Origin: Schmidtea polychroa | Taxonomy: Eukaryota | Length of the DNA stretch: 64,000 nucleotides | Reading direction: 5' to 3' | Assembly (NCBI GenBank): GCA_044892525.1 | Contig: CM097885.1 | Location: forward strand, 29,576,001 to 29,640,000 | Part shown: piece by piece, positions 1-64,000 of the stretch | Layout: each line of letters begins with the position of its first letter | How positions within the stretch are numbered: the stretch's first letter is position 1 | Position numbers and translations under genes: made by a program | Notes under the pieces: generated by a model | What the model was told of the DNA's origin: nothing | Databases searched by the model: none | The model's input: the letters and a program-made list of their open reading frames with translations, nothing else

Positions 1-400
1 ATTTGTATTTTTAAAATTTGCAGTGAAGAAAATATGGAATACAAACTTTAAATTGTTTTTAGTGTGACTTCATACGAACATTATTATTCTCATTTATATA
101 CTTAATTGCAATTTAAAGAATCTAAAAATGAAATCAATCTGTAATTGAAAAATAATTTTTAGATTTTTCATTCTTTTAGTCAGAGAAAGTATCTAGAATT
201 AATTTTAAACATCAAAAATACTTTAAACTAAATTCAACTAAGTTTAGATAACCCTAAAATCAAGAAAAGTATAATAGCAAAGTTTTGTGTATTTCCCGTA
301 ATTTTTTGTAGACACTTGATAAAGGCTGTGCCGAAATATCGTGTACCTTACATATTGTTTTGATCTATATCCTTACAAACATTAATATGAAAATTATGGA
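1..400 (+). mobile_element. Decayed 3' end of a Penelope-like retroelement
   Basis: Broken frame near 170-250 (SQRKYLELI..LN*IQ) resembles the GIY-YIG C-terminal RxxLExxxI..LN motif and is followed by a minimal hammerhead at 312-344, the usual PLE 3' layout. Confidence 0.4.
312..344 (+). ncRNA. Minimal type I hammerhead ribozyme, U3-A8 core variant
   Basis: ACAC-TTGATAA-A-GGC-TGT-GCC-GAAA-TA-TC-GTGT: helix I ACAC/GTGT, core UUGANAA, helix II GGC/GCC, GAAA, palindromic ATAT helix III, cleavage triplet AUC. Confidence 0.65.
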
Positions 401-2831
401 ATTTAAAAAAATCAAAGTTGAAACCAAAAGATATATTAATAATAATATTAATAATATTAATAATAATTGCAACTAAGTGCGGTGAATATAATACTTATTT
501 ACATTAAAATATTTAAATGTAATAGTTATAATATAGTATTTAATTAATTAATTAATTAATTAATTAATTAAAGATTTATTAAATTATAAATATTTAAAAA
601 GTGGTGCAAATATAAATTTTATGTACAAAAAATTGTGTACAACATAAAAAATTAAATGTAACAAAATTCAAATAAATTAATTTAAATCCAAAATTAATTA
701 AATATTTTTTATGGAGAAACGTATGGGCGTGTAGAAAATTAAAAAATAAGTAGAAATATAATTATTTAAAGATGCTAGATCATATTTGTATTAGTTATTC
801 TGAGTCGGTCTCCAATCAAGTTACCTGCTCTCTAAAGGAATGACTAGGAGAACTACTTGTGAACATTGATATTTACATTGAACATTGACGATTTAACACG
901 TGTGATCATTGTATTGACAAATAAGAATATGTATTGGTTTTTGTCATTTAAATATAAAGAACACATAATCAAATTATTAACTAGTATCCTACCGAAACAA
1001 TTTTAATAACCCACCAAATTTAGAAATTATCCCTAGGCTGTACATTCTAAGTTATCGAATAAATTGGAGTATTTTCATTTTTGTATATTTTATTGTCAGT
1101 TAAACTAGATATTACTGTGAACTCTGCACATTTAAAAATGTATTTTTATTTAAAAAATATATTTCTCTTTCTTTTCAAATGACAATTAATCAATAAATTA
1201 AAATTAAACAGGTTTATGTTAATCATATGTATAATTTGTTTATATGAAATGACAAAAAAATGAAAATATTTCAGTAATGCCAAGTCATATTTTTACTGAT
1301 TATATTTATGTAATTGCTTTAAATATAATTATTACTAATATAATTGTTATTAATATAATTGCTATTAATATAATTGTGTGATTATTTCTATTAGCATTGT
1401 AGTGAATAATATTGCTTTTCCATTATATTTAATAACACTGTAATTTGCCAAAACTCGAGAATAACTTTATAAACATAAATTAATATTTTCTAATTAATTT
1501 TTAGAAAACATTTTACCTCTTTCTATTATTTAATTTTAAAATGTGCTTTATAAAATTGAAAAAATATATTTTTTATTTTTATCAAGATTATTATTGTTTT
1601 TACATCAGGCGTGTTTTAATTGATAGGCTTCCTGTCTTATTTTATTAGTAGAAAATACTGAACTTTTAAGCAAGACTATATTTATAAATTATAACGCAAT
1701 GATATATTTTAATTTAAAAATTTTATTTTTATATTTTAGTTATATATATAATCGTTATTAATATTTTACTTTTATGAAATATTTTATTTGTCATAACTAA
1801 AATTGAAAATACTGTATACGACATTATTTAATAAACCCATTTGTGCACATTGTGACTAATTATGAAAATCTGTCATTAATTTGATTACGCCACAGCATAA
1901 TCAGGGCCAGTGGTCCTATTTGTGATGATAAATATGTTGGGGTTCATCTAGAGTTTAAAAAGATTAAAATCAAAGATTAAGAGAAAAAAGCTATTGTCGA
2001 ATCAAATTTATAAAAGGAAAAACCATATTCAAAATCCAGAAAATGTGGTTTCCCGATGGGTTGCCTACCTTATTATTTTCGATATTGTTGCGAATTTTGT
2101 TGACGTTTATTAAAGTGGTCTGTGTTGGGTCCTATTTTAATAATTGAAAGAAAGAGTACAAGTATGAGAGTTAGTACCAACTTTACCATTAGTATTACAT
2201 TAAATTTAATTCACAGAATATATGTATGATCTAATATGAAGAGCATCATTTATTTTTATATTAATCATTCACAGGCAAAAGCGATTAGATAAACTTCTTT
2301 TTTGAATTTTTTTAATTTTAGTGTCAAAGTATTTGATTGGTTGTTAACTTTATAAATTTAAATATATCCCTAATAAATGGACTTTATGTTATTAAATGTT
2401 TAGGGGAATTTATATCTAATATTTATAATTATATATTTTTATGTTTATTTTATTATTTTATAATATATATTTTTTGAAGCCTCAAAAATATTATAAAAAA
2501 ATGTTTATATTTTATTATAAATATAAATATATTTATATCATTAAAAATAATAAAAATATAATTATCAACTAATTTTTATAATAATATTTTAAAGAATAAT
2601 TAAATTTTCAAAATATTTGTTCATATTAATTAATATTAATATTGTAAAATATGTGTTAAATTTTATCTTAAATTTGTTTTTGTATATAAATTTAAAAGTA
2701 CGTTTCTACCTTAAATAAATATTTTGGATAAAGACGAAACTTTATTATACAAATACATTCTGGTATAAAAGAGTTTAATGACTTAATGTCATACCCAATG
2801 AAGCCGTTGTTAGTGAAACTCTTCTGTTTAA

Positions 2832-3159
2832 CACTAGAACTACCAAAGTTGAATGATTTATTTAGGTATATAATATATTTTATTATATTTTATTTTATTG
2901 ATATATTTTATTATATGTTGTGTTTGTGTGCTTAAGTTATTTTCTCTATCTCTTTCTCAATATTAACATATAAGTGAGTTTTCATAATAAAGATTATTAA
3001 AAATAATGTACTTAAATCCAATATAAAAAATATAATTAATTAATTTAATGACATATTAAAAATTATTATAAATACCAACAACAATACATATTAATATGGT
3101 AATAAATTTAACCCAAAAAATGAGAAATCAGTCATTTTGACGTGTTTGTAGTTTTAGTC
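2832..3159. mobile_element. Possible piggyBac-type MITE
   Basis: TTAA-CACTAGAACTACCA ... TTGTAGTTTTAGTC-TTAA: imperfect TIR with TTAA on both sides. Confidence 0.35.
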
Positions 3160-5933
3160 TTAAGGTCCGACATAACAGTGTCATAACAAAATTTATTTTT
3201 ATTTTTATTTATTCGTTTTTATTTTATATTAAAAAACAAATGAATTTACAATTATAAATTTAAATTTAAAATGAAAAATTTCATTATATTTGTGAAATAT
3301 TAAACTATTTATCAATAAACTTTAATGAAAAAAAAACAATTTCCATTTTGAAAATTTCGATTATCTTAGATTTCATTTCAAATTTTCAAGGATTAATTAT
3401 CATTTAAAAATGAACTTATTTCAATGAAATATTTTAATTATTCGATTGTTATCAAGTATTTGCAAATTGTCCAATCTCAACAAAAACATTTTGATTAAAT
3501 TTAATTAATTTTTATTTTTTAATATTTTTATAACAATTTCAGATGCACAACCACGCAACTCATTTTATTTATATATCTTGGGCAAAAATGGCAAATATTC
3601 ACAATAATGTGTTCACAAAAAAAGTGTTTTATATTGTTGCGTTAAATGTTTTAAGTTTATCTTACCAAATCTGTAAATTGTAGAACTAAAAGAACGTTGT
3701 GGTATTTATAATAACCGTTTAAATGAAATTCATCTTTATTTAATATTTTCTATTTATTTTCTAAACAACTCTAGAGTATCAAGACTGAATTCAGTGGTGA
3801 TTTTTGCATTAAAATTTGTATTTTATCTAATATTATTTCTTTAAAAAATGTAATTGAAGATACTATTAATCCATGCAACATTTCCACTTATCAAATATTT
3901 ACAGGCATTTTTAATTATATGTTGTGTTTGTGTGCTTAAGTTATTTTCTCTATCACTTTCTCAGTATTTACATTAAATGATGTTATTCCATGCCATATAA
4001 GTGAGTTTTCATAATAAAGATTTATTACTTTTTTAATATTATAAGTGTTATTATTTCATGTAAATCGGTGTCAGGTTGTAACTACCAAACTGATATCAAT
4101 TATTAATTAAAAGCCTTAGTAATAATAATAAAAAAAAATAACTATAACAATAATAATTATTATAATAATTATTATTATATTATAAAATAAAATAGAACAT
4201 GGTTTTTGGTAGCAGCATAAAATTAATGTTAAAACAAATAAATTATGAAATCAGCTTTTGACGAAAACTTTCATAAAATAAAATATTTGGCAGCAAACGC
4301 TTAACTTATTATGTTTTTTGTTTAATATTTACATATTAATAATAGTATTAAAAATTTTATTTTATTTTATGAAAGGGCATCATTGAAACAAATTTTAAAA
4401 TAAAATTTTTATAGGTATATAAGAAGTATTTTATCACTCCATCTTTAGATCCAGATTTCAAATTCAGCGGAAAATATCTTCTGTTAACAATATGAGCAGA
4501 GGTTCTCAGAAGGAGACATGAAAATTGTTTGGAAACTTATGGAAATCTATGTGTCATAGAAATTATCTAAGAATCCAGAGGAAGTTTCAAAATAAGTTCA
4601 AAAGCAACCTTTCAAAGTAAGACCTGTACTAAATATGATTGTAAAAAACATAATTTCGAAGACTTAATGTTCTATATTTCTTATTTATTAACTTTAATAT
4701 ATTAATATCACTTTATTTATTTAAAGACTTGAAATTGAAAATAAATATTATCTTAAGCGTCAACACTTCCTCATTCAAAAGACTCAATTTTGCAACGATC
4801 TTCCAATTAAATTTTAAATTCTATTAACCTTTTTTATAGCAACATCATCGAATTTTTTATTTTATGGAATGAAAGATTTGCTGAAAAATTACCGAATCTC
4901 TCGAGAAATCAGCAACACATATGCAAATCTTCTGGGAACTTAAATTTTTTTGAAAAACGTAATTTTATTAATTATAAAATTTAATATTTTGAGCTTTTTG
5001 AAAAATAATCCGACTTTGATTCGCTCAATTTCAGAATATTCCTTTAGCTGTTAAAATATAATTATTCCGTATTTTGACTTTTAGACATTTTGTTTTAATT
5101 TTTTTCATAATTATTTTTTGTTATTCTTGAAATCATCATTCAATATTATAGCAGCAATTATTAAGGCAATTATTATTAAATTTATATTAATTTGATTTTA
5201 ATTTCCAAATTCTCAAAAATAATTTAATGTCATAATCCATATCATTTTGACAAGAGTTTTTGTTTTTCTTAAACATTGTTTACAAACTCACTTTATTAAT
5301 ACATGATGCAAATTACATAGGTATAAATTATGAAGCTTTGCTTTTTACTTAATAAATAGATATAAAATAAAACTAATAAATAAAATAAACAGGGGGGCAT
5401 TATCAAGCGGCAATACTAGTTAAAACAACCCCCTTTTATGGAAATCTATAATTCAATTGTTATTTTAGAATAAACTTCTCTCTATAGCATTTAATGTTTC
5501 ACAATTTATCAACTATTTTCAATATACTTTTATTTTATTTGACTAAGGTTTAATAAATTCAAAACATACAAAAATTAATAATTTTGATATATTATCAGTG
5601 AAAAAATTGTATGAATTATTCAATAATATCAATAGAATTGTTATAATTTAAAATTTAATAATATTTAGTTGTTATTTATTTTTAACAAATCCTCTTTCAA
5701 ATTTTATTTTGAATTAAAATTAAAAGGTTGTCCTTGTCGATCTATTTTTCATGAATTATATTTTCATTAAATATAAAATAATTATTTTCGTCAATAGAAT
5801 GCTATTTCTAGTAATTAAAAAAAATTATTTTAAAAAAGATATTTCCTGGTGGAAGTGCCAATTACGAAGATAAATTAAGCCTTAGATATCGTCTTAAATA
5901 GAATGAAATAATTAGGCTAGAATAAGGCGAGAA

Positions 5934-5937
<4 letters not shown>

Positions 5938-6008
<71 letters not shown>
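5938..6008. repeat. (ATT)n microsatellite
   Basis: Direct reading. Confidence 0.95.
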
Positions 6009-6009
<1 letters not shown>

Positions 6010-6059
6010 AGAAAGCGCAACTCAAACATTCGTCTTATCACTATTTTAATTCCGAACAC

Positions 6060-7053
6060 ACCTCAACGTAAAACACGAACTCCAGTCAACCTAGAAAAAA
6101 TCAATACAATAAATCTTAAGCAATCAGGTAAATGCACAAAATTTATCGCCGAAACATTAAATCTAAGTATATCAACAGTTAGTAAATTATTGAATAAAAT
6201 CCACTGTTGTAACGAAGAAAATCGAGAACTAAATACTATTCTTAAAAAGAGCGGTCCAAAACCTACTGGTTTAGATTCGCCTGTAAATATGGCTCTGACT
6301 GAAATAATACAAGCCAATTCTACCTTCACCCAGAATGGAATGCAACAAAAGTTGGGAGATTTAGAAATAACTGCATCTACACCTAAAATCTCAAAATGTC
6401 TTAAAAGATTATCAATAACAAGAAAACGAATCAAAAAAAATCATCACGAACGGTTTCTACCTATGTGATTAACCAACGAAAAGTATATTCAAGAGAAATG
6501 CGACTTATTCCCAATTCAAGATTAATTTTTTTAGACGAGAGTGGATTTAATCTTCACACAGGTGCTCATTATGGATACTCACCTGTCAATGTTGACCTTT
6601 TCAAATAGTTCCATCAAACAGAGGCAGGAATGTTAGTTTAATAGCATTAATGCATATAAATTAATCGATGGGGCATATAATACCACTAAACTACAAGAAT
6701 TTTTAAATGAAGCTTTTTTGGGTGAGAATATTAAAACCAACGATATTTTAATATTGGATAATGTACGCTTTCATCATAGTGATGATGTTAAAGATTGGTG
6801 TAGCGAAAATGGAATCATTGTTAAATAGCAACCCCCATATAGCTCATATTTAAATCCGATCGAAAATATTTTTTCGACGATAAAGGCTCGGTATTCAGCT
6901 ATACGACCGATTTAAACGACAAACGAAGAGCTAAAACAAAATGTTGCTAATGATATTGAGTCAATGAACAATGATCCTGATATAGTGTATGAACTATATT
7001 TTGAACGAATGCGTGAGTTCTTAGGAATGGCTTTTAACGGGGAATATTTCTGA
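6060..7053 (+). pseudogene. Tc1/IS630-family DD34E transposase pseudogene
   Basis: HTH-like N-terminus (IAETLNLSISTVS), then FLDESGFN (~6530), ILDNVRFH (~6755) and PPYSSYLNPIENIFS (~6830-6877). 34 residues between the second D and the E. Stops and frameshifts present. Confidence 0.85.
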
Positions 7054-7322
7054 TTAAATAGTACATTTTAATATTTTTATATACATTGTACCATATTTTA
7101 TAAATATTCATTGTTTATTTTAGTTTACAATTTGAATTATTCTTCTTCAAGCTTTTAAAAATACAAAACCCTTATTGTCTTAATAAATTAAAAATCACAA
7201 AATATAATTTTGAAATATAAATATATAATTTTGAAATATAAATATATAATACAAAAATACCCTGTATATAAGAACATTTTTTTCCAATTTCACCACTCAT
7301 TTTTTTTCCATTGAATTTAATC

Positions 7323-7403
7323 AAAAGAGCTTGAAGACTATAAATCAGTAAATATATCACAAACATCGATATATTTACTGATTTATAGTCTTCAAGCTCT
7401 TTT
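7323..7403. repeat. Perfect 36-bp inverted repeat with 9-nt loop
   Basis: 7323-7358 is the reverse complement of 7368-7403. Confidence 0.9.
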
Positions 7404-7439
7404 TAATATATATATAATTTATAGTTTATAAAAATATTA

Positions 7440-7990
7440 TTTAGAAACATTAAAAACACAAGTATTCACTGCATTTTGCACGGTAACTTTCGGATCCAAT
7501 GACCTTATCAATAATGCTTTACAAATTACACGTTCTCAATAATTATCGAAATTTTTTAATAAAATTTTAAAATCAGACAGACCTATTTTTATCTTAAAAC
7601 CCTTATTGTGCTCACTGATGTTTGTCAATACCTTCGGTTTATAATGTTATCGAGCTCGAATACAGAGATGAAGTTTCTCCAATGTATGCAGCATTACAAC
7701 CATTACATGTAAACTGATAAACGAGAATAAAACACAATCCAATTGAAATTTTAGACTTATTGATAAACATATTGTGTACTTTACATGAATTTGACACACT
7801 CTTATTATTTAAATTCCCAAATTGCTTGTTTATCCCTCTTTAATAATCTGTACAACCTTCTGAGTACGGCAATACTAACACAAATTTAAGTTCATTATCT
7901 TTGCATTCGGTATTTAATGTATTTTACTCATTATCAAACTCACCCACATCAACAAAATCACACCCAGATTATCTCTAACATAGATCTTAG
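7440..7990 (-). pseudogene. Penelope-like GIY-YIG endonuclease remnant
   Basis: Minus-strand LVYQFTCNGCNAAYIGETS near 7670-7728. Confidence 0.75.
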
Positions 7991-8019
7991 GGATTTTTAT
8001 TAAAAACTATTTATTTAAA

Positions 8020-8940
8020 AATCATGTTTCTGCTGTTCTAGTATTCAAAAAATTAGTGAACATTTATAATGCACTTAGAAGAAAGGAACTAGTATAGAAG
8101 AAACTTGTATAAAAGAAAAGATGATTCCTTCGTTCGTTTTTAAAATAAAACTTAATTATTGTCTTTCAAGTAAAGATGTTACATTAATACATAAAAGAAC
8201 GTTAAGAATAATGTTGGAATCAGAGAAGATAAAGAAAACATCTTTGTATAAAAAACTATTAAATATTGGATTTACCTTAAACGAAATAGCAAATACGTTT
8301 TATTTACAGATGTGTTGAATGGTGTATTAAAAATTCAATTTCTACGTTAAAATCAAAAGAGAATGCTCATATTAATAAATTAAAAAATTTAAGAAAATTA
8401 TTTGAGATCTCTAAATTTAGTGCAGAGAATACATTTAATAAACATGAGTCAAGATGCTTTGTCTGAAGATGATGATAGTATTTTGAAATTTGGTCCCAAT
8501 CACTGCATTAAGAAAAGAATTGATGAAACAAAATTATGTGGTAAGTTTGAACGTTTATACTTTCATATACTCCAATCGATGAAAGATATTAATACTAATT
8601 ATGTGAAGAGTGTGTTGAGTTCGAGCACGATGCAGAATATTGATAAATATAAAGAGCAGAATATTAAATGTTTTCTGTATTAAAATATTTAGCTAAGAAA
8701 GACATCAATATATGCAAGTTTTACAAAGGAGATGGATCGGTAATTCTTGACTATGATGTATATGTGAATAAGCTTAATAATGTTTTGAATGGTCCTTAGT
8801 TCGTGAAAGTAGAGATTCCTCAGAAGAATGGAATACAGCCTCCTCTGAGGGATGAGAATTCGTTAAAAGAGATACTGAATAAATTAAATAAAAATAAACA
8901 AATCAATGAAGAGTTGTTTAAATCTATTCGACCAGCATAG
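8020..8940 (+). pseudogene. Penelope-like ORF N-terminal / pre-RT remnant
   Basis: ILKFGPNHCI and ICKFYKGDGSVILDYDVYVNKL match the PLE LxxGxxF and K.DKG..VI.D...Y motifs. Opposite orientation to the adjacent GIY-YIG piece. Confidence 0.65.
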
Positions 8941-9006
8941 GATTTTGTGATGTGGAAACAATCCTTTTCATTAATTAGAGTAAAATACACTGTTGATAAA
9001 TTTATT

Positions 9007-9047
<41 letters not shown>

Positions 9048-11089
9048 GTTTTTATCGTATAGCATGACCAGTATTTATTTAGATACTTTGGAGGTAATTT
9101 CCGTGGTAACCATGCATTTTTTGTATATACATATCATATATTTTGGTAACCTCCAAATTTTTGCACCAATTCATCTACTCCTGAATAACGAGATATTATG
9201 GACAATTTTGTTTTTGATTATTAGAAATTAAGAAAATAATTGTCAAAATACAGCCGCATCAAAGTAACGTTTTGATCTTTGAAAATTTTATATTAGCTAA
9301 ATTAAAACAAATATATTGTATTATAATTAATTATTGCATTTCGCAAGAAATTTCACTATATAAATAAAGATCAACTTTTCAATTTTTTTGAATTTACAAA
9401 TTTTTGTTAAAGTTTTGTTTAAATGTTTGTTGAAACTTCTAAATAATGTAAACATTTGTTGTTTTGATAAATTTCCTATTATATAAATATTTTAAATCTC
9501 CATATTTATTTGAAGTCAAAGAAAGCGATAGTTTAAATTTTTATTTATATTTAAAAATTATAAATCTTATTCAATTTTGTGATAAATTTTCAAAATGATT
9601 CCGTGTCAAATTCTTGAAAATACCGATATTTCTTATCTTATCAGGAAATATGAAATGATCAGAGAAATTCACGATATTTGATTAATATTCTTATAAAATT
9701 ATCTAATTAATTAATCCCAAAAATATATATTGTTCAAATTAAAACATTGGTCTACGGAGAATACTCTATTAAAGATAAACAAATGCGTAACAAAAATAAT
9801 TTATATATACATTTCTCTATCATTTTACTCAAAGTTTTTAACAATTTCTAGATTTTATTCATAGTGATTCGGATTTGCTGATGTTTAATTGGCATCCGGT
9901 CACAACTCATTTCTGTTCTGTGTTCTAAGACATCTGAGAATTAAATTTCTATTTTATATAATAAATATATATTAGCTATTTCATAAAAATTCTTGATTAA
10001 AATTCAATAATTCCATATCTTATAATTCAATTTTTTACTTGGCCTGTGTGAAGTCAGGTAATCATCATTCATTATATTAAATTAAAACGTTACGATAACT
10101 TCTGTTTTTAATCGATAATATGACATTTTGATTTCAATCTTATATGAAAATTGACTTTACTCTATCGAATAATTTTTATTCAATTTTGTCAAGTTCTAAA
10201 CTGTAATTTATTTGTATAATTGTAATATTCTAAAATTATACTTTTTAAATTTTTTTTTAAATAATTAATTATGATTTTATATATCACTTACATCTTTTAT
10301 TATATTTACATTATTTCGAAAATAATTTTTTTGAAATACAATAATCAATCTAGTTTGTCAATTGGCATAGTAACAGTCGGTCAAGCTGGGATAAAATAAT
10401 GTAATATTTTATCATATTTTAGAGATTTTTTTAGTCTAGGAATTAGTCTATAAGAGAAATTTATATGATTTGATGAGAGATTTACCTTTTAAAAAACTGA
10501 TGCTTTGGAAAATTGACAAATATTTCTTATATAACTTCAAACCAAAGAAATTGTTTTGCAAACTAACAATTAAAGTTTATTATAAAAAATTAAATATTAA
10601 ATAAAAATAATTATTAATTACCGACGTCAAGCTGTTATTTGATAGGTCTTCATTGTGCCTAAGAAATTCAGTGACTTTTGCTTTTCTAGCGGGAATGATT
10701 TATGGTTTCAACTAATAAAATTAATTAATTAGTTTGTATTTTTGTATTAATTAAAAAATCAGTAAATATTTCGATGTTTTTTGATATTCACGAATTTTTG
10801 GCACTGTCTTTTTCAAGTGATTTACATTGGCAAACTTATCGATTTTTAATTATTGTTTTTGTCTTTAATCTTTTATTTGCCACATATATTGCTTTTCAAA
10901 TTTTTTAATTTTTAAGTAATTTTGCACTGATTTTATTTTTATGAATTTTAAATGCTTTGAACTTGAATTTTTGCCAATTGAAATTGAATATATAAATATT
11001 TTTATTGCATTAAGTAAATGATTGACTGTGAATCAGTAATTATTATTATTATTATTATTAAGTGATGATTTCTTGGTAGCAACAGTAAT

Positions 11090-12150
11090 TAAAAGTTAAA
11101 CAATTAAATGATATTTTAATTCTTTTTCTGCGAATTATAGATTTAATAAAAATGAAAATATTTGTAACTATATAAAATAGTCCTTTTCAATTTCCTGGTA
11201 TTTAGTTTTTTATATTTCAAATGCTTTTTGATCTTCTTTTTTATTTCCTTTTCCTTACTTCTCATTGGTTAAAAATAAATTTTTTGAAGAATTTAAAAGT
11301 TTTTTATTAAATATCCTCTAAAATTCGAAACAAAGCCATAAAAAAATTTTCAAGTTTATAAAGCTTCTATAGAAACCTCATAGAAATTTCTTTTAATAAA
11401 TAATATCATAACATATTTATAAAAATATAGTTTCCAATAACTATTTACAACCACAATTTAAAAATTTTTAAAAATGTTTACATTTGATTCTTATTCCTAA
11501 TGATCTCTAAAAGTTTAATTCTTTAAAATTTGATCTAGTTTTCGATATTTTTTTAAAGAAGGTATTCTTAAGTTCAATAGCAACTAATCAAACTGATGAT
11601 TTCATTGATTTTTTCTTTAGTGTTGATTGTATGATAAAAATTGCTTCTTTAAATCTGACATTTTTCTTTTTACTTTTTTAAAAGATTTTAAAATAATAAT
11701 TTAAAAATAATATCGAAAAACTAATAAAATAATTAAACTTTTAGTGATCATATGAATGAAAATCAAAATATAAACATTTTTAAAAATTTTTAAATTGTGT
11801 ATGTAAATAGTTATTGGAAATTATATTTTTATAAATATTTCATGATATTATTTATTAAAAGAAATTTTTATGAGCTTTCTATAGAAGCTTTATAAATTTA
11901 AAAATTTTTTTATTGTTATATTTTGAATTTTAGAGGATATTTAATAAAAACTTTTAAATTCTTTAAACCATTTATTTTTAACCAATGAGAAGTAAGGAAA
12001 AGGAAATGAAAAAGAAGATCAAAAAGCATTTGAAAATATAAGAAACTAAATTGCAGGAAATTGAAAAAGACTATTTTATATAGTTACAAATATTTTAAGT
12101 TTTATTAAATATATAATTCGCAGCAAAAGGTTTGAATTACCATTTAATTA
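11090..12150. repeat. Degenerate ~1.1-kb inverted repeat built from Penelope 3'-end sequence
   Basis: 11161-11200 is roughly the reverse complement of 12055-12090, and 11340-11460 of 11780-11910. 11595-11670 resembles the GIY-YIG end at 21950-22035. Confidence 0.7.
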
Positions 12151-13199
12151 TTTATATTAATACTATTATTATTAATAATACCTTGATAAAATTTAAATTT
12201 TGTAAAATATGTTTTGCTCTTGGATTGTAATTTTATTGTCTGTTATTTTACAATAAATTGTTATAAAATGCCTTTCCAAAGACATAGTTTTAAATTTTAT
12301 CTGTATACAAAGATATTCGAAATTTAACAATAAAAGTTGTATTGTTTAACAGATAATTGAAGATAATTAATCTGAATAATGTAATTCAAAACGAATATAT
12401 TTTAAGACGAAAATAATGTATTCAGAATTCAATGCAAAGTCGCCACTATTGAAAAATTGAACAAAGCATGTGAAAAATTTGTAAAGAATCAAAATTTCCA
12501 TTAATAATCCTGAATTTTATTTAAATTTAGGATTTTAAATATTTTTCCAAATAATTTTTAAATTAAAAATATTTATTTTATATTTTTCTATTAATTATAC
12601 TAATTAGTAAAGTTTTAATTGCATACAATTTGATCAATTCAGCTTTTAATTTAATTGATTTAAATGGTTTTTAATTATTTATTAATTTTTAAATTTGTAT
12701 ATCTATCCAATAATTTTAAAGATATTTTGAAAATATTGTTTGATTTTAAAAATAAAATTATTTTAGTCAAATTTAAAATTTAAAATATTAATAATAATAA
12801 AATCTGCTTCAATTTAATTAATTTTGATGCTCTTTTCACCATTTATTAATTTTTAAATTTATATATTTCTTCAATAATTTGTATAAATTATGTCATTTTT
12901 ATTTCATTAGATTTTTTTCCTAAAATAAATAAAGAATTATATTTTATGATTTAAGCCGATCTTGGAATTTTATTTTCAATCTCTGATTTGGTCAATTCGT
13001 TGAAGTTGTCAGATTTACAAACCAGTAGGTTCGAAAAAAGTGAATGAAAAACAACACTCCAATTATTTGCAAATTTCACCAACTTTCCTTTCAAATATTC
13101 TTTAACAATTTATATACTTCAACAATTCATTTGGACCACAAAAAGACCAAAGACTAAAATTTTAAATTTGAAATAAATTGAAAAGCCCTGTGGTGAAAA

Positions 13200-13290
13200 G
13201 AAATTAATAAAAACTTCGAAAATGTCGAAGAACTTGCTGGAGTGCACTCCATCACTGGCCACACGAGTGGAGAAGAATTTGTGGCGAAGT
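13200..13290 (+). pseudogene. hAT (Charlie/GTF2IRD2-like) transposase fragment
   Basis: EELAGVHSITGHTSGEEF resembles the EELLxxxxLxGxTTGEDIF motif. Confidence 0.5.
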
Positions 13291-16200
13291 CATAAAATGT
13301 CTTAAAGGTAAATTAGTAATTTATTTTAAGAATTTAGTAGCTGTTTGATCTGTTGGTTACTGAAAAAAATGTAATGCATCAAATTAATTATTTATTCTTA
13401 TAATTTTGTAATAAATATCTTTTTTAAATTATAAAAAAGAACAATTCATTCTATCAAACTACTTTATCTGCGGTCAGCAATCATTTATTGTCCTTATTGT
13501 TCCTTCTTTCAAGTGTGCAGTTCTGACTTAAACTAATAATAATCCCTTTTCTAGATTCTGCAATTGGTAATACTATAAATCATATTACAACTGCATAAAC
13601 ATTGTAATATACAATGTCTTATAAAAATGGATCTAATTTTTTTTTATTTTATAATTTATATTTTCTAAGAAAATAATAATTTTTAATAATAGTCTGAAAT
13701 TAAATTTAATTTAATTGTATTATTTTTATGAAAAATTTTATAAAATTTTATTTGAATATATAAAATATTTTTACAATAAAAGTAAAATAATTATTTGTAT
13801 AAGTATGTATAAATCTTTCAATAACTAAATATTTTGTTTATTTTCAAAATGGAGTTATATTTCTATTAATCTTTTTTAAAATGCTTGTCTAACATTATTT
13901 TGAGCAAAATCTACACAAATCTTTATAAATTAGTAAAATTTTTGACATAAACCCAATAAAGTCTTAACATTTTGCAATGTGAAGTATTTTAGGGTCCTTT
14001 AAAATGTCACAGATCTTATTGAATGTCAATTTTGCTAATAGCACACACAATTTTATTATAAACCTGGCAATTATAAAGATCCAAATATATAAAAAAGTGA
14101 TTACTACTTTTTGCAACTTTGAATCAACATTAGGATGATTCAACATGAAATTATTTTTAATTTATGAATAAAACCTGATTTTCATGATTTTTAATCATTA
14201 ACTGTGTAATGTACATTTTGTATAAAAAATTATAGTAAAACTATTGTTAGGTGATGCTGCGTTTTTTATTTGAATCAATGATTAAAATCTTTATTGAACT
14301 TGTTTCTGACTCTACTCATGTTCTTAGGTTATCTAATAAACGAGGTCCAAAAAAATATAGATTTATTGATACCGAATTTACAACACAAAGATATTGTTCT
14401 GAAATCCAACAATGTAAATAAATTGTAACAACGACACAACGACTTTGGAATTCAACAGTGAAATGGTTTTGCCAATAAAATAATTTGCCTCTCTCAAATC
14501 TTTTTTAAATATTTATTGCCAATTGATTTTTGTTGCAATTATACTTATTGGTCGTCACTATTTGACAATCATTTCTTCCATGTCCATCCATGACTTTTGC
14601 ATGAGTAAAATGGTCGTGATTCGATTACGGAAGCAATTTCAATGAATTTTTAATTGGTTTTATTTAATATTTTAAATTTAGATCGACAACAATTTGTAAT
14701 TATGTTTATTAATTAATTTCAATCTTAACTATGTTTTCTTTTCCTTTACATTTTCATATCTTTAAACGGAAATCTTTATTATTTATATAATTTTATTCAT
14801 TTTTTCATTTATAACTTTAACAAATTATTTTATTTAAAATTTCATCTTTTAAACCTCAACAATTAGAAGTATAGAAAAGTTATCCTTTGTTTAAATGTTG
14901 TTTAAATATAATTACAAATAAGAAAAAAAATTGAAAAATGAATAAGAAAATAAAAGCAAATATATTGAAAATAAATTTGTCTCAATTAAATAATTAATAT
15001 TAATTAATCTTTATAATTATAATTTAGTTTCATTTACCACGGTTACTATAAACAGCACTGTCGAAATATATTTCTCCAGTTTTGGAAGCTCAATATAATG
15101 CTCCTAAGTCTTTAAAACAAATATTAAAAAAATAAAAATGAAATAAAAAATTTATATATAATTAGAATCTGAAAAACCTTTATTGTGCGATTTTATTTAC
15201 AAGAAATTGCAAGATGTTGGGTTTTATTTGAAAGTCGGTTCTCTCTCAGACTCCTCGTGTTCTTATTCAACCAAATAAATTGAAACCCAACACAGAATAA
15301 TTTTATTCAATCTTTATCACAATTACACTTTGTCATATATGTCCCTTTCGATTTTTAGTAAGTTTTAATTAAATTTGCTTTTTTATTGATTTTTGAATAA
15401 ATAATTAAACATACATGGCAATGATTTAATTATAAGATAACGCCAATCAAACATTCTTTTCACGATATATTTCGACAGTTTTCCTGTCATCATCAGGTGG
15501 GATATAATAACTATGTAAATTAAGGATTTTAAACAAATTTATTATTTATATAAAAACTTTTTTATTTAATAAAAACATTTAATTATTTTTTAATTGATTT
15601 TACCCATTTTTGTTATGCTTTCCATCTATATATGAAGTTTTGGTTTTTGCGTTAACCCCAACAATGAGATAATTTTAAATATTCTGTTTAATAAAATTTT
15701 ATTTAAAAATAATAACTTTTTAGACAATATTGAAATATTTATCAAAACAAACATAAAATAAAGATTTCTTATAAGTGATAAGACAAATTTCGACAACTGA
15801 AAAATGCGACTTCAAATCGCAAGATAATTGTTTTCATAATTTCGAGTGTTAAGGATTTCTAAAATAAAAATTTGGGTTTATCATAAATATATTTTATAAT
15901 TGGAACGACTGAGCCTGAAATTGCAAATACTCAATTGAGCTAATTATACATTTTTGTCTACTGGATTTCGGCGGAATGCTGCAATTATCTTTCGTGCGAT
16001 TTCTTGCAACATGAAGGTAGATTCGATTGAAATTTTAAAAGAATTTAATAATTTCTATTTTCTTGACACTCGAAATTCTTCTAAAGCTTTATTTGCAACC
16101 ATATTTACCTACAAATCTTGCGGTGAATATTTAATCCGATTAATGGAGTTCAATCGACATGAAACTTTGCAAACCTTCATAATTCTGATAATATATAATT

Positions 16201-16321
16201 TGTCATCAATTATGTATATCATTGACAAATATTATGGGTAAATGGGGATTTATAAGTTACATTTTTCATTTAATTTACATTCTTTTAAAGATTTTTAAAT
16301 ATTTTTAAGTTTTGTTGTCAA

Positions 16322-16819
16322 TAGGGTTGCCAACTCCCACAACCTCGAACCCGGGAGATTATAAAATTGCGAATAGTATAACGCTTAAGAAATAATATAA
16401 CAGGTGTTTTTTCACTTTTTTGGTTTACACATGTTAGTGATTTTAACAGTATGATAACTAATATCATAAAGATTAAAACAAAACAATTATTTTTAAATAT
16501 TATATTTTACATTTTTTACATTTTAAAAGTGAAAAAAACCTGACAGTGACAGACTAATAACGTGGGTAAGAAGAAAAATATAAATCGCTCGCCGCGAACA
16601 AACAACTTGAACTTTTCCGGTGACTGTGAGCAAACATAAATCTTGACTATCATTATTTTAAAACTTCAAAAACTGCACTTTTTTCTTGAAAAATTGTAAA
16701 ATATTGTAAAAAAAGGAAAGACGGGAGATTTAAATCTCTCGGGTCATAGTTAACCGGGAGACGGAGACGAAAGCCCATTTCAGGAGACTTCCGGCAAAAA
16801 CGGAGATTTGGCAAGCCTG
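16322..16819. mobile_element. hAT-type MITE
   Basis: TIR TAGGGTTGCCAA / TTGGCAAGCCTG. Perfect 8-bp TSD GTTGTCAA at 16314-16321 and 16820-16827. Confidence 0.85.
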
Positions 16820-17420
16820 GTTGTCAATAATATTTTTAATGAAATTAAACTATTGTATTTATTATGAATTTCAAGTCATTTATGATTAATTTTCGAAAGG
16901 ATAATATTTAGTAAATTTTTATTTACATGCAGATTCCCTGACATCGACCAATCCTTTATATTCAATTTGTGAGTAATTAAAATATATTTAATTTTAAATT
17001 TAATATTTCTATTATAAATTACTTTTTAAAATTTTACTTTTACATTTTCCATCATTTCCAGTAATCTAGAATAATTTTTCAAATCTCTAAAAATGTTTTA
17101 AATTGGAATTTTATTAAATAAATTATAATTTACATTGACATATTTTTTTTCTTATTAGTTTTTAAATTTAATAACTTGTGTTTTATTCAAAAATATAAAC
17201 AGATTAAATTAGAATTAAAATTAGACATTTCAAGACTCTTTAAATCTACGGAGGGATGTAAAACCATTATGTATGAATGGAACCATCCCATTGACAAAAT
17301 CTTCTTCCATCCATTCAACATTTACTTCGCTTGCCGTTTTAGAAATTGCGTTCAAACACTGTTCTACATTCTATCCTTTGCAAACACAGTTAGGCCATAA
17401 TTTGTGCCAAACTCCATTCA

Positions 17421-17537
17421 TAATAATAATAATAATAAAAATAATAATAATAATAAAAATAATAATAATAAAAATAATAAAAATAATAATAATAATAACA
17501 TAATAATAATAATATTAAAAATGAAAATAATAAAAAT

Positions 17538-17610
<73 letters not shown>

Positions 17611-17646
17611 TACTAATAATAATAACAATAATAATAATAATAATGA

Positions 17647-17733
<87 letters not shown>

Positions 17734-17800
17734 TAATAATAATAAAAATAATAATAATAGTAATTATAATAAAAATATTAATAATAAAATAAAAATAATA
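17421..17800. repeat. Imperfect (AAT)n microsatellite
   Basis: Direct reading. Confidence 0.95.
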
Positions 17801-18726
17801 AAGATTATCGCCTGAAACATCTGGATACCATAATTTTCAACATATTTAAAATTCTTCCATGACTAAAATTGCACAAAATCTCAAAATCTGCAACAAAGTG
17901 AAGATTTCAAATTTTTTTTGGAAATTCGATCAGTTTGTGCTCATGGCTTTCATGTGATTTAATGCCCTGGAGAGTGGATTCAGACTTGAGTCAATTCTCT
18001 GAGAAACAAAAATGATCACAGTAGCCACTTCAAAATTCAATAAATAAATAAATTATATTTAAAAAACTTTAAAATTAAATTTACTCAGAAATGTAGCGAT
18101 AATTTACGAGTTCAAACAGATATTTTCAACAAAAGCAGTGCTACTGTTGATCAAATCAAAAGACTGATAATAATGTCCTTTCAAACTATAATTTTCAAAC
18201 CTTCAAAGGAAAGGAAATTGAAAAATTTGATTGGAAAACCTAAGAAGAGAGAGATTTCAAAAAGAAATTCCTCCGAAAACTAGTTATACAGAACCGAAAG
18301 AGTTCCAATTATCAAAACCTAAAGAATTAAAAACATATAGATAAATGAAAATTCCACGAAGCTTACTGTATTTTACTTCTCTGCTAAAATCTCCAAGACA
18401 ATCAAGAATGACAATTTTACAATTATTCCCAATTTAATTTTAATTTTAATTTTCTTTAAATACAAAAAAGAATTAGAAATTTGTTTTAAAAAAGAATTAT
18501 TATAATTTATTGTTTAAATAATGCCTTGAAAGTAAATTGAGTTTGATTACCTGTGAGAATTTGCTATTTTCGAAAGTTCGAAGCTATAAAAATTAATGAA
18601 ATTCAAAGTTATGACTTGTGAACAAAAGCCTATTCTTGGTTATCATATTGAAAATAGAGTCCCTATGCCACAATTAGCTAAATTTATTAAGAAAAAACCA
18701 ATTGTTATACCAAGATTTGTTATAAA

Positions 18727-18913
18727 CCGTTTGCGGACGGAATTAATTTCAATAAGTAGAGTTTTTAGCATAAAATATTTTAATATACGATTGCCCGATA
18801 TCGTGGTATGATTTTTTAAGTTTGGCCAGCAAATTGTTAATGCCCATTATACATTGTTGAACGTCTGGAACAAAATTCGTGGCCAGCAGTGATGGCCTAC
18901 CGTCCGCAAACGG
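18727..18913. mobile_element. piggyBac-type MITE
   Basis: Perfect 14-bp TIR CCGTTTGCGGACGG / CCGTCCGCAAACGG flanked by TAAA and TTAA. Confidence 0.65.
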
Positions 18914-20235
18914 TTAAAACCGATGACATTGTTAGAGAGACTTAAATTTTAAGCTAATCAAACCGTCCGGATATCATTCAAATTTATGTAGCTTTTGATA
19001 AGAAAAATGATAAAAATGTATGTTTTGATGTTAGAATTAGCTGATACAAAAAAGAGGACATGATAGAAATTTAGTGAAATTTTTCAGAAGTTGGGTGAAT
19101 TAAAATTCATTCAGAACTATGATAGCGCTCAGTTTCTTCTGTCAGTTCTTTTTGGTTCAAAAAGGATAGAATTTATCTTCACAGAAATTCAATTATTCCT
19201 AATTTCTATTATTGCAGTAGGAGCCAGTGTTGCATTCGTTTCTTATTGCATGTATTTCTATTAAAAACAAAGAAGTCTTCTTGGATTTATAAATAAACTA
19301 CATGAAGAACGAAAAAAATCGAAAAGAATGTCAATTAAAAAGAAGAATATCTTTAATGGATTTAAAAAGGATTTGAAATCGTGAGATTTCGCATATAAAA
19401 GATTTTTGCTAAAAATTGTAGATTTGTTCTCGAGAACAATCCATGCTGTCAAAATTTCAGATCGATCCAAGCACGGAAAGTGAGTTAATTTTAAAAATAT
19501 TGATATGTCTAATCTATTGTTATTTCCTTATTTCAATATAAATTCTTATCTATTCATTAACTTCGGCTTAAAGAGATAGCGTAATTATATCTAAAAGATG
19601 TTATATAATTTTGAACCTTATGTTCATATAGGTACTTAAAGTGCAAAATAGTATGAAAAATTTCCTTATGGAGATTTTGAGTTGACATTTTTCAATATAT
19701 TATATGAAATATATTGTTCTTGTGTTATAGAAATAAAATTTTGGACTTAATACAGTGAAAAATTTGTGTCCTGTGTTAAAAAATGGGAAAGTAAATGTTG
19801 TTCTTGTATTGGCTATCAAATTAAAACTTCTTTCAGGCGAACCGGACTTTTAGTTATTTGCGGTTAGCACTCAAGATTTGACATTGAGAACGCATATTGA
19901 AATTTTAGTTTTGAGTGAAATTAAGAGAGTTTCAAAATCCATGTTTTTATGGTTGGTTTTTATTATTTGAATTTATTAACTATCAATATTTTAAGAATTT
20001 ACCAAATCTTTAGAAAAGACCTAATATTTTAAAAACTTTTTTTGGTGACTAATTAAATCCCATTGTTGTAAGATTTGACTTGACTCAATATTGTTTAAAT
20101 ATTCTTAATAAAGTTAGCTTTTAATAAGTGTATTTAATTAAGTTAATTAATTTAGTAAATATATTATTAGTTGCGCACATCTAAAACTCAATTATTTTTT
20201 ATTGTAAAATTAATGATTTTTTAAATAACTTTGAG

Positions 20236-20517
20236 CAGGGATGCACAGACTTTTCGTATGGGTGCCACATTTTCTAATAATACATTCTATGAGGGCCACA
20301 TTTAGAAAAAAACACCTAATCTGTGCAATTTTTTTTAAGTCTGTGCAATTTTTATTAAATCTGTGCAATTTTTATTAAATTTATGCAATTTATATTAAAT
20401 CTGGAAATTTTTTATATAAATATTTAAATAAATATATTAAATAAATATACACGAGGGCCACACAAATTATTCAAAAGGGCCGCATGTGGCCCGCAGGCCG
20501 TACTTTGTGCATCCCTG
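20236..20517. mobile_element. hAT (Charlie-like) MITE
   Basis: TIR CAGGGATGCACA / TGTGCATCCCTG, subterminal GGGCCGCATGTGGCCC. Flanks ACTTTGAG / ATTTAGAG form a degenerate TSD. Confidence 0.75.
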
Positions 20518-20525
20518 ATTTAGAG

Positions 20526-20956
20526 CATCTATTCTCAAAACATGGGTCGCGACCCGTATGTGGGTCGTGGAAACTTCCCAGGTTGGTCGCGAGGATGCTA
20601 TTTGTAAAAAAATGAAACAAACTACGTCACAAACTTTTTAATCTGCTACAAACAAAACGAACTTGTCAGCAATATGCAAGCTCACCCATCTCATTAATAT
20701 GCTAAATTTATTCGAGAATGCAACTGTGTTTTTTAAATTTATTCTTTTATTTCGAATAATTAATTGTAATAATTATCTTTAAGAATTAAGGGTTTGTTAG
20801 AAAAACTTTGAAAAAATTAAAATACGTTTAATGGGAAAATATTTTAGTCGGAGTTGGTAAATATAAAGTTGATTGCAAAAAAAGGAAAGAATTTTGTATT
20901 GGGTCGCCAAGTTTCTGGCTAGTGGGTCCCTATTTAAAACAGTTTGAGGACCCCTG
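20526..20956. mobile_element. Second hAT (Charlie-like) MITE
   Basis: Perfect 8-bp TSD ATTTAGAG at 20518-20525 and 20957-20964. Right end TTTGAGGACCCCTG, GGGTCGCGACCC subterminal motifs. Confidence 0.7.
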
Positions 20957-21483
20957 ATTTAGAGTATTTATTTTGCTACAAATTTTATTTTTCTTAAATC
21001 TGGTGTATTATTTAAAATAAAACTTTATCTTTACATTGAAATTTGATTTTAAAAATATGAGAATAATTTGTAATCAAATAGTTTTTAATTGATATAATTT
21101 TAGAATTGATATAAATACGAATTTTTATTATATCATTTTGTTGATATGCTTCAGACAAACAAATAAGGATTATATTAACCATTTGGGAGATTTGTTGCAA
21201 TTAATTTATTGCGAGTAATTGTTTTGTAAATTATTAAATTATTAAGAGTATTTTAAAGATTATTCGAAAAACAATAAGACAATCCTGCTGGGCTAAATTT
21301 ATCTTATAACATATCTTGAATAGTTATTTCCTTTGAGATTTTGATAAATTTGAGATTGAAATGTTATCAAAATTAATCTGTATAAATTTTATTAAATTTT
21401 ATTTATTATAATTAAATAAATTGTAAATTCTTTTGATCTATTCCTATTTTAAATAATATAATAAATAAATATAATCATTAATA

Positions 21484-21677
<194 letters not shown>

Positions 21678-21729
21678 TAAAACAATAAAATGATAATTTA
21701 AGCCTTTTGCTGCAAATAATGTATTTAAT

Positions 21730-21768
21730 GAAAGAATTTTCGACTATACGATAGTCCTTGTCAATCTC
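21730..21768 (-). ncRNA. Minimal hammerhead ribozyme (U3-A8 variant) in the Penelope 3' region
   Basis: Minus strand GAGA-TTGACAA-G-GACTAT-CGT-ATAGTC-GAAA-AT-TC-TTTC. Confidence 0.65.
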
Positions 21769-21925
21769 CTGGAATTTAGCAATGTTCTTCTTCAAAATAC
21801 CCTTCAATCTTTCTTTTATTTCCTTTCTCTTAATTCTCATTGGTTGTAAATATAATGAATTGTTTTATTTTTAATTTATTCTTATTTTTTTTAATTTCTT
21901 TGTATATTGTCAGTTATTCTCAAAG

Positions 21926-23355
21926 TCAATGACAACAGATCAAATTCATGATTTCATTGATTTCTTCTTTAGTGTTGATCTTTGGCTGTCTGTTTATTAT
22001 GAGAATTGCTTCTTTGATTCTGACATTTTTCTTTTGGATGTTTCCATTAGCTATGATTTCTATTGAAATATTTTTTCTTTCCTCTGTTGGCTGACACTGC
22101 CGGAGATGTCTGCCCAACGAGGATGTTCCACCAGGATCTAGATGTTCCTTAACTCTTTGGTGCAATGTCCTGAGGGTACTTCCAATGTAGATTTCATTGC
22201 ATACATTGCACGTGATGCAATAGACGATGTTTTTTCTAAAGCACATATCTTTCGGTGTCTGGCAGTTTTTCATTGTGCAATTGTTTTCTCTATTTATGTT
22301 GCCTGCCAGAGCCCTTCTCAATGTCCAAGATTTATGTGCTATCCGAATTGGAAGACCGGTACGTTTAAGTTCTTTCAGGATCTTGAAGTCGAGTATGTCA
22401 CTGATGAATGGGATATTCAGATAGAAATATTTCTGATTCTTTTGTGTTAATTCCCTAGATCTTCTTGGGGTAGAATTCATTTTTTCAATGTCCTCACCTT
22501 GGTATCCGTTTCGGTGTAGGATTTTATTGAAATTTGATTGCTCTTTAAAGTTTTCGTTTTTCTCCGTGCATCGATTGGCTATTCTTCGTTTCTCGTTTCT
22601 TATGACATGTACTTTCTGTAAGTATGGAAGAGCTGATCTTTGGTGCATAAATATTTCTTTGCGAGCTGGTTTTCTGTAGAACCCGTATGTTGGAGTATTT
22701 TCTTCTATTTTGATTCTCAAATCCAATAAATTGAGGGATCCATCTTCTTCCGGATATTCGATTTCGAACTTAATATCTTGATGAGCCGCATTGAATGAAT
22801 GAAATATTTCCTCCGCTTCTTTTCTGTTTTTGGTCAAGATGAAGATATCATCTACATATCTTGCATAGAAACCGATGGGTTGTATGGTCCTCAGTGTCTG
22901 TCGTTCGAGGTTATCCATAAAGATGATTGCTAGCAGTCCTGATATGCTAGAACCCATAGGCAGACCTTTAACTTGTTTATAGATATTTTGTTCAAAGGTA
23001 AAATAGGTGTTCTCGAGGATAACAGTAAGTAGTTTGGTGATATTCTCGATATTCATTTCCTTTATTAACAAGTTGCTTTCTCTTAATTTCTTTTCTAAAC
23101 ATTGAATAGCCTCTGTTGGTTCGATAGATGTGTATAGTGATACGACATCAAGACTAAATGGGTATTGGAATTCTCTATGACAAGTCATGTTATTATTTAG
23201 TCTTGTCATGAGGCAGTCGCTGCTTTGAAGATGGTGTGGTATCGTGTCCAATAAAGGTTTCAAGATCTTTGCAAGGAGCCAACTTGTTTTAGTTGTTGGT
23301 CCATTTTTGTTGGACACTATAGGTCTAATTTTGTTACCAGGACCCTCTTTGTGAG

Positions 23356-23360
<5 letters not shown>
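21926..23360 (-). CDS. Penelope-like reverse transcriptase / GIY-YIG endonuclease, 5'-truncated
   Basis: KTHK..IRPIVS, FSLDVVSLYT, GLPMGSSIS, YARYVDDIF, LNLLDL, IVYCITCNVCNEIYIGST, RVKEH, KEAILI. The frame stays open upstream of the listed start until the (AAT)n at ~23360. Confidence 0.93.
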
Positions 23361-23446
<86 letters not shown>

Positions 23447-23498
23447 TAAAACAATAAAGTGATAATTGAAGCCTTTTGCTGCGAATAATGTATTTAAT

Positions 23499-23537
23499 GA
23501 AAAATATTTCGACTATAAGATAGTCCTTGTCAATCTC
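23499..23537 (-). ncRNA. Second hammerhead copy in the pseudo-LTR
   Basis: Minus strand GAGA-TTGACAA-G-GACTAT-CTT-ATAGTC-GAAA-TA-TT-TTTC. Confidence 0.6.
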
Positions 23538-24189
23538 CTGGAATTTAGCAATCTCCTTCCAGAAAATACATTTCTATCTTTCTTTTATTTCCTTTTTCTT
23601 AATTCTCATTTGTTATAAATATAATATAATGATATACTTTCTTTTCCTGAACTTTTTTAAAAATTTTATTTAAAATTAAAATTAGAATAAAATAAATATT
23701 ATTTAAAACTCAAAATGACAAATACTAAAATCTTTAAATTTTTTGAAGTTTCTATAATTAGCTTCTAGAAGCCTAATATAATGTTTCAAAATATTTTAAA
23801 ATAAAGCCTCCAATAACTATTTATATACGCTATTTAAATATTTCAATAAATGTGTCAATTTTGATTTTTAAATCCTATCTTTTGAAAGTATACTTCCTAA
23901 AGTTTTCTATATTATTTTAATTATTACTTTTTTTTAAATTTATTATATTTTTTATATATTATCAGTTATTCTCAAGGTCAATGACAACAGATCAAATTGA
24001 TGATTTCATTGATTTCTTCTTTAGTATTGATTTTTGGCCGTCTGTTTATGATGAGAATTGCTTTTTTGAATCTGACATTTTTCTTTTGGATGTTTCCATT
24101 TGCTATGATTTCGATTGAAATTTTTTTTGAAATTTTTTGAAATTTTTTCAAGTGGCACGGATATCAAAACCCCACTTGGATATTTGAAA

Positions 24190-25740
24190 ATGAATAAAAC
24201 TAATATTTACATGATTTTACCCAGCAATAGCTCTCCTTTAATCCATCCAAATAACAATGCTAGTAAATTTATTGTCGAACTTCAAAATCAAATCTATTTA
24301 AATGGTAGTTGGGAAGTGTCCTTGTTGGATTTTACATTTGTATACAATCTCTTTCCGTTTTACAGCAAATCCAAGATTGAATATACCAAAATGGAATCAG
24401 TATCAAAAATTGTTAAAGTGAAGATGATTTAAGACAGCTATGAAATGGTCAATCAAACAAATACAAATGTGATAATATATGTTGAAGAAAGATTGCTATT
24501 TGTACTTTCAATGTTTGAAGCGACCATTTCAATTTTTATTTGAAACTTTAACTGATGCAAAACGTCTAGGATTTACTCTAGTGCGTAAATTTGATCTTGA
24601 TGCTCGTCTCAAAACTGATGCTCTTCCCAAAACTGATGCTCTATTCAAATTTCAACTCTTGTATAACAAAGCAGTTGAGCATGTCTATACATTTTAAGAT
24701 TATTTAACAAAACATTGTGCAAATATTTTCGCTGTTGTTGAATTAGACAAATATTTTAAATTTCAAATGAATCCGACTGTTGACCAAATGAAATTTGACT
24801 CTTATTTGGTAAAAACATTAGGATTATCTAAAGAAACGTATATACAAAACTTAAAAGTTAACGAAGGAACATCGAAACCAAAAATAATTAAACTTCATCA
24901 ACAAATGTTCATTTAAAATATTGTTGAATCCATATTTGTTGGTGATGTTAGTGTTCCTCTATTGAAATCAGTATAGATTGGAAAACATGAGCAGGATGAA
25001 GTCGTTCAAATATCAATTGAAAATCCTATGTATTTATCTGTTTCAACATCATGCATAAACAATATAGAAATTAATATACGTGATGATAGCAGAAAAGTGA
25101 TAAAATTTCTAAAAGATTCAAAAACTCATTTGACTTTACATTTTCGCAAAGTGAATGACTTATCGTGATATTGTATCGCTTTATAGTGGTAGTCAAAATG
25201 GTGGAGAATTACCATATTTTATTTGTAAACAATATGGATCCGGATGGTTCCAAAAAATTGGAAGGTTTTAACTTCCCATACTTAAAAAGATTAGTTCTTT
25301 TGGCATGAAAACAGCAAAGGATGTGATAATGAAAGATCAAAAAATTCTTCCAACATTAAAAAGACATGCAATAGATGAAATTGGGAAATTGATACCTGGT
25401 GTAGCAAAAAGTTCCAAACCAAATGAAACTAAAAAACCTTCACCACCACCACCAATACAAAAACTAACACCACAACAAATTCTGAATAAACGACGAAGAT
25501 ATAGTATAAACAAAAGATTGAAAGGTCGTGGAACAATATTTCAAAATAATAAAGATCCGGCAAAACTGAATTGTGTATTTTTGATCGTCCATCTCCACAA
25601 GTAGTAATTGAAAATGGAATATTTGAAGATGTATTTCCCATGAATTCAATTACTGATTCGAGAAATGATGTTGAATTTTTTATTAATGGTTCACAGACTG
25701 AATATTTAGATTTGAATGATATTCTATTATCAATTCAATA
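24190..25740 (+). pseudogene. Decayed Polinton fragment: minor capsid, core protein and start of major capsid
   Basis: YMILPSNSS..NNASKF and NIEINIRDD..LTLHFRK parallel 33487-34491. SQNGGELPYF..QYGSGW parallels 34484. KTELCIFDRPSPQVVIENG..VEFFINGSQTEYLDLND resembles the Polinton MCP N-terminus. Multiple stops. Confidence 0.85.
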
Positions 25741-26221
25741 CTCAAGTTTTCTTTTCGTCTCTCTTCCAACTGTTTTTCTGCTTTTCAACAATTTATTTTA
25801 AATCTTCTTGTAAATTTAAATCTCTCGCAAATTTCTTTCGTCGTAAATTTTTCCAACATCTCTCCTTGTTTGTGTTCAGTTTTTATACCTTGCCATCTGA
25901 TAGCACTTATTGATAATGCATTCATTTTTCTTCACCTGTTCTATTGGGCACTCTGTTATCTCTGACAGCTGTCGAGATATGAATTTTTTGACAATCCTAT
26001 CTCTTAGATTCCCCATTTCCTTTATCTCGAATAGGTCATCGAGATAATAAGATAATTTAAACTGTGTTTTGCTTTTGTTGCGTTTGTACTTGTTAATAAG
26101 GAATGACCTTCTTTTATTTAATTGTCTGCTTTTATTGATTTTCTTCTGTTTACTTCTCATTTTTCGATTTTTTTCTTTCACTCCAATTTCACTGAGTTCG
26201 AGAACAACACCCCATCCATGT
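25740..26221 (-). pseudogene. Basic ORF remnant, possibly a Penelope ORF N-terminus; target site of the palindromic Polinton
   Basis: Lys/Arg-rich frame MRSKQKKINK..RRSFLINKYK. No diagnostic catalytic motif. Confidence 0.3.
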
Positions 26222-26344
26222 ATCATTAGTAGATGGATTGGGCACCGCTGGCACAGGGCACCGCTAGCACAGTACCCCCCCCCCTCCCCCCCCCCCGTCG
26301 GTAAGATTTTCAAAAATATTCTAAGTCTAAAAGTACATTTTTTT

Positions 26345-27260
26345 TTCAAGGTCAAATTTAAACAAAGACATATGACTCATCAAGGTCATTGAAACAAAGA
26401 CCATGAGTCATCCTATGACTCATAAAATTTTTCAAGGTCATTTAAACAAAGACCATGACTCATCCGATGACTCATCAAGGACATTTTCAAGGTCATATGA
26501 CTCATACTATGACTCATCAAGGTCAAAAAAATTTCCTCAAGGTCATTTAAACAAAGACCATGACTCATCCGATGACTCATCAAGGACATTTTCAAGGTCA
26601 TATGACTCATACTATGACTCATCAAGGTCAAAAAAAATTTCTCAAGGTCATTTAAACAAAGACCATGACTCATCAAGGTCATTTTCAAGGTCATATGACT
26701 CATCCTATGACTCATATGCCCTTGAAAAATTTTTTCAAGGTCATATGACTCATCCTATGACTCATCAAGGTCATTGAAACAAAGACCATGACTCATAGTA
26801 TGACTCATATGACCCTGAAAAATTTTTTTCAAGGTCATATGACTCATAGTATGACTCATCAGGGGCATTTTCAAGGTCGTATGACTCATAGCATGACTCA
26901 TTTGACCTTGAAAAATTTTTTTCAAGGTCATATGACTCATAATATGACTCATCAAGGTCATTTTCAAGGTCATATGACTCATAATATGACTCATCAAGGT
27001 CATTTTCAAGGTCATATGACTCATAGTATGACTCATTTGACCTTGAAAAAATTTTTCAAGGTCATATGTCTCATCCTATGACTCATCAAGGTCATTCTCA
27101 AGGTCATATGACTCATCCGATGACTCATCAAAATTTTCAAGGTCATTTTCAAGGTCATCTGAGTCATCCTATGACTCATCAAGGTCATTTTCAAGGTCAC
27201 ATGACTCATCCAAGGTTATTCCCAAGGTCATATGAGTCATCGCGATGACTCATCAAGGTC
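26345..27260. promoter_or_regulatory. Subterminal array of ATGACTCAT, TCAAGGTCA and AAACAAAG motifs (left arm)
   Basis: Dozens of shuffled copies read directly. They match AP-1, NR5A/ERR extended half-site and Fox/Sox-like consensus. Function is inferred. Confidence 0.6.
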
Positions 27261-27417
27261 ATATTATTATTTTTAAAAAATATTATTATTTTTATTATTA
27301 TTTTTAAAAATATTATTATTTTATTTTTAATTTTTTCAAAGTTCCCGCCAACGAAAATTAATAATCGATAGCTCATTTTAAAGCTCAATCCAAGACCTTT
27401 CGAATGAGCCATATATC

Positions 27418-27466
<49 letters not shown>

Positions 27467-27482
27467 CATTATTATTATTATA

Positions 27483-27543
<61 letters not shown>
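27418..27543. repeat. (ATT)n tract in left arm (longer mirror at 40358-40522)
   Basis: Direct reading. Confidence 0.95.
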
Positions 27544-27676
27544 GTATTAATCTATATACACCGAGTCTATATACTTTGAGTCTATCTGACAAAATATTTT
27601 GTCCCCCTATGGGTAATGCTCACAAGGGTACTGGTCACGCTCAACAAATCAACAAATCAACAAAACATACATTTAT

Positions 27677-28177
27677 TTAAACAATAAAATAATGTAAAAT
27701 TAACAAAGGTAAACTAAATATTGATGTACTACTATTCGCAGCAATATTGTTAGAAATTGGTAACGTTGAATTGATTTTCAGATATTCTATTGATCCTTTG
27801 ATTGTTTGAATTTCTCTTAATAATAATTCAATCTTTTTTAACAAATAATCATGCTTCTTATCAATAATCTTCATATTCTTTTTATTTTCAGTAATAGAGT
27901 TATTGAAAACCTCAATATGATCAATCAATTTAATTTTTATATTTTGTATATATTCAAATGTTAGTTCATAACTGTTTTCTAAATTCTCCAATCTTTGAGA
28001 TATTCTTTTTCCTGGATGCTTTGACCATTTTGGTTTATCGAGAATATATAAAATATCCATCAACTTGGCTGTATTCGGACAAACACATATTGATTTATTA
28101 AAAGACTCCACCGTTATTGTTGTATTGTGTGAGCACACACTCGTTATAATAATTAGCAATATGAATAGAGTTTTCAT
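27677..28177 (-). CDS. 166-aa putative secreted / GPI-anchored coiled-coil glycoprotein
   Basis: Signal peptide MKTLFILLIIITSVCS, several NxS/T sequons, heptad-rich middle, small-residue linker and hydrophobic C-terminus with no cytoplasmic tail. Confidence 0.7.
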   Translation of the reverse strand: MKTLFILLIIITSVCSHNTTITVESFNKSICVCPNTAKLMDILYILDKPKWSKHPGKRISQRLENLENSYELTFEYIQNIKIKLIDHIEVFNNSITENKKNMKIIDKKHDYLLKKIELLLREIQTIKGSIEYLKINSTLPISNNIAANSSTSIFSLPLLILHYFIV

Positions 28178-28282
28178 GGTGTATCAAATCAAAACCTTTC
28201 TTTTACATTTATAGTCTATCAACCAATCAAAATCATCCGGTATTAGTATAAATAAAACATCATATTTTAAATTATTGTAAAA

Positions 28283-28803
28283 ATGTCTCAATTTATGGAA
28301 AATCTTTTAAGAGAACTCGTCAACAGGAATATTATGGAAAGCCTATGTTTCCTGGTCGATCGGACCGAAAAGATTATAGAAGGTAATCACATTGATTATG
28401 ACGATGTGATCAATTCTGATTGTCTCGAAACCAAAAAATTCTATTTTAATAGAATTTTTAACTGTCTATGCGACGATCAGATGAAGTGGACCCGAATACT
28501 AGTAGGGTTCGCTTATATGAAAATAATAATCCAAAGAAGTCTATGGGACTCAGAGCACTATTATCAGTGGTCTCAAGAAGTAATACTTTTATAATTTATA
28601 TTTTATTAATATTTATTTTCTAGATAATCAAGTCAAAGTTTCAACCATGGATTGAAGCCAATGGCGGATGGGGAGTACTCAATCAACTCGCCAGAAATGC
28701 AAAAGAAATAGACGATCAGAAAAGAAAATTTAAAAACTATGTAAAACTTGCAACAGGTGTTGCTATTTTGTATATTTTAACCAGATTTTTAAATAAAAAT
28801 TAA
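28283..28803 (+). CDS. Bcl-2 family protein, 158 aa, two exons (28283-28579, 28624-28803)
   Basis: BH1-like KWTRILVGFAY. 44-nt GT..AG intron. Exon 2 gives BH2 WIEANGGW and a C-terminal hydrophobic anchor LATGVAILYILTRF. Confidence 0.85.
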
Positions 28804-28862
28804 TATAGTTATTTTTGTTTGATTTTTAAATAAATTTACAAACACTAATTAACTAAGATTTA

Positions 28863-29240
28863 TTAATTAACACATTCGCAGTCGTCATCTCCAAATTTCA
28901 TTATATTTTCAACGACATGATCAATACAATCATTCGTAATATTATCTTTAGATTCATCTTTAGGTTCCTCTATAGGTTCCTCTATAGGTTCATAGATTTC
29001 CTCTTGAGTTTCTTCCTCATCAATTTCTTGAGTTTCTTCCTCATCATCAAATCCTGTATCTTGACTCTCAACTAACCAGCCGATATTTAAGGCATTTGTA
29101 ATAGATAATATATCCTCCATTTTCACACCAGATATTTCTGCTAACTTTTCCAACAAAAAGTTGATTAAAAATTCTAAATAATAAATAATTCGGTAATTAA
29201 TTAATTAATCATGTTAACCTTTTTCTACAGTCATTTTCAT
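28863..29240 (-). CDS. Acidic ~110-aa protein, two exons (intron 29174-29218)
   Basis: ATG exon MKMTVEK joined in frame by a 45-nt GT..AG intron. EEETQEI and EEP repeats. Confidence 0.6.
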
Positions 29241-29369
29241 CACTTTAAAACTAAATTATAAGTTTGTTTATAGATTTTCTTTGTTAAATTTGCATGTCAT
29301 TTGCATTTATGTTGCAATTAATAAAGAGAAAAAAAACAAATCTGACTAATACATTTATTAAATATAACA

Positions 29370-29780
29370 TTAAAATATTTGTGAAAGTCTAGCAGACATA
29401 ATTTTCCAAATAGGAGAATATACATCATTATTATCAACTTTATATCCCTGGATTGCAATTGTTATATACCAATTTTCATTTTCTTTGAAAGCGATTTCAT
29501 CAAAGGAATCATAAAATCTTGCATATTTATTGTTGAACCATGCATGTTGATTACACGATAGATTCGAATCTATCCGTTTAAAAACATCATCAATAGTTTT
29601 GACATCAATCATTGAAAGCGTGCCGGATAAGAATTCAAATTTAGTTGGAATTAGCTTGACTGGTGCAACCAATTTCATATTGATTTCTTCTTTCAAAAAA
29701 TACATTTTGTAGTTGTGGAACATTTGAACTGGTTGTACCATTTCTTTAGGTTTTTCGGTGCTTGAAATTTTCTTGGTCAT
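29370..29780 (-). CDS. 136-aa unknown protein, possibly OB-fold ssDNA-binding
   Basis: Clean ATG ORF with CCAAT and TATA upstream. The beta-rich C-terminus WYITIAIQGY..SPIWKIMSARL is only suggestive. Confidence 0.6.
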   Translation of the reverse strand: MTKKISSTEKPKEMVQPVQMFHNYKMYFLKEEINMKLVAPVKLIPTKFEFLSGTLSMIDVKTIDDVFKRIDSNLSCNQHAWFNNKYARFYDSFDEIAFKENENWYITIAIQGYKVDNNDVYSPIWKIMSARLSQIF

Positions 29781-30140
29781 CGTGAATAATGAATAAATTT
29801 AAATGTTACAGGGTTTTTATACCTTTGACTCATGCCTATCAACCAATCAGATTATAGCATGTCTTTGTTTAAATTGCATTCAAAATGCATTGATGTTGCA
29901 TTGTCACATGTTCTATTTACAGATTTATTATTAATGTTTAAATTATTACATGTTTTGATATATGTACAGATTTATTATTAATATGTTTCATTATTATTAA
30001 TGTTTTTACTATTATTACTATTCATATTTCTATTACTATTATTATTATTATTACTATTATTATTATTACTATTATTATTTCAAATATAAAACACAATAAA
30101 ACACAATAAAAAAGATAAAACACAATAAAAAATACATTTA

Positions 30141-30554
30141 TTAATAACCCAAATCTACAATCTTGGAGTAGTGAAACCTTCTCAGAGTTTTCACTAACTC
30201 CCATTCGACATATCGCCGATATCGATCGGCGCAACATGAGCATCCGATGATGCACTGGTACTCTGGCTCCATTTGTTTGATGGTTCTGTTAATCTTTATA
30301 TCCCACAGAAACTGGTGAAATACATCCATGATTCGAATTTGAGTCGCATAGAATATCAGATCTGGAATGATCTCAGGTTCGCGATCCTTGATAATTTCAA
30401 TAATTTGAGGATAATAATATTTTATCCTTTTTATCATAACTTCTAAATATTTCTCTAAAATAATAAATAGTAAATAATGTGAAAAAAAAATTTTAAATTT
30501 ACCGGAATCGTCGATATCTTTCATGAGGGTTGCAGAGCTTGGTAATTTGTACAT
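30141..30554 (-). CDS. Unknown protein with CxxxCxCC motif, probable 48-nt intron (30455-30502)
   Basis: ATG at 30554. In-frame T-rich GT..AG segment. QCIIGCSCCADR near the C-terminus. Confidence 0.6.
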   Translation of the reverse strand: MYKLPSSATLMKDIDDSGKFKIFFSHYLLFIILEKYLEVMIKRIKYYYPQIIEIIKDREPEIIPDLIFYATQIRIMDVFHQFLWDIKINRTIKQMEPEYQCIIGCSCCADRYRRYVEWELVKTLRRFHYSKIVDLGY

Positions 30555-30627
30555 AGTGTTGAAAAAATGAATTCTAAACAAAAACCGTTTGTTTAAATCA
30601 ATCAATAACCAATTAGAAATTAACCAA

Positions 30628-31065
30628 TTAGAAATCGACCAATGAAATTATCTCATTTCGAACATTGTCAACAAATTCTCTATACTCCAAATTTCTCAAC
30701 CCCAACATGACAACCTTTCCACTAGGAAACACGTTGACACATATAGGGTTATATTTTAATAGTCTTAGTGCCGGAAACAATTCCGGTTCAAACATACAAT
30801 CACATTTTTTCGACATGTTATATAGATTGATACTATGTCCCATATCCATAGTAACGGTAATTGATTGGATTTTAATATTATTTATTCGATATTGTAATTT
30901 ATTAATATCCAAAGGTTTCTTACATCCCATGATTCTGCATTTACCAGTCTTGAAAAATATTATCGGATATTTCCCACTTCTATCGATAATTTGCTGGGGT
31001 TTCCCTGGTGGGAACCTCATATTCGATACATCAAAATTTCCTCGATAATTTATATTTGCTAACAT
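30628..31065 (-). CDS. TATA-box-binding-protein-like, 145 aa
   Basis: Two TBP repeats: IIFFKTGKCRIMG and KIQSITVTMD..INL..FEPELFPAL..VNVFPSGKVVMLG (TBP has LIFxSGKxVxTG and YEPELFPGL). Confidence 0.85.
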   Translation of the reverse strand: MLANINYRGNFDVSNMRFPPGKPQQIIDRSGKYPIIFFKTGKCRIMGCKKPLDINKLQYRINNIKIQSITVTMDMGHSINLYNMSKKCDCMFEPELFPALRLLKYNPICVNVFPSGKVVMLGLRNLEYREFVDNVRNEIISLVDF

Positions 31066-31164
31066 TATTAAATCATTTATGAAAATTAGTCTTTATATAC
31101 AAATTGAGCACGAGTTCATTAAATCATCGAATATAAACAAATACACATTTATAAAATATTTGAA

Positions 31165-31791
31165 ATGGAATTAAGAAATGATGCTGTATACCAAATCGTT
31201 GGTCCGAGTGGTAGTGGAAAAACATTATTTGTTTGTAAATTACTAAAATCCAATTTATTCAAATCAAAATTCAACAGGATTTATTGGCATAGGGGTGCTG
31301 ATGAAGAACATGGATTAACTCAATCAAGTTTCTGTAAATTAAAAAACATGAAAATAGTAAAGGGATTCGATAAAAACTGGTCCAGCCGATTAAAGAAAGG
31401 CGATGTCATTATTATCGATGATTTGTATCAAGAAGCTAATAAAGAAAAAGATTTTAATAATTTATTTACAAAGATTAGCAGACATGTCGGTGTAACAGTT
31501 ATTTTCATAACTCAAAATCTATTTCATCAAGGTGGGGCACATCGAACACGTAATTTAAATGTACAATATTTAGTCATTTTCAAGAATCCTAGAGATGCAA
31601 CAGTGATTGATTTTCTTGCACGTCAAGCATACCCTAACAATCGTAATTTTCTTATCAGTGCATTTCAAGATGCTACAAAAATACCTCATGGATATATATT
31701 TCTTGATTTCACACAACAATGTCCCGATGATTTACGTGTAAAAACAGATATTTTCAACCCAAAAGGTGCCATGGTTTATAAACAAAGTTGA
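31165..31791 (+). CDS. Polinton packaging ATPase (A32/FtsK-like)
   Basis: Walker A GPSGSGKT, Walker B IIIDDL, SRH..VIFITQNLF, FKNPRD. Confidence 0.95.
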   Translation: MELRNDAVYQIVGPSGSGKTLFVCKLLKSNLFKSKFNRIYWHRGADEEHGLTQSSFCKLKNMKIVKGFDKNWSSRLKKGDVIIIDDLYQEANKEKDFNNLFTKISRHVGVTVIFITQNLFHQGGAHRTRNLNVQYLVIFKNPRDATVIDFLARQAYPNNRNFLISAFQDATKIPHGYIFLDFTQQCPDDLRVKTDIFNPKGAMVYKQS

Positions 31792-31809
31792 AAACCTCTA
31801 TGAATAATA

Positions 31810-32343
31810 ATGTTTCTAAAAGCAAGGGTGAAAAATATTAGGAAATTAAGAAAAGGTATTAGAAAGACTATTAAAGTTCCAAAGGTTCCACCAACAACTA
31901 GTTATACACCATCTAAAAAACTTGTAACTAAAAATTTCTCTGCAATGAATCTTATTTCGAAAAATCCTAAACCTAAACGTAAAACCCGTAAAACCCGTAA
32001 AACCGGTAAAAAAGTAGTTAAAAATCATCGCAGTTTTCCATTTTTTAATGCATTGTTAAAGGCTCCGAGTATGAAAAGAATGAATATATTGCAATCATTC
32101 CCAAATTTTGTTGTCGATGATTTACTCAATATTATACTTAAAGTAGTCAAAGGCAAAATTAAAATCAGTAAATCAAAAAAGCATTTATTGAGCAAACATA
32201 GGAAACCTTTATTATCTTTAGTAAATAATAAAAATCGTAAGCAAATGAGGAAAATTATATATAAACAACAAGGTGGATTTATTGGTGCCTTGATACCTCT
32301 GGCATTATCATTATTAGGTGGAGTTGTAGGAAATCAATCATAA
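31810..32343 (+). CDS. Basic virion core-like protein with QGG cleavage site and amphipathic tail
   Basis: Lys/Arg-rich. Ends KQQGGFIGALIPLALSLLGG, an adenain-type xxGG site followed by a hydrophobic helix. Confidence 0.75.
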   Translation: MFLKARVKNIRKLRKGIRKTIKVPKVPPTTSYTPSKKLVTKNFSAMNLISKNPKPKRKTRKTRKTGKKVVKNHRSFPFFNALLKAPSMKRMNILQSFPNFVVDDLLNIILKVVKGKIKISKSKKHLLSKHRKPLLSLVNNKNRKQMRKIIYKQQGGFIGALIPLALSLLGGVVGNQS

Positions 32344-32346
32344 ACA

Positions 32347-32574
32347 ATGGGTGCTAATCCTTCATTGCCCGACATTAAATTTAATTTTAAATCTTCTTGT
32401 TGTAATGGAGAAGATTTGGACGAACCCAGAAGACGAAGCCGGTTTCGGTGGAGTGGCAAAATTAAACAAAAGAGTTCCGAATTCGAAAAAAGAAACCCAG
32501 AAGTGGTTATCAGATCAGCTTGCGTACAGTTTGAACAAACCAATGCGGAAAAGATTTCCAACAAGAGCGTATAA
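32347..32574 (+). CDS. 75-aa putative myristoylated protein overlapping the integrase 5' end
   Basis: ATG 3 nt after the previous stop. MGANPS fits MGxxxS. CC pair at residues 18-19. Confidence 0.5.
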   Translation: MGANPSLPDIKFNFKSSCCNGEDLDEPRRRSRFRWSGKIKQKSSEFEKRNPEVVIRSACVQFEQTNAEKISNKSV

Positions 32575-32792
32575 AACATTTGGTATTGACGATTTATGGC
32601 AAATGGATTTGATGGAGATGATACCATATTCGAAAATTAACAATGGGAATAAATATATTTTAACATGTATTAATGTATACAGCAGGTTTACACGAGCAAT
32701 ACCAGTCAAGGCAAAATCTGCAGAAGAAATGTCCAAGGCAATTAATATTTTATTTAAAGATGGACATCCTAATAATTTGCAAACAGATTTAG

Positions 32793-32860
<68 letters not shown>

Positions 32861-33490
32861 TTAGGTAAAGAATTCTACAATAGCAAAGTTAAGCAAATCC
32901 TCGATAAACTGAAAATAAATCATTACTCGGTACATTCTCAATACAAAGCTGCCCATGTTGAAAGATTTAATCGAACATTGAGAGATAGATTAAAGAAATT
33001 GTTCGTGCATCAAGGTAATAAAAAATGGGTAAATGCTTTACCGAAAATAATAACAAGTTATAATCATTCATCACATCGAGGACTGAATGGATTGAGACCG
33101 GTTGATATTACATCAAAAACACCATTATCTAAAAAATCTGTAAAAATTGCAAAACCTAAATATAAAGTCGGTGACCATGTTAGAATTAGTAAAATTAGTG
33201 CATCACCATTTATTAAAAATTTTGATACAAATTGGAGTGATGAAGTCTTTGTAATTTCAAAAATAAATACTAAACAGAATCCTGTAATGTATGTCATCAA
33301 AGACAATGATAATAATATTGTACAGGGGAAATATAATGAGCAGGAATTACAAGTCATTCCTCCCCCAAAAGTATTTAGAATTCAAAAAATATTGAAAACT
33401 AAAAAGGTCGGTAAGGATAAACAATACTATATCAAATGGCACGGTTATCAAAACCCGTCATGGATATCGTCAAAAGACCTAGTAAAATGA
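32405..33490 (+). CDS. Retroviral-type (rve) integrase with C-terminal chromodomain; intron 32793-32864
   Basis: WQMDLMEM, spliced LQTDLGKEF, VERFNRTL, YKVGDHVRIS, IQKILK..YYIKWHGY..SW. The poly-Ile stretch is a GT-(ATT)n-AG intron. Confidence 0.93.
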
Positions 33491-34491
33491 ATTTTTATAT
33501 TATTTTACCTAGCAATAGCTGTCCACTTATTCATCCAGATAATAAAGCCAGCAAATTCAGGGTCAATCTTCAAAATCCGATATATTTGGATAATAGCTGG
33601 GAAGTTGCTCTGTTGGATTTTACATTTGTATACCAAGCCTTTCCATTTTATAGTAAGGCTAAAATTGGATACAAAAAGAATGAGTGGCAGGATAGATTAT
33701 TGTCTATGATCATTGATAATGCAGATGATGAAGTTCGGTTGTCTAACTCAACTGATCCAGCTGTGAAAATGTATATTAACCATTCATATATAGTAGTTGA
33801 ATGTAAACATTATCCTTTTACTGTAAAATTTGATAGTTTGGAAATGGCAAAACGATTGGAATTAAAAACCCAAAGTCATAAAGTTCTTTCCGATAAATTC
33901 ACTATGCTACGACCGGGATATTCCAAAACTGTACAGCGATTTGAACCAATTTTATTTACAGTTTCATATCCGGGTATAACGTCTGGTACATTTGAGTTCA
34001 AAGATAATTTATACATTTCGAAATTGGATGAATTACAGACATATTTAAAACAAAGTGGTTTATTTAAATCATTGGAAATATCAGACAGATTCAAATTCAG
34101 TTTGAATCCCGAATTTACTGAAATTACTTTTGATGCAAATCTAATAAAAACATTAGGATTATCAAAAGCAACATATGCTCAAGATGATCAAGGTACCCTA
34201 GCTCCGAAAATAATTAAACTTCACCAACAAATGTTCATCTATAGTAATATTGTTGATCCTGTAATTGTTGGCGATTCTTTGGTCCCACTCCTGAAATCTG
34301 TTTGGATTGAAAAATATGAACATGATGAAGTAGTCAATATAAATATCGATAATCCCATGTATTTACCTGTGTCAACCTCATGTATAAACAATATAGAAAT
34401 AAATATACGTGATGATTCTGGTAAATTAATCGCATTTCCAAAAGATTCAAAAACTCATTTAACATTACATTTTCGTAAAGTAGATGGCTAA
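33487..34491 (+). CDS. Polinton minor capsid (penton) protein, single copy
   Basis: MNFYIILPSNS..NKASKF..WEVAL and FIYSNIV..VGDSLVPLL..PMYLPV..IEINIRDDSG..LTLHFRK. Confidence 0.9.
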   Translation: MNFYIILPSNSCPLIHPDNKASKFRVNLQNPIYLDNSWEVALLDFTFVYQAFPFYSKAKIGYKKNEWQDRLLSMIIDNADDEVRLSNSTDPAVKMYINHSYIVVECKHYPFTVKFDSLEMAKRLELKTQSHKVLSDKFTMLRPGYSKTVQRFEPILFTVSYPGITSGTFEFKDNLYISKLDELQTYLKQSGLFKSLEISDRFKFSLNPEFTEITFDANLIKTLGLSKATYAQDDQGTLAPKIIKLHQQMFIYSNIVDPVIVGDSLVPLLKSVWIEKYEHDEVVNINIDNPMYLPVSTSCINNIEINIRDDSGKLIAFPKDSKTHLTLHFRKVDG

Positions 34492-34700
34492 TTCGGATAT
34501 TATAAGTATGTATAGTGGTAGCCAATCTGGCGGTGAATTACCATATTTTATTGGGAAACAGTACGGATCAGGATGGTTGAGAACAATTGGTAGATTTGCA
34601 CTTCCTATTCTTAAACGTATTGGTAGTTTTGGTATGAAAACTGCTAAAGATGTTATTATGAATGAACAGAAAATATTACCATCTCTAAAATCAAATGCTT
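34484..34700 (+). pseudogene. Core protein gene truncated by the fold-back junction
   Basis: QSGG and QYGSG cleavage-like sites and amphipathic WLRTIGRFALPILKRIG. The sequence turns into its own reverse complement at 34698. A longer homolog lies at 25155-25550. Confidence 0.85.
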
Positions 34701-34831
34701 TAGCAGTTTTCATACCAAAACTACCAATACGTTTAAGAATAGGAAGTGCAAATCTACCAATTGTTCTCAACCATCCTGATCCGTACTGTTTCCCAATAAA
34801 ATATGGTAATTCACCGCCAGATTGGCTACCA
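34516..34831. repeat. Central 134-bp hairpin with 48-nt loop
   Basis: 34516-34649 is the reverse complement of 34698-34831. Confidence 0.95.
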
Positions 34832-35029
34832 ACTTGTTATTATTTTCGGTAAAGCATTTACCCATTTTTTATTACCTTGATGCACGAACAATTTCTTTAA
34901 TCTATCTCTCAATGTTCGATTAAATCTTTCAACATGGGCAGCTTTGTATTGAGAATGTACCGAGTAATGATTTATTTTCAGTTTATCGAGGATTTGCTTA
35001 ACTTTGCTATTGTAGAATTCTTTACCTAA

Positions 35030-35109
<80 letters not shown>

Positions 35110-35497
35110 CTAAATCTGTTTGCAAATTATTAGGATGTCCATCTTTAAATAAAATATTAATTGCCTTGGACATTTCTTCTGCAGATTTTGCCTTGACTGG
35201 TATTGCTCGTGTAAACCTGCTGTATACATTAATACATGTTAAAATATATTTATTCCCATTGTTAATTTTCGAATATGGTATCATCTCCATCAAATCCATT
35301 TGCCATAAATCGTCAATACCAAATGTTTTATACGCTCTTGTTGGAAATCTTTTCCGCATTGGTTTGTTCAAACTGTACGCAAGCTGATCTGATAACCACT
35401 TCTGGGTTTCTTTTTTCGAATTCGGAACTCTTTTGTTTAATTTTGCCACTCCACCGAAACCGGCTTCGTCTTCTGGGTTCGTCCAAATCTTCTCCAT
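34831..35497 (-). pseudogene. Mirror integrase copy, 3'-truncated; intron 35026-35109
   Basis: Matches the left copy up to LPKIITS. Intron is 84 nt versus 72 nt. Confidence 0.9.
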
Positions 35498-35555
35498 TAC
35501 AACAAGAAGATTTAAAATTAAATTTAATGTCGGGCAATGAAGGATTAGCACCCAT
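35328..35555 (-). CDS. Mirror copy, putative myristoylated protein
   Basis: Identical translation to 32347-32574. Confidence 0.5.
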   Translation of the reverse strand: MGANPSLPDIKFNFKSSCCNGEDLDEPRRRSRFRWSGKIKQKSSEFEKRNPEVVIRSACVQFEQTNAEKISNKSV

Positions 35556-35558
35556 TGT

Positions 35559-36092
35559 TTATGATTGATTTCCTACAACTCCACCTAATAATGATAATGC
35601 CAGAGGTATCAAGGCACCAATAAATCCACCTTGTTGTTTATATATAATTTTCCTCATTTGCTTACGATTTTTATTATTTACTAAAGATAATAAAGGTTTC
35701 CTATGTTTGCTCAATAAATGCTTTTTTGATTTACTGATTTTAATTTTGCCTTTGACTACTTTAAGTATAATATTGAGTAAATCATCGACAACAAAATTTG
35801 GGAATGATTGCAATATATTCATTCTTTTCATACTCGGAGCCTTTAACAATGCATTAAAAAATGGAAAACTGCGATGATTTTTAACTACTTTTTTACCGGT
35901 TTTACGGGTTTTACGGGTTTTACGTTTAGGTTTAGGATTTTTCGAAATAAGATTCATTGCAGAGAAATTTTTAGTTACAAGTTTTTTAGATGGTGTATAA
36001 CTAGTTGTTGGTGGAACCTTTGGAACTTTAATAGTCTTTCTAATACCTTTTCTTAATTTCCTAATATTTTTCACCCTTGCTTTTAGAAACAT
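35559..36092 (-). CDS. Mirror copy, basic core-like protein
   Basis: Identical translation to 31810-32343. Confidence 0.75.
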   Translation of the reverse strand: MFLKARVKNIRKLRKGIRKTIKVPKVPPTTSYTPSKKLVTKNFSAMNLISKNPKPKRKTRKTRKTGKKVVKNHRSFPFFNALLKAPSMKRMNILQSFPNFVVDDLLNIILKVVKGKIKISKSKKHLLSKHRKPLLSLVNNKNRKQMRKIIYKQQGGFIGALIPLALSLLGGVVGNQS

Positions 36093-36110
36093 TATTATTC
36101 ATAGAGGTTT

Positions 36111-36737
36111 TCAACTTTGTTTATAAACCATGGCACCTTTTGGGTTGAAAATATCTGTTTTTACACGTAAATCATCGGGACATTGTTGTGTGAAATCAAG
36201 AAATATATATCCATGAGGTATTTTTGTAGCATCTTGAAATGCACTGATAAGAAAATTACGATTGTTAGGGTATGCTTGACGTGCAAGAAAATCAATCACT
36301 GTTGCATCTCTAGGATTCTTGAAAATGACTAAATATTGTACATTTAAATTACGTGTTCGATGTGCCCCACCTTGATGAAATAGATTTTGAGTTATGAAAA
36401 TAACTGTTACACCGACATGTCTGCTAATCTTTGTAAATAAATTATTAAAATCTTTTTCTTTATTAGCTTCTTGATACAAATCATCGATAATAATGACATC
36501 GCCTTTCTTTAATCGGCTGGACCAGTTTTTATCGAATCCCTTTACTATTTTCATGTTTTTTAATTTACAGAAACTTGATTGAGTTAATCCATGTTCTTCA
36601 TCAGCACCCCTATGCCAATAAATCCTGTTGAATTTTGATTTGAATAAATTGGATTTTAGTAATTTACAAACAAATAATGTTTTTCCACTACCACTCGGAC
36701 CAACGATTTGGTATACAGCATCATTTCTTAATTCCAT
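36111..36737 (-). CDS. Mirror copy, packaging ATPase
   Basis: Identical translation to 31165-31791. Confidence 0.95.
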   Translation of the reverse strand: MELRNDAVYQIVGPSGSGKTLFVCKLLKSNLFKSKFNRIYWHRGADEEHGLTQSSFCKLKNMKIVKGFDKNWSSRLKKGDVIIIDDLYQEANKEKDFNNLFTKISRHVGVTVIFITQNLFHQGGAHRTRNLNVQYLVIFKNPRDATVIDFLARQAYPNNRNFLISAFQDATKIPHGYIFLDFTQQCPDDLRVKTDIFNPKGAMVYKQS

Positions 36738-36836
36738 TTCAAATATTTTATAAATGTGTATTTGTTTATATTCGATGATTTAATGAACTCGTGCTCAATT
36801 TGTATATAAAGACTAATTTTCATAAATGATTTAATA

Positions 36837-37274
36837 ATGTTAGCAAATATAAATTATCGAGGAAATTTTGATGTATCGAATATGAGGTTCCCACCAGGGA
36901 AACCCCAGCAAATTATCGATAGAAGTGGGAAATATCCGATAATATTTTTCAAGACTGGTAAATGCAGAATCATGGGATGTAAGAAACCTTTGGATATTAA
37001 TAAATTACAATATCGAATAAATAATATTAAAATCCAATCAATTACCGTTACTATGGATATGGGACATAGTATCAATCTATATAACATGTCGAAAAAATGT
37101 GATTGTATGTTTGAACCGGAATTGTTTCCGGCACTAAGACTATTAAAATATAACCCTATATGTGTCAACGTGTTTCCTAGTGGAAAGGTTGTCATGTTGG
37201 GGTTGAGAAATTTGGAGTATAGAGAATTTGTTGACAATGTTCGAAATGAGATAATTTCATTGGTCGATTTCTAA
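36837..37274 (+). CDS. Mirror copy, TBP-like protein
   Basis: Identical translation to 30628-31065. Confidence 0.85.
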   Translation: MLANINYRGNFDVSNMRFPPGKPQQIIDRSGKYPIIFFKTGKCRIMGCKKPLDINKLQYRINNIKIQSITVTMDMGHSINLYNMSKKCDCMFEPELFPALRLLKYNPICVNVFPSGKVVMLGLRNLEYREFVDNVRNEIISLVDF

Positions 37275-37347
37275 TTGGTTAATTTCTAATTGGTTATTGA
37301 TTGATTTAAACAAACGGTTTTTGTTTAGAATTCATTTTTTCAACACT

Positions 37348-37761
37348 ATGTACAAATTACCAAGCTCTGCAACCCTCATGAAAGATATCGACGATTCCGG
37401 TAAATTTAAAATTTTTTTTTCACATTATTTACTATTTATTATTTTAGAGAAATATTTAGAAGTTATGATAAAAAGGATAAAATATTATTATCCTCAAATT
37501 ATTGAAATTATCAAGGATCGCGAACCTGAGATCATTCCAGATCTGATATTCTATGCGACTCAAATTCGAATCATGGATGTATTTCACCAGTTTCTGTGGG
37601 ATATAAAGATTAACAGAACCATCAAACAAATGGAGCCAGAGTACCAGTGCATCATCGGATGCTCATGTTGCGCCGATCGATATCGGCGATATGTCGAATG
37701 GGAGTTAGTGAAAACTCTGAGAAGGTTTCACTACTCCAAGATTGTAGATTTGGGTTATTAA
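37348..37761 (+). CDS. Mirror copy, CxxxCxCC protein (intron 37400-37447)
   Basis: Identical translation to the left copy. Confidence 0.6.
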   Translation: MYKLPSSATLMKDIDDSGKFKIFFSHYLLFIILEKYLEVMIKRIKYYYPQIIEIIKDREPEIIPDLIFYATQIRIMDVFHQFLWDIKINRTIKQMEPEYQCIIGCSCCADRYRRYVEWELVKTLRRFHYSKIVDLGY

Positions 37762-38121
37762 TAAATGTATTTTTTATTGTGTTTTATCTTTTTTATTGTG
37801 TTTTATTGTGTTTTATATTTGAAATAATAATAGTAATAATAATAATAGTAATAATAATAATAATAGTAATAGAAATATGAATAGTAATAATAGTAAAAAC
37901 ATTAATAATAATGAAACATATTAATAATAAATCTGTACATATATCAAAACATGTAATAATTTAAACATTAATAATAAATCTGTAAATAGAACATGTGACA
38001 ATGCAACATCAATGCATTTTGAATGCAATTTAAACAAAGACATGCTATAATCTGATTGGTTGATAGGCATGAGTCAAAGGTATAAAAACCCTGTAACATT
38101 TAAATTTATTCATTATTCACG

Positions 38122-38532
38122 ATGACCAAGAAAATTTCAAGCACCGAAAAACCTAAAGAAATGGTACAACCAGTTCAAATGTTCCACAACTACAAAATGT
38201 ATTTTTTGAAAGAAGAAATCAATATGAAATTGGTTGCACCAGTCAAGCTAATTCCAACTAAATTTGAATTCTTATCCGGCACGCTTTCAATGATTGATGT
38301 CAAAACTATTGATGATGTTTTTAAACGGATAGATTCGAATCTATCGTGTAATCAACATGCATGGTTCAACAATAAATATGCAAGATTTTATGATTCCTTT
38401 GATGAAATCGCTTTCAAAGAAAATGAAAATTGGTATATAACAATTGCAATCCAGGGATATAAAGTTGATAATAATGATGTATATTCTCCTATTTGGAAAA
38501 TTATGTCTGCTAGACTTTCACAAATATTTTAA
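38122..38532 (+). CDS. Mirror copy, 136-aa unknown protein
   Basis: Identical translation to 29370-29780. Confidence 0.6.
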   Translation: MTKKISSTEKPKEMVQPVQMFHNYKMYFLKEEINMKLVAPVKLIPTKFEFLSGTLSMIDVKTIDDVFKRIDSNLSCNQHAWFNNKYARFYDSFDEIAFKENENWYITIAIQGYKVDNNDVYSPIWKIMSARLSQIF

Positions 38533-38660
38533 TGTTATATTTAATAAATGTATTAGTCAGATTTGTTTTTTTCTCTTTATTAATTGCAACATAAATGCAA
38601 ATGACATGCAAATTTAACAAAGAAAATCTATAAACAAACTTATAATTTAGTTTTAAAGTG

Positions 38661-39038
38661 ATGAAAATGACTGTAGAAAAAGGTTAACATGATTAATTAA
38701 TTAATTACCGAATTATTTATTATTTAGAATTTTTAATCAACTTTTTGTTGGAAAAGTTAGCAGAAATATCTGGTGTGAAAATGGAGGATATATTATCTAT
38801 TACAAATGCCTTAAATATCGGCTGGTTAGTTGAGAGTCAAGATACAGGATTTGATGATGAGGAAGAAACTCAAGAAATTGATGAGGAAGAAACTCAAGAG
38901 GAAATCTATGAACCTATAGAGGAACCTATAGAGGAACCTAAAGATGAATCTAAAGATAATATTACGAATGATTGTATTGATCATGTCGTTGAAAATATAA
39001 TGAAATTTGGAGATGACGACTGCGAATGTGTTAATTAA
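38661..39038 (+). CDS. Mirror copy, acidic protein (intron 38683-38727)
   Basis: Identical translation to the left copy. Confidence 0.6.
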
Positions 39039-39097
39039 TAAATCTTAGTTAATTAGTGTTTGTAAATTTATTTAAAAATCAAACAAAAATAACTATA

Positions 39098-39618
39098 TTA
39101 ATTTTTATTTAAAAATCTGGTTAAAATATACAAAATAGCAACACCTGTTGCAAGTTTTACATAGTTTTTAAATTTTCTTTTCTGATCGTCTATTTCTTTT
39201 GCATTTCTGGCGAGTTGATTGAGTACTCCCCATCCGCCATTGGCTTCAATCCATGGTTGAAACTTTGACTTGATTATCTAGAAAATAAATATTAATAAAA
39301 TATAAATTATAAAAGTATTACTTCTTGAGACCACTGATAATAGTGCTCTGAGTCCCATAGACTTCTTTGGATTATTATTTTCATATAAGCGAACCCTACT
39401 AGTATTCGGGTCCACTTCATCTGATCGTCGCATAGACAGTTAAAAATTCTATTAAAATAGAATTTTTTGGTTTCGAGACAATCAGAATTGATCACATCGT
39501 CATAATCAATGTGATTACCTTCTATAATCTTTTCGGTCTGATCGACCAGGAAACATAGGCTTTCCATAATATTCCTGTTGACGAGTTCTCTTAAAAGATT
39601 TTCCATAAATTGAGACAT
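39098..39618 (-). CDS. Mirror copy, Bcl-2 family protein (exons 39618-39322, 39277-39098)
   Basis: Same motifs. One substitution, DRTEK versus DQTEK. Confidence 0.85.
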
Positions 39619-39723
39619 TTTTACAATAATTTAAAATATGATGTTTTATTTATACTAATACCGGATGATTTTGATTGGTTGATAGACTATAAATGTAAAA
39701 GAAAGGTTTTGATTTGATACACC

Positions 39724-40224
39724 ATGAAAACTCTATTCATATTGCTAATTATTATAACGAGTGTGTGCTCACACAATACAACAATAACGGTGGAGTCTTT
39801 TAATAAATCAATATGTGTTTGTCCGAATACAGCCAAGTTGATGGATATTTTATATATTCTCGATAAACCAAAATGGTCAAAGCATCCAGGAAAAAGAATA
39901 TCTCAAAGATTGGAGAATTTAGAAAACAGTTATGAACTAACATTTGAATATATACAAAATATAAAAATTAAATTGATTGATCATATTGAGGTTTTCAATA
40001 ACTCTATTACTGAAAATAAAAAGAATATGAAGATTATTGATAAGAAGCATGATTATTTGTTAAAAAAGATTGAATTATTATTAAGAGAAATTCAAACAAT
40101 CAAAGGATCAATAGAATATCTGAAAATCAATTCAACGTTACCAATTTCTAACAATATTGCTGCGAATAGTAGTACATCAATATTTAGTTTACCTTTGTTA
40201 ATTTTACATTATTTTATTGTTTAA
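39724..40224 (+). CDS. Mirror copy, secreted / GPI-anchored protein
   Basis: Identical translation to 27677-28177. Confidence 0.7.
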   Translation: MKTLFILLIIITSVCSHNTTITVESFNKSICVCPNTAKLMDILYILDKPKWSKHPGKRISQRLENLENSYELTFEYIQNIKIKLIDHIEVFNNSITENKKNMKIIDKKHDYLLKKIELLLREIQTIKGSIEYLKINSTLPISNNIAANSSTSIFSLPLLILHYFIV

Positions 40225-40357
40225 ATAAATGTATGTTTTGTTGATTTGTTGATTTGTTGAGCGTGACCAGTACCCTTGTGAGCATTACCCATAGGGGGAC
40301 AAAATATTTTGTCGGATAGACTCAAAGTATATAGACTCGGTGTATATAGATTAATAC

Positions 40358-40522
<165 letters not shown>

Positions 40523-40677
40523 GATATATGGCTCATTCGAAAGGTCTTGGATTGAGCTTTAAAATGAGCTATCGATTATTAATTTTCGTTGGCGGGAACT
40601 TTGAAAAAATTAAAAATAAAATAATAATATTTTTAAAAATAATAATAAAAATAATAATATTTTTTAAAAATAATAAT

Positions 40678-41332
40678 ATGACCTTGATGAGTCATCGCGA
40701 TGACTCATATGACCTTGGGAATGACCTTGGATGAGTCATGTGACCTTGAAAATGACCTTGATGAGTCATAGGATGACTCAGATGACCCTGAAAATGACCT
40801 TGAAAATTTTGATGAGTCATCGGATGAGTCATATGACCTTGAGAATGACCTTGATGAGACATAGGATGAGTCATATGACCTTGAAAAAAATTTTCAAGGT
40901 CAAATGAGTCATACTGTGAGTCATATGACCTTGAAAATGACCTTGATGAGTCATATTATGAGTCATATGACCTTGAAAATGACCTTGATGAGTCATATTA
41001 TGAGTCATATGACCTCGAAAAAATTTTTCAGGGCCAAATGAGTCATACTATGAGTCATACGACCTTGAAAATGACCTTGATGAGTCATACTATGAGTCAT
41101 GGTCTTTGTTTCAATGGCCTTGATGAGTCATAGGATGAGTCATATGACCTTGAAAAATTTTTTTCAAGGGCATATGAGTCATATGACCTTGAAAATGACC
41201 TTGATGAGTCATCGGATGAGTCATGGTCTTTGTTTAAATGCCCTTGAAAAATTTTATGAGTCATAGGATGACTCATGGTCTTTGTTTCAATGACCTTGAT
41301 GAGTCATATGTCTTTGTTTAAATTTGACCTTG
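40678..41332. promoter_or_regulatory. Subterminal motif array (right arm, shorter)
   Basis: Reverse-complement array ATGAGTCAT / TGACCTTGA with fewer units than the left arm. Confidence 0.6.
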
Positions 41333-42259
41333 AAAAAAAAATGTACTTTTAGACTTAGAATATTTTTGAAAATCTTACCGACGGGGGGGGGGTACTGTGC
41401 TAGCGGTGCCCTGTGCCAGCGGTGCCCAATCCATCTACTATCATTATTTCCCCAATCATTTTACTCATTTAACAATTATTTTGGTTTTATTATTTGGTTA
41501 TCCTCAACAACCCTATATTGTAAAACTAATATTACTAAATGAATTTTAAAGTTATAATATTGCATATTAATGTTAAAGGTCAAATATCATATAAGGAATT
41601 AATTTATTCGTGCGTTACGTAATCTAATTCAATTACTTGGTGATTACGGAGGCTCTACAATTAAAATAATAGTACAGTTGTTATTCAAATATAAATTTTA
41701 AAATGACAACGCCAAAAATGTACTTACATCGATGACTCTAGGAGATTGAATAAAAAAACAAGAGATTCTCTACTAAATGCTAGGAAACTCTTGGATATGA
41801 AGACTAATAGATATTATGGCAAATGCACTAAAGAAACTTAAAATGAATACAATAAATTGATATTATATCCCCATACATATTGTTAATTCACACTTCCCAT
41901 CGACACTAACATGTTTAACACTTACAATTTCATTTTCTGAAGTGTTTTCAATAATGGAATGTAATGTATGACACCCAGTTTCATAGAATAACTTTACTTC
42001 TATTATCAAGAAAGTCAATAATTTGATATTATATAAAAACGTAACCTGAGTGTTGACACAGCACAGTAAAAATTCATTTTAACTTTTAATAGATGTAACA
42101 ATTACACAAAACATCTGGTTATTCTGCAAATTCCTTTCTGGACAATATCGTGAGACATGATTCGCTCAGCATCGATTCAATATTATCGGTTTATCTTTAT
42201 TATTTTGCTTACATTTTTTTCCAGGCTTAAATTTCGCGAGTTTTGGTGTTTCGGTGTCG

Positions 42260-42690
42260 TAAAGGAATAAATACACTTTTTGTAATTTCTTGTGTGGGTT
42301 CAGACACTCAGGCTCCTGATTTTCATTTTCTGAATCTTTTGGAAATAAACGGTTCATTATTTTTGTAGCAAATCCTTTAACTTTATGTTTAGTTGAATAT
42401 TCAAAAAATTTATTATTTTCAGGATACATGCCGTGGTGTAGAAATGATAGTAAAGTCATCAATTCTTTATTTCGCCGTTTTTCAATTCGAGATTTCAAAT
42501 TATTCAAGAATTCTGTCGCAAGCGGAGTTTTAATCAATTCTAATTCTTGAAATACATATAGTAATGTTCCGTCTCCAGTTAATAAATTAGAATTTTGTTT
42601 ACTCAATTCCAAAACAGCCATTTTTGCGGGTTCTAAAATTGAAACAATTTCTTTTATAAATTCAATATTATCATTATAGTAATGATATTA
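42260..42690 (-). pseudogene. hAT transposase internal fragment
   Basis: IEFIKEIVSILEPAKMAVLELSKQNSNLL..LKSRIEKR resembles the hAT LxPxxxAxxxLS region. Confidence 0.7.
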
Positions 42691-42703
42691 CATTAGAGGC
42701 CAA

Positions 42704-42946
42704 AGTAGTGGATATATGACCCACATGCACCCACCCCCTCTGATAAAGTGTCTTCCAATCTCTTATTTTATAGTAAAAAAACCTCAAATTTTTACACTTT
42801 TAACTCTTTTTTGACCTTTATTTTGAAAACAAATATCCTTATGTTTTCGGCTTTAAACCCTATAAACATAAAGAAAATAGGAAAAGAGATGGAAATTCAC
42901 AAACCCCAGTTAGGGTTGCGTGCATGTGGGTCATATATCCACTACT
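42704..42946. repeat. 243-bp unit with perfect 27-bp terminal inverted repeat starting AGTAGT
   Basis: 42704-42730 is the reverse complement of 42920-42946. No TSD seen. Confidence 0.8.
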
Positions 42947-43472
42947 TATAGCAAATCGCCAGGTTGGCAAAATGCTGACTAAAATCTTGATGTCTTGAAG
43001 AATAAAAAAAATGAAAAAGAATAAAACTGCTCTGAGAGGACAGTGGTATTTGTTTTTTTTTTTTTTTCACTGTCCTCTCAACAGTTTTTTTGATCCGGAT
43101 CATTTTTTTATTCAACCTCTTTCGTTTATCAAATCTCTTCTAATATACAAGCTGGCCAGACTCATACATCAGAATCAATTCGATCTCGAAAGTACAAATG
43201 AATTCGAAAGTGAATCCGAAAGAGGTCCGAAAACAACTGAGAAATAAATGTGCACATTATAGAATCGATCCGGGGGTGTTCGAAAGACTGGTGGCGATAA
43301 TTACCGGTTCGCCACCACACCCGTTTCAATATTTTTTTTTCATATTTATGTTTAAAAATTAATTAATTAATAAAAAAATAAAAAAAATAAAATAAATAAA
43401 ATAAAATATAAATCTAAGATACCCACACCATTTTCAATATTATTTTCAAATTTTTAATATTATTTTATGTTG

Positions 43473-43555
43473 AAAAAAAACTAACCTGAGATGTGATTTG
43501 AACCGCTATCTATTTGAACCACTGTGCCAGTCTAGCCCACTGCGCTACTAGACTT
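43473..43555 (-). ncRNA. tRNA-like Pol III unit, copy 1
   Basis: Minus strand: A box TAGCGCAGTGG, B-box-like GGTTCAAAT twice, then a T8 terminator. Confidence 0.5.
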
Positions 43556-43704
43556 TGGATTTTTGTCATTTTTTAAATTTTTAATTAATAAAAAAATAAA
43601 ATAAAATAAAATAAATAAAATAAAATATACAAGTACTTTATAAATATAAGATACCCACACTATTTTCAATATTATTTTCAAATTTTTAATATTATTTTAT
43701 GTTG

Positions 43705-43786
43705 AAAAAAAACTAACCTCAGATGTGATTTGAACCACTATCCATTTGAACCACTGTGCCAGTCTAGCCCACTGCGCTATCAGGTT
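43705..43786 (-). ncRNA. tRNA-like Pol III unit, copy 2
   Basis: AACCTGA-TAGCGCAGTGG..GGTTCAAATC..TGAGGTT-AG-T8. Acceptor-like stem. 232-bp repeat period with copy 1. Confidence 0.5.
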
Positions 43787-44033
43787 TCAAATTTTTGTCA
43801 TTTTTACAACTATAAATAATCGATTCAAGTTCTTTAACTCTTTCCCGTAATTGTTTCATTTTCTTTAACCTTCTCTCAGCAACTTCTACAGCTTTCATGT
43901 AAAAATGTCGATACTTTTCATTCTCTACCATCAACTCTTTGATATATTCTAATGGTTCTTCTTCTCTTCTTTTCATTCTCTTATGTTTAACTTCATTCAA
44001 TTCATTTCTCATTCTTTCAATTAAGTCAGTCAT
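43764..44033 (-). CDS. 89-aa coiled-coil protein of Polinton 2
   Basis: ATG ORF divergent from the capsid gene, charged heptad pattern. Confidence 0.55.
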   Translation of the reverse strand: MTDLIERMRNELNEVKHKRMKRREEEPLEYIKELMVENEKYRHFYMKAVEVAERRLKKMKQLRERVKELESIIYSCKNDKNLKPDSAVG

Positions 44034-44080
44034 TTTATAAATATTTTTTTTATTGGATATATTAATTTTAATATATAAAA

Positions 44081-44476
44081 ATGAATAATATAAATCTCAA
44101 AATTCAAGAAAAAAATAAATTAAATCTTGATTATAATAAAGAATTTACTCATGAAATTAAAAAAAATGATATTTTAAAAATCTCGCCAACTTCAGGATCT
44201 ATTGCAAACTTAAATCGTAGGGGTGATATAGTTTTTCAATCTCTTCAAACATCAAACCCAATAGATATTTGTAATGCCAAATTATATTATAAAATTGAAT
44301 TAGAAATTGAAGCAAACAAAGATATAACCCTAGAAAATAATTTCTTTCCAAATTTATTCTCCAACATGAGATTAAAACTAGGATCATCAGAAATTGAAAC
44401 TGTTTTACATCCAGGAGTATATTCTACAATGTTAAATTTTATTTTGACTGGTTGTGATTATAAAAACGAATATGGT
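44081..44476 (+). pseudogene. Polinton 2 major capsid protein, 5' part (interrupted)
   Basis: LNRRGDIVF, NNFFPNLFS..LKLGSSEIE..HPG..STML. Joins 60539 in frame once the insertion and one TSD are removed. Confidence 0.85.
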
Positions 44477-44614
44477 AGTAGGTAGATAGTGGCCTACGGG
44501 AACAATTACCCCCCCCCGGGGGGGGGGGGGGGGGGTTTGTTCCCAAATTTTTATTACGCAATTGTTCCCAACTCATTTTTTTGCTTTCAGGGATTTTTGG
44601 TCCAAATTTTTTTT

Positions 44615-45690
44615 TATCACACTATAGTGAGAGGGTCTTGATGGTCCTGGGAATTTCTATACAAAAATCCGACTATCAATAAAAAAGTCAAGGATTATTC
44701 ACACTATAGTGAGGGGGTCTCGATGGTCCTGGGATTTTCAATACAAATAAAATTTTTTCAATACAAAAATCCGACTACCACTAAAAAAGTCAAGGATTAT
44801 TCACACTATAGTGAGGAGGTCTCGATGGTCCTGGGATTTTCAATACAAAAAATTTTTTTCAATACAAAAATCCGACTACCACTAAAAAAGCCAAGGATTA
44901 TTCACACTATAGTGAGGGGGTCTTGATGGTCCTGGGATTTTCAATACAAATAAAATTTTTTCTATACAAAAATCCGACTACCACTAAAAAAGCCAAGGAT
45001 TTTTCAGACTATAGTGAGGTGAGTCTCCTTGGTCCTGAGAAATAGGTGGTCTACACTAAAAAAAAACGTGGTAATTTAAGGTCTCAGGATATTTTCAATA
45101 CAAAAATCCGACTACCACTAAAAAAGCCAAGGATTTTTCAGACTATAGTGAGGTGAGTCTCCTTGGTCCTGAGAAATAGGTGGTCTACACTAAAAAAACG
45201 TGGTAATTTAAGGTCTCAGGATATTTTCAATACAAAAAGCTGGTCTACACTAAAAAAGCATGGTAATTTAAGGTCTCATGATATTTTCAATACAAAAATC
45301 CGACTATCAATAAAAAAGCATGGTAATTTAAGGTCTCAGGATATTTTCAATACAAAAACTGGTCTTCACTAAAAAAGCATGGTAATTTAAGGTCTTAGGA
45401 TATTTTCAATACAAAAGCTGGTCTTCAATAAAAAAGCATGGTAATTTAAGGTCTCATGATATTTTCAATACAAAAATCCGACTATCAATAAAAAAGCATG
45501 GTAATTTAAGGTCTCATGATATTTTCAATACAAAAAGGCGGTCTCACTAAAAAAGCATGGTAATTTAAGGTCTCAGGATATTTTCAATACAAAAATCCGA
45601 CTATCAATAAAAAAGCATGGATTTTTCGAATTAAATTAAGGTGGGTCTCCTTGGTCCTGAGAAATATGTGGTCTACACTAAAAAACGTGG
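44615..45690. repeat. Subterminal modular repeats (CACTATAGTG, TACAAAAATCCGACTA, GGTAATTTAAGGTCTCA); mirror 59320-60395
   Basis: Direct reading. Confidence 0.9.
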
Positions 45691-45699
45691 TAAATTTTT

Positions 45700-46400
45700 T
45701 AAAATTAAAGTAAATTATGGTTCTAAAAATTGAATTACAGTAAATTATGGACTAAGATTTTTAAATTACAGTAAATTATGGTCCAAATTTTTCAATTAAA
45801 GTAAATTATGGTTCAAATTTTTCAAATAAGGTAATTATGGTCCTAAAAAATTAAATTACAGTAAATTATGGTTCTAAAAAATTATATTACAGTAAATTAT
45901 GGTCTAAAAAAAATTGAATTACAGTAAATTATGGACTAAGATTTTTAAATTACAGTAAATTATGGTCCAAATTTTTGAATTAAAGTAAATTATGGGCTTA
46001 GATTTTTCAATTAAAGTAATGAATGGGCTCAAATAACTAAATTAAGGTTCAAAATTTTAAATTAAAGTAAATAATGGTCCTAAAAAATTAAATTAAAGTT
46101 AATTATGGTCCTAAAAAATTAAATTAAGGTTCATATTTTCGAATTAAAGTAATTAATATGCTCAGATTTTTCAATTAAAGTAAATAATGGCTCAAATTTT
46201 TCAAATTACAGTAAATAATGGTTCTAAAAAATTAAATTAAAGTAAATTATGGTTCTAAAAATTAAATTAAAGTAAATTATGGTTCTAAAAAAATTAAATT
46301 ACAGTAAATTATGGTTCTAAAAAATTAAATTAAAGTAAATTATGGTCCAAATTTAAAAATTAAGTAATCAATGGTAAAAAAATTAAATTAAAGTAATAAT
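45700..46400. repeat. ~30-bp AATTA(C/A)AGTAAATTATGG repeats; mirror 58615-59310
   Basis: Direct reading. Confidence 0.9.
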
Positions 46401-46679
46401 ATTTAAATAAGTAATGTAATATGTAAATTAAAGTAAGATTTTTAAATTTATTAACAAAAAGTTGAAATAATAGAAGGTGTTTGAGAATTGAAATTTTTTT
46501 AATGAAAATTTTCAATGGTAATTTTTAATGGAAATTTTTATGGAATATTTTTTTAAGTAATTTTTAATGGAAATTTTTATGAAATATTTTTCAATGATAA
46601 TTTTAGATGGAAATTTTTAAGATAATTTTTAATGAAAATTTTAATGAAATATTTTTCAAAGACAAATTTTATTAATAAT

Positions 46680-47800
46680 TCAACAACAAACTAACAACTT
46701 AGTACCAACAACCAGTAACTTACGAACATGTAGTTACAACCAGATACCTACAACTAGATACTAACAACTAGATACTAAGTACTAACAACCAACAACAACT
46801 AGGTACTAAGCATTATTAACCAACTACTAAGTACTAACAACCAACCACCTACCAAGTACTAACAACCAACTATCAACCAGATACCAAGTACCAACAATCA
46901 ACTAACAACACATAAAAATAATTGCAATTAAATACAAAATATTCTTCATCAAATACAATATCTTCTTATCAAAATCTAAAAAATCAACCAACTACTTACA
47001 ACCTACCAAGTACTTACAACCACCTACCTATTAACTAGTTACAACCAGCTAACAACCAGTTACCTGATACTAAGTACCTACAACCACCTACTAAGTACCA
47101 ACAACCAGCTAAAAACTAACAACTAGATACCAAGTACTCACAACCAACAACAACCAGGTACTAAGCATTATTAACCAACTACTAAGTACTAACAACCAAC
47201 CACCTACCAAGTACTAACAACCAACATCAACCAGGTACTAAGCATTAATTACCAACAACCACCTACCTATTAACTAGTTACAACCAGCTAACAACCAGTT
47301 ACCTGATACTAAGTACCTACAACCACCTACTAAGTACCAACAACCAGCAAAAAACTAACAACTAGATACCAAGTACTCACAACCAACAATAACCAGGTAC
47401 TAAGCATTATTAACCAACTACTAAGTACCTACAACCAACCACCTACCAAGTACTAACAACCAACTATCAACCAGATACCAAGTACCAACAACCAACCAAC
47501 TAGGTACTAGATACTAAGTACTAACTACCAGCTAACAACTAGCTACCAAGTACTAACAACCAACAACCAGCTAACAACTAACTACCAGATACCTACTACT
47601 TACAACCAACAACTAAGTACTAACAACCAGCTAACAACTAGATACCAGGTACTAAGCATTAATTACCTACAACTAGTTACTAACAACTAGATACCAAGTA
47701 CATACAACCAATAACTAAGCATTATCAACCAAGTACTAACAACTAGATAACAAGTACAAAGCACTGTCAACTAGATACCAAACACTTACAACCAGATGAC
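46680..47800. repeat. Strand-skewed A/C-rich repeats (AAGTACTAACAACC, AACTAGATACC); mirror 57215-58335
   Basis: Direct reading. Confidence 0.9.
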
Positions 47801-48130
47801 CACATGAAATTATTGGTTAAATATGAAAATAAGGGTTATAATTAGTTGTTAAGTAAATTATGGTGTAAAATTAAGAAATAAAGAGTAATTAGGTAAATTA
47901 AGGATAAGTAAATTAAAGTTAAAAATTTTAAATTAAAGAAAACAATGGTTCAAAATTTAAAATTAAGTATCCAATGGTTCAAATTTTAAATTAAAGCTAA
48001 AGTAAGATTTTTAAATTTATTATCAAAAGATTGAATAACCACCAACTTTTTTGAGAAATGTAATTTATAATGAAAATTTTAATGGAAATTTTAATGGAAT
48101 AATAATAATAATAATTATAATAATAATAAT

Positions 48131-48190
<60 letters not shown>

Positions 48191-51077
48191 TCAACAATCA
48201 GATTCCAACAACGATCATGTATTTTTAACTAGGTGCTGACAAATAAGTACCAAATACTTTCAACGTGATACCACGTACTAACTCTCAAACAACCAGATAC
48301 TTACAACTAACTACTTACAATCAACTAAATATTTTTTATTGTATTTTATGAAATGCTTTTTAAAATTAATAATTTTAATTACAATCAGTAGAAAAACCTT
48401 TTCAAATTTAACAAAAAATGTTGATTTTCATCAAAAAAACCACAACTCATCACCACGTGAAATTCAAAATAATTTAAATGAAAGACTAATGAATTCTAAT
48501 TTACAAAACATTCTTCTTTTAATTGATAACTTATTATCGCAATGTAAAAATCGCATTCAATAAATACTTATTGTTGATCAGTTTTATTATATATACTCTG
48601 AGTTTATCCGACAGGATGTTTTGAACCCCTAAGGGTACAGGTCGTAAGGATACAGGTCGTAAGGGTATTAGTCGTAAGGGTACTGGTCGTAAAGGTACTA
48701 GTCGTAGGGGTATTGATCACTCTCAATCCCCACCTACCCATTAAGTAGTTACTATCAATCAGCTAACAACTAGATACCATGTACTAACAACCACCATCAA
48801 AACCCATCGAGAAATTAACAAATATCAACCTACAACTAGATACATACAACCAGATACCTGCTACCAAGTACCAAGTACTAACAACCAACTACTTACAACC
48901 AACAACTATGTACTAACAAATTGATCTTTAAAAGCAAATACTCATCACTTGAAAAATTAGATGGAAAATTAATTGAACTCAAGGCATCAATAACTTGATA
49001 AAAATTGATTAAATTATTGTAAAAAATTTAAATTATTCGAAATAAATATCATAAAAATTTAATTAATGGACAAGAAAAAATTCTAATCATCCAATAAATA
49101 AAAAAAATGCTGATCATTCAAGTTGAATCAACTAAGATAATAAATTAATAAGATAAGATCTAGTAGATAATTGATTTAGATTGAATAAATTATTTGAAAT
49201 AAAATTTATTTTAAGTATTTTTTTAAAAGTAATACATGTACTCAAATCTATTTACTAATTCCTCAATATATTCAAAAAATCAGTATGAATTCATTAAAAT
49301 TATCAAAGTCAGCAATCTACAATAAAAATAATTATCATTAAATTCCAAAAGAGACTAGATAACTAATGATAACATCTAACAAACCAGTAAATTCATTTAA
49401 ATAATTGGTATATTCAAGCGAATTCTCTAATAAAATCATCTAAAAAGCATCAAATTTCCCTGAAATATATCAATATTTAAAGATTGGTATCTTATCGATA
49501 AGTACTTGTTAAAGATCATATATTCACCTCGAACTAACAAGATTCCTTAAAATCCCTCAAATGACTATATTTCTACCCTTAATTCGTATTATTACAAATA
49601 TTTCACTAAAATCATCTAAAAAGCATCAAATTTCCCTGAAATAACTATATCTTTAAAGATTAGTATTTTATCGATAAATATCCTTAAAAGGTTATATATT
49701 TACCTCTGACTAATAAGATTGCTTTAATTCCTATTATCACGAATATTTCCTTATAAAACATGTAAAATCATTAACCCTAAAGAATTTATAAAATCTAATG
49801 ACAAAACCGGTTATAATAAAATTTTTGTTAATCACTGTAAATTTTTGTAAATCACTGTACTCGAAATTTAAAATATATATAACTGACTAGGTCCCATTAA
49901 AAGATTAAATTTATCCATTCAATAAAATATATTTCTTCAAATGATCATTTTACCGATATTCAACCGATTTAATTACTAATTAAAATCAAGATTTCTTCCA
50001 ATAAAGATCAATTTTATTTAGTTGTCGATGTTTTAAATCAATATTTCTAAACTTTTGTCGTTGTCCGTCTAAATAAAGATAAAAATAATTTAAAGCTGAT
50101 ATCAATCCCAATTATCTGTAAAGTTTTCATCGTCAAAACCAAGTAAATCGATCATTATCCCTACTTAATAAAACATTGTTCTAAAATAATTTACTGTGCA
50201 TTAATCACAACCTAATAAAACGATATAATTATTATTGATTCATAACTGACTAATGTATTGCAATTTCCTTAAAAAACATTGATATTTTACCAACATCACC
50301 CTTAAAAAATCATATATTCCCATCGAAACCCTTCCCTCATTAAAAGCAACCGACTATATCTCCCTCACAATAATATATTCCCATCTTAACCCATCTCACA
50401 TTAAATCTAACCGACTATATCCCCTTAAAAGATCATATATTCCCATCTTAACCCATCCCTCATTAAATTTAATAACCGACAATATCCCATCTTATCCGAT
50501 CTCTCAGCAAATATTTCTACCCTTTTAAACATCTAACCGAATATATCCTTCAATTCTACCCACTTGAATCCTCCTTTAATTCAATTCAGTCTTAAAATCT
50601 TTAAAGAACTTCAAAAATATGACTTAATTGTTATAGACACCAAATATTCTTCCATTGAAATAATTTAGTAGCTATGTAGTAAGAGTTCACTAAAAGATCA
50701 AAAATCAATATTTTCTACAAATATTTACCATCAAATACTGGAGATGATATATATTGATTGATCATAATTCTTCATCGATTCAACCAATCATTTTCAAGCA
50801 ATAACAGCAAACTACAATCATTTTCAAGTAAGTTAACTGGTTTCTTAGCTTATGTTTTTTAAAGTTCATCAATGAGTAAATATTCTTAGAAAAATATTGA
50901 AAACATTATTTAGTCAAATACATTACAAAGTTATCATCAAAAATCACTTAATTATTAACCTAATTGTCAATGAAATTAATTTTTATTTAAAAACTATTCA
51001 ATAAAATACAACTAATTATCAAGAAATTAATTAAATTTATCATAGAACTAACTTTAAATATTCATTCAATAAACATG

Positions 51078-51255
51078 AAATTCACAAAAAACGATAAAAA
51101 TTCACAAGAATGATAGAAATTCACAAAAAACGATAAAAATTCACAAGAATGATAGAAATTCACAAGAATGATAAAAATCCACAAGAATAATAGAAATTCA
51201 CAAGAATGATAGAAATTCATAAAAATGATAGAAATTCACAAAAAAGATAGAAATT
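51078..51255. repeat. 19-20-bp tandem repeat AAATTCACAAGAATGATAG; mirror 53760-53937
   Basis: Direct reading. Confidence 0.9.
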
Positions 51256-54200
51256 TACTTGAATAAAACCATCAACTCTAAAAATTATCAATGAATGCCT
51301 TATACAAATTTGCCTAAATAATCATTCAAATAAAAACATTAAATACCTTTACAACTAATACCCTTGCGACATGTTGAATGTGAGTAGTACCCTTGTGAGC
51401 AATACCCATAGGGGGGACAGAATATTTTGTCGGATAAACTCAGAGTATATATTAATTAACTCATTTTTCATTGAATTAGTCAAATTATCATAAATTTCGA
51501 TAAAAAATCTAAAGTGGTAAGCAATGTAAAGAGAAATATTCTTTAAACTTTGATAAAATTAACAATGAAGGTGGTAAGAATCTTCATTAAAGTGAGTAAA
51601 TTACTCGATGATAAATTCAAATGGGTGAAAATAATTGGTAGAATAATTCATTAATGGAGGTAAATAATGAGAAGTGGCATGGATAACATGAAGGTTGATA
51701 AGAATGGAAGTATATTAATTTATTTAAAATTATTTCATAAAATTCATAAATTTAATAAAAAAAAAAACTTTTAAGACAAATATTTGTGGGGAATAATTAA
51801 TCAAAATCGGGGGGATATTAGTGATTAATTAATGGAAAATAGAGAATCGGGGAATATAAGTGAATAATTAATGGAAATTCTAGGGAATACAAATGATTAA
51901 ATAGTGGAAATCGGGGGAATATAAGTTATAATAATTAGTGGGGTATTGAGAATCGGTGGAATATAAGTGAGAAGGATATGTAATTTAAACTATTTTATTA
52001 CATAACAAGCCATGACTAGTTTATTGCATAACAAGCTGTGAACGGGATTTTACCAACATTTTACCTAGTATTGAATTTAATTTTTATTGTATTTTTAAAT
52101 TGTATATATTTTCAATATCATTCTATTGTTTTATTCCAATAATAAGTTTAAAAAGTATATAATGATTAATAAATTAATATCGTGTTAACATTTATTTGAG
52201 AATTTAAAAAACTTTACTTAAAATTTAGTGAAATATTTAATTTTGATTGTATTTTATAAGACATATATTTGAGTATTAACTTATTTTGATTGAAGTATTA
52301 TATTCAATATTATGATGATTTTTTTTTCTAAATTAAAATATTTTAGTGTAAAATAGTAAATTTAATAATGAATAGAATACAATATTAAAGGACTTTTTAA
52401 AAAGAAAAATTACTTTCTATTACCTAATTCCATCATTAAGTTTAAGAAGTCTATAACTGTTAATAAATCAATTTCTTATTCACATTTTCTTATAAAATTT
52501 ATATTTTTAAATTTAGTGTAAAGAATTTAATTTTAATTGTATTTTATAAGTCATTTATTTGAATATTTATCTTATTTTTATTGAAAGGAGTAATATAATT
52601 AATAATATGATAATTGTTTTTGAAATATTTAGTGTAGAATAATAAATTTATTAATAAATAATTATTACAATATTAAAGGACTTATACAACAAAATTTTTG
52701 TCTTATTCCATAAAAAAGTTTTAAAGTATATAACTGGTAATAAATTAATTTCTTATTTAAATTTATTTAAAAAAGCTTTACTTATAAAATTTGTATTTTC
52801 TAAGATATATATTTGAATATTCAACTTATTTTGAATGAAAAGGGTAATATATATTATTTTCTTTTATGATAATTGTTTTTGAAATACATAATGTAAATTA
52901 AAACATTTTAGTATTAATTAGTTATTATTTTAGAATTTATTTTTGTCAAAAATTTAAAAAAAAATAAGACCATTCACAGCTTGTTATGTAATAAACTAGT
53001 CACGGCTTGTTATGTAATAAACTAGTTTAAATTACATATCCTTCTCACTTATATTCCACCGATTCTCAATACCCCACTAATTATTATAACTTATATTCCC
53101 CCGATTTCCACTATTTAATCATTTGTATTCCCTAGAATTTCCATTAATTATTCACTTATATTCCCCGATTCTCTATTTTCCATTAATTAATCACTAATAT
53201 CCCCCCGATTTTGATTAATTATTCCCCACAAATATTTGTCTTAAAAGTTTTTTTTTTATTAAATTTATGAATTTTATGAAATAATTTTAAATAAATTAAT
53301 ATACTTCCATTCTTATCAACCTTCATGTTATCCATGCCACTTCTCATTATTTACCTCCATTAATGAATTATTCTACCAATTATTTTCACCCATTTGAATT
53401 TATCATCGAGTAATTTACTCACTTTAATGAAGATTCTTACCACCTTCATTGTTAATTTTATCAAAGTTTAAAGAATATTTCTCTTTACATTGCTTACCAC
53501 TTTAGATTTTTTATCGAAATTTATGATAATTTGACTAATTCAATGAAAAATGAGTTAATTAATATATACTCTGAGTTTATCCGACAAAATATTCTGTCCC
53601 CCCTATGGGTATTGCTCACAAGGGTACTACTCACATTCAACATGTCGCAAGGGTATTAGTTGTAAAGGTATTTAATGTTTTTATTTGAATGATTATTTAG
53701 GCAAATTTGTATAAGGCATTCATTGATAATTTTTAGAGTTGATGGTTTTATTCAAGTAAATTTCTATCTTTTTTGTGAATTTCTATCATTTTTATGAATT
53801 TCTATCATTCTTGTGAATTTCTATTATTCTTGTGGATTTTTATCATTCTTGTGAATTTCTATCATTCTTGTGAATTTTTATCGTTTTTTGTGAATTTCTA
53901 TCATTCTTGTGAATTTTTATCGTTTTTTGTGAATTTCATGTTTATTGAATGAATATTTAAAGTTAGTTCTATGATAAATTTAATTAATTTCTTGATAATT
54001 AGTTGTATTTTATTGAATAGTTTTTAAATAAAAATTAATTTCATTGACAATTAGGTTAATAATTAAGTGATTTTTGATGATAACTTTGTAATGTATTTGA
54101 CTAAATAATGTTTTCAATATTTTTCTAAGAATATTTACTCATTGATGAACTTTAAAAAACATAAGCTAAGAAACCAGTTAACTTACTTGAAAATGATTGT

Positions 54201-56822
54201 AGTTTGCTGTTATTGCTTGAAAATGATTGGTTGAATCGATGAAGAATTATGATCAATCAATATATATCATCTCCAGTATTTGATGGTAAATATTTGTAGA
54301 AAATATTGATTTTTGATCTTTTAGTGAACTCTTACTACATAGCTACTAAATTATTTCAATGGAAGAATATTTGGTGTCTATAACAATTAAGTCATATTTT
54401 TGAAGTTCTTTAAAGATTTTAAGACTGAATTGAATTAAAGGAGGATTCAAGTGGGTAGAATTGAAGGATATATTCGGTTAGATGTTTAAAAGGGTAGAAA
54501 TATTTGCTGAGAGATCGGATAAGATGGGATATTGTCGGTTATTAAATTTAATGAGGGATGGGTTAAGATGGGAATATATGATCTTTTAAGGGGATATAGT
54601 CGGTTAGATTTAATGTGAGATGGGTTAAGATGGGAATATATTATTGTGAGGGAGATATAGTCGGTTGCTTTTAATGAGGGAAGGGTTTCGATGGGAATAT
54701 ATGATTTTTTAAGGGTGATGTTGGTAAAATATCAATGTTTTTTAAGGAAATTGCAATACATTAGTCAGTTATGAATCAATAATAATTATATCGTTTTATT
54801 AGGTTGTGATTAATGCACAGTAAATTATTTTAGAACAATGTTTTATTAAGTAGGGATAATGATCGATTTACTTGGTTTTGACGATGAAAACTTTACAGAT
54901 AATTGGGATTGATATCAGCTTTAAATTATTTTTATCTTTATTTAGACGGACAACGACAAAAGTTTAGAAATATTGATTTAAAACATCGACAACTAAATAA
55001 AATTGATCTTTATTGGAAGAAATCTTGATTTTAATTAGTAATTAAATCGGTTGAATATCGGTAAAATGATCATTTGAAGAAATATATTTTATTGAATGGA
55101 TAAATTTAATCTTTTAATGGGACCTAGTCAGTTATATATATTTTAAATTTCGAGTACAGTGATTTACAAAAATTTACAGTGATTAACAAAAATTTTATTA
55201 TAACCGGTTTTGTCATTAGATTTTATAAATTCTTTAGGGTTAATGATTTTACATGTTTTATAAGGAAATATTCGTGATAATAGGAATTAAAGCAATCTTA
55301 TTAGTCAGAGGTAAATATATAACCTTTTAAGGATATTTATCGATAAAATACTAATCTTTAAAGATATAGTTATTTCAGGGAAATTTGATGCTTTTTAGAT
55401 GATTTTAGTGAAATATTTGTAATAATACGAATTAAGGGTAGAAATATAGTCATTTGAGGGATTTTAAGGAATCTTGTTAGTTCGAGGTGAATATATGATC
55501 TTTAACAAGTACTTATCGATAAGATACCAATCTTTAAATATTGATATATTTCAGGGAAATTTGATGCTTTTTAGATGATTTTATTAGAGAATTCGCTTGA
55601 ATATACCAATTATTTAAATGAATTTACTGGTTTGTTAGATGTTATCATTAGTTATCTAGTCTCTTTTGGAATTTAATGATAATTATTTTTATTGTAGATT
55701 GCTGACTTTGATAATTTTAATGAATTCATACTGATTTTTTGAATATATTGAGGAATTAGTAAATAGATTTGAGTACATGTATTACTTTTAAAAAATACTT
55801 AAAATAAATTTTATTTCAAATAATTTATTCAATCTAAATCAATTATCTACTAGATCTTATCTTATTAATTTATTATCTTAGTTGATTCAACTTGAATGAT
55901 CAGCATTTTTTTTATTTATTGGATGATTAGAATTTTTTCTTGTCCATTAATTAAATTTTTATGATATTTATTTCGAATAATTTAAATTTTTTACAATAAT
56001 TTAATCAATTTTTATCAAGTTATTGATGCCTTGAGTTCAATTAATTTTCCATCTAATTTTTCAAGTGATGAGTATTTGCTTTTAAAGATCAATTTGTTAG
56101 TACATAGTTGTTGGTTGTAAGTAGTTGGTTGTTAGTACTTGGTACTTGGTAGCAGGTATCTGGTTGTATGTATCTAGTTGTAGGTTGATATTTGTTAATT
56201 TCTCGATGGGTTTTGATGGTGGTTGTTAGTACATGGTATCTAGTTGTTAGCTGATTGATAGTAACTACTTAATGGGTAGGTGGGGATTGAGAGTGATCAA
56301 TACCCCTACGACTAGTACCTTTACGACCAGTACCCTTACGACTAATACCCTTACGACCTGTATCCTTACGACCTGTACCCTTAGGGGTTCAAAACATCCT
56401 GTCGGATAAACTCAGAGTATATATAATAAAACTGATCAACAATAAGTATTTATTGAATGCGATTTTTACATTGCGATAATAAGTTATCAATTAAAAGAAG
56501 AATGTTTTGTAAATTAGAATTCATTAGTCTTTCATTTAAATTATTTTGAATTTCACGTGGTGATGAGTTGTGGTTTTTTTGATGAAAATCAACATTTTTT
56601 GTTAAATTTGAAAAGGTTTTTCTACTGATTGTAATTAAAATTATTAATTTTAAAAAGCATTTCATAAAATACAATAAAAAATATTTAGTTGATTGTAAGT
56701 AGTTAGTTGTAAGTATCTGGTTGTTTGAGAGTTAGTACGTGGTATCACGTTGAAAGTATTTGGTACTTATTTGTCAGCACCTAGTTAAAAATACATGATC
56801 GTTGTTGGAATCTGATTGTTGA

Positions 56823-56882
<60 letters not shown>

Positions 56883-59800
56883 ATTATTATTATTATAATT
56901 ATTATTATTATTATTCCATTAAAATTTCCATTAAAATTTTCATTATAAATTACATTTCTCAAAAAAGTTGGTGGTTATTCAATCTTTTGATAATAAATTT
57001 AAAAATCTTACTTTAGCTTTAATTTAAAATTTGAACCATTGGATACTTAATTTTAAATTTTGAACCATTGTTTTCTTTAATTTAAAATTTTTAACTTTAA
57101 TTTACTTATCCTTAATTTACCTAATTACTCTTTATTTCTTAATTTTACACCATAATTTACTTAACAACTAATTATAACCCTTATTTTCATATTTAACCAA
57201 TAATTTCATGTGGTCATCTGGTTGTAAGTGTTTGGTATCTAGTTGACAGTGCTTTGTACTTGTTATCTAGTTGTTAGTACTTGGTTGATAATGCTTAGTT
57301 ATTGGTTGTATGTACTTGGTATCTAGTTGTTAGTAACTAGTTGTAGGTAATTAATGCTTAGTACCTGGTATCTAGTTGTTAGCTGGTTGTTAGTACTTAG
57401 TTGTTGGTTGTAAGTAGTAGGTATCTGGTAGTTAGTTGTTAGCTGGTTGTTGGTTGTTAGTACTTGGTAGCTAGTTGTTAGCTGGTAGTTAGTACTTAGT
57501 ATCTAGTACCTAGTTGGTTGGTTGTTGGTACTTGGTATCTGGTTGATAGTTGGTTGTTAGTACTTGGTAGGTGGTTGGTTGTAGGTACTTAGTAGTTGGT
57601 TAATAATGCTTAGTACCTGGTTATTGTTGGTTGTGAGTACTTGGTATCTAGTTGTTAGTTTTTTGCTGGTTGTTGGTACTTAGTAGGTGGTTGTAGGTAC
57701 TTAGTATCAGGTAACTGGTTGTTAGCTGGTTGTAACTAGTTAATAGGTAGGTGGTTGTTGGTAATTAATGCTTAGTACCTGGTTGATGTTGGTTGTTAGT
57801 ACTTGGTAGGTGGTTGGTTGTTAGTACTTAGTAGTTGGTTAATAATGCTTAGTACCTGGTTGTTGTTGGTTGTGAGTACTTGGTATCTAGTTGTTAGTTT
57901 TTAGCTGGTTGTTGGTACTTAGTAGGTGGTTGTAGGTACTTAGTATCAGGTAACTGGTTGTTAGCTGGTTGTAACTAGTTAATAGGTAGGTGGTTGTAAG
58001 TACTTGGTAGGTTGTAAGTAGTTGGTTGATTTTTTAGATTTTGATAAGAAGATATTGTATTTGATGAAGAATATTTTGTATTTAATTGCAATTATTTTTA
58101 TGTGTTGTTAGTTGATTGTTGGTACTTGGTATCTGGTTGATAGTTGGTTGTTAGTACTTGGTAGGTGGTTGGTTGTTAGTACTTAGTAGTTGGTTAATAA
58201 TGCTTAGTACCTAGTTGTTGTTGGTTGTTAGTACTTAGTATCTAGTTGTTAGTATCTAGTTGTAGGTATCTGGTTGTAACTACATGTTCGTAAGTTACTG
58301 GTTGTTGGTACTAAGTTGTTAGTTTGTTGTTGAATTATTAATAAAATTTGTCTTTGAAAAATATTTCATTAAAATTTTCATTAAAAATTATCTTAAAAAT
58401 TTCCATCTAAAATTATCATTGAAAAATATTTCATAAAAATTTCCATTAAAAATTACTTAAAAAAATATTCCATAAAAATTTCCATTAAAAATTACCATTG
58501 AAAATTTTCATTAAAAAAATTTCAATTCTCAAACACCTTCTATTATTTCAACTTTTTGTTAATAAATTTAAAAATCTTACTTTAATTTACATATTACATT
58601 ACTTATTTAAATATTATTACTTTAATTTAATTTTTTTACCATTGATTACTTAATTTTTAAATTTGGACCATAATTTACTTTAATTTAATTTTTTAGAACC
58701 ATAATTTACTGTAATTTAATTTTTTTAGAACCATAATTTACTTTAATTTAATTTTTAGAACCATAATTTACTTTAATTTAATTTTTTAGAACCATTATTT
58801 ACTGTAATTTGAAAAATTTGAGCCATTATTTACTTTAATTGAAAAATCTGAGCATATTAATTACTTTAATTCGAAAATATGAACCTTAATTTAATTTTTT
58901 AGGACCATAATTAACTTTAATTTAATTTTTTAGGACCATTATTTACTTTAATTTAAAATTTTGAACCTTAATTTAGTTATTTGAGCCCATTCATTACTTT
59001 AATTGAAAAATCTAAGCCCATAATTTACTTTAATTCAAAAATTTGGACCATAATTTACTGTAATTTAAAAATCTTAGTCCATAATTTACTGTAATTCAAT
59101 TTTTTTTAGACCATAATTTACTGTAATATAATTTTTTAGAACCATAATTTACTGTAATTTAATTTTTTAGGACCATAATTACCTTATTTGAAAAATTTGA
59201 ACCATAATTTACTTTAATTGAAAAATTTGGACCATAATTTACTGTAATTTAAAAATCTTAGTCCATAATTTACTGTAATTCAATTTTTAGAACCATAATT
59301 TACTTTAATTTTAAAAAATTTACCACGTTTTTTAGTGTAGACCACATATTTCTCAGGACCAAGGAGACCCACCTTAATTTAATTCGAAAAATCCATGCTT
59401 TTTTATTGATAGTCGGATTTTTGTATTGAAAATATCCTGAGACCTTAAATTACCATGCTTTTTTAGTGAGACCGCCTTTTTGTATTGAAAATATCATGAG
59501 ACCTTAAATTACCATGCTTTTTTATTGATAGTCGGATTTTTGTATTGAAAATATCATGAGACCTTAAATTACCATGCTTTTTTATTGAAGACCAGCTTTT
59601 GTATTGAAAATATCCTAAGACCTTAAATTACCATGCTTTTTTAGTGAAGACCAGTTTTTGTATTGAAAATATCCTGAGACCTTAAATTACCATGCTTTTT
59701 TATTGATAGTCGGATTTTTGTATTGAAAATATCATGAGACCTTAAATTACCATGCTTTTTTAGTGTAGACCAGCTTTTTGTATTGAAAATATCCTGAGAC

Positions 59801-60538
59801 CTTAAATTACCACGTTTTTTTAGTGTAGACCACCTATTTCTCAGGACCAAGGAGACTCACCTCACTATAGTCTGAAAAATCCTTGGCTTTTTTAGTGGTA
59901 GTCGGATTTTTGTATTGAAAATATCCTGAGACCTTAAATTACCACGTTTTTTTTTAGTGTAGACCACCTATTTCTCAGGACCAAGGAGACTCACCTCACT
60001 ATAGTCTGAAAAATCCTTGGCTCTTTTAGTGATAGTAGGATTTTTGTATAGAAAAAAATTTTTCGTATTGAAAATCCCAGGACCATCGAGACCCCCTCAC
60101 TATAGTGTGAATAATCCTTGGCTTTTTTAGTGGTAGTCGGATTTTTGTATAGAAAAAAATTTTTTGTATTGAAAATCCCAGGACCATCGAGACCTCCTCA
60201 CTATAGTGTGAATAATCCTTGGCTTTTTTAGTGGTAGTCGGATTTTTGTATAGAAAAAATTTTATTTGTATTGAAAATCCCAGGACCATCGAGACCCCCT
60301 CACTATAGTGTGAATAATCCTTGACTTTTTTATTGATAGTAGGATTTTTGTATAGAAATTCCCAGGACCATCAAGACCCTCTCACTATAGTGTGATAAAA
60401 AAAAATTTGGACCAAAAATCCCTGAAAGCAAAAAAATGAGTTGGGAACAATTGCGTAATAAAAATTTGGGAACAAACCCCCCCCCCCCGGGGGGGGGGGG
60501 TAATTGTTCCCGTAGGCCACTATCTACCTACTTATGGT

Positions 60539-61435
60539 GAATTAACAGGTTGGATTCCTGATGTTAATAAAGGGGATTTAGATAAAGATGGTTTAGATAT
60601 AAATTATGGTTACCATAAAAGAGCTGAACTTTATAAATCTAAAAGATTTGAAGGTTATTTTGAATTAAAACACTTATTTGGATTCCTTCAAAATTATAAC
60701 CGTGTACTTCATAATGTTTTTATAGAATTCATCTGTAATAGACTAGAAGGTGATAAAAGATTGTTCTATGGAGCTGCAGATACAAAAGCTAAATTAAAAT
60801 TATCAACACTTGAATTGCATATACCTGAATGGACATTAAACCCACATTCTGAAATCAAACTCCTTGAAAGATTAAATTCCAACAAGTCTATAAATGTAAA
60901 TTATTTAAATAGAATCTGTAGTGAATTTAGTATGACAGAGGGTTCAACATATTCTATAAAGGTAACAAATTTAGCATACCGACCAAGATATATCTTGATT
61001 GGATTCAAAGACACAGATTCATCTTTCCAAAAAAATAACAACCTATTTATTCAAAAGATTGAAAATGATAATTTAAAAACAATCCAAATTCAATTAAATA
61101 GTTCTTATTATCCAATAAATAGAATGGAATTTAATATTGAAAATAATGAAAACATATTCCCATATCTAAATTATATTGAAACATGTTATGATTTCAAAGT
61201 TGAACCGCAATTAAGTTTAGAAGATTTCAAAATTTTATATTCTATATTTTGTATAAATGTTTCAGACCAAGATGATCGCCTAGCCATAAATAATGTTGAT
61301 GTTACACTTCATGTAACAAAGGATTCTAATTTTAAAGCTAAAGTATATACATTAATATTAGAAGAAAAGAAAATAGAAATGAAATTATATGGCGGAAAGA
61401 TTTCAATTATTGAAAATGTTAGGGGAGATTCTTGA
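60539..61435 (+). pseudogene. Polinton 2 major capsid protein, 3' part
   Basis: Open frame from 60539: ELTGWIPD..LKHLFGFLQNYNRVL..LELHIPEWTLN..RPRYILIGF..LNSSYYP..YSIFCINVS. Confidence 0.88.
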
Positions 61436-61464
61436 TATAATCCCTGATATTTTAACATTTTAAA

Positions 61465-62871
61465 ATGTCTTTAAATAAACCCTATTGGAGATGCGAAACT
61501 TGTAATTGTCAAGTTACAAAACACCATAAAGCAAGTCATCTTAAAACTAAAAAACATACGAGAGTTGATATTACAGGAGGTGATCTACAATCTTCAAAAA
61601 CAACATCTTCAATATTAAAACCTTTTACTACAGAAAAATATCTAGGTGACAGACATTTATTTAAACACAATTATACTGGGCCAGGAACAAGATTAGATAT
61701 TAGATTAGATGAAAATAATAATCCTAAACAAGGAGAAGAACCAATAAATAGAATCGACCAAGCAGCTTTAAAACATGATATTGCTTACAATTCAACAAAT
61801 CTTAGAGATAGACATGTTGCAGATGTGAATTTAATACATGATTTAAATAATATACAAAATCCATCAACCCAAGAAAAGATTCAAAGAGCTCTAGTTAAAT
61901 TAGCAATGAAAGGTAAGATTTTCATAGGCTTAGGACACAGTCCGATCACCATGGGTGCCAGACTTCCTAGGAAAGCAAAAGATGTTGCTAATAAAAAGAT
62001 TATCGAACAAGCAGAGATTGAAAGATCCCTCGAGAGTACAGCTAAGACTAGTTTACAAACCCCAACAGAATCAGAAATAAAATATGCCAACGAATTACAC
62101 CATGAATTTAGAAAAAATAAAAAATATTTAAAAGTTCAAGTACATGAAAAAGATCAAACATGGTCTGCTGACTTAGTCTTTATGCCAACCAAATCATCAG
62201 ACCCTGAAAAATATAAAATAATTTTAACTATTATAGATTTATATACAAGATTTGCTTTTGCAAGATGTTTAGAAAATAAAACAGGATATTCTATTACAGA
62301 AGCATTTGAAAATATATTTGAACAACATCAAAGAATTCCAAAATATTTATGGTGTGATAAAGGAACAGAATTTTATAACAAAGTTTTTACAAAGTTTTTA
62401 AATGAAAATGATATTAAATTATATTCAACAGAAAACGAAGGAAAAGCAGTCGTAGTTGAAAGATTAAATAGAACATTAAAAAATAAAATGTGGAAATATT
62501 TTACTGCTATTGGAAAACAAAAATGGAACAATGAATTGTTACAAATGATTGTAAATGAATATAATAATGATGTACATAGTTCTATAAAATTAACACCTTT
62601 AAATGCTTCCATGAAGCCTGAAACCATTAAAGTGGTAAATATTGAAAATGATGTTATTGAAAAACCAAAGTTTAAAATTGGTGACCGAGTAAGAATATTT
62701 AAATATAAAAATAAATTTGAAAAAGGATTCACAGCAAAATGGACAAATGAAATTTTTATTATAAATAAAATACATTATACAACTCCAATAACATATAGCA
62801 TCATTGATTTAAATAATGAAAAAATATTAGGTAGATTTTATAATAATGAACTACAGAAAACAGATTTTTAA
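61465..62871 (+). CDS. Zinc finger - parvovirus-type PLA2 - rve integrase fusion
   Basis: CETCN..HLKTKKH, ITGG, NYTGPG..IDQAALKHDIAY..RHVAD, WSADLVFM, WCDKGTEF, VERLNRTLK, FKIGDRVRI. Confidence 0.93.
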   Translation: MSLNKPYWRCETCNCQVTKHHKASHLKTKKHTRVDITGGDLQSSKTTSSILKPFTTEKYLGDRHLFKHNYTGPGTRLDIRLDENNNPKQGEEPINRIDQAALKHDIAYNSTNLRDRHVADVNLIHDLNNIQNPSTQEKIQRALVKLAMKGKIFIGLGHSPITMGARLPRKAKDVANKKIIEQAEIERSLESTAKTSLQTPTESEIKYANELHHEFRKNKKYLKVQVHEKDQTWSADLVFMPTKSSDPEKYKIILTIIDLYTRFAFARCLENKTGYSITEAFENIFEQHQRIPKYLWCDKGTEFYNKVFTKFLNENDIKLYSTENEGKAVVVERLNRTLKNKMWKYFTAIGKQKWNNELLQMIVNEYNNDVHSSIKLTPLNASMKPETIKVVNIENDVIEKPKFKIGDRVRIFKYKNKFEKGFTAKWTNEIFIINKIHYTTPITYSIIDLNNEKILGRFYNNELQKTDF

Positions 62872-62882
62872 GTCGACAAGCC

Positions 62883-63676
62883 CTAAAACAAACTTTTCCA
62901 TATTTCAGCTTCTTCTCTATCCAAATAAATATAATTATATTTTTCTTTCCAATGATTATCAACAAACATATCAAACATATTCTTATCAGGTTCAACATTT
63001 GAAAATAAATCATTATAAATCATATTCTTATCACGGCGATCTAATTTAAAAAATATAAAACAATTGGAATTATTTCTTATTGAATTTTTATCTAAAGCAT
63101 AATAAGTTTGAGATATATAAATAACATTACAATTATTATGTCTTCCTCTTGTAAAGTAACTCTTTTGAATCTCTTGATTTTTCATGTTGACAACATCATC
63201 AAATATAACTAGATTCTTTTTATCTTTAGGAAGTAAATCACAATGTAAAACATCTTCAGGTTTATTAGAGAATAAAACTTGAATTGCCTCCTGCCCCCTT
63301 CTTCACAAATATAATCATTTTTATTACTAATATCTGATTCTAAAATATTTTCCTTATACCAATCAACCATATCACAAGGTTGAAAAACTTCTTCAGGACA
63401 TCTATGTTGATTTTTAAAAATATCAATTATTGCTTTTTTAGTTAATTTATTTTCAAATCCACATTTCAAAAGTTGTAATTCTGGTTGATTTATGGTTGTA
63501 GAATAAAAGATTAAATTATTATAATCTAAAAAATCATCTTCAAGTAACATTCTCAAAACAAGTACATTCTTTCCACATCCAGAAGAACCAACAATTAATA
63601 ATCTAAAATTATCAGGAAATACTTTATTATTAAATTTACTCTTATATCTATTTAAAATTGGTTTCCAAATATCCAT
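62883..63676 (-). CDS. Polinton 2 packaging ATPase with one frameshift near 63290
   Basis: Walker A GSSGCGKN in the first frame. LVIFDD, RGRH..VIYISQ and IRNNSN in the second frame. Confidence 0.88.
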
Positions 63677-63691
63677 TTTGTTTATTATAAA

Positions 63692-64000
63692 ATGACAACT
63701 GAAGAATCTTTGCAAGAATTAATAAATTCAAATAAAAATAAATCAGTAGTAATTGATGGTAAAAAATATTTTATTGGAAAACATGTAAAAGAACAAGTTA
63801 AAGAACGTATTAGAGAAGGTGGCATTCTTCCATTAGCTGCTTTAATACCTGCAATCATTGCTGCTTTATCAGGTGCTGCTGGAATAGCTGGAGGAATTGC
63901 AACTACAGTTCAAAAAGCTAAAGAATCTCAAAAGACAGACCTTGAAAAAGAAAAACTACAAACTGAAATCGATTCAATGAAGAAGGTAGGGCAAGCTAAA
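63692..64000 (+). CDS. Core / membrane-active virion protein, runs off the window
   Basis: Open frame from ATG 63692 containing REGGILPLAALIPAIIAALSGAAGIAGGIA. Confidence 0.7.
   Translation, partial: MTTEESLQELINSNKNKSVVIDGKKYFIGKHVKEQVKERIREGGILPLAALIPAIIAALSGAAGIAGGIATTVQKAKESQKTDLEKEKLQTEIDSMKKVGQAK

Follow-up and report, generated by a model that had tools for sequence, protein, structure and literature searches.

Adenoviruses, whose capsid lineage is related to that of the Mavericks, have protein-primed ends, and their NFI and Oct-1 sites adjoin the core origin within ∼50 bp. The adenovirus A repeats, spaced at 21 bp, coincide in part with the E1A enhancer and are bound by COUP-TF and Oct-1, as described in the available part of PMC5033970. 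Baculovirus hrs are dispersed tandem blocks of 0.4–0.9 kb with TRE (TGACTCA) and CRE sites; their ∼72-bp units are built around a 30-bp palindrome to which the viral protein IE1 binds, and they have 0–2 TRE each and showed an enhancer strength that correlated with motif count (PMC13513840, in the portion available). For KSHV, an unrelated virus, the accessible text of PMC12700447 reports that the copy number of the terminal repeat, which is read by viral LANA on the episome, sets enhancer strength for inducible genes, 21 versus 5 copies having been tested. The hallmarks of Maverick/Polinton elements are AG-type ends and a 6-bp target duplication, and their terminal inverted repeats (TIRs) are reported to measure 46–1447 bp (PMC8097293, in part). 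No host-factor array appears among the Maverick descriptions in the available text of that paper, from which the word "enhancer" is absent, and the literature searched, with the founding Maverick papers and Repbase outside its scope, held no description of such arrays in Mavericks.

We analyzed a window of 64,000 nucleotides of Schmidtea polychroa DNA (GCA_044892525.1, contig CM097885.1, positions 29,576,001 to 29,640,000), in which a 15.2-kb Maverick/Polinton copy carries a dense array of short words near both of its ends. The array is real and non-random. The relevant features, in window positions, are as follows.

26222–26227, + strand: left target-site duplication, ATCATT, 6 bp
26228–41439, no strand assigned: defective Maverick/Polinton copy, a fold-back palindrome, defined by its ends, target duplication, arms, and genes
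26228–33059 and 34831–41439: fold-back arms, 6.6–6.8 kb each
26228–26345, + strand: left terminal head, with end motif, 16-bp duplication, and C-run
26346–27261, + strand: left array, 80 words including mismatched ones, phased at 10.36 bp
28283–28594, + strand: weak Bcl-2-like ORF (PF00452, E 0.01, below cut-off)
29370–29780, − strand: 136-aa ORF, conserved in relatives at 26–38% identity
29814–29877, − strand: promoter-like stretch before the 136-aa ORF, in the order AACAAAGAC, CCAAT, AP-1, TATA; mirrored near 38034
30628–31065, − strand: TBP-like gene (PF00352, E 2e-15), the anchor for finding relatives
40679–41333, − strand: right array, 58 words including mismatched ones, of the same grammar, phased at 10.32 bp
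41334–41439, − strand: right terminal head
41440–41445, + strand: right target-site duplication, ATCATT, 6 bp

The copy begins with AGTAG at 26228 and ends with CTACT at 41439; the inverted AG-type end motif is present and matches (AGT)2 at 5 of 6 bases. It encodes an integrase (rve, E 8e-6, below the Pfam cut-off, plus chromo), an A32-type packaging ATPase (Pox_A32, E 4e-7), and an ORF conserved in relatives that we take to be a minor capsid. The ends, the 6-bp target duplication, the integrase, the A32-like ATPase, and the minor-capsid-like ORF are all shared with the Mavericks/Polintons in the available part of PMC8097293, and the end region of ∼1 kb lies within the TIR range given there. 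Unlike those elements, the copy is a fold-back palindrome in which no genes for a (protein-primed) polymerase, major capsid, or protease were found, and because these are missing it was filed as a defective Maverick derivative. The gene regions of the two arms differ at 2 of 5243 aligned nt. The two heads show no substitutions in 105 aligned nt and a 12-nt gap in the C-run, and the left head is likely to be the core for integrase and protein priming. A sequence-only reading had described the arrays as terminal repeats. They do occupy both ends of the copy, but their position is subterminal, 118 bp from the terminus, and the whole arm is mirrored, so that this copy cannot show the array in its parent's TIR. 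The unmirrored fold-back center (33060–34830) holds the minor-capsid-like ORF with a small nested inversion at its end near 34690–34830, an arrangement that resembles a snap-back defective genome. A (TAT)n microsatellite within the integrase ORF (32794–32860 and 35030–35108), which is flanked by GT..AG and whose length differs between the arms, is probably an intron. In a search of sequencing runs with 27600–33400, part of the query was present in 20 of the 24 listed runs and at least half of it in 10, across 7 studies; no RNA run is listed among those with the query, and the search says nothing on expression.

The left array consists of 37 words of AP-1 type, 37 of NR5A/ERR type (33 of them pointing inward), and six copies of AACAAAGAC. 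Exact matches number 35 for ATGASTCAT (33 C-centered and 2 G-centered), 29 for TCAAGGTCA (27 forward and 2 reverse), and 6 for (T/G)AAACAAAG, and the right array has 24 ATGASTCAT, 17 + 1 TCAAGGTCA, and 4 words of the third type. When the left array was shuffled 1000 times with dinucleotides preserved, the third word being scored as AACAAAGAC, the three words reached means of 0.06, 0.06, and 0.01 and maxima of 2, 1, and 1, and the remaining 62.4 kb of the window contain no ATGASTCAT and a single TCAAGGTCA. The earlier claim of ∼900 bp of AP-1, NR5A-type, and third words is thus confirmed for 26346–27261, as is the difference in copy number between the arms, whose arrays differ by 210-bp and 51-bp gaps. 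The phrase "almost wholly" motif-built went too far: the array is dense, but exact words cover 68% of it (620/917 nt) and 75% is reached with one mismatch. A (T/G)-headed third word could be counted, as given above, but the word is better read as AACAAAGAC. The repeat units (42, ∼51, and 105 bp) are made of 9-mers and occur near the element ends only. The bases 5′ of AACAAAGAC vary in relatives, and on this ground the third word was not taken for a Forkhead site. A coding role for the arrays was also rejected: no frame spans either one, the longest covering 133 of 305 codons on the left and 87 of 218 on the right, and the ORFs differ between arms. Just inside the left array, at 27343–27351, lies the word TTCCCGCC, which we presume to be E2F-like.

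By analogy, the array may work like the viral repeat enhancers, although it belongs to none of these groups (hrs, adenovirus left end, or KSHV). Tandem blocks with TRE sites are the likeness to baculovirus hrs, from which it differs in placing 35 AP-1 words together with receptor sites at the end of a linear integrating element; the hr arrangement of dispersed, ∼70-bp units with a 30-bp palindrome was not found in it. With the left end of adenovirus, as far as the accessible text of PMC5033970 describes it, the array shares host-factor sites just inside the terminus and a spacing in whole turns, and in adenovirus a nuclear receptor (COUP-TF) binds there, yet the words are others, the sites are about ten times more numerous, and no NFI/Oct-1 pair stands beside the terminus. 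Read by eye, the first 118 bp of the element contain no full NFI or octamer word. The likeness to the KSHV terminal repeat lies in the dependence of enhancer strength on copy number described for that virus.

Among periods from 8 to 15 bp, 10.36 bp fits the 80 words of the left array best (R 0.68 across 916 bp), and the words of the right arm were in phase at 10.32 bp (R 0.71). A null that permuted the steps (0 of 500) was set aside as too lenient in favor of step randomization. With the A/T-tract steps randomized singly, by type, or across all step types, the observed left-arm phase was reached in 29, 204, and 26 of 3000 trials, respectively; the same three randomizations gave weaker results on the right (123, 736, and 56 of 3000). 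Overall, p was 0.01–0.07 for the left arm and up to 0.25 for the right, and the arms are not independent. The A/T tracts themselves showed no phasing at 10–10.8 bp (R 0.41). The reversed receptor words (4 left and 3 right) remained in phase. Because closely packed 9-mers would fall near one per turn anyway, the phasing lends moderate support to the words being read by proteins on one DNA face.

That spacers vary while motifs are kept was also part of the sequence-only reading, and it held for one of the two doublets. In the 16 AP-1 doublets of the left arm, the 3-nt spacer takes six forms, and recurrent variant alleles number 4 in 3 spacer columns versus 1 in 18 motif columns (binomial p 0.002); the sole recurrent motif variant is a flip of the central C/G, which preserves the palindrome. 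Counting all alleles, spacer versus motif was 5 versus 3 on the left (p 0.002) and 4 versus 4 on the right (p 0.018). No such bias was seen for the receptor doublet, with 7 motif alleles versus 1 spacer allele on the left (p 0.71) and p 0.54 on the right. The claim also found no backing in the substitutions private to one arm, of which 13 of 17 fall in motifs versus an expected share of 0.79 (p 0.77), so that recent change is unfiltered. These private substitutions are ∼70 times denser in the array than in the genes, an excess that could reflect decay, conversion from other copies, or error in the repeat consensus. The array copies are mutually dependent, which makes the motif and spacer p values indicative only, and homogenization by slippage can mimic conservation in such an array.

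Relatives of the element were sought through its TBP-like protein, which has 77 homologues, many adjoining Maverick ATPase and integrase genes. An alignment of the window protein with 43 of the 77 yielded 80 of the 90 confirmed metagenome loci and one viral locus. Loci L001–L075 were analyzed, six matches at ≤30% identity being left out, and the relatives formed 52 clusters, of which 15 were hand-picked as close (by an ATPase at ∼70% identity, a match to the 136-aa ORF, or a high TBP rank) and 37 were distant. No comparable array was present in L001–L081, the best having 2 sites per 300 bp, and almost no locus there reaches an end. The individual words did recur. AACAAAGAC was found in the non-coding DNA of 7 of the 15 close families, ranking 1st of 3241 9-mers with 3 G/C, and its flanks were 31% identical among relatives, which equals background. 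In the close families AACAAAGACA was seen 12 times in non-coding DNA versus 0.1 expected and not at all in coding DNA; it was absent from the non-coding DNA of the 37 distant families, as was ACAAAGAC, and AACAAAGAC is confined to the close clade. ATGASTCAT occurred 4 times in non-coding DNA versus 0.1 expected (2 of 15 close families) and 3 times versus 0.2 (2 of 37 distant families). CAAGGTCA was barely enriched in non-coding DNA, with 1 versus 0.2 in the close set (1 of 15 families; 40 of 200 shuffles) and 3 versus 0.5 in the distant set (3 of 37; 4 of 200). The close set also gave a high count for one of the three control words (13 versus 6.6; 4 of 200 shuffles), so that modest enrichment ratios mean little. 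Viral contigs yielded 0 matches when scanned for the array pattern, 0 of 7 candidates confirmed with the ATPase, and one distant match with the TBP alignment. None of 149 viral loci (29 with the AP-1 doublet and 120 with the composite word, full flanks being available for 80 of the latter) encodes a relative of the element genes. The densest short viral cluster, L082, was rejected as a related array: it is a 7-bp microsatellite on what appears to be the contig of a large DNA virus.

Within the element, the promoter-like stretch at 29814–29877 is identical over 17 nt to the first of the array's AACAAAGAC units, and similar strings lie upstream of genes in L003, L007, and L008. In the distant L061 an AP-1 doublet lies upstream of an ORF. 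In non-coding DNA, only CCAAT was significantly linked to TATA boxes (p 9e-5); for AP-1 and AACAAAGAC the tie was not significant (p 0.10–0.12). Tandem promoter-like repeats combining AACAAAGAC with octamer-like or CRE words were noted in L008 (1095–1385, directly preceding the TBP-like gene), L030 (754–957), L003 (4426), and L007 (5127). The 136-aa ORF was considered as a single-strand DNA-binding protein, an assignment that no family match supports. L061 (1–18406), a distant Maverick that is nearly complete, has genes for a polymerase and for KilA-N and C2H2 proteins, tRNA-like stretches (by eye) at about 5400–5590, and AP-1 words before two ORFs. A polymerase is present in the relative L017 (PF03175), and among the accessory genes of the relatives (L017 225–719, L003 4008–4316, and L038 1710–2168) are those for a ubiquitin-conjugating enzyme, a dual-specificity phosphatase, and a RING finger.

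One relative, L007, has G and C runs comparable to those at the termini of both elements of the window; runs of at least 7 G/C were found in only 2 of 75 loci, and the other locus ends at its run. About 150–210 nt past the first run of L007 lie AAAGAC+ATGAGTCAT and TCAAGGTCA, at most 70 nt apart. When the 52 loci were shuffled 300 times, a comparable co-occurrence of AP-1 and receptor words appeared 4 times, and it was present in none of the 149 unrelated viral loci bearing an AP-1 word. Beyond short words and G/C runs, the stretch does not align with the element end in the window. It looks like an unamplified three-word module, in a single case, and no target duplication confirms its putative end.

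The third word contains AACAAAG, which presumably resembles a Sox/TCF site. The AP-1 and receptor words match host-factor consensus sites over all nine bases: the 35 exact AP-1 words fit the consensus (G/C/A)TGA(C/G/T)TCA(T/C) (PMC7897836, Table 2), and the 29 exact TCAAGGTCA words fit an NR5A/ERR monomer site. A Drosophila FTZ-F1 element containing TCAAGGTCA was bound by Schistosoma FTZ-F1 (SmFTZ-F1) in EMSA, and two CAAGGCCA rows were not bound, according to the part of the PMC8673669 supplement available (S4). A literature search on flatworm NR5A found nothing. Neither the 20 ORFs of the window nor another 66 (60 of the 118 ORFs of close relatives, 4 of L061, and 2 window repeats) encode a bZIP, nuclear-receptor, or HMG protein, in a scan that covered partial contigs and that spliced genes would escape. 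Since none was found in these 86 ORFs, the array words are probably read by host proteins.

Other elements lie nearby in the window, which belongs to an AT-rich animal-type genome. A second one (44477–60532) is a gene-less 16-kb palindrome with Maverick-type ends and the target duplication TATGGT, inserted in a third Maverick within the major-capsid gene. The arrays of this palindrome are made of different words, and a 31-bp array in it has a phase of 10.25 bp. At 24187–25604, immediately to the left of the inserted 15.2-kb copy, is a broken older related Maverick whose minor-capsid-like ORF is ∼50% identical. A Penelope-like RT/GIY-YIG ORF lies at 21926–23209 and a broken Tc1/IS630-like transposase at about 5990–7060 (by eye).

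Our preferred reading, to which we give a probability of roughly 55%, is that the array is an amplified subterminal host-factor enhancer of a TBP-carrying Maverick lineage. A starting module of the Sox/TCF-like AACAAAGAC, a full AP-1 palindrome, and an NR5A/ERR-type monomer site would have been multiplied by slippage or unequal exchange to 60–80 sites that follow each other at roughly a helical turn. Loading on one DNA face, bZIP and nuclear-receptor proteins of the host would open chromatin at the element end, and the array would drive accessory genes 1–4 kb inward, the promoters of which carry the same words. The enhancer proposed by the sequence-only reading gains indirect support from the recurrence of two of the three words in non-coding promoter-like DNA and from the AP-1 spacer bias; which proteins bind, whether the array acts as an enhancer, and its inducibility by injury or growth signals we infer from the sequence. 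Induction by wounding is a tentative candidate, drawn from the role of AP-1 in other animals, and is made plausible by Hydra, in which AP-1 motif accessibility rises after injury (PMC8049744, in the part available).

Amplification without function is unlikely to account for the array. A real single promoter module could have been multiplied by slippage in non-essential subterminal DNA, adding nothing; tandem arrays of unrelated words do occur in L001, L009, L039, L053, L057, and the neighboring gene-less element, L007 has single word copies only, and both the unfiltered private changes and the 210-bp and 51-bp blocks that differ between arms are in keeping with neutrality. Blind slippage does not, however, predict that the left AP-1 doublet keeps both words across six spacer forms, that the reversed receptor words stay in phase, or that the A/T-tract step lengths hold the helical phase (29/3000). 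The possibility that the words are read by an element-encoded protein, their likeness to host motifs being convergent or due to chance, is most plausible for AACAAAGAC, which is limited to the close clade and presumably longer than the Sox/TCF core, and the lineage has many small ORFs without a family. It appears very improbable given two words that match a host consensus over nine bases and the lack of any fitting DNA-binding family in the 86 ORFs scanned.

In a further alternative, host factors or an ATPase complex of the element would sit on the phased sites and open or mark the end, either for protein-primed initiation or for encapsidation, in the manner of the adenovirus auxiliary-origin sites and A repeats. 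The array lies at the genome end, at both ends of the copy, its helical phasing parallels the spacing of the A repeats, baculovirus hrs are both origins and TRE/CRE-rich enhancers, and no gene starts inward within 1 kb of the array, the nearest inward-pointing one being the Bcl-2-like ORF at 1.0 kb. We nevertheless regard a replication or packaging signal as distinctly unlikely, in view of an array that starts past the adenovirus-type core contacts, words that also occur in internal promoter-like stretches, and a mobile gene-less neighbor, though of another family, whose arms hold none of the three words. In adenovirus itself, COUP-TF binding did not track packaging efficiency, as reported in the available part of PMC5033970. 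The more specific suggestion of an origin of the adenovirus-ITR type, made by the sequence-only reading, fits poorly with the 118-bp distance from the terminus and with a head that has no full NFI or octamer word. The enhancer and the replication or packaging readings need not exclude each other, as the hrs illustrate.

We know of no trigger that switches animal Mavericks on. Maverick virions were unobserved as of PMC8097293, in the part of that paper available. If the array is the amplified host-factor enhancer that we favor, element transcripts and accessible ends are predicted after injury or in particular tissues, dependent on jun/fos and an NR5A/ERR-type gene, and every inserted copy, if active, would place a strong inducible enhancer beside host genes. 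A speculative and rather unlikely extension is that the phased end array for three host factors is a coincidence detector, which would wake the element in regenerating or germ-line cells, open its end for protein-primed copying, and pass late genes to its own TBP. The proposed inputs, AP-1 as the injury or growth signal and the NR5A/ERR-type receptor with the Sox/TCF-type factor as the tissue state, are similarly conjectural. That reading, if true, would name the missing trigger of animal Maverick activity. The array, whose function is proposed on sequence evidence alone, may offer a testable trigger for animal Mavericks.

Follow-up and report, generated by a model that had tools for sequence, protein, structure and literature searches.

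Organisation of the locus

Two large palindromic elements, here called A and B, lie in the window analysed, a stretch of 64,000 nucleotides from Schmidtea polychroa. Both start and end as AGTAG...CTACT, and each is bordered by a 6-bp target duplication, ATCATT for A (26222-26227 and 41440-41445) and TATGGT for B (44471-44476 and 60533-60538). Target duplications of 6 bp and AG/AGT-type ends are features of Polintons (PMC8097293, PMC10748475), and on both counts an earlier, sequence-only reading of this DNA was right to treat the two palindromes as Polinton-type insertions. Assembly artefacts (fold-back chimeras) were rejected for A and B: each element closes with a direct 6-bp duplication, and its arms are not identical. 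The main features are as follows.

26228-41439, no strand: element A, a palindromic (fold-back) Polinton derivative of 15.2 kb
26340-27262, forward strand: sub-terminal repeat array of A, with 36 TGA(C/G)TCA and 29 TCAAGGTCA sites (mirror copy 40678-41340)
27418-27549, forward strand: (TTA)n microsatellite directly outside the shared motif in A (mirror copy 40352-40522)
27677-28177, reverse strand: cargo ORF of 166 aa, converging on the motif
30628-31065, reverse strand: TBP-like ORF of A, 145 aa (Pfam PF00352, E 2e-15; other arm 36837-37274, forward strand)
44477-60532, no strand: element B, a gene-less palindrome of 16.1 kb

Element A represents the left half of a Polinton folded back on itself, and it has a 6-bp duplication of its own. 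Its arms (6.8 kb) carry ORFs for an A32-like packaging ATPase, an integrase, the TBP-like protein and cargo, in an order that matches contigs L009 and L017 up to the break point. Past the break these related contigs run into a 400-aa ORF and then a long ORF on the reverse strand, with a type B polymerase domain in the case of L017. A itself has neither a polymerase nor a major capsid ORF and, by its gene set, is not an autonomous Polinton, having just the ATPase-like and integrase genes of those required. A second hairpin of 316 bp (34516-34831) occupies its centre.

The TBP-like ORF stands head-to-head with the ATPase gene. It has homologues in 77 of 83 candidates (38-97% identical), often beside ATPase and integrase genes; neither it nor the ATPase has relatives in viral contigs. 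Homologues of the 166-aa ORF, by comparison, number only 2 among 109 candidates (94-95% identical), and an Atlas search gave no usable match to it. The stop codon of this ORF is overlapped by an AATAAA signal (27672-27677), ~25 bp from the inner edge of the motif. TATA boxes are found at -33 to -41 in the promoters of A genes, and the TATAAAC ahead of the ATPase and of the next ORF has the same TATAWAC form as the head of the motif. The sub-terminal array consists of TGA(C/G)TCA and TCAAGGTCA repeats, which we take to be AP-1-type and NR5A/ERR-type sites, respectively; the corresponding counts are 0 and 0 in the B arm and 4 and 0 in window positions 1-21000. This terminal array is likely to be a host-factor enhancer.

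Other observations were made in and around A. A 103-aa cargo ORF (28283-28594, forward strand) has a stretch that by eye recalls the Bcl-2 BH1 motif, with no Pfam match. The integrase ORF contains in-frame (ATT)n runs of 22 and 26 units (32794-32860 and 35030-35108), perhaps within a small intron. Directly left of A is a decayed Polinton segment (24200-25740, forward strand) with 75% identity to the region 34145-34698 of A, so that the locus is a nest of Polintons. Further left, a Penelope-like ORF (21926-23209, reverse strand) combines reverse transcriptase and GIY-YIG domains.

Element B has arms of 7.57 kb that are 99.7% identical, separated by a spacer of 0.92 kb. No ORF over 94 codons was found in the arm, in agreement with its earlier description as a non-coding palindrome. 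B is inserted in the capsid-gene region of a third Polinton. To the left of the capsid ORF of the latter, a 232-bp tandem duplication holds two tRNA-like units (43490-43545 and 43722-43785, reverse strand) with stretches resembling A and B boxes by eye; ARAGORN finds none there. The integrase ORF of the third Polinton (61465-62871, forward strand) has an N-terminal phospholipase-A2-like domain (PF08398).

A cassette common to both palindromes

A cassette of ~80 bp is the only clear homology between element A and element B. The six copies are listed below.

27568-27646, forward strand: A left arm; TATATAC head and two 15-bp GGGTA units; faces inward, 1340 bp from the element end
40255-40333, reverse strand: A right arm; one substitution relative to the left copy; faces inward, 1106 bp from the end
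48590-48726, forward strand: B1; head and six 15-bp units, palindrome lost; faces inward, 4113 bp from the end
51337-51451, reverse strand: B2; 80-bp A-like copy (51372-51451) and two more units; faces outward, towards B1, 6974 bp from the end
53563-53677, forward strand: mirror of B2 in the right arm of B
56287-56423, reverse strand: mirror of B1 in the right arm of B

The arms of A and of B are inverted duplicates, and the six copies therefore represent only three independent loci. In BLASTN comparisons the A copy matches the inner B copy (B2) over 80 columns at 87.5% (A left arm) or 88.75% identity (A right arm), with E ~1e-22 to 1e-23, and the repeat-expanded B1 copy over 69 columns at 77-78%, with E ~1e-10. 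The next-best match between A and B is an AT-rich 30-mer (E 0.004). With up to 3 mismatches allowed, a 22-nt pattern of the head matches 6 times in the window (shuffle mean 0.01); an 11-nt core also has 6 matches (shuffle mean 0.70).

Checked against the sequence, the cassette is present at all six coordinates given in the sequence-only reading, which had also called it the only obvious internal homology of the two elements; the weak, AT-rich runner-up upholds that statement. Two details of the reading need amendment. The 'variant' copies do have the internal repeats, but they are not a separate variant: they are the same cassette (B1), with six instead of two 15-bp units. The palindrome GACAAAATATTTTGTC that had been placed in the motif (27588-27603 in the A left copy) is intact in A alone; B2 has it with one mismatch, and B1 lacks it.

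Structure of the cassette

Each copy consists of a ~35-bp head that opens with TATATAC, a C run, and a number of 15-bp units with a GGGTA core. There are two such units in A, six in B1 and two plus two in B2, where the second pair lies beyond the 80 bp originally quoted. The units keep a strict 15-bp register (44, 59, 74, 89, 104, 119), and in one contig from organism B a 44-bp skip inside B1 has removed three of them. A has in addition an extra 15-bp near-copy of the head with a second TATATAC (27553-27567, forward strand; mirror copy 40334-40348, reverse strand). TATATAC opens the motif as a TATA-like box at the 5' edge of all three loci; this 7-mer is frequent in the AT-rich window (33 occurrences), and the box alone thus means little.

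Folding of the motif was no better than that of shuffled sequences, either as DNA (z -0.7 to +1.1) or as RNA (z -1.4 to +1.5). None of the 21 predicted pairs showed compensation, and Rfam gave no match to the motif. On the minus strand, A and B2 form two hairpins with z of just -1.1 and -1.4, which B1 lacks. With no significant fold, covariation or Rfam match, the motif was rejected as a structured RNA, a ribozyme, an H/ACA or C/D RNA, or a tRNA. A Helitron or Helentron 3' end is recognised by a CTRR end after a hairpin; such an end is absent here by eye, and this identity was likewise rejected. A scan of the motif for bacterial promoters, not an apt tool for this DNA, gave chance-level results. 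A variable number of phased units without structure would point to binding of a protein to double-stranded DNA.

Borders, flanks and position

Homology between the loci starts exactly at TATATA in all three cases, and the borders are sharp. The flanks of the three loci gave no clear excess over shuffles in any of six comparisons (10-54 of 200-300 shuffles reached the score), and the motif looks more conserved than its surroundings. A colinear 24-mer upstream, a candidate for longer homology between A and B, failed the shuffle test. Sequence immediately inward of B1 shows homology (E 2e-19) to the array that B has outside it, so that B1 is embedded in native B DNA; ACCAAGTACT-type B-native repeats flank it on both sides.

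The distance from the motif to the nearest element end is 1340 and 1106 bp in the two arms of A, ~4110 bp for B1 and ~6970 bp for B2, and both orientations occur. With offsets and orientations that differ between A, B1 and B2, the earlier expectation of a conserved motif position across elements did not hold. The ends of the elements themselves (first 1.1 kb of A, 2.2 kb of B), where a protein-primed origin and the integrase site are situated, have nothing in common beyond AGTAG, C runs and AT-rich 15-27-mers. In a 9-column scan, a GGGTA(C/A)T core was also seen near the ends of A and B, at a distance of 35-50 bp, a weak signal (ranks 28-29 and 37-38). Because the ends of A and B do not align, descent of B from A by a deletion that spared a signal is unlikely. 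An 88% island between elements with unrelated ends would be better explained by transfer.

Occurrence in public contigs and in related elements

Public contigs of 4 of the 24 listed runs were aligned to positions 48200-51900 at 80% likeness and evaluated in 30 bins. Summed contig depth in these bins should not be read as copy number, and cross-mapping between B1 and B2 is possible. B is an extremely repetitive element, with 94,059 aligned contigs in run X1 that cover all 30 bins. The three motif bins rank 3, 1 and 2 of 30 in X1 and 2, 1 and 3 in X5, with depths 1.8-3.1 times the median of the remaining 27. In X14, from organism B, the two B2 bins reach 346,000 and 382,000, with 3 and 0 in neighbouring bins. 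Depth over the motif is also raised in X8, which is RNA by guess, so that its depth is no measure of expression.

Loose contig ends fall at the B2 borders in 5 of 24 listed cases, picked from 3414 (rough binomial p 0.001). One of these runs into (AAT)n, as in A, and an X14 loose end keeps TAATTCAAT, by eye with the same spacing as in the window. From contig evidence, the motif thus appears to persist where its flanks turn over, including in a second organism, and to occur in further contexts. Host DNA may account for these extra contexts.

A search of 80 related Polinton-type loci (291 kb) did not recover the motif (best BLASTN E 0.23, nothing in nhmmer at E<1). The loci are the best 80 of 136 encoding a TBP-like protein, 43 of them matching another A protein as well; many are short, and at least 5 cover the left-end place that matches the motif site. 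At this place, distant relatives have a TATATA-led unit of another kind along with AAGGGTAC-type repeats: a box C/D-like unit is present in L003, L021, L008 and L030, and two or three of the repeats in L003, L004 and L021; the 8-mer of this type has only 8 non-coding matches in the relative set, all in one family (shuffle mean 2). The unit of L003, L008 and L030 does not align with the motif: in 7 of 9 tests the result was at chance level and in the other 2 the match was to a different, coding spot. Sequence comparison indicates that the left-end unit of the relatives resembles the motif in place and layout only.

Patterns for the head of the motif had 0 matches in viral contigs and 0 in metagenome contigs, and a second-half pattern had 0 in viral contigs. 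Prokaryote matches to a 19-mer of the motif were dismissed as chance (20 against ~35 expected; longest BLASTN match 26 nt). The literature that was searched, outside Repbase and subscription papers, yielded no description of such a shared internal cassette in the text available.

Possible function of the cassette

The sequence-only reading had proposed a packaging or replication signal retained by a satellite. In its general form, this would be a packaging (or auxiliary replication) signal recognised by Polinton proteins and kept or acquired by the gene-less element for encapsidation by a helper. The motif is indeed the only DNA common to a gene-bearing and a gene-less element, its short redundant repeats are reminiscent of adenovirus, which has seven redundant A repeats (PMC4189039), and B, at 16 kb, is within the Polinton size range of 13-25 kb (PMC10748475). 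The GGGTA(C/A)T core near the ends of both A and B fits weakly, and if unrelated families acquired the motif convergently, that would be in line with selection for a helper function. Closest to such a signal is the adenovirus packaging domain (A repeats, TTTGN8CG), likewise a short non-coding cis region of redundant repeats in a linear, protein-primed dsDNA replicon lineage (PMC4189039), and in A the motif also lies between the terminal region and the first gene. The 2-6 units of 15 bp are, however, unlike the A repeats in sequence, and the motif occurs in both orientations and twice per arm in B. Position argues against the proposal: in adenovirus the ITRs act as origins, and the packaging sequence no longer functions if shifted inward by over ~300 bp (PMC4189039), whereas the copies found here are internal, 1106-6974 bp from the ends, with one B copy facing outward. 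Nor is the motif at the very terminus, where a protein-primed origin common to helper and satellite would be expected. Since, in addition, the proposed palindrome is not conserved across loci, the ends of A and B do not align and the motif was not found in the 80 related loci, retention of a signal by a satellite is not borne out, and a packaging or replication role seems distinctly unlikely.

Sharp outer borders and unrelated flanks would also suit the end of a small, independent, TA-targeting cut-and-paste element (Tc1/mariner- or MITE-like) or a dispersed mini-repeat, as would the raised depth and the additional contexts. An insert of 2.86 kb (48590-51451) would then be bounded by B1 and B2, and a single end would be left in A. 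TA-targeting MITEs and Tc1/mariner elements have ends with sub-terminal repeats, and B1 and B2 are alike in this: the two point towards each other, share a perfect inverted match of 26 bp, and have TA runs on the outside and sub-terminal 15-bp repeats on the inside. None of the 15 joints listed (of 404, in contigs) skips B1..B2 as an empty site would, none of the 24 loose ends listed (of 3414) lies at the B1 border, and no pile-up of ends is among the entries listed. Depth outside B1..B2 continues at 0.4-0.9 of the inside level in X1 and X5, the native B repeats and the array homology extend across the B1 border, the B arm lacks any ORF over 94 codons, and each A arm has a lone copy with no facing partner end. 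We consider this origin rather unlikely, and it keeps even that standing because transposable elements have been reported as cargo in Polintons (10.1101/2025.02.07.637071). Capture of a piece of abundant host DNA, for example ribosomal spacer, spacer-promoter or the flank of a small-RNA gene, picked up separately by several elements and hitchhiking since, would also fit the sharp borders and unrelated carriers, and a host source that is conserved would explain the persistence in a second organism. No such source was found by Rfam or in the viral and metagenome collections; the depth excess is just 2-3 times the B background in X1 and X5, and unit number varies in register, a variation for which a passive fragment has no need. 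Host capture is thus the most doubtful of these explanations.

Our preferred reading, with a probability of roughly 0.45, is that the motif is a protein-binding, probably promoter-like cassette exchanged between Polinton families. It would be a compact and portable double-stranded binding module, with a fixed TATATAC head and 2-6 GGGTA units of 15 bp, that may have moved from family to family through recombination, or through template switching while elements replicate, possibly the same process that is behind the fold-backs, and may have been kept by selection. Its likeliest job, and here the argument is at its weakest, would be that of a transcription module: a core promoter of the TATA type together with repeated factor sites, for which the element's TBP-like protein may serve as a reader. 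The output might be short non-coding transcripts; alternatively, the cassette might be a boundary mark where the terminal enhancer-like array gives way to the first cargo gene. Several features give supporting hints for a transcriptional role: the TATATAC edge is like the TATAAAC at -33 of two structural A genes, A encodes a TBP-like protein, and in A the cassette has on one side an array of 65 transcription-factor-type sites and on the other the first gene's poly(A) signal. A non-autonomous zebrafish Polinton (Polinton-1N1_DR) has been reported to supply a transcription start (PMC9341505). Against a promoter, firing in A would be antisense into the 166-aa ORF, and B has no ORF to drive.

A more far-reaching version, which we regard as unlikely, is that, in this lineage, unrelated gene-less satellites and gene-bearing Polintons converged on a transferable cassette read by an element-encoded protein, with the TBP-like protein as the first candidate, and that this would license expression, entry into a replication factory or packaging. 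If true, no internal cis element of Polinton satellites would have been defined before this cassette, which would offer a direct way into the question of how giant palindromes without genes parasitise their helpers. To our knowledge, Polintons are known almost only from sequence. A cassette common to two families with unrelated ends, at 88% identity, and apparently persisting where its flanks are not kept, offers a concrete target for tests of binding and reporter activity; it also has a bearing on the recruitment of helper or host proteins by palindromic satellites that have no genes. Should it be only a mini-transposon end or a captured fragment, the motif would be an ordinary repeat.

Comparison with known Polintons

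A and B resemble Polinton/Maverick elements in their AG/AGT-type ends, 6-bp target duplication and size of 15-16 kb, and A also in its ATPase and integrase genes and in a gene order conserved with complete-looking relatives. They differ in that A is without polymerase or major capsid genes and B is without genes altogether. Their arms of 6.8 kb (A) and 7.6 kb (B) compare with terminal inverted repeats of 46-1447 bp or 100-1500 bp in Polintons (PMC10748475, PMC8097293), and their ends read AGTAGA and AGTAGG, as against (AGT)2 or (AG)3 (PMC8097293). The features by which Polintons are defined are genes, terminal repeats and target duplications; internal cis elements are not among them (PMC10748475, PMC8097293), and the available text of three accounts (PMC10748475, PMC8097293, PMC9341505) describes no internal cassette common to families.

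A small unit at the left end of distant relatives

The left-end unit of the distant TBP-bearing Polinton relatives is an observation in its own right. It is a 41-nt ATGATGA...CTGA stretch (L003:144-184, L008:109-149 and L030:147-187; the copy of L021, at the contig start, is incomplete) downstream of the first cargo gene. Absent from window positions 24001-64000 and without a match in Rfam, it folds as RNA with z of -2.6, -3.5 and -4.2. The unit is closed by a stem of 7-12 bp, the sequence of which differs between families, and has an inner hairpin; from these features it looks like an element-borne box C/D (K-turn) small RNA.

Follow-up and report, generated by a model that had tools for sequence, protein, structure and literature searches.

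A candidate two-exon gene in both arms of a Maverick/Polinton derivative

The window, by which we mean the whole 64,000-nt stretch of Schmidtea polychroa DNA that was analysed, is AT-rich eukaryotic sequence, and at 28283..28803 of its plus strand lies a predicted gene in two exons. Exon 1 (28283..28579, plus strand; 99 codons) encodes BH1, helix 5 and helix 6 as far as its midpoint, and it opens with what we take, from motif patterns, to be a BH4-like start and a degenerate BH3 region. A 44-nt intron candidate in phase 0 (28580..28623, plus strand; GT-AG borders, 9% G+C) separates it from exon 2 (28624..28803, plus strand; 59 codons and a stop), which would supply the end of helix 6, BH2, a basic linker and an anchor. 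Joined in phase 0, the two exons give a predicted product of 158 aa, and the coordinates, the 44-nt intron and the product length of this recomputed model agree exactly with those proposed in a first-pass annotation of the same DNA. The two motifs named there are also in place: in BH1, KWTR stands for NWGR (28484-28495, plus strand, exon 1), with Trp and Arg retained and Gly changed to Thr, and WIEANGGW (28648-28671, plus strand, exon 2) matches positions 86-100 of the Pfam model PF00452 as well as the BH2 of Bcl-xL, an assignment that depends on splicing. Over six frames of the whole window, the W-x4-GGW word makes up two of eight GGW matches and is confined to this gene and its inverted copy. 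A tail anchor had been claimed too, and hydropathy does find a hydrophobic C-terminus in exon 2 (about 28747-28791, plus strand), though a short one, with a best Kyte-Doolittle mean of 1.81 over 15 residues and 1.19 over 19, basic residues on its flanks and just 12 uncharged residues before an Arg; we grade this putative tail anchor as present but marginal. A candidate poly(A) signal, AATAAA, lies 26 nt 3' of the stop (28829..28834, plus strand).

Read without splicing, the frame that opens at ATG 28283 runs to a stop at 28594 and encodes 103 aa. Exon 2 contains no Met, and an in-frame stop that overlaps the acceptor AG closes its frame upstream, so that splicing is the only simple route by which exon 2 could be read. 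A second copy of the gene, missing from the first-pass annotation, is found on the minus strand of an inverted arm (39098..39618; exon 1 39618-39322, intron 39321-39278, exon 2 39277-39098). The two copies differ by one base, which changes one residue (Arg27 vs Gln), and exon 2 is intact in both.

Both copies belong to a near-palindromic element of 15,212 nt (26228..41439) with terminal inverted repeats and AGT-type, matching AGTAGATGG ends (AGTAGATGG..CCATCTACT), flanked by the 6-bp target duplication ATCATT (26222-26227 and 41440-41445); ends and duplication were judged by the Maverick/Polinton criteria set out in the available text of PMC8097293. The arm at 26228-33059 is mirrored at 41439-34831; where the arms bear genes they show three differences over 5,231 aligned nt, and the element as a whole is a pair of left arms with a unique interior of less than 2 kb between them. 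A short inverted piece of the last ORF lies at the right junction, near 34830. In both arms the Bcl-2-like gene sits between the left terminal repeat and the integrase. The other genes include a TBP-like gene (30628-31065, minus strand, with its mirror at 36837-37274, plus strand; PF00352, E=2.3e-15) arranged head to head with an A32-type packaging ATPase (31165..31791, plus strand; PF04665, E=3.6e-07), and an rve integrase with a chromodomain (32347..33490, plus strand, with its start at 32347 or 32405; PF00665, E=8e-06, and PF00385, E=0.0013). Divergent from the Bcl-2-like gene is a 166-aa ORF (27677-28177, minus strand) with weak coiled-coil Pfam matches only; read by eye, its start resembles a signal peptide and its middle a coiled coil, and its C-terminus is hydrophobic. 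Among the ORFs of 26228-41439 we found no protein-primed DNA polymerase B, major capsid protein or protease, and no relative of the neighbouring element's capsid gene lies within these bounds. Classified by its sequence features, among them the ends, the duplication, the rve integrase and the packaging ATPase, the element is a young non-autonomous Maverick derivative, and its near-palindromic form may be a misassembly of a high-copy family. The first-pass annotation had also placed the gene in a virus-like cycle, but this copy, which has no polymerase or major capsid gene, is unable to run such a cycle by itself.

The 105 nt between the Bcl-2-like gene and the 166-aa minus-strand gene (28178..28282) form a putative divergent promoter region with CCAAT at 28223 and TATAAATA at 28247-28254, the latter word being weak evidence when taken alone because TATAAAT[AG] is common in the AT-rich window. 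An ATAAAC word precedes the ATPase gene and its downstream neighbour, not the Bcl-2-like gene. Both terminal repeats carry tandem arrays, with 36 TGASTCA and 28 plus-strand YCAAGGYCA sites in the left repeat (26228..27400, plus strand) and 26 TGASTCA and 20 main-strand YCAAGGYCA sites in the right one (40501-41439). Outside the element these words occur four times and once, respectively, in the 26 kb to the left and are absent from the 22 kb to the right. We take TGASTCA to be AP-1-type and YCAAGGYCA to be NR5A-type sites, and the arrays could possibly serve as a stress-responsive enhancer.

Sequence comparisons point to a probable Bcl-2 family product

We scored exon 1 and exon 2 separately against 24,736 Pfam models. 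Exon 1 matched PF00452 with E=0.01 and 16.8 bits (residues 35-86 on model positions 12-66) and exon 2 with E=0.34 and 11.9 bits (residues 2-16 on positions 86-100), both below the curated cut-off of 31.4 bits. PF00452 was the sole Pfam family for each exon at E up to 1, and the exons fall on successive parts of the model in the right order. Three relatives in the protein collection are 97%, 62% and 67% identical to the exon-1 protein, and all four aligned exon-1 proteins match PF00452, the best relative reaching E=0.0008 and 20.4 bits with exon 1 alone. When exon 1 was compared with PDB sequences, A1/Bfl-1 ranked first (E=0.14 with the single sequence, E=0.033 with a four-sequence profile) with schistosome Bcl-2 proteins close behind, and exon 2 retrieved 46 chains at E up to 10, namely 45 of Bcl-xL and one named BCL-2 (best Bcl-xL E=0.074). 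In the alignment with A1, Trp69 and Arg71 fall on the Trp and Arg of NWGR and are invariant in all four sequences, and the hydrophobic helix 5 is in register. A language-model search of the ESM Atlas with exon 1 returned PF00452-bearing clusters in the top three places (score 0.91-0.93), and each of the ten best family-bearing matches shares the family or clan; the recognition value was 2030, under the 2300 mark. For exon 2 the same search gave no usable match.

Falcipain-2 scored equal to Bcl-2 proteins against exon 1 alone among the PDB sequences, a likeness that covers one stretch, has no Pfam support and is attributed to chance. A protein search at E up to 10 found no longer protein that includes exon 2, and no relatives were found in the metagenome contigs, in the phage collection or in the viral contigs scanned with the ATPase and TBP-like proteins. 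One viral contig candidate (L001) was set aside as a chance 9-residue match on a phage-like contig, inside an ORF that we presume from its motifs to be methyltransferase-like.

Fold models were made with AlphaFold2 from the exon-1 frame only, for the window protein and for one relative (P0002), and were poor (pLDDT 57, pTM 0.38); both models fuse the first two helices into one, and the exon products folded as a pair scored 0.01. With these exon-1 models of pLDDT 57, Foldseek returned nothing at E up to 0.001 from the PDB or the viral library, and VIA-align gave no Z of 8 or more. Bcl-2-fold chains made up 1/50, 3/50 and 3/50 of the VIA-align matches listed, never first and not above unrelated helical proteins. 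Against an exon-1 model of this quality, DPV022 was among the longest structural matches (Z 6.0, rmsd 5.5, 94 aligned), and Bcl-xL gave Z 5.2 and rmsd 5.1 with 97 aligned. DPV022 is described as a helix-swapped dimer in the available text of PMC11209288, and a helix-swapped dimer of the product here is, from these models, a lead only.

None of these tests is decisive singly, and it is the agreement of several weak ones that leads us to regard a Bcl-2 family origin and fold as very probable; the homology claimed by the first-pass annotation thus finds support in Pfam, in PDB sequences, in the ESM Atlas and in the relatives. That an unrelated small helical membrane protein resembles the family by chance is very improbable, for although no single match passes a strict threshold and the fold searches rank unrelated helical proteins first, the two exons match successive parts of one model among 24,736, all relatives match it too, and the language-model search agrees.

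The 44-nt tract has the features of an intron

Besides its GT and AG borders, the tract has a T-rich 3' end, with TATTAAT as a possible branch word, and a G+C content as low as its own occurs in just 6 of 4,038 44-mers drawn from nine coding stretches of the element. Both diverged relatives retain 10 of the 11 residues that lead up to the donor. Immediately beyond the same codon they break off, meeting a stop or AT-rich sequence and ending in 3 or 13 unrelated residues. After the conserved stretch P0003 goes on with Val and with codons rich in A and T, which is what a GT donor would give. In P0002 the conserved Glu is followed by Gly-Ile-Tyr, a misfit with a same-phase GT donor, and this Gly needs a donor shifted by one base or some other explanation. 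The junction is continuous with helix 6 of Bcl-xL, in that residue 103 of the exon-1 model corresponds to Bcl-xL 176 and residue 5 of exon 2 (the 104th) to 177, a soft check because the exon-1 model is poor and only the end points of the alignments are given.

Other ways of joining the exons fared poorly. Ten GT-AG pairs, the chosen one included, give at least 125 aa, and the six with earlier donors lose part of helix 5 or 6 and have 27-33% G+C. Three other acceptors paired with the 28580 donor lose Bcl-2-matched residues or the whole of BH2. A frameshift in place of an intron was rejected because the stop at the acceptor closes the exon 2 frame.

The tract is not the only one of its kind in the element. 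A scan of 12,781 nt of the element on both strands for AT-rich GT-YAG tracts of 35-80 nt, a filter chosen after the gene's intron had been seen, gave five matches, all on the coding strand and inside genes: both copies of the gene's intron, both copies of a 48-nt tract within a 137-aa ORF, and one 72-nt tract that belongs to the integrase. The 48-nt tract is AT-rich, GT-AG-bounded and in frame (30502-30455, minus strand, with its mirror at 37400, plus strand) and is a third intron candidate. The integrase tract is a GT-AG-bounded (ATT)n run in the catalytic core, 72 nt long at 32793-32864 (plus strand) and 84 nt long in the second integrase copy (35109-35026, minus strand), which the length limit of the scan left out; the TTTAGGTA word is repeated at both of its borders, and its sequence suggests an intron that arose when a microsatellite was inserted into a core Maverick gene.

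We consider removal of the 44-nt intron highly likely. It could instead be mostly retained or never spliced, leaving either the 103-aa exon-1 frame without BH2 and anchor as the product or a remnant that decays after an AT-rich insertion, and the recorded relatives, all of unspliced length (103, 104 and 112 aa), agree with this, as does the lack of a same-phase GT donor in P0002; nor did the protein collections searched over the spliced length of 158 aa, or the cluster representatives, contain a protein of that length. The three relatives, however, come from short ENA contigs of 500-738 nt, where gene calling that takes no account of introns could yield just such lengths. Both copies keep an intact exon 2 and the tract has a GT, an AG, a T-rich end and 9% G+C, all of which speak against retention, and a recent break would not explain why the diverged relatives change at the same codon. 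Retention is on this evidence improbable.

A pro-survival role is likely, with the BH1 glycine as the main doubt

We propose that host RNA polymerase II would transcribe the gene from the TATA/CCAAT promoter just inside the left terminal repeat, and that the host spliceosome would remove the 44-nt intron to give a compact 158-aa Bcl-2-fold protein. The C-terminal tail would anchor this product, most likely in the mitochondrial outer membrane, where it would bind only a few kinds of host pro-death partner (Bak/Bax-type or BH3-only proteins) and delay apoptosis while the element is active. Taken as a whole, the reading of the gene as a spliced, tail-anchored Bcl-2-fold accessory protein by which a Maverick/Polinton restrains host pro-death proteins is one that we favour by a modest degree. 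Given a spliced Bcl-2 fold, the anti-apoptotic direction is itself likely, because the best matches are pro-survival proteins, the BH3 region is degenerate and viral Bcl-2 proteins are generally pro-survival according to the available text of PMC11209288.

The main doubt about the pro-survival reading is the BH1 Gly of NWGR, which is Thr in all four aligned sequences. The available text of a review (PMC8998228) states that without this Gly the BH3 groove may be altered or put out of action and that family members with an altered BH1 Gly exist; with such members known, the Thr weakens the case for a canonical pro-survival protein, not that for membership of the Bcl-2 family. The product could thus be spliced and Bcl-2-folded, with an altered groove that does not bind BH3, and target a different host process, be it innate immune signalling, autophagy or mitochondrial shape, like some poxvirus Bcl-2-fold proteins. 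PMC8998228, in the text available, treats loss of the Gly as a sign of other function, and the presence of Thr in four of four sequences suggests that the change is kept and is not decay. We nevertheless judge a non-apoptotic role unlikely, since the BH1 Trp and Arg, BH2 and the tail anchor are all kept and since ORFV125, with the variant BH1 SPGR, still binds BH3 peptides, albeit more weakly, according to the available text of PMC9027176 and PMC11209288.

Far less probable is a pro-death effector or sensitiser that helps particles to exit the cell late in the cycle. In the register of the A1 alignment, the BH3-equivalent stretch contains no Gly and reads Val-Asp here and Ile-Asn and Val-Asn in the two diverged relatives, residues that we placed partly by the BH3 pattern as we take it to be. 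The absent Gly and the change of Asp to Asn in two relatives argue against a Bak/Bax-type killer, as do best matches to the pro-survival proteins A1 and Bcl-xL and a promoter with TATAAATA and not the ATAAAC word that precedes the ATPase gene and its downstream neighbour. In favour of a killer are Bak fragments among the weak PDB matches of the exon-1 profile (E 0.58-1.5) and, by our own reading, the hydrophobic spacing of a BH3 helix.

To return to the pro-survival reading, it can be extended speculatively. The lineage might have acquired a Bcl-2 gene that lacked the family's ancestral GGW intron, and a new host-type intron might then have arisen within the element as its genes more widely, the core integrase among them, became spliced; the product might be a minimal, helix-1-swapped dimer like the poxvirus proteins F1L and DPV022 with a narrowed groove; and the AP-1-type arrays might switch the gene on after stress or wounding. 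This combination is improbable as it stands. If the gene were stress-switched in this way, the many genomic copies, even replication-dead palindromes, would add a stress-inducible survival factor to the host.

Comparison with related elements and viral Bcl-2 proteins

The first-pass annotation had doubted the novelty of anti-apoptotic cargo in such elements, and rightly so, because Bcl2 homologs, alongside IAP homologs, have been observed in adintoviruses (Starrett et al. 2021, PMC8502044). Supplementary Fig. S2 of that paper, in the part available, carries three Bcl2 labels, one of them an Adintoc5:Bcl2 fusion. As likened by description, the adintovirus genes resemble ours in being Bcl-2-like accessory genes of an element with an rve integrase and a packaging ATPase; the gene here has a predicted intron, whereas the main text of PMC8502044, as available, makes no mention of splicing or of an intron in the Bcl2 genes. 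Buck et al. (PMC11071296, available text) write that the majority of adintoviruses associated with mammals seem to carry candidate oncogenes or anti-apoptotic homologs. Nematode Mavericks (Widen et al., 10.1101/2022.07.12.499685) are described in the available text as carrying intron-bearing cargo genes in the 2-5 kb that separate the left repeat from the integrase, the position occupied by the gene here. Their cargo differs, consisting of wasp proteases and krma kinases with no mention of "bcl" or "apopto" in that text, and their core genes are called intronless, whereas the integrase here has an intron-like tract.

The herpesvirus of turkeys gene vNr-13 (PMC7199394, available text) is close in architecture, with two exons and one intron, two inverted-repeat copies and a tail anchor, and in the past it too was miscalled by ORF finders. 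It is, however, 64% identical to the host gene and keeps NWGR and the host exon structure, whereas the gene here is highly diverged, reads WTR and has its intron away from the GGW boundary. Compared with A1/Bfl-1 and Bcl-xL, the best sequence matches of the exons, the product has the same order of BH1, BH2 and anchor but is shorter, its first two helices being joined by hardly any loop, and has Thr for the BH1 Gly. Cellular pro-survival Bcl-2 genes have a conserved coding intron right after the Trp of the BH2 GGW (PMC8998228, available text). The intron here follows codon 99, 16 codons upstream of the GGW Trp (residue 115), and none follows GGW, the frame running on into the anchor, which suggests that an old intron was lost and a new one gained.

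The first-pass annotation had drawn a parallel with adenovirus E1B-19K, which the available text of PMC11209288 presents as a small protein of Bcl-2 type that inhibits Bax/Bak and is encoded by a medium-sized DNA virus. The parallel stands as a plausible functional analogy and falls as family membership, in that neither exon, scored apart, nor any of the three relatives matched the E1B-19K family PF01691 at E up to 1. The ESM Atlas gave a 0.86 lead to a cluster with PF01691 in 20%. E1B-19K is described as having no GGW (PMC7199394, available text), whereas the gene here keeps it. A further likeness, again by description, is with the planarian Burro LTR retrotransposons (PMC6431247, available text), in which a BCL2-like domain is likewise carried by an invertebrate mobile element; there it lies inside the retrotransposon polyprotein and here it forms a separate two-exon gene. 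Introners have been reported in dinoflagellate Maverick-like elements (PMC11957031, available text), and intact vertebrate Mavericks are described as intronless (PMC8097293, available text). Among the matches listed in a literature search largely without subscription papers, we found no report of a spliced Bcl-2 gene in a Maverick, and the available texts of PMC11161782, PMC11131425, PMC8097293, PMC11071296 and 10.1101/2023.08.22.554363 make no mention of "bcl".

Overall, we read this as an accessory gene of a Maverick family that is Bcl-2-like and probably spliced, with a pro-survival role as the likeliest. Earlier papers have described Bcl2 cargo in such elements, Maverick cargo with introns and viral Bcl-2 genes that are spliced, and the gene does not change the field. 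It would add to the signs that Mavericks of animals, like viruses, have to control the death of their host cells, and it is a case in which ORF-only annotation misses a Maverick accessory gene. Its intron lies at a position not shared by the Bcl-2 family and is accompanied by two more intron-like tracts in the element, against the intronless state described for vertebrate Mavericks in the available text of PMC8097293. As a natural Gly-to-Thr variant of BH1, the protein also offers a usable test case for BH3-groove specificity.

Other features of the window

Directly to the left of the element, at 24100-25900, lies a degraded piece of a related Maverick with 75-79% DNA identity to the main element's 351-aa and 122-aa ORFs. 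To the left of this piece is a minus-strand ORF with reverse transcriptase and GIY-YIG domains (21926-23209), presumably Penelope-like by domain order, and at 11097-12154 there is an inverted repeat (about 460 nt, 89% identity) that may be a small non-autonomous DNA transposon. To the right of the element lies a double jelly-roll capsid gene (44081 to 61432) that belongs to a second Maverick family and contains a 16-kb, almost gene-free palindrome with AGTAG-type ends (44477-60532), and the integrase of this second family carries a PLA2-like domain.

Follow-up and report, generated by a model that had tools for sequence, protein, structure and literature searches.

The window analysed here, a stretch of 64,000 nucleotides from Schmidtea polychroa, contains two large elements, both of which are palindromes. 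The first to be considered occupies positions 44477-60532 (16,056 bp) and lies within the major capsid gene of another Polinton. The first part of this gene (44081..44476, forward strand) is identical to residues 1-132 of the protein P0001 at all 132 positions, and the second part (60539..61435, forward strand) is identical to residues 133-430 at 286 of 298 positions and has a Pfam DJR-like domain (E 2e-23). Since the flanks cover residues 1-132 and then 133-430, the capsid gene is split without loss, and so, the element is a true insertion. The absence of a stop codon across the 132 + 298 codons of the surrounding gene would suggest that the insertion is young. The element is bordered by two copies of a 6-bp target-site duplication (TSD), TATGGT, at 44471..44476 and 60533..60538 (both forward strand); the probability of a random 6-mer match at these sites is about 1e-3, given the local composition.

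Two inverted arms make up 94% of the element and surround a spacer of 924 bp (52046..52969), which has a GC content of 14% and in which a degenerate unit of about 290 bp is repeated about three times. The left arm (44477..52045, forward strand, 7,569 bp) is non-coding and starts with AGTAGGTAGAT, and the right arm (52970..60532, reverse strand) has 7,563 bp. Self-BLAST gave a single inverted match, 44477-52045 against 60532-52970, with 99.7% identity over 7,569 columns. The termini of the element are AGTAGGTAG on the left and CTACCTACT on the right, which follow the pattern AGTAG..CTACT. Self-BLAST, the TATGGT copies and the gene searches described below all agree with an initial annotation of this DNA, which had reported a 16-kb non-coding palindrome with AG..CT ends, a 6-bp TSD and arms of about 7.5 kb. 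That annotation also described the arms as made of successive repeat blocks; this is correct for the outer 3.7 kb, 78% of which is in tandem arrays scoring at least 80, and incorrect for the inner 3.8 kb, where the value is 20% (48% for the whole arm). The successive arrays are located at 44617..48190 and have units of about 102, 119, 60, 31, 13, 25, 239, 29 and 3 bp. Most of the arm's inner half is non-repetitive. A subterminal hairpin is predicted at a C-run/G-run (44497..44546, mirrored at about 60466-60512), and the run lengths are unequal between the two ends. The DNA folds of the hairpin have z-scores of -3.4 for 124 nt on the left and -3.9 for 123 nt on the right, and none of 200 shuffles was equally stable.

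The searches for genes in the element were negative. The longest stop-free frame in the arm and spacer has 94 codons (the mean longest frame in 100 shuffles has 99), and frames of at least 55 codons number 13, compared to 14.8 +/- 3.3 in the shuffles. A tblastn search of the element with 29 Polinton-type and RT proteins gave no matches, and the positive control worked; Rfam gave no matches at E<=0.1, a 7SL-like piece included. Windows in the 49,100-51,500 region have a 3-base periodicity of 0.7-2.1 versus 4.7-8.5 in three coding controls, and the 61-bp and 176-bp repeats, viewed as possible decayed coding repeats, have stops throughout all six frames. Thus, the protein-primed PolB, integrase, ATPase and capsid genes of an autonomous Polinton/Maverick are lacking, and the combination of Polinton ends and a TSD without enzymes places the element with the non-autonomous Polinton derivatives. 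One could also imagine a one-off Polinton that has decayed until its genes are eroded past recognition, as opposed to a family selected as non-coding. Of vertebrate Maverick loci, 96% are described as degraded (PMC8097293), and a mostly non-repetitive inner arm would fit such decay. However, neither a protein remnant nor 3-base periodicity is present, yet the ends and the duplication are perfect, and the whole tested arm stretch is high-copy at >=90% identity. We consider this origin extremely improbable and largely excluded.

The second large element, at 26228..41439 (15,212 bp), is a gene-carrying palindromic Polinton derivative with AGTAGATGG ends and an ATCATT duplication; it is the other palindrome, of 15.2 kb, that the initial annotation had correctly mentioned. 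It encodes an ATPase, an integrase and a TBP-like protein, and neither a polymerase nor a major capsid gene was seen among its ORFs. Twenty of the 21 substitutions between its arms are in the outer 1.36 kb and one is in the remaining 5.5 kb; the arms also differ by microsatellite lengths of 12 bp and 39 bp. At its centre the sequence folds back around a 48-nt loop, 134 bp are copied perfectly, and a jump at 3 nt of microhomology truncates the integrase copy. Mirror duplication with a template-switch junction is therefore clear in this neighbour. Both elements carry AGTAG at their termini. No helper with the same ends as the gene-less element was found in the window or in the viral and metagenome contigs searched; this neighbour has only nine of the first 11 terminal bases in common with it.

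The two elements also share an 80-bp motif. Its first copy in the gene-less element (48590..48712, forward strand) is 78% identical over 69 bp to the gene-carrying palindrome and runs into 5.5 copies of a 15-bp unit. This unit resembles the end of the motif. The second copy is inverted (51372..51451, reverse strand), is 88-89% identical to 27568-27646 and 40255-40333, and, in all four of the sequencing runs considered below, has a summed contig depth that is higher than the arm median by a factor of 3.2-5.8. The fold of the motif is not unusual (z-scores of -0.02, 1.64 and -0.64). The terminal 18-23-mer and the degenerate core of the motif had no matches in viral and metagenome contigs, and a search of viral contigs with the capsid protein yielded no locus.

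The hallmarks given for Polintons are a length of 13-25 kb, TSDs of 5-8 bp and terminal inverted repeats (TIRs) of 100-1,500 bp (PMC10748475), and Maverick ends are given as (AGT)2//(ACT)2 or (AG)3//(CT)3 with 6-bp TSDs (PMC8097293). The element has the AG..CT end motif, a 6-bp TSD and, at 16,056 bp, a length in this range, and its AGTAGG..CCTACT termini agree with (AGT)2//(ACT)2 at five of six bases; its TIR of 7,569 bp is outside the published range. It resembles the Polintons/Mavericks (adintoviruses) of animals in AGT-type ends, TSD, size and subterminal tandem arrays, and differs from them in that they have polymerase, integrase, ATPase, protease and capsid genes and inverted repeats that are described as 46-1,500 bp long, as opposed to 7.57 kb. 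The AGTAG..CTACT termini, the TATGGT duplication and the clean insertion into the capsid gene support the Polinton ends proposed in the initial annotation, as well as an insertion of the integrase type.

Its MITE label does not hold. MITEs are like the element in being non-coding, with TIRs, a TSD and a high copy number, but they are a few hundred bp in size; "giant MITE" is the wrong class, because 16 kb with 94% inverted repeat is a foldback or copy-back architecture. Satellite DNA is ruled out because the element is a single bounded insertion, and an LTR element is ruled out because the repeats are inverted rather than direct. A long-read fold-back or amplification chimera was also rejected, as it would not come back to the matching flank on the other side with a TSD.

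Foldback transposons (Drosophila FB, Galileo and Tetris) come closer in plan, having long modular TIRs, internal tandem repeats and a non-coding middle. Long non-coding TIRs of tandem repeats are described as the foldback plan (PMC4079207), and the element could be a classical foldback transposon that depends on a Mutator- or P-like cut-and-paste transposase and has Polinton-like ends by coincidence. We find this very hard to accept. The enzymes credited with moving foldback transposons are Mutator or P transposases and not an integrase plus polymerase; the TIRs reported for Tetris reach 1.7 kb, and the TSDs of such Mutator-type foldbacks are 8-10 bp (PMC4079207), whereas the TSD here is 6 bp. 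In addition, the AGTAG ends and the 80-bp motif are common to an element with Polinton integrase and ATPase genes.

The differences between the two arms display a striking pattern. Ten of the 14 substitutions are in the outer 514 bp and four are in the inner 53 bp, leaving none in 7.0 of the 7.57 kb (P 1.8e-16 if uniformly spread). The outer divergent zone (44477..44990) also has one 1-bp indel and the C/G-run difference, and its differences are mostly within 82-102-bp repeat units; five of its ten right-arm alleles recur elsewhere in the left arm, and one outer variant is found twice on the right arm and never on the left. The substitution-free zone (44991..51992) has two 1-bp homopolymer indels between the arms. 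The innermost 53 bp (51993..52045) consist of two 26-bp units with four substitutions between the arms; this imperfect repeat would form the junction and is a candidate fold-back landing zone. The confinement of arm differences to the outer and innermost ends, which was absent from the initial annotation, is the most informative feature of the element. The neighbouring palindrome repeats this pattern.

Sequences related to the arm are abundant in public data. A query of 5.25 kb of arm and spacer, without the element ends, matched 99,968, 14,774, 14,328 and 868 contigs in four runs from three studies. At least two-thirds of the matching contigs are <99% alike to the query. A second insertion site of the family was not seen with this query. 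The arm belongs to a diverged family that is highly repeated in several samples, and the centre is much less shared: the summed contig depth of the spacer is 6-15 times below the arm median, although contig depth is not copy number and a spacer with 14% GC may be under-sequenced. The depth is already down to 0.02-0.48 of the arm median in the bin 51848-52023, which is inside the arm, and therefore, the mirror image takes in sequence that is missing from most family members. Nineteen arm sites were chosen from 27 shown (40 of 167 variable sites being displayed), and at 13 of the 19 the window letter, which both arms carry, accounts for <5% of the depth in runs X2 and X5. At four of these 13 it accounts for <=1% even in X1. 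Rare family letters in both arms together with 7.0 kb free of substitutions would imply that the sequence of one arm likely served as template for re-copying the other.

These observations also bear on whether only the ends are genuine, with the sameness of the interior, or even the palindromic structure, produced by assembly or polishing of a very high-copy repeat. The arm differences are concentrated close to anchoring sequence (in the outer 514 bp and the inner 53 bp), and both large elements in the window are palindromic. None of the contigs listed spans the whole stretch, which was not taken as evidence of absence, and no bridging of its ends or of the two spacer junctions was seen among them. 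On the other hand, polishing to the family majority would give common letters, and both arms hold rare ones; the two homopolymer indels indicate that a single sequence did not serve for both arms; the neighbour's arms differ as well, by their two microsatellites and one inner substitution; the 3-nt microhomology at its centre is too short for an assembly graph to cross; and arm and spacer sequence occurs in all four runs. An artefact of this kind seems improbable to us.

We favour, as the reading with reasonably good prospects, a non-autonomous, copy-back-like Polinton derivative that is moved in trans by a helper and in which a template switch at the centre likely made one arm a new copy of the other. 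Action in trans is suggested by the ends and the size of the duplication; presumably the helper's protein-primed polymerase copies the element and its integrase inserts it. During strand-displacement synthesis, the polymerase may quit the template close to the 26-bp repeats that border the spacer and then copy the displaced first arm, which would make the second arm a fresh mirror copy. However, a single switch at the centre predicts identical ends, and since the ends differ, the model needs a second exchange. The outer 0.5 kb that differs could result from further exchange with another member of the family within the terminal repeat arrays or, alternatively, could be the untouched original terminal repeat. 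Likely candidates for cis signals are the ends, the hairpin in the subterminal region and the 80-bp motif.

Palindromic products are known for phi29 and adenovirus minichromosomes. Copy-back or snap-back defective genomes of linear DNA replicons, among them the subgenomic molecules of phi29 and the snap-back genomes of adenovirus and AAV, have a mirror-duplicated end region, have lost genes, need a helper and carry template-switch junctions; the element would share these features. Unlike these, the element is integrated with a TSD, is high-copy in the host genome and in sequence has little in common with any parent seen in the window. Template switching in the protein-primed phage phi29 is reported to yield subgenomic, rather than palindromic, molecules (PMC4974454).

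Conversion after insertion accounts for the same arm pattern as re-copying. In that case the element would still be a mobile non-autonomous Polinton derivative, and host processes would have made the arms alike, either by fold-back or gene conversion started at the centre or by repair of a broken terminal repeat from the other end that was extended inward; the outer 0.5 kb would be the part beyond the tract's reach. The arm differences do lie farthest from the centre, the differing zones of the two elements (0.5 and 1.4 kb) are within the TIR range of 46-1,447 bp reported in PMC8097293, rare letters in both arms fit equally well, and butterfly Polintons are reported to have TIRs extended into genes (bioRxiv 10.1101/2025.02.07.637071). 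However, the four innermost differences are where conversion started at the centre should be strongest, the outer differences resemble repeat-unit variants rather than post-insertion mutations, and the stop-free capsid gene suggests a young insertion. We therefore judge host conversion unlikely, although it deserves consideration.

The butterfly polintons have gene-containing TIRs of about 2 kb, extended like the inverted repeats of the neighbouring element, but their core genes are kept and the repeats are a small part of the element (bioRxiv 10.1101/2025.02.07.637071). Among the families named in Repbase, Polinton-1N1_DR (PMC9341505) and Polinton-N1A_NV (PMC11296320) are by name non-autonomous Polinton derivatives; the latter is reported to carry a capsid gene (PMC11296320). 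Literature searches outside Repbase found no description of gene-less giant palindromic Polinton derivatives.

A more speculative possibility, to which we assign a low probability, is that such elements are a class of satellite genomes of animal Polinton viruses which have no genes and lie integrated in the host. They would be linear palindromes replicated by a helper through protein priming with a programmed central fold-back, would amplify the helper's signal for packaging or replication (the 80-bp motif, in four copies per element), would be kept near genome length by filler since only full-length DNA is stably packaged, would be moved by virions, and would compete with the helper like defective interfering particles.

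What is said about the replication and particle formation of animal Polintons has so far been deduced mostly from the genes they contain. An element without genes that retains just the ends and the 80-bp motif marks out candidate cis signals, and its arm-difference map may serve as a record of template switches during copying. Searches that start from Polinton proteins miss gene-less giant palindromes, which may constitute a sizeable unannotated share of some animal genomes and give rise to rearrangements. Should the copies all prove to be close to the helper in length, with little spread, this could be taken as indirect evidence that they are packaged. The initial annotation had suggested a capsid-packaging size constraint, and the length of the element appears compatible with one; vertebrate Mavericks are reported to average 16.9 +/- 1.7 kb (PMC8097293). 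A fold-back near the middle of a 15-17-kb parent, as in the gene-carrying neighbour, also produces a similar length without selection.

The 16-kb element (44477-60532; 16,056 bp) is real and unusual, and it is probably a non-autonomous Polinton with a copy-back-like architecture. Self-comparison gives a single inverted match, 44477-52045 versus 60532-52970, with 99.7% identity over 7,569 columns, and the arms enclose a spacer of 924 bp with 14% GC, which confirms the palindrome of about 7.5-kb arms and 0.9-kb spacer described in the initial annotation. The Polinton ends and 6-bp target-site duplication (TSD) reported there are also present: the element starts with AGTAGGTAG, ends with CTACCTACT and is flanked on either side by TATGGT, a match with a random chance of about 1e-3. 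Each end has a potential hairpin of about 50 nt (fold z -3.4 and -3.9). Tandem arrays make up 48% of the arm. They fill most of its outer 3.7 kb (78%) but little of the inner 3.8 kb (20%), and the description of the arms as successive repeat blocks therefore holds for the outer part but not for the inner one. A 58-bp piece of the spacer (52846-52903) resembles arm positions 48328-48384 (78%), which indicates some common ancestry of arm and spacer.

P0001, a capsid protein of 431 residues, comes from a public assembly. Its residues 1-132 are encoded by the left flank with 132/132 identities, and the right flank past the duplication codes for residues 133-430 (286/298 identical) and matches a Pfam double-jelly-roll-like domain. 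Therefore, the element is a true insertion that splits another Polinton's major capsid gene without any loss of sequence. A sequencing fold-back artefact was rejected, since it cannot return to the matching second flank of the capsid gene. Next in the interrupted Polinton come an ORF for a PLA2-integrase and an ATPase-like gene that is split. At 61465-62871, a single ORF of 468 codons combines a PLA2-like domain (64-145) with an rve integrase domain (227-320).

The claim that the element has no genes is borne out. The longest stop-free frame in the arm plus spacer is 94 codons versus 99 in shuffles, and 13 frames have at least 55 codons versus 14.8 +/- 3.3, so the coding capacity is at shuffle level. 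A tblastn search with 29 protein queries (Polinton-type and RT) had no matches in the element and did detect a decayed remnant in another part of the window. An Rfam search of the element also had no matches, and neither of its strands contains a TATAAAC box.

A second palindromic Polinton derivative, at 26228-41439 (15,212 bp), has an ATCATT duplication (6-bp TSD) and encodes an ATPase, an integrase and a TBP-like protein; the ATPase and TBP-like genes are duplicated, the second integrase copy is truncated, and no polymerase or major capsid gene is found among its ORFs. Its center is a two-step fold-back junction (34516-34831) with a loop of 48 nt and a perfect inverted copy of 134 bp; at a microhomology of 3 nt, the sequence jumps into the integrase gene. 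This neighbor and the 16-kb element have 9 of their 11 first bases in common, and both have a subterminal C-run. Beyond these, the arm has only one sequence in common with other parts of the window. It is an 80-bp motif (88-89%), located just inside the terminal repeat of the neighbor and present in two oppositely oriented copies per arm of the 16-kb element; one copy leads into a 15-bp unit, repeated 5.5 times, that is similar to the motif's end. Several smaller features of the neighbor were also observed. The TBP-like gene (30628-31065 and 36837-37274) is head-to-head with the ATPase gene, TATAAAC boxes lie 33 bp upstream of the ATPase and of the next gene, and an in-frame (TAT)n run in the integrase gene (32794-32860 and 35030-35108), which differs in length by 12 bp between arms, adds a poly-Ile stretch. 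Directly upstream, 24115-25750 is a decayed remnant akin to the neighbor's central genes (49-74% protein identity), and the region is thus a nest of Polinton pieces.

Part of 48200-53000 is present in 20 of the 24 public runs listed, and half or more of it in four. Contigs from four runs (three studies) were aligned to 47800-53050, i.e., the arm interior and spacer, where 99,968, 14,774, 14,328 and 868 were placed. Two-thirds or more have less than 99% identity, 167 sites are variable (10% threshold) and 30 of 30 bins are covered in all four runs; therefore, the arm is a highly repeated, diverged family. Summed contig depth, which is not a copy number, is 6-15 times lower in the spacer than the arm median, and the fall begins within the arm, over its last 350 bp; the low GC of the spacer may add to this deficit. 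The same measure is 3.2-5.8 times above the median in the 80-bp motif bin, an excess due in part to the motif having two mapping positions. No contig among those listed for this alignment could be shown to bridge a spacer junction.

The differences between the arms display a pattern. Outside the C/G run the arms differ by 14 substitutions, of which 10 are in the outer 514 bp and four in the inner 53 bp; the middle 7.0 kb has none (P 1.8e-16 if uniform), with two 1-bp homopolymer indels. The neighbor has the same pattern, as 20 of its 21 substitutions fall within the outer 1.36 kb and one in the other 5.5 kb. The outer differences of the 16-kb element resemble variants of repeat units: five of the 10 right-arm alleles are found at other places in the left arm, and one repeat variant occurs twice on the right arm and never on the left. 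Forty of the 167 variable sites were listed, 27 of them in the identical zone, and the 19 with the largest shares were chosen. The window's letter accounts for less than 5% of depth at 13 of these in runs X2 and X5, and at four it is also at most 1% in run X1. Both arms carry these rare letters, so this copy has drifted from the family majority with its arms kept identical, which needs arm-to-arm copying after the variants arose. The rare letters, together with the small differences between the arms, weaken the suggestion that the palindrome is an assembly effect, which we consider improbable. Host conversion that made the arms identical after insertion agrees with most of the data, and we regard it as unlikely.

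The most likely reading, held with moderate confidence, is that the protein-primed polymerase of a helper Polinton copies the element and the helper's integrase inserts the copy. The polymerase would copy by strand displacement, quit its template at the 26-bp repeats adjoining the spacer and then copy the displaced first arm into a fresh mirror arm, before integrase insertion. A single switch predicts identical ends, and the differing outer 0.5 kb would therefore call for another exchange within the terminal arrays or for a retained original terminal repeat. Palindromic products occur in phi29 and adenovirus systems. For phi29, template switching that yields subgenomic molecules is described (PMC4974454). 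The initial annotation also proposed a capsid-packaging size constraint. The element's length is compatible with one, but a parent folding back near its middle gives such a length unaided. Intact vertebrate Mavericks measure 16,862 +/- 1,678 bp, a figure taken by their authors to mean that genome size is constrained, and have (AGT)2//(ACT)2 or (AG)3//(CT)3 ends, 6-bp TSDs and 46-1,447-bp terminal inverted repeats (TIRs) (PMC8097293).

Published Polintons are given as 13-25 kb, with TIRs of 100-1,500 bp and TSDs of 5-8 bp (PMC10748475). The 16-kb element is not an autonomous Polinton, since it lacks genes and its TIR is too long, but it would work like a non-autonomous one, with action in trans proposed. 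It shares its general plan with foldback transposons and lacks the 8-10-bp TSD given for Mutator-type foldbacks (PMC4079207). The earlier reading as a giant MITE is rejected. No description of gene-less giant palindromic Polintons was found in the literature text searched; Repbase or supplementary material may hold one. The nearest known elements are butterfly polintons with gene-containing TIRs of about 2 kb (bioRxiv 10.1101/2025.02.07.637071) and, by name, Polinton-1N1_DR (PMC9341505) and Polinton-N1A_NV (PMC11296320). Tlr1 elements are at times termed non-autonomous polintons (PMC5499653), and the text on the anole states that non-autonomous copies are absent (PMC3014272); general background is available (PMC6431247; PMC8502044).

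Other features of the window include an ORF of 151 codons at 42166-42621 with no matches in a Pfam search. By eye, it may be similar to the end of a hAT-type transposase. An RT and GIY-YIG ORF at 21926-23317 appears Penelope-like by domain content; its flanks carry a 268-bp direct repeat as well as (ATT)n/(TTA)n runs. Finally, a 1-kb AT-rich imperfect palindrome (83%) at 11097-12154, between short (TTA)n runs and without Polinton-type ends, probably represents an old element of MITE-like or foldback type.
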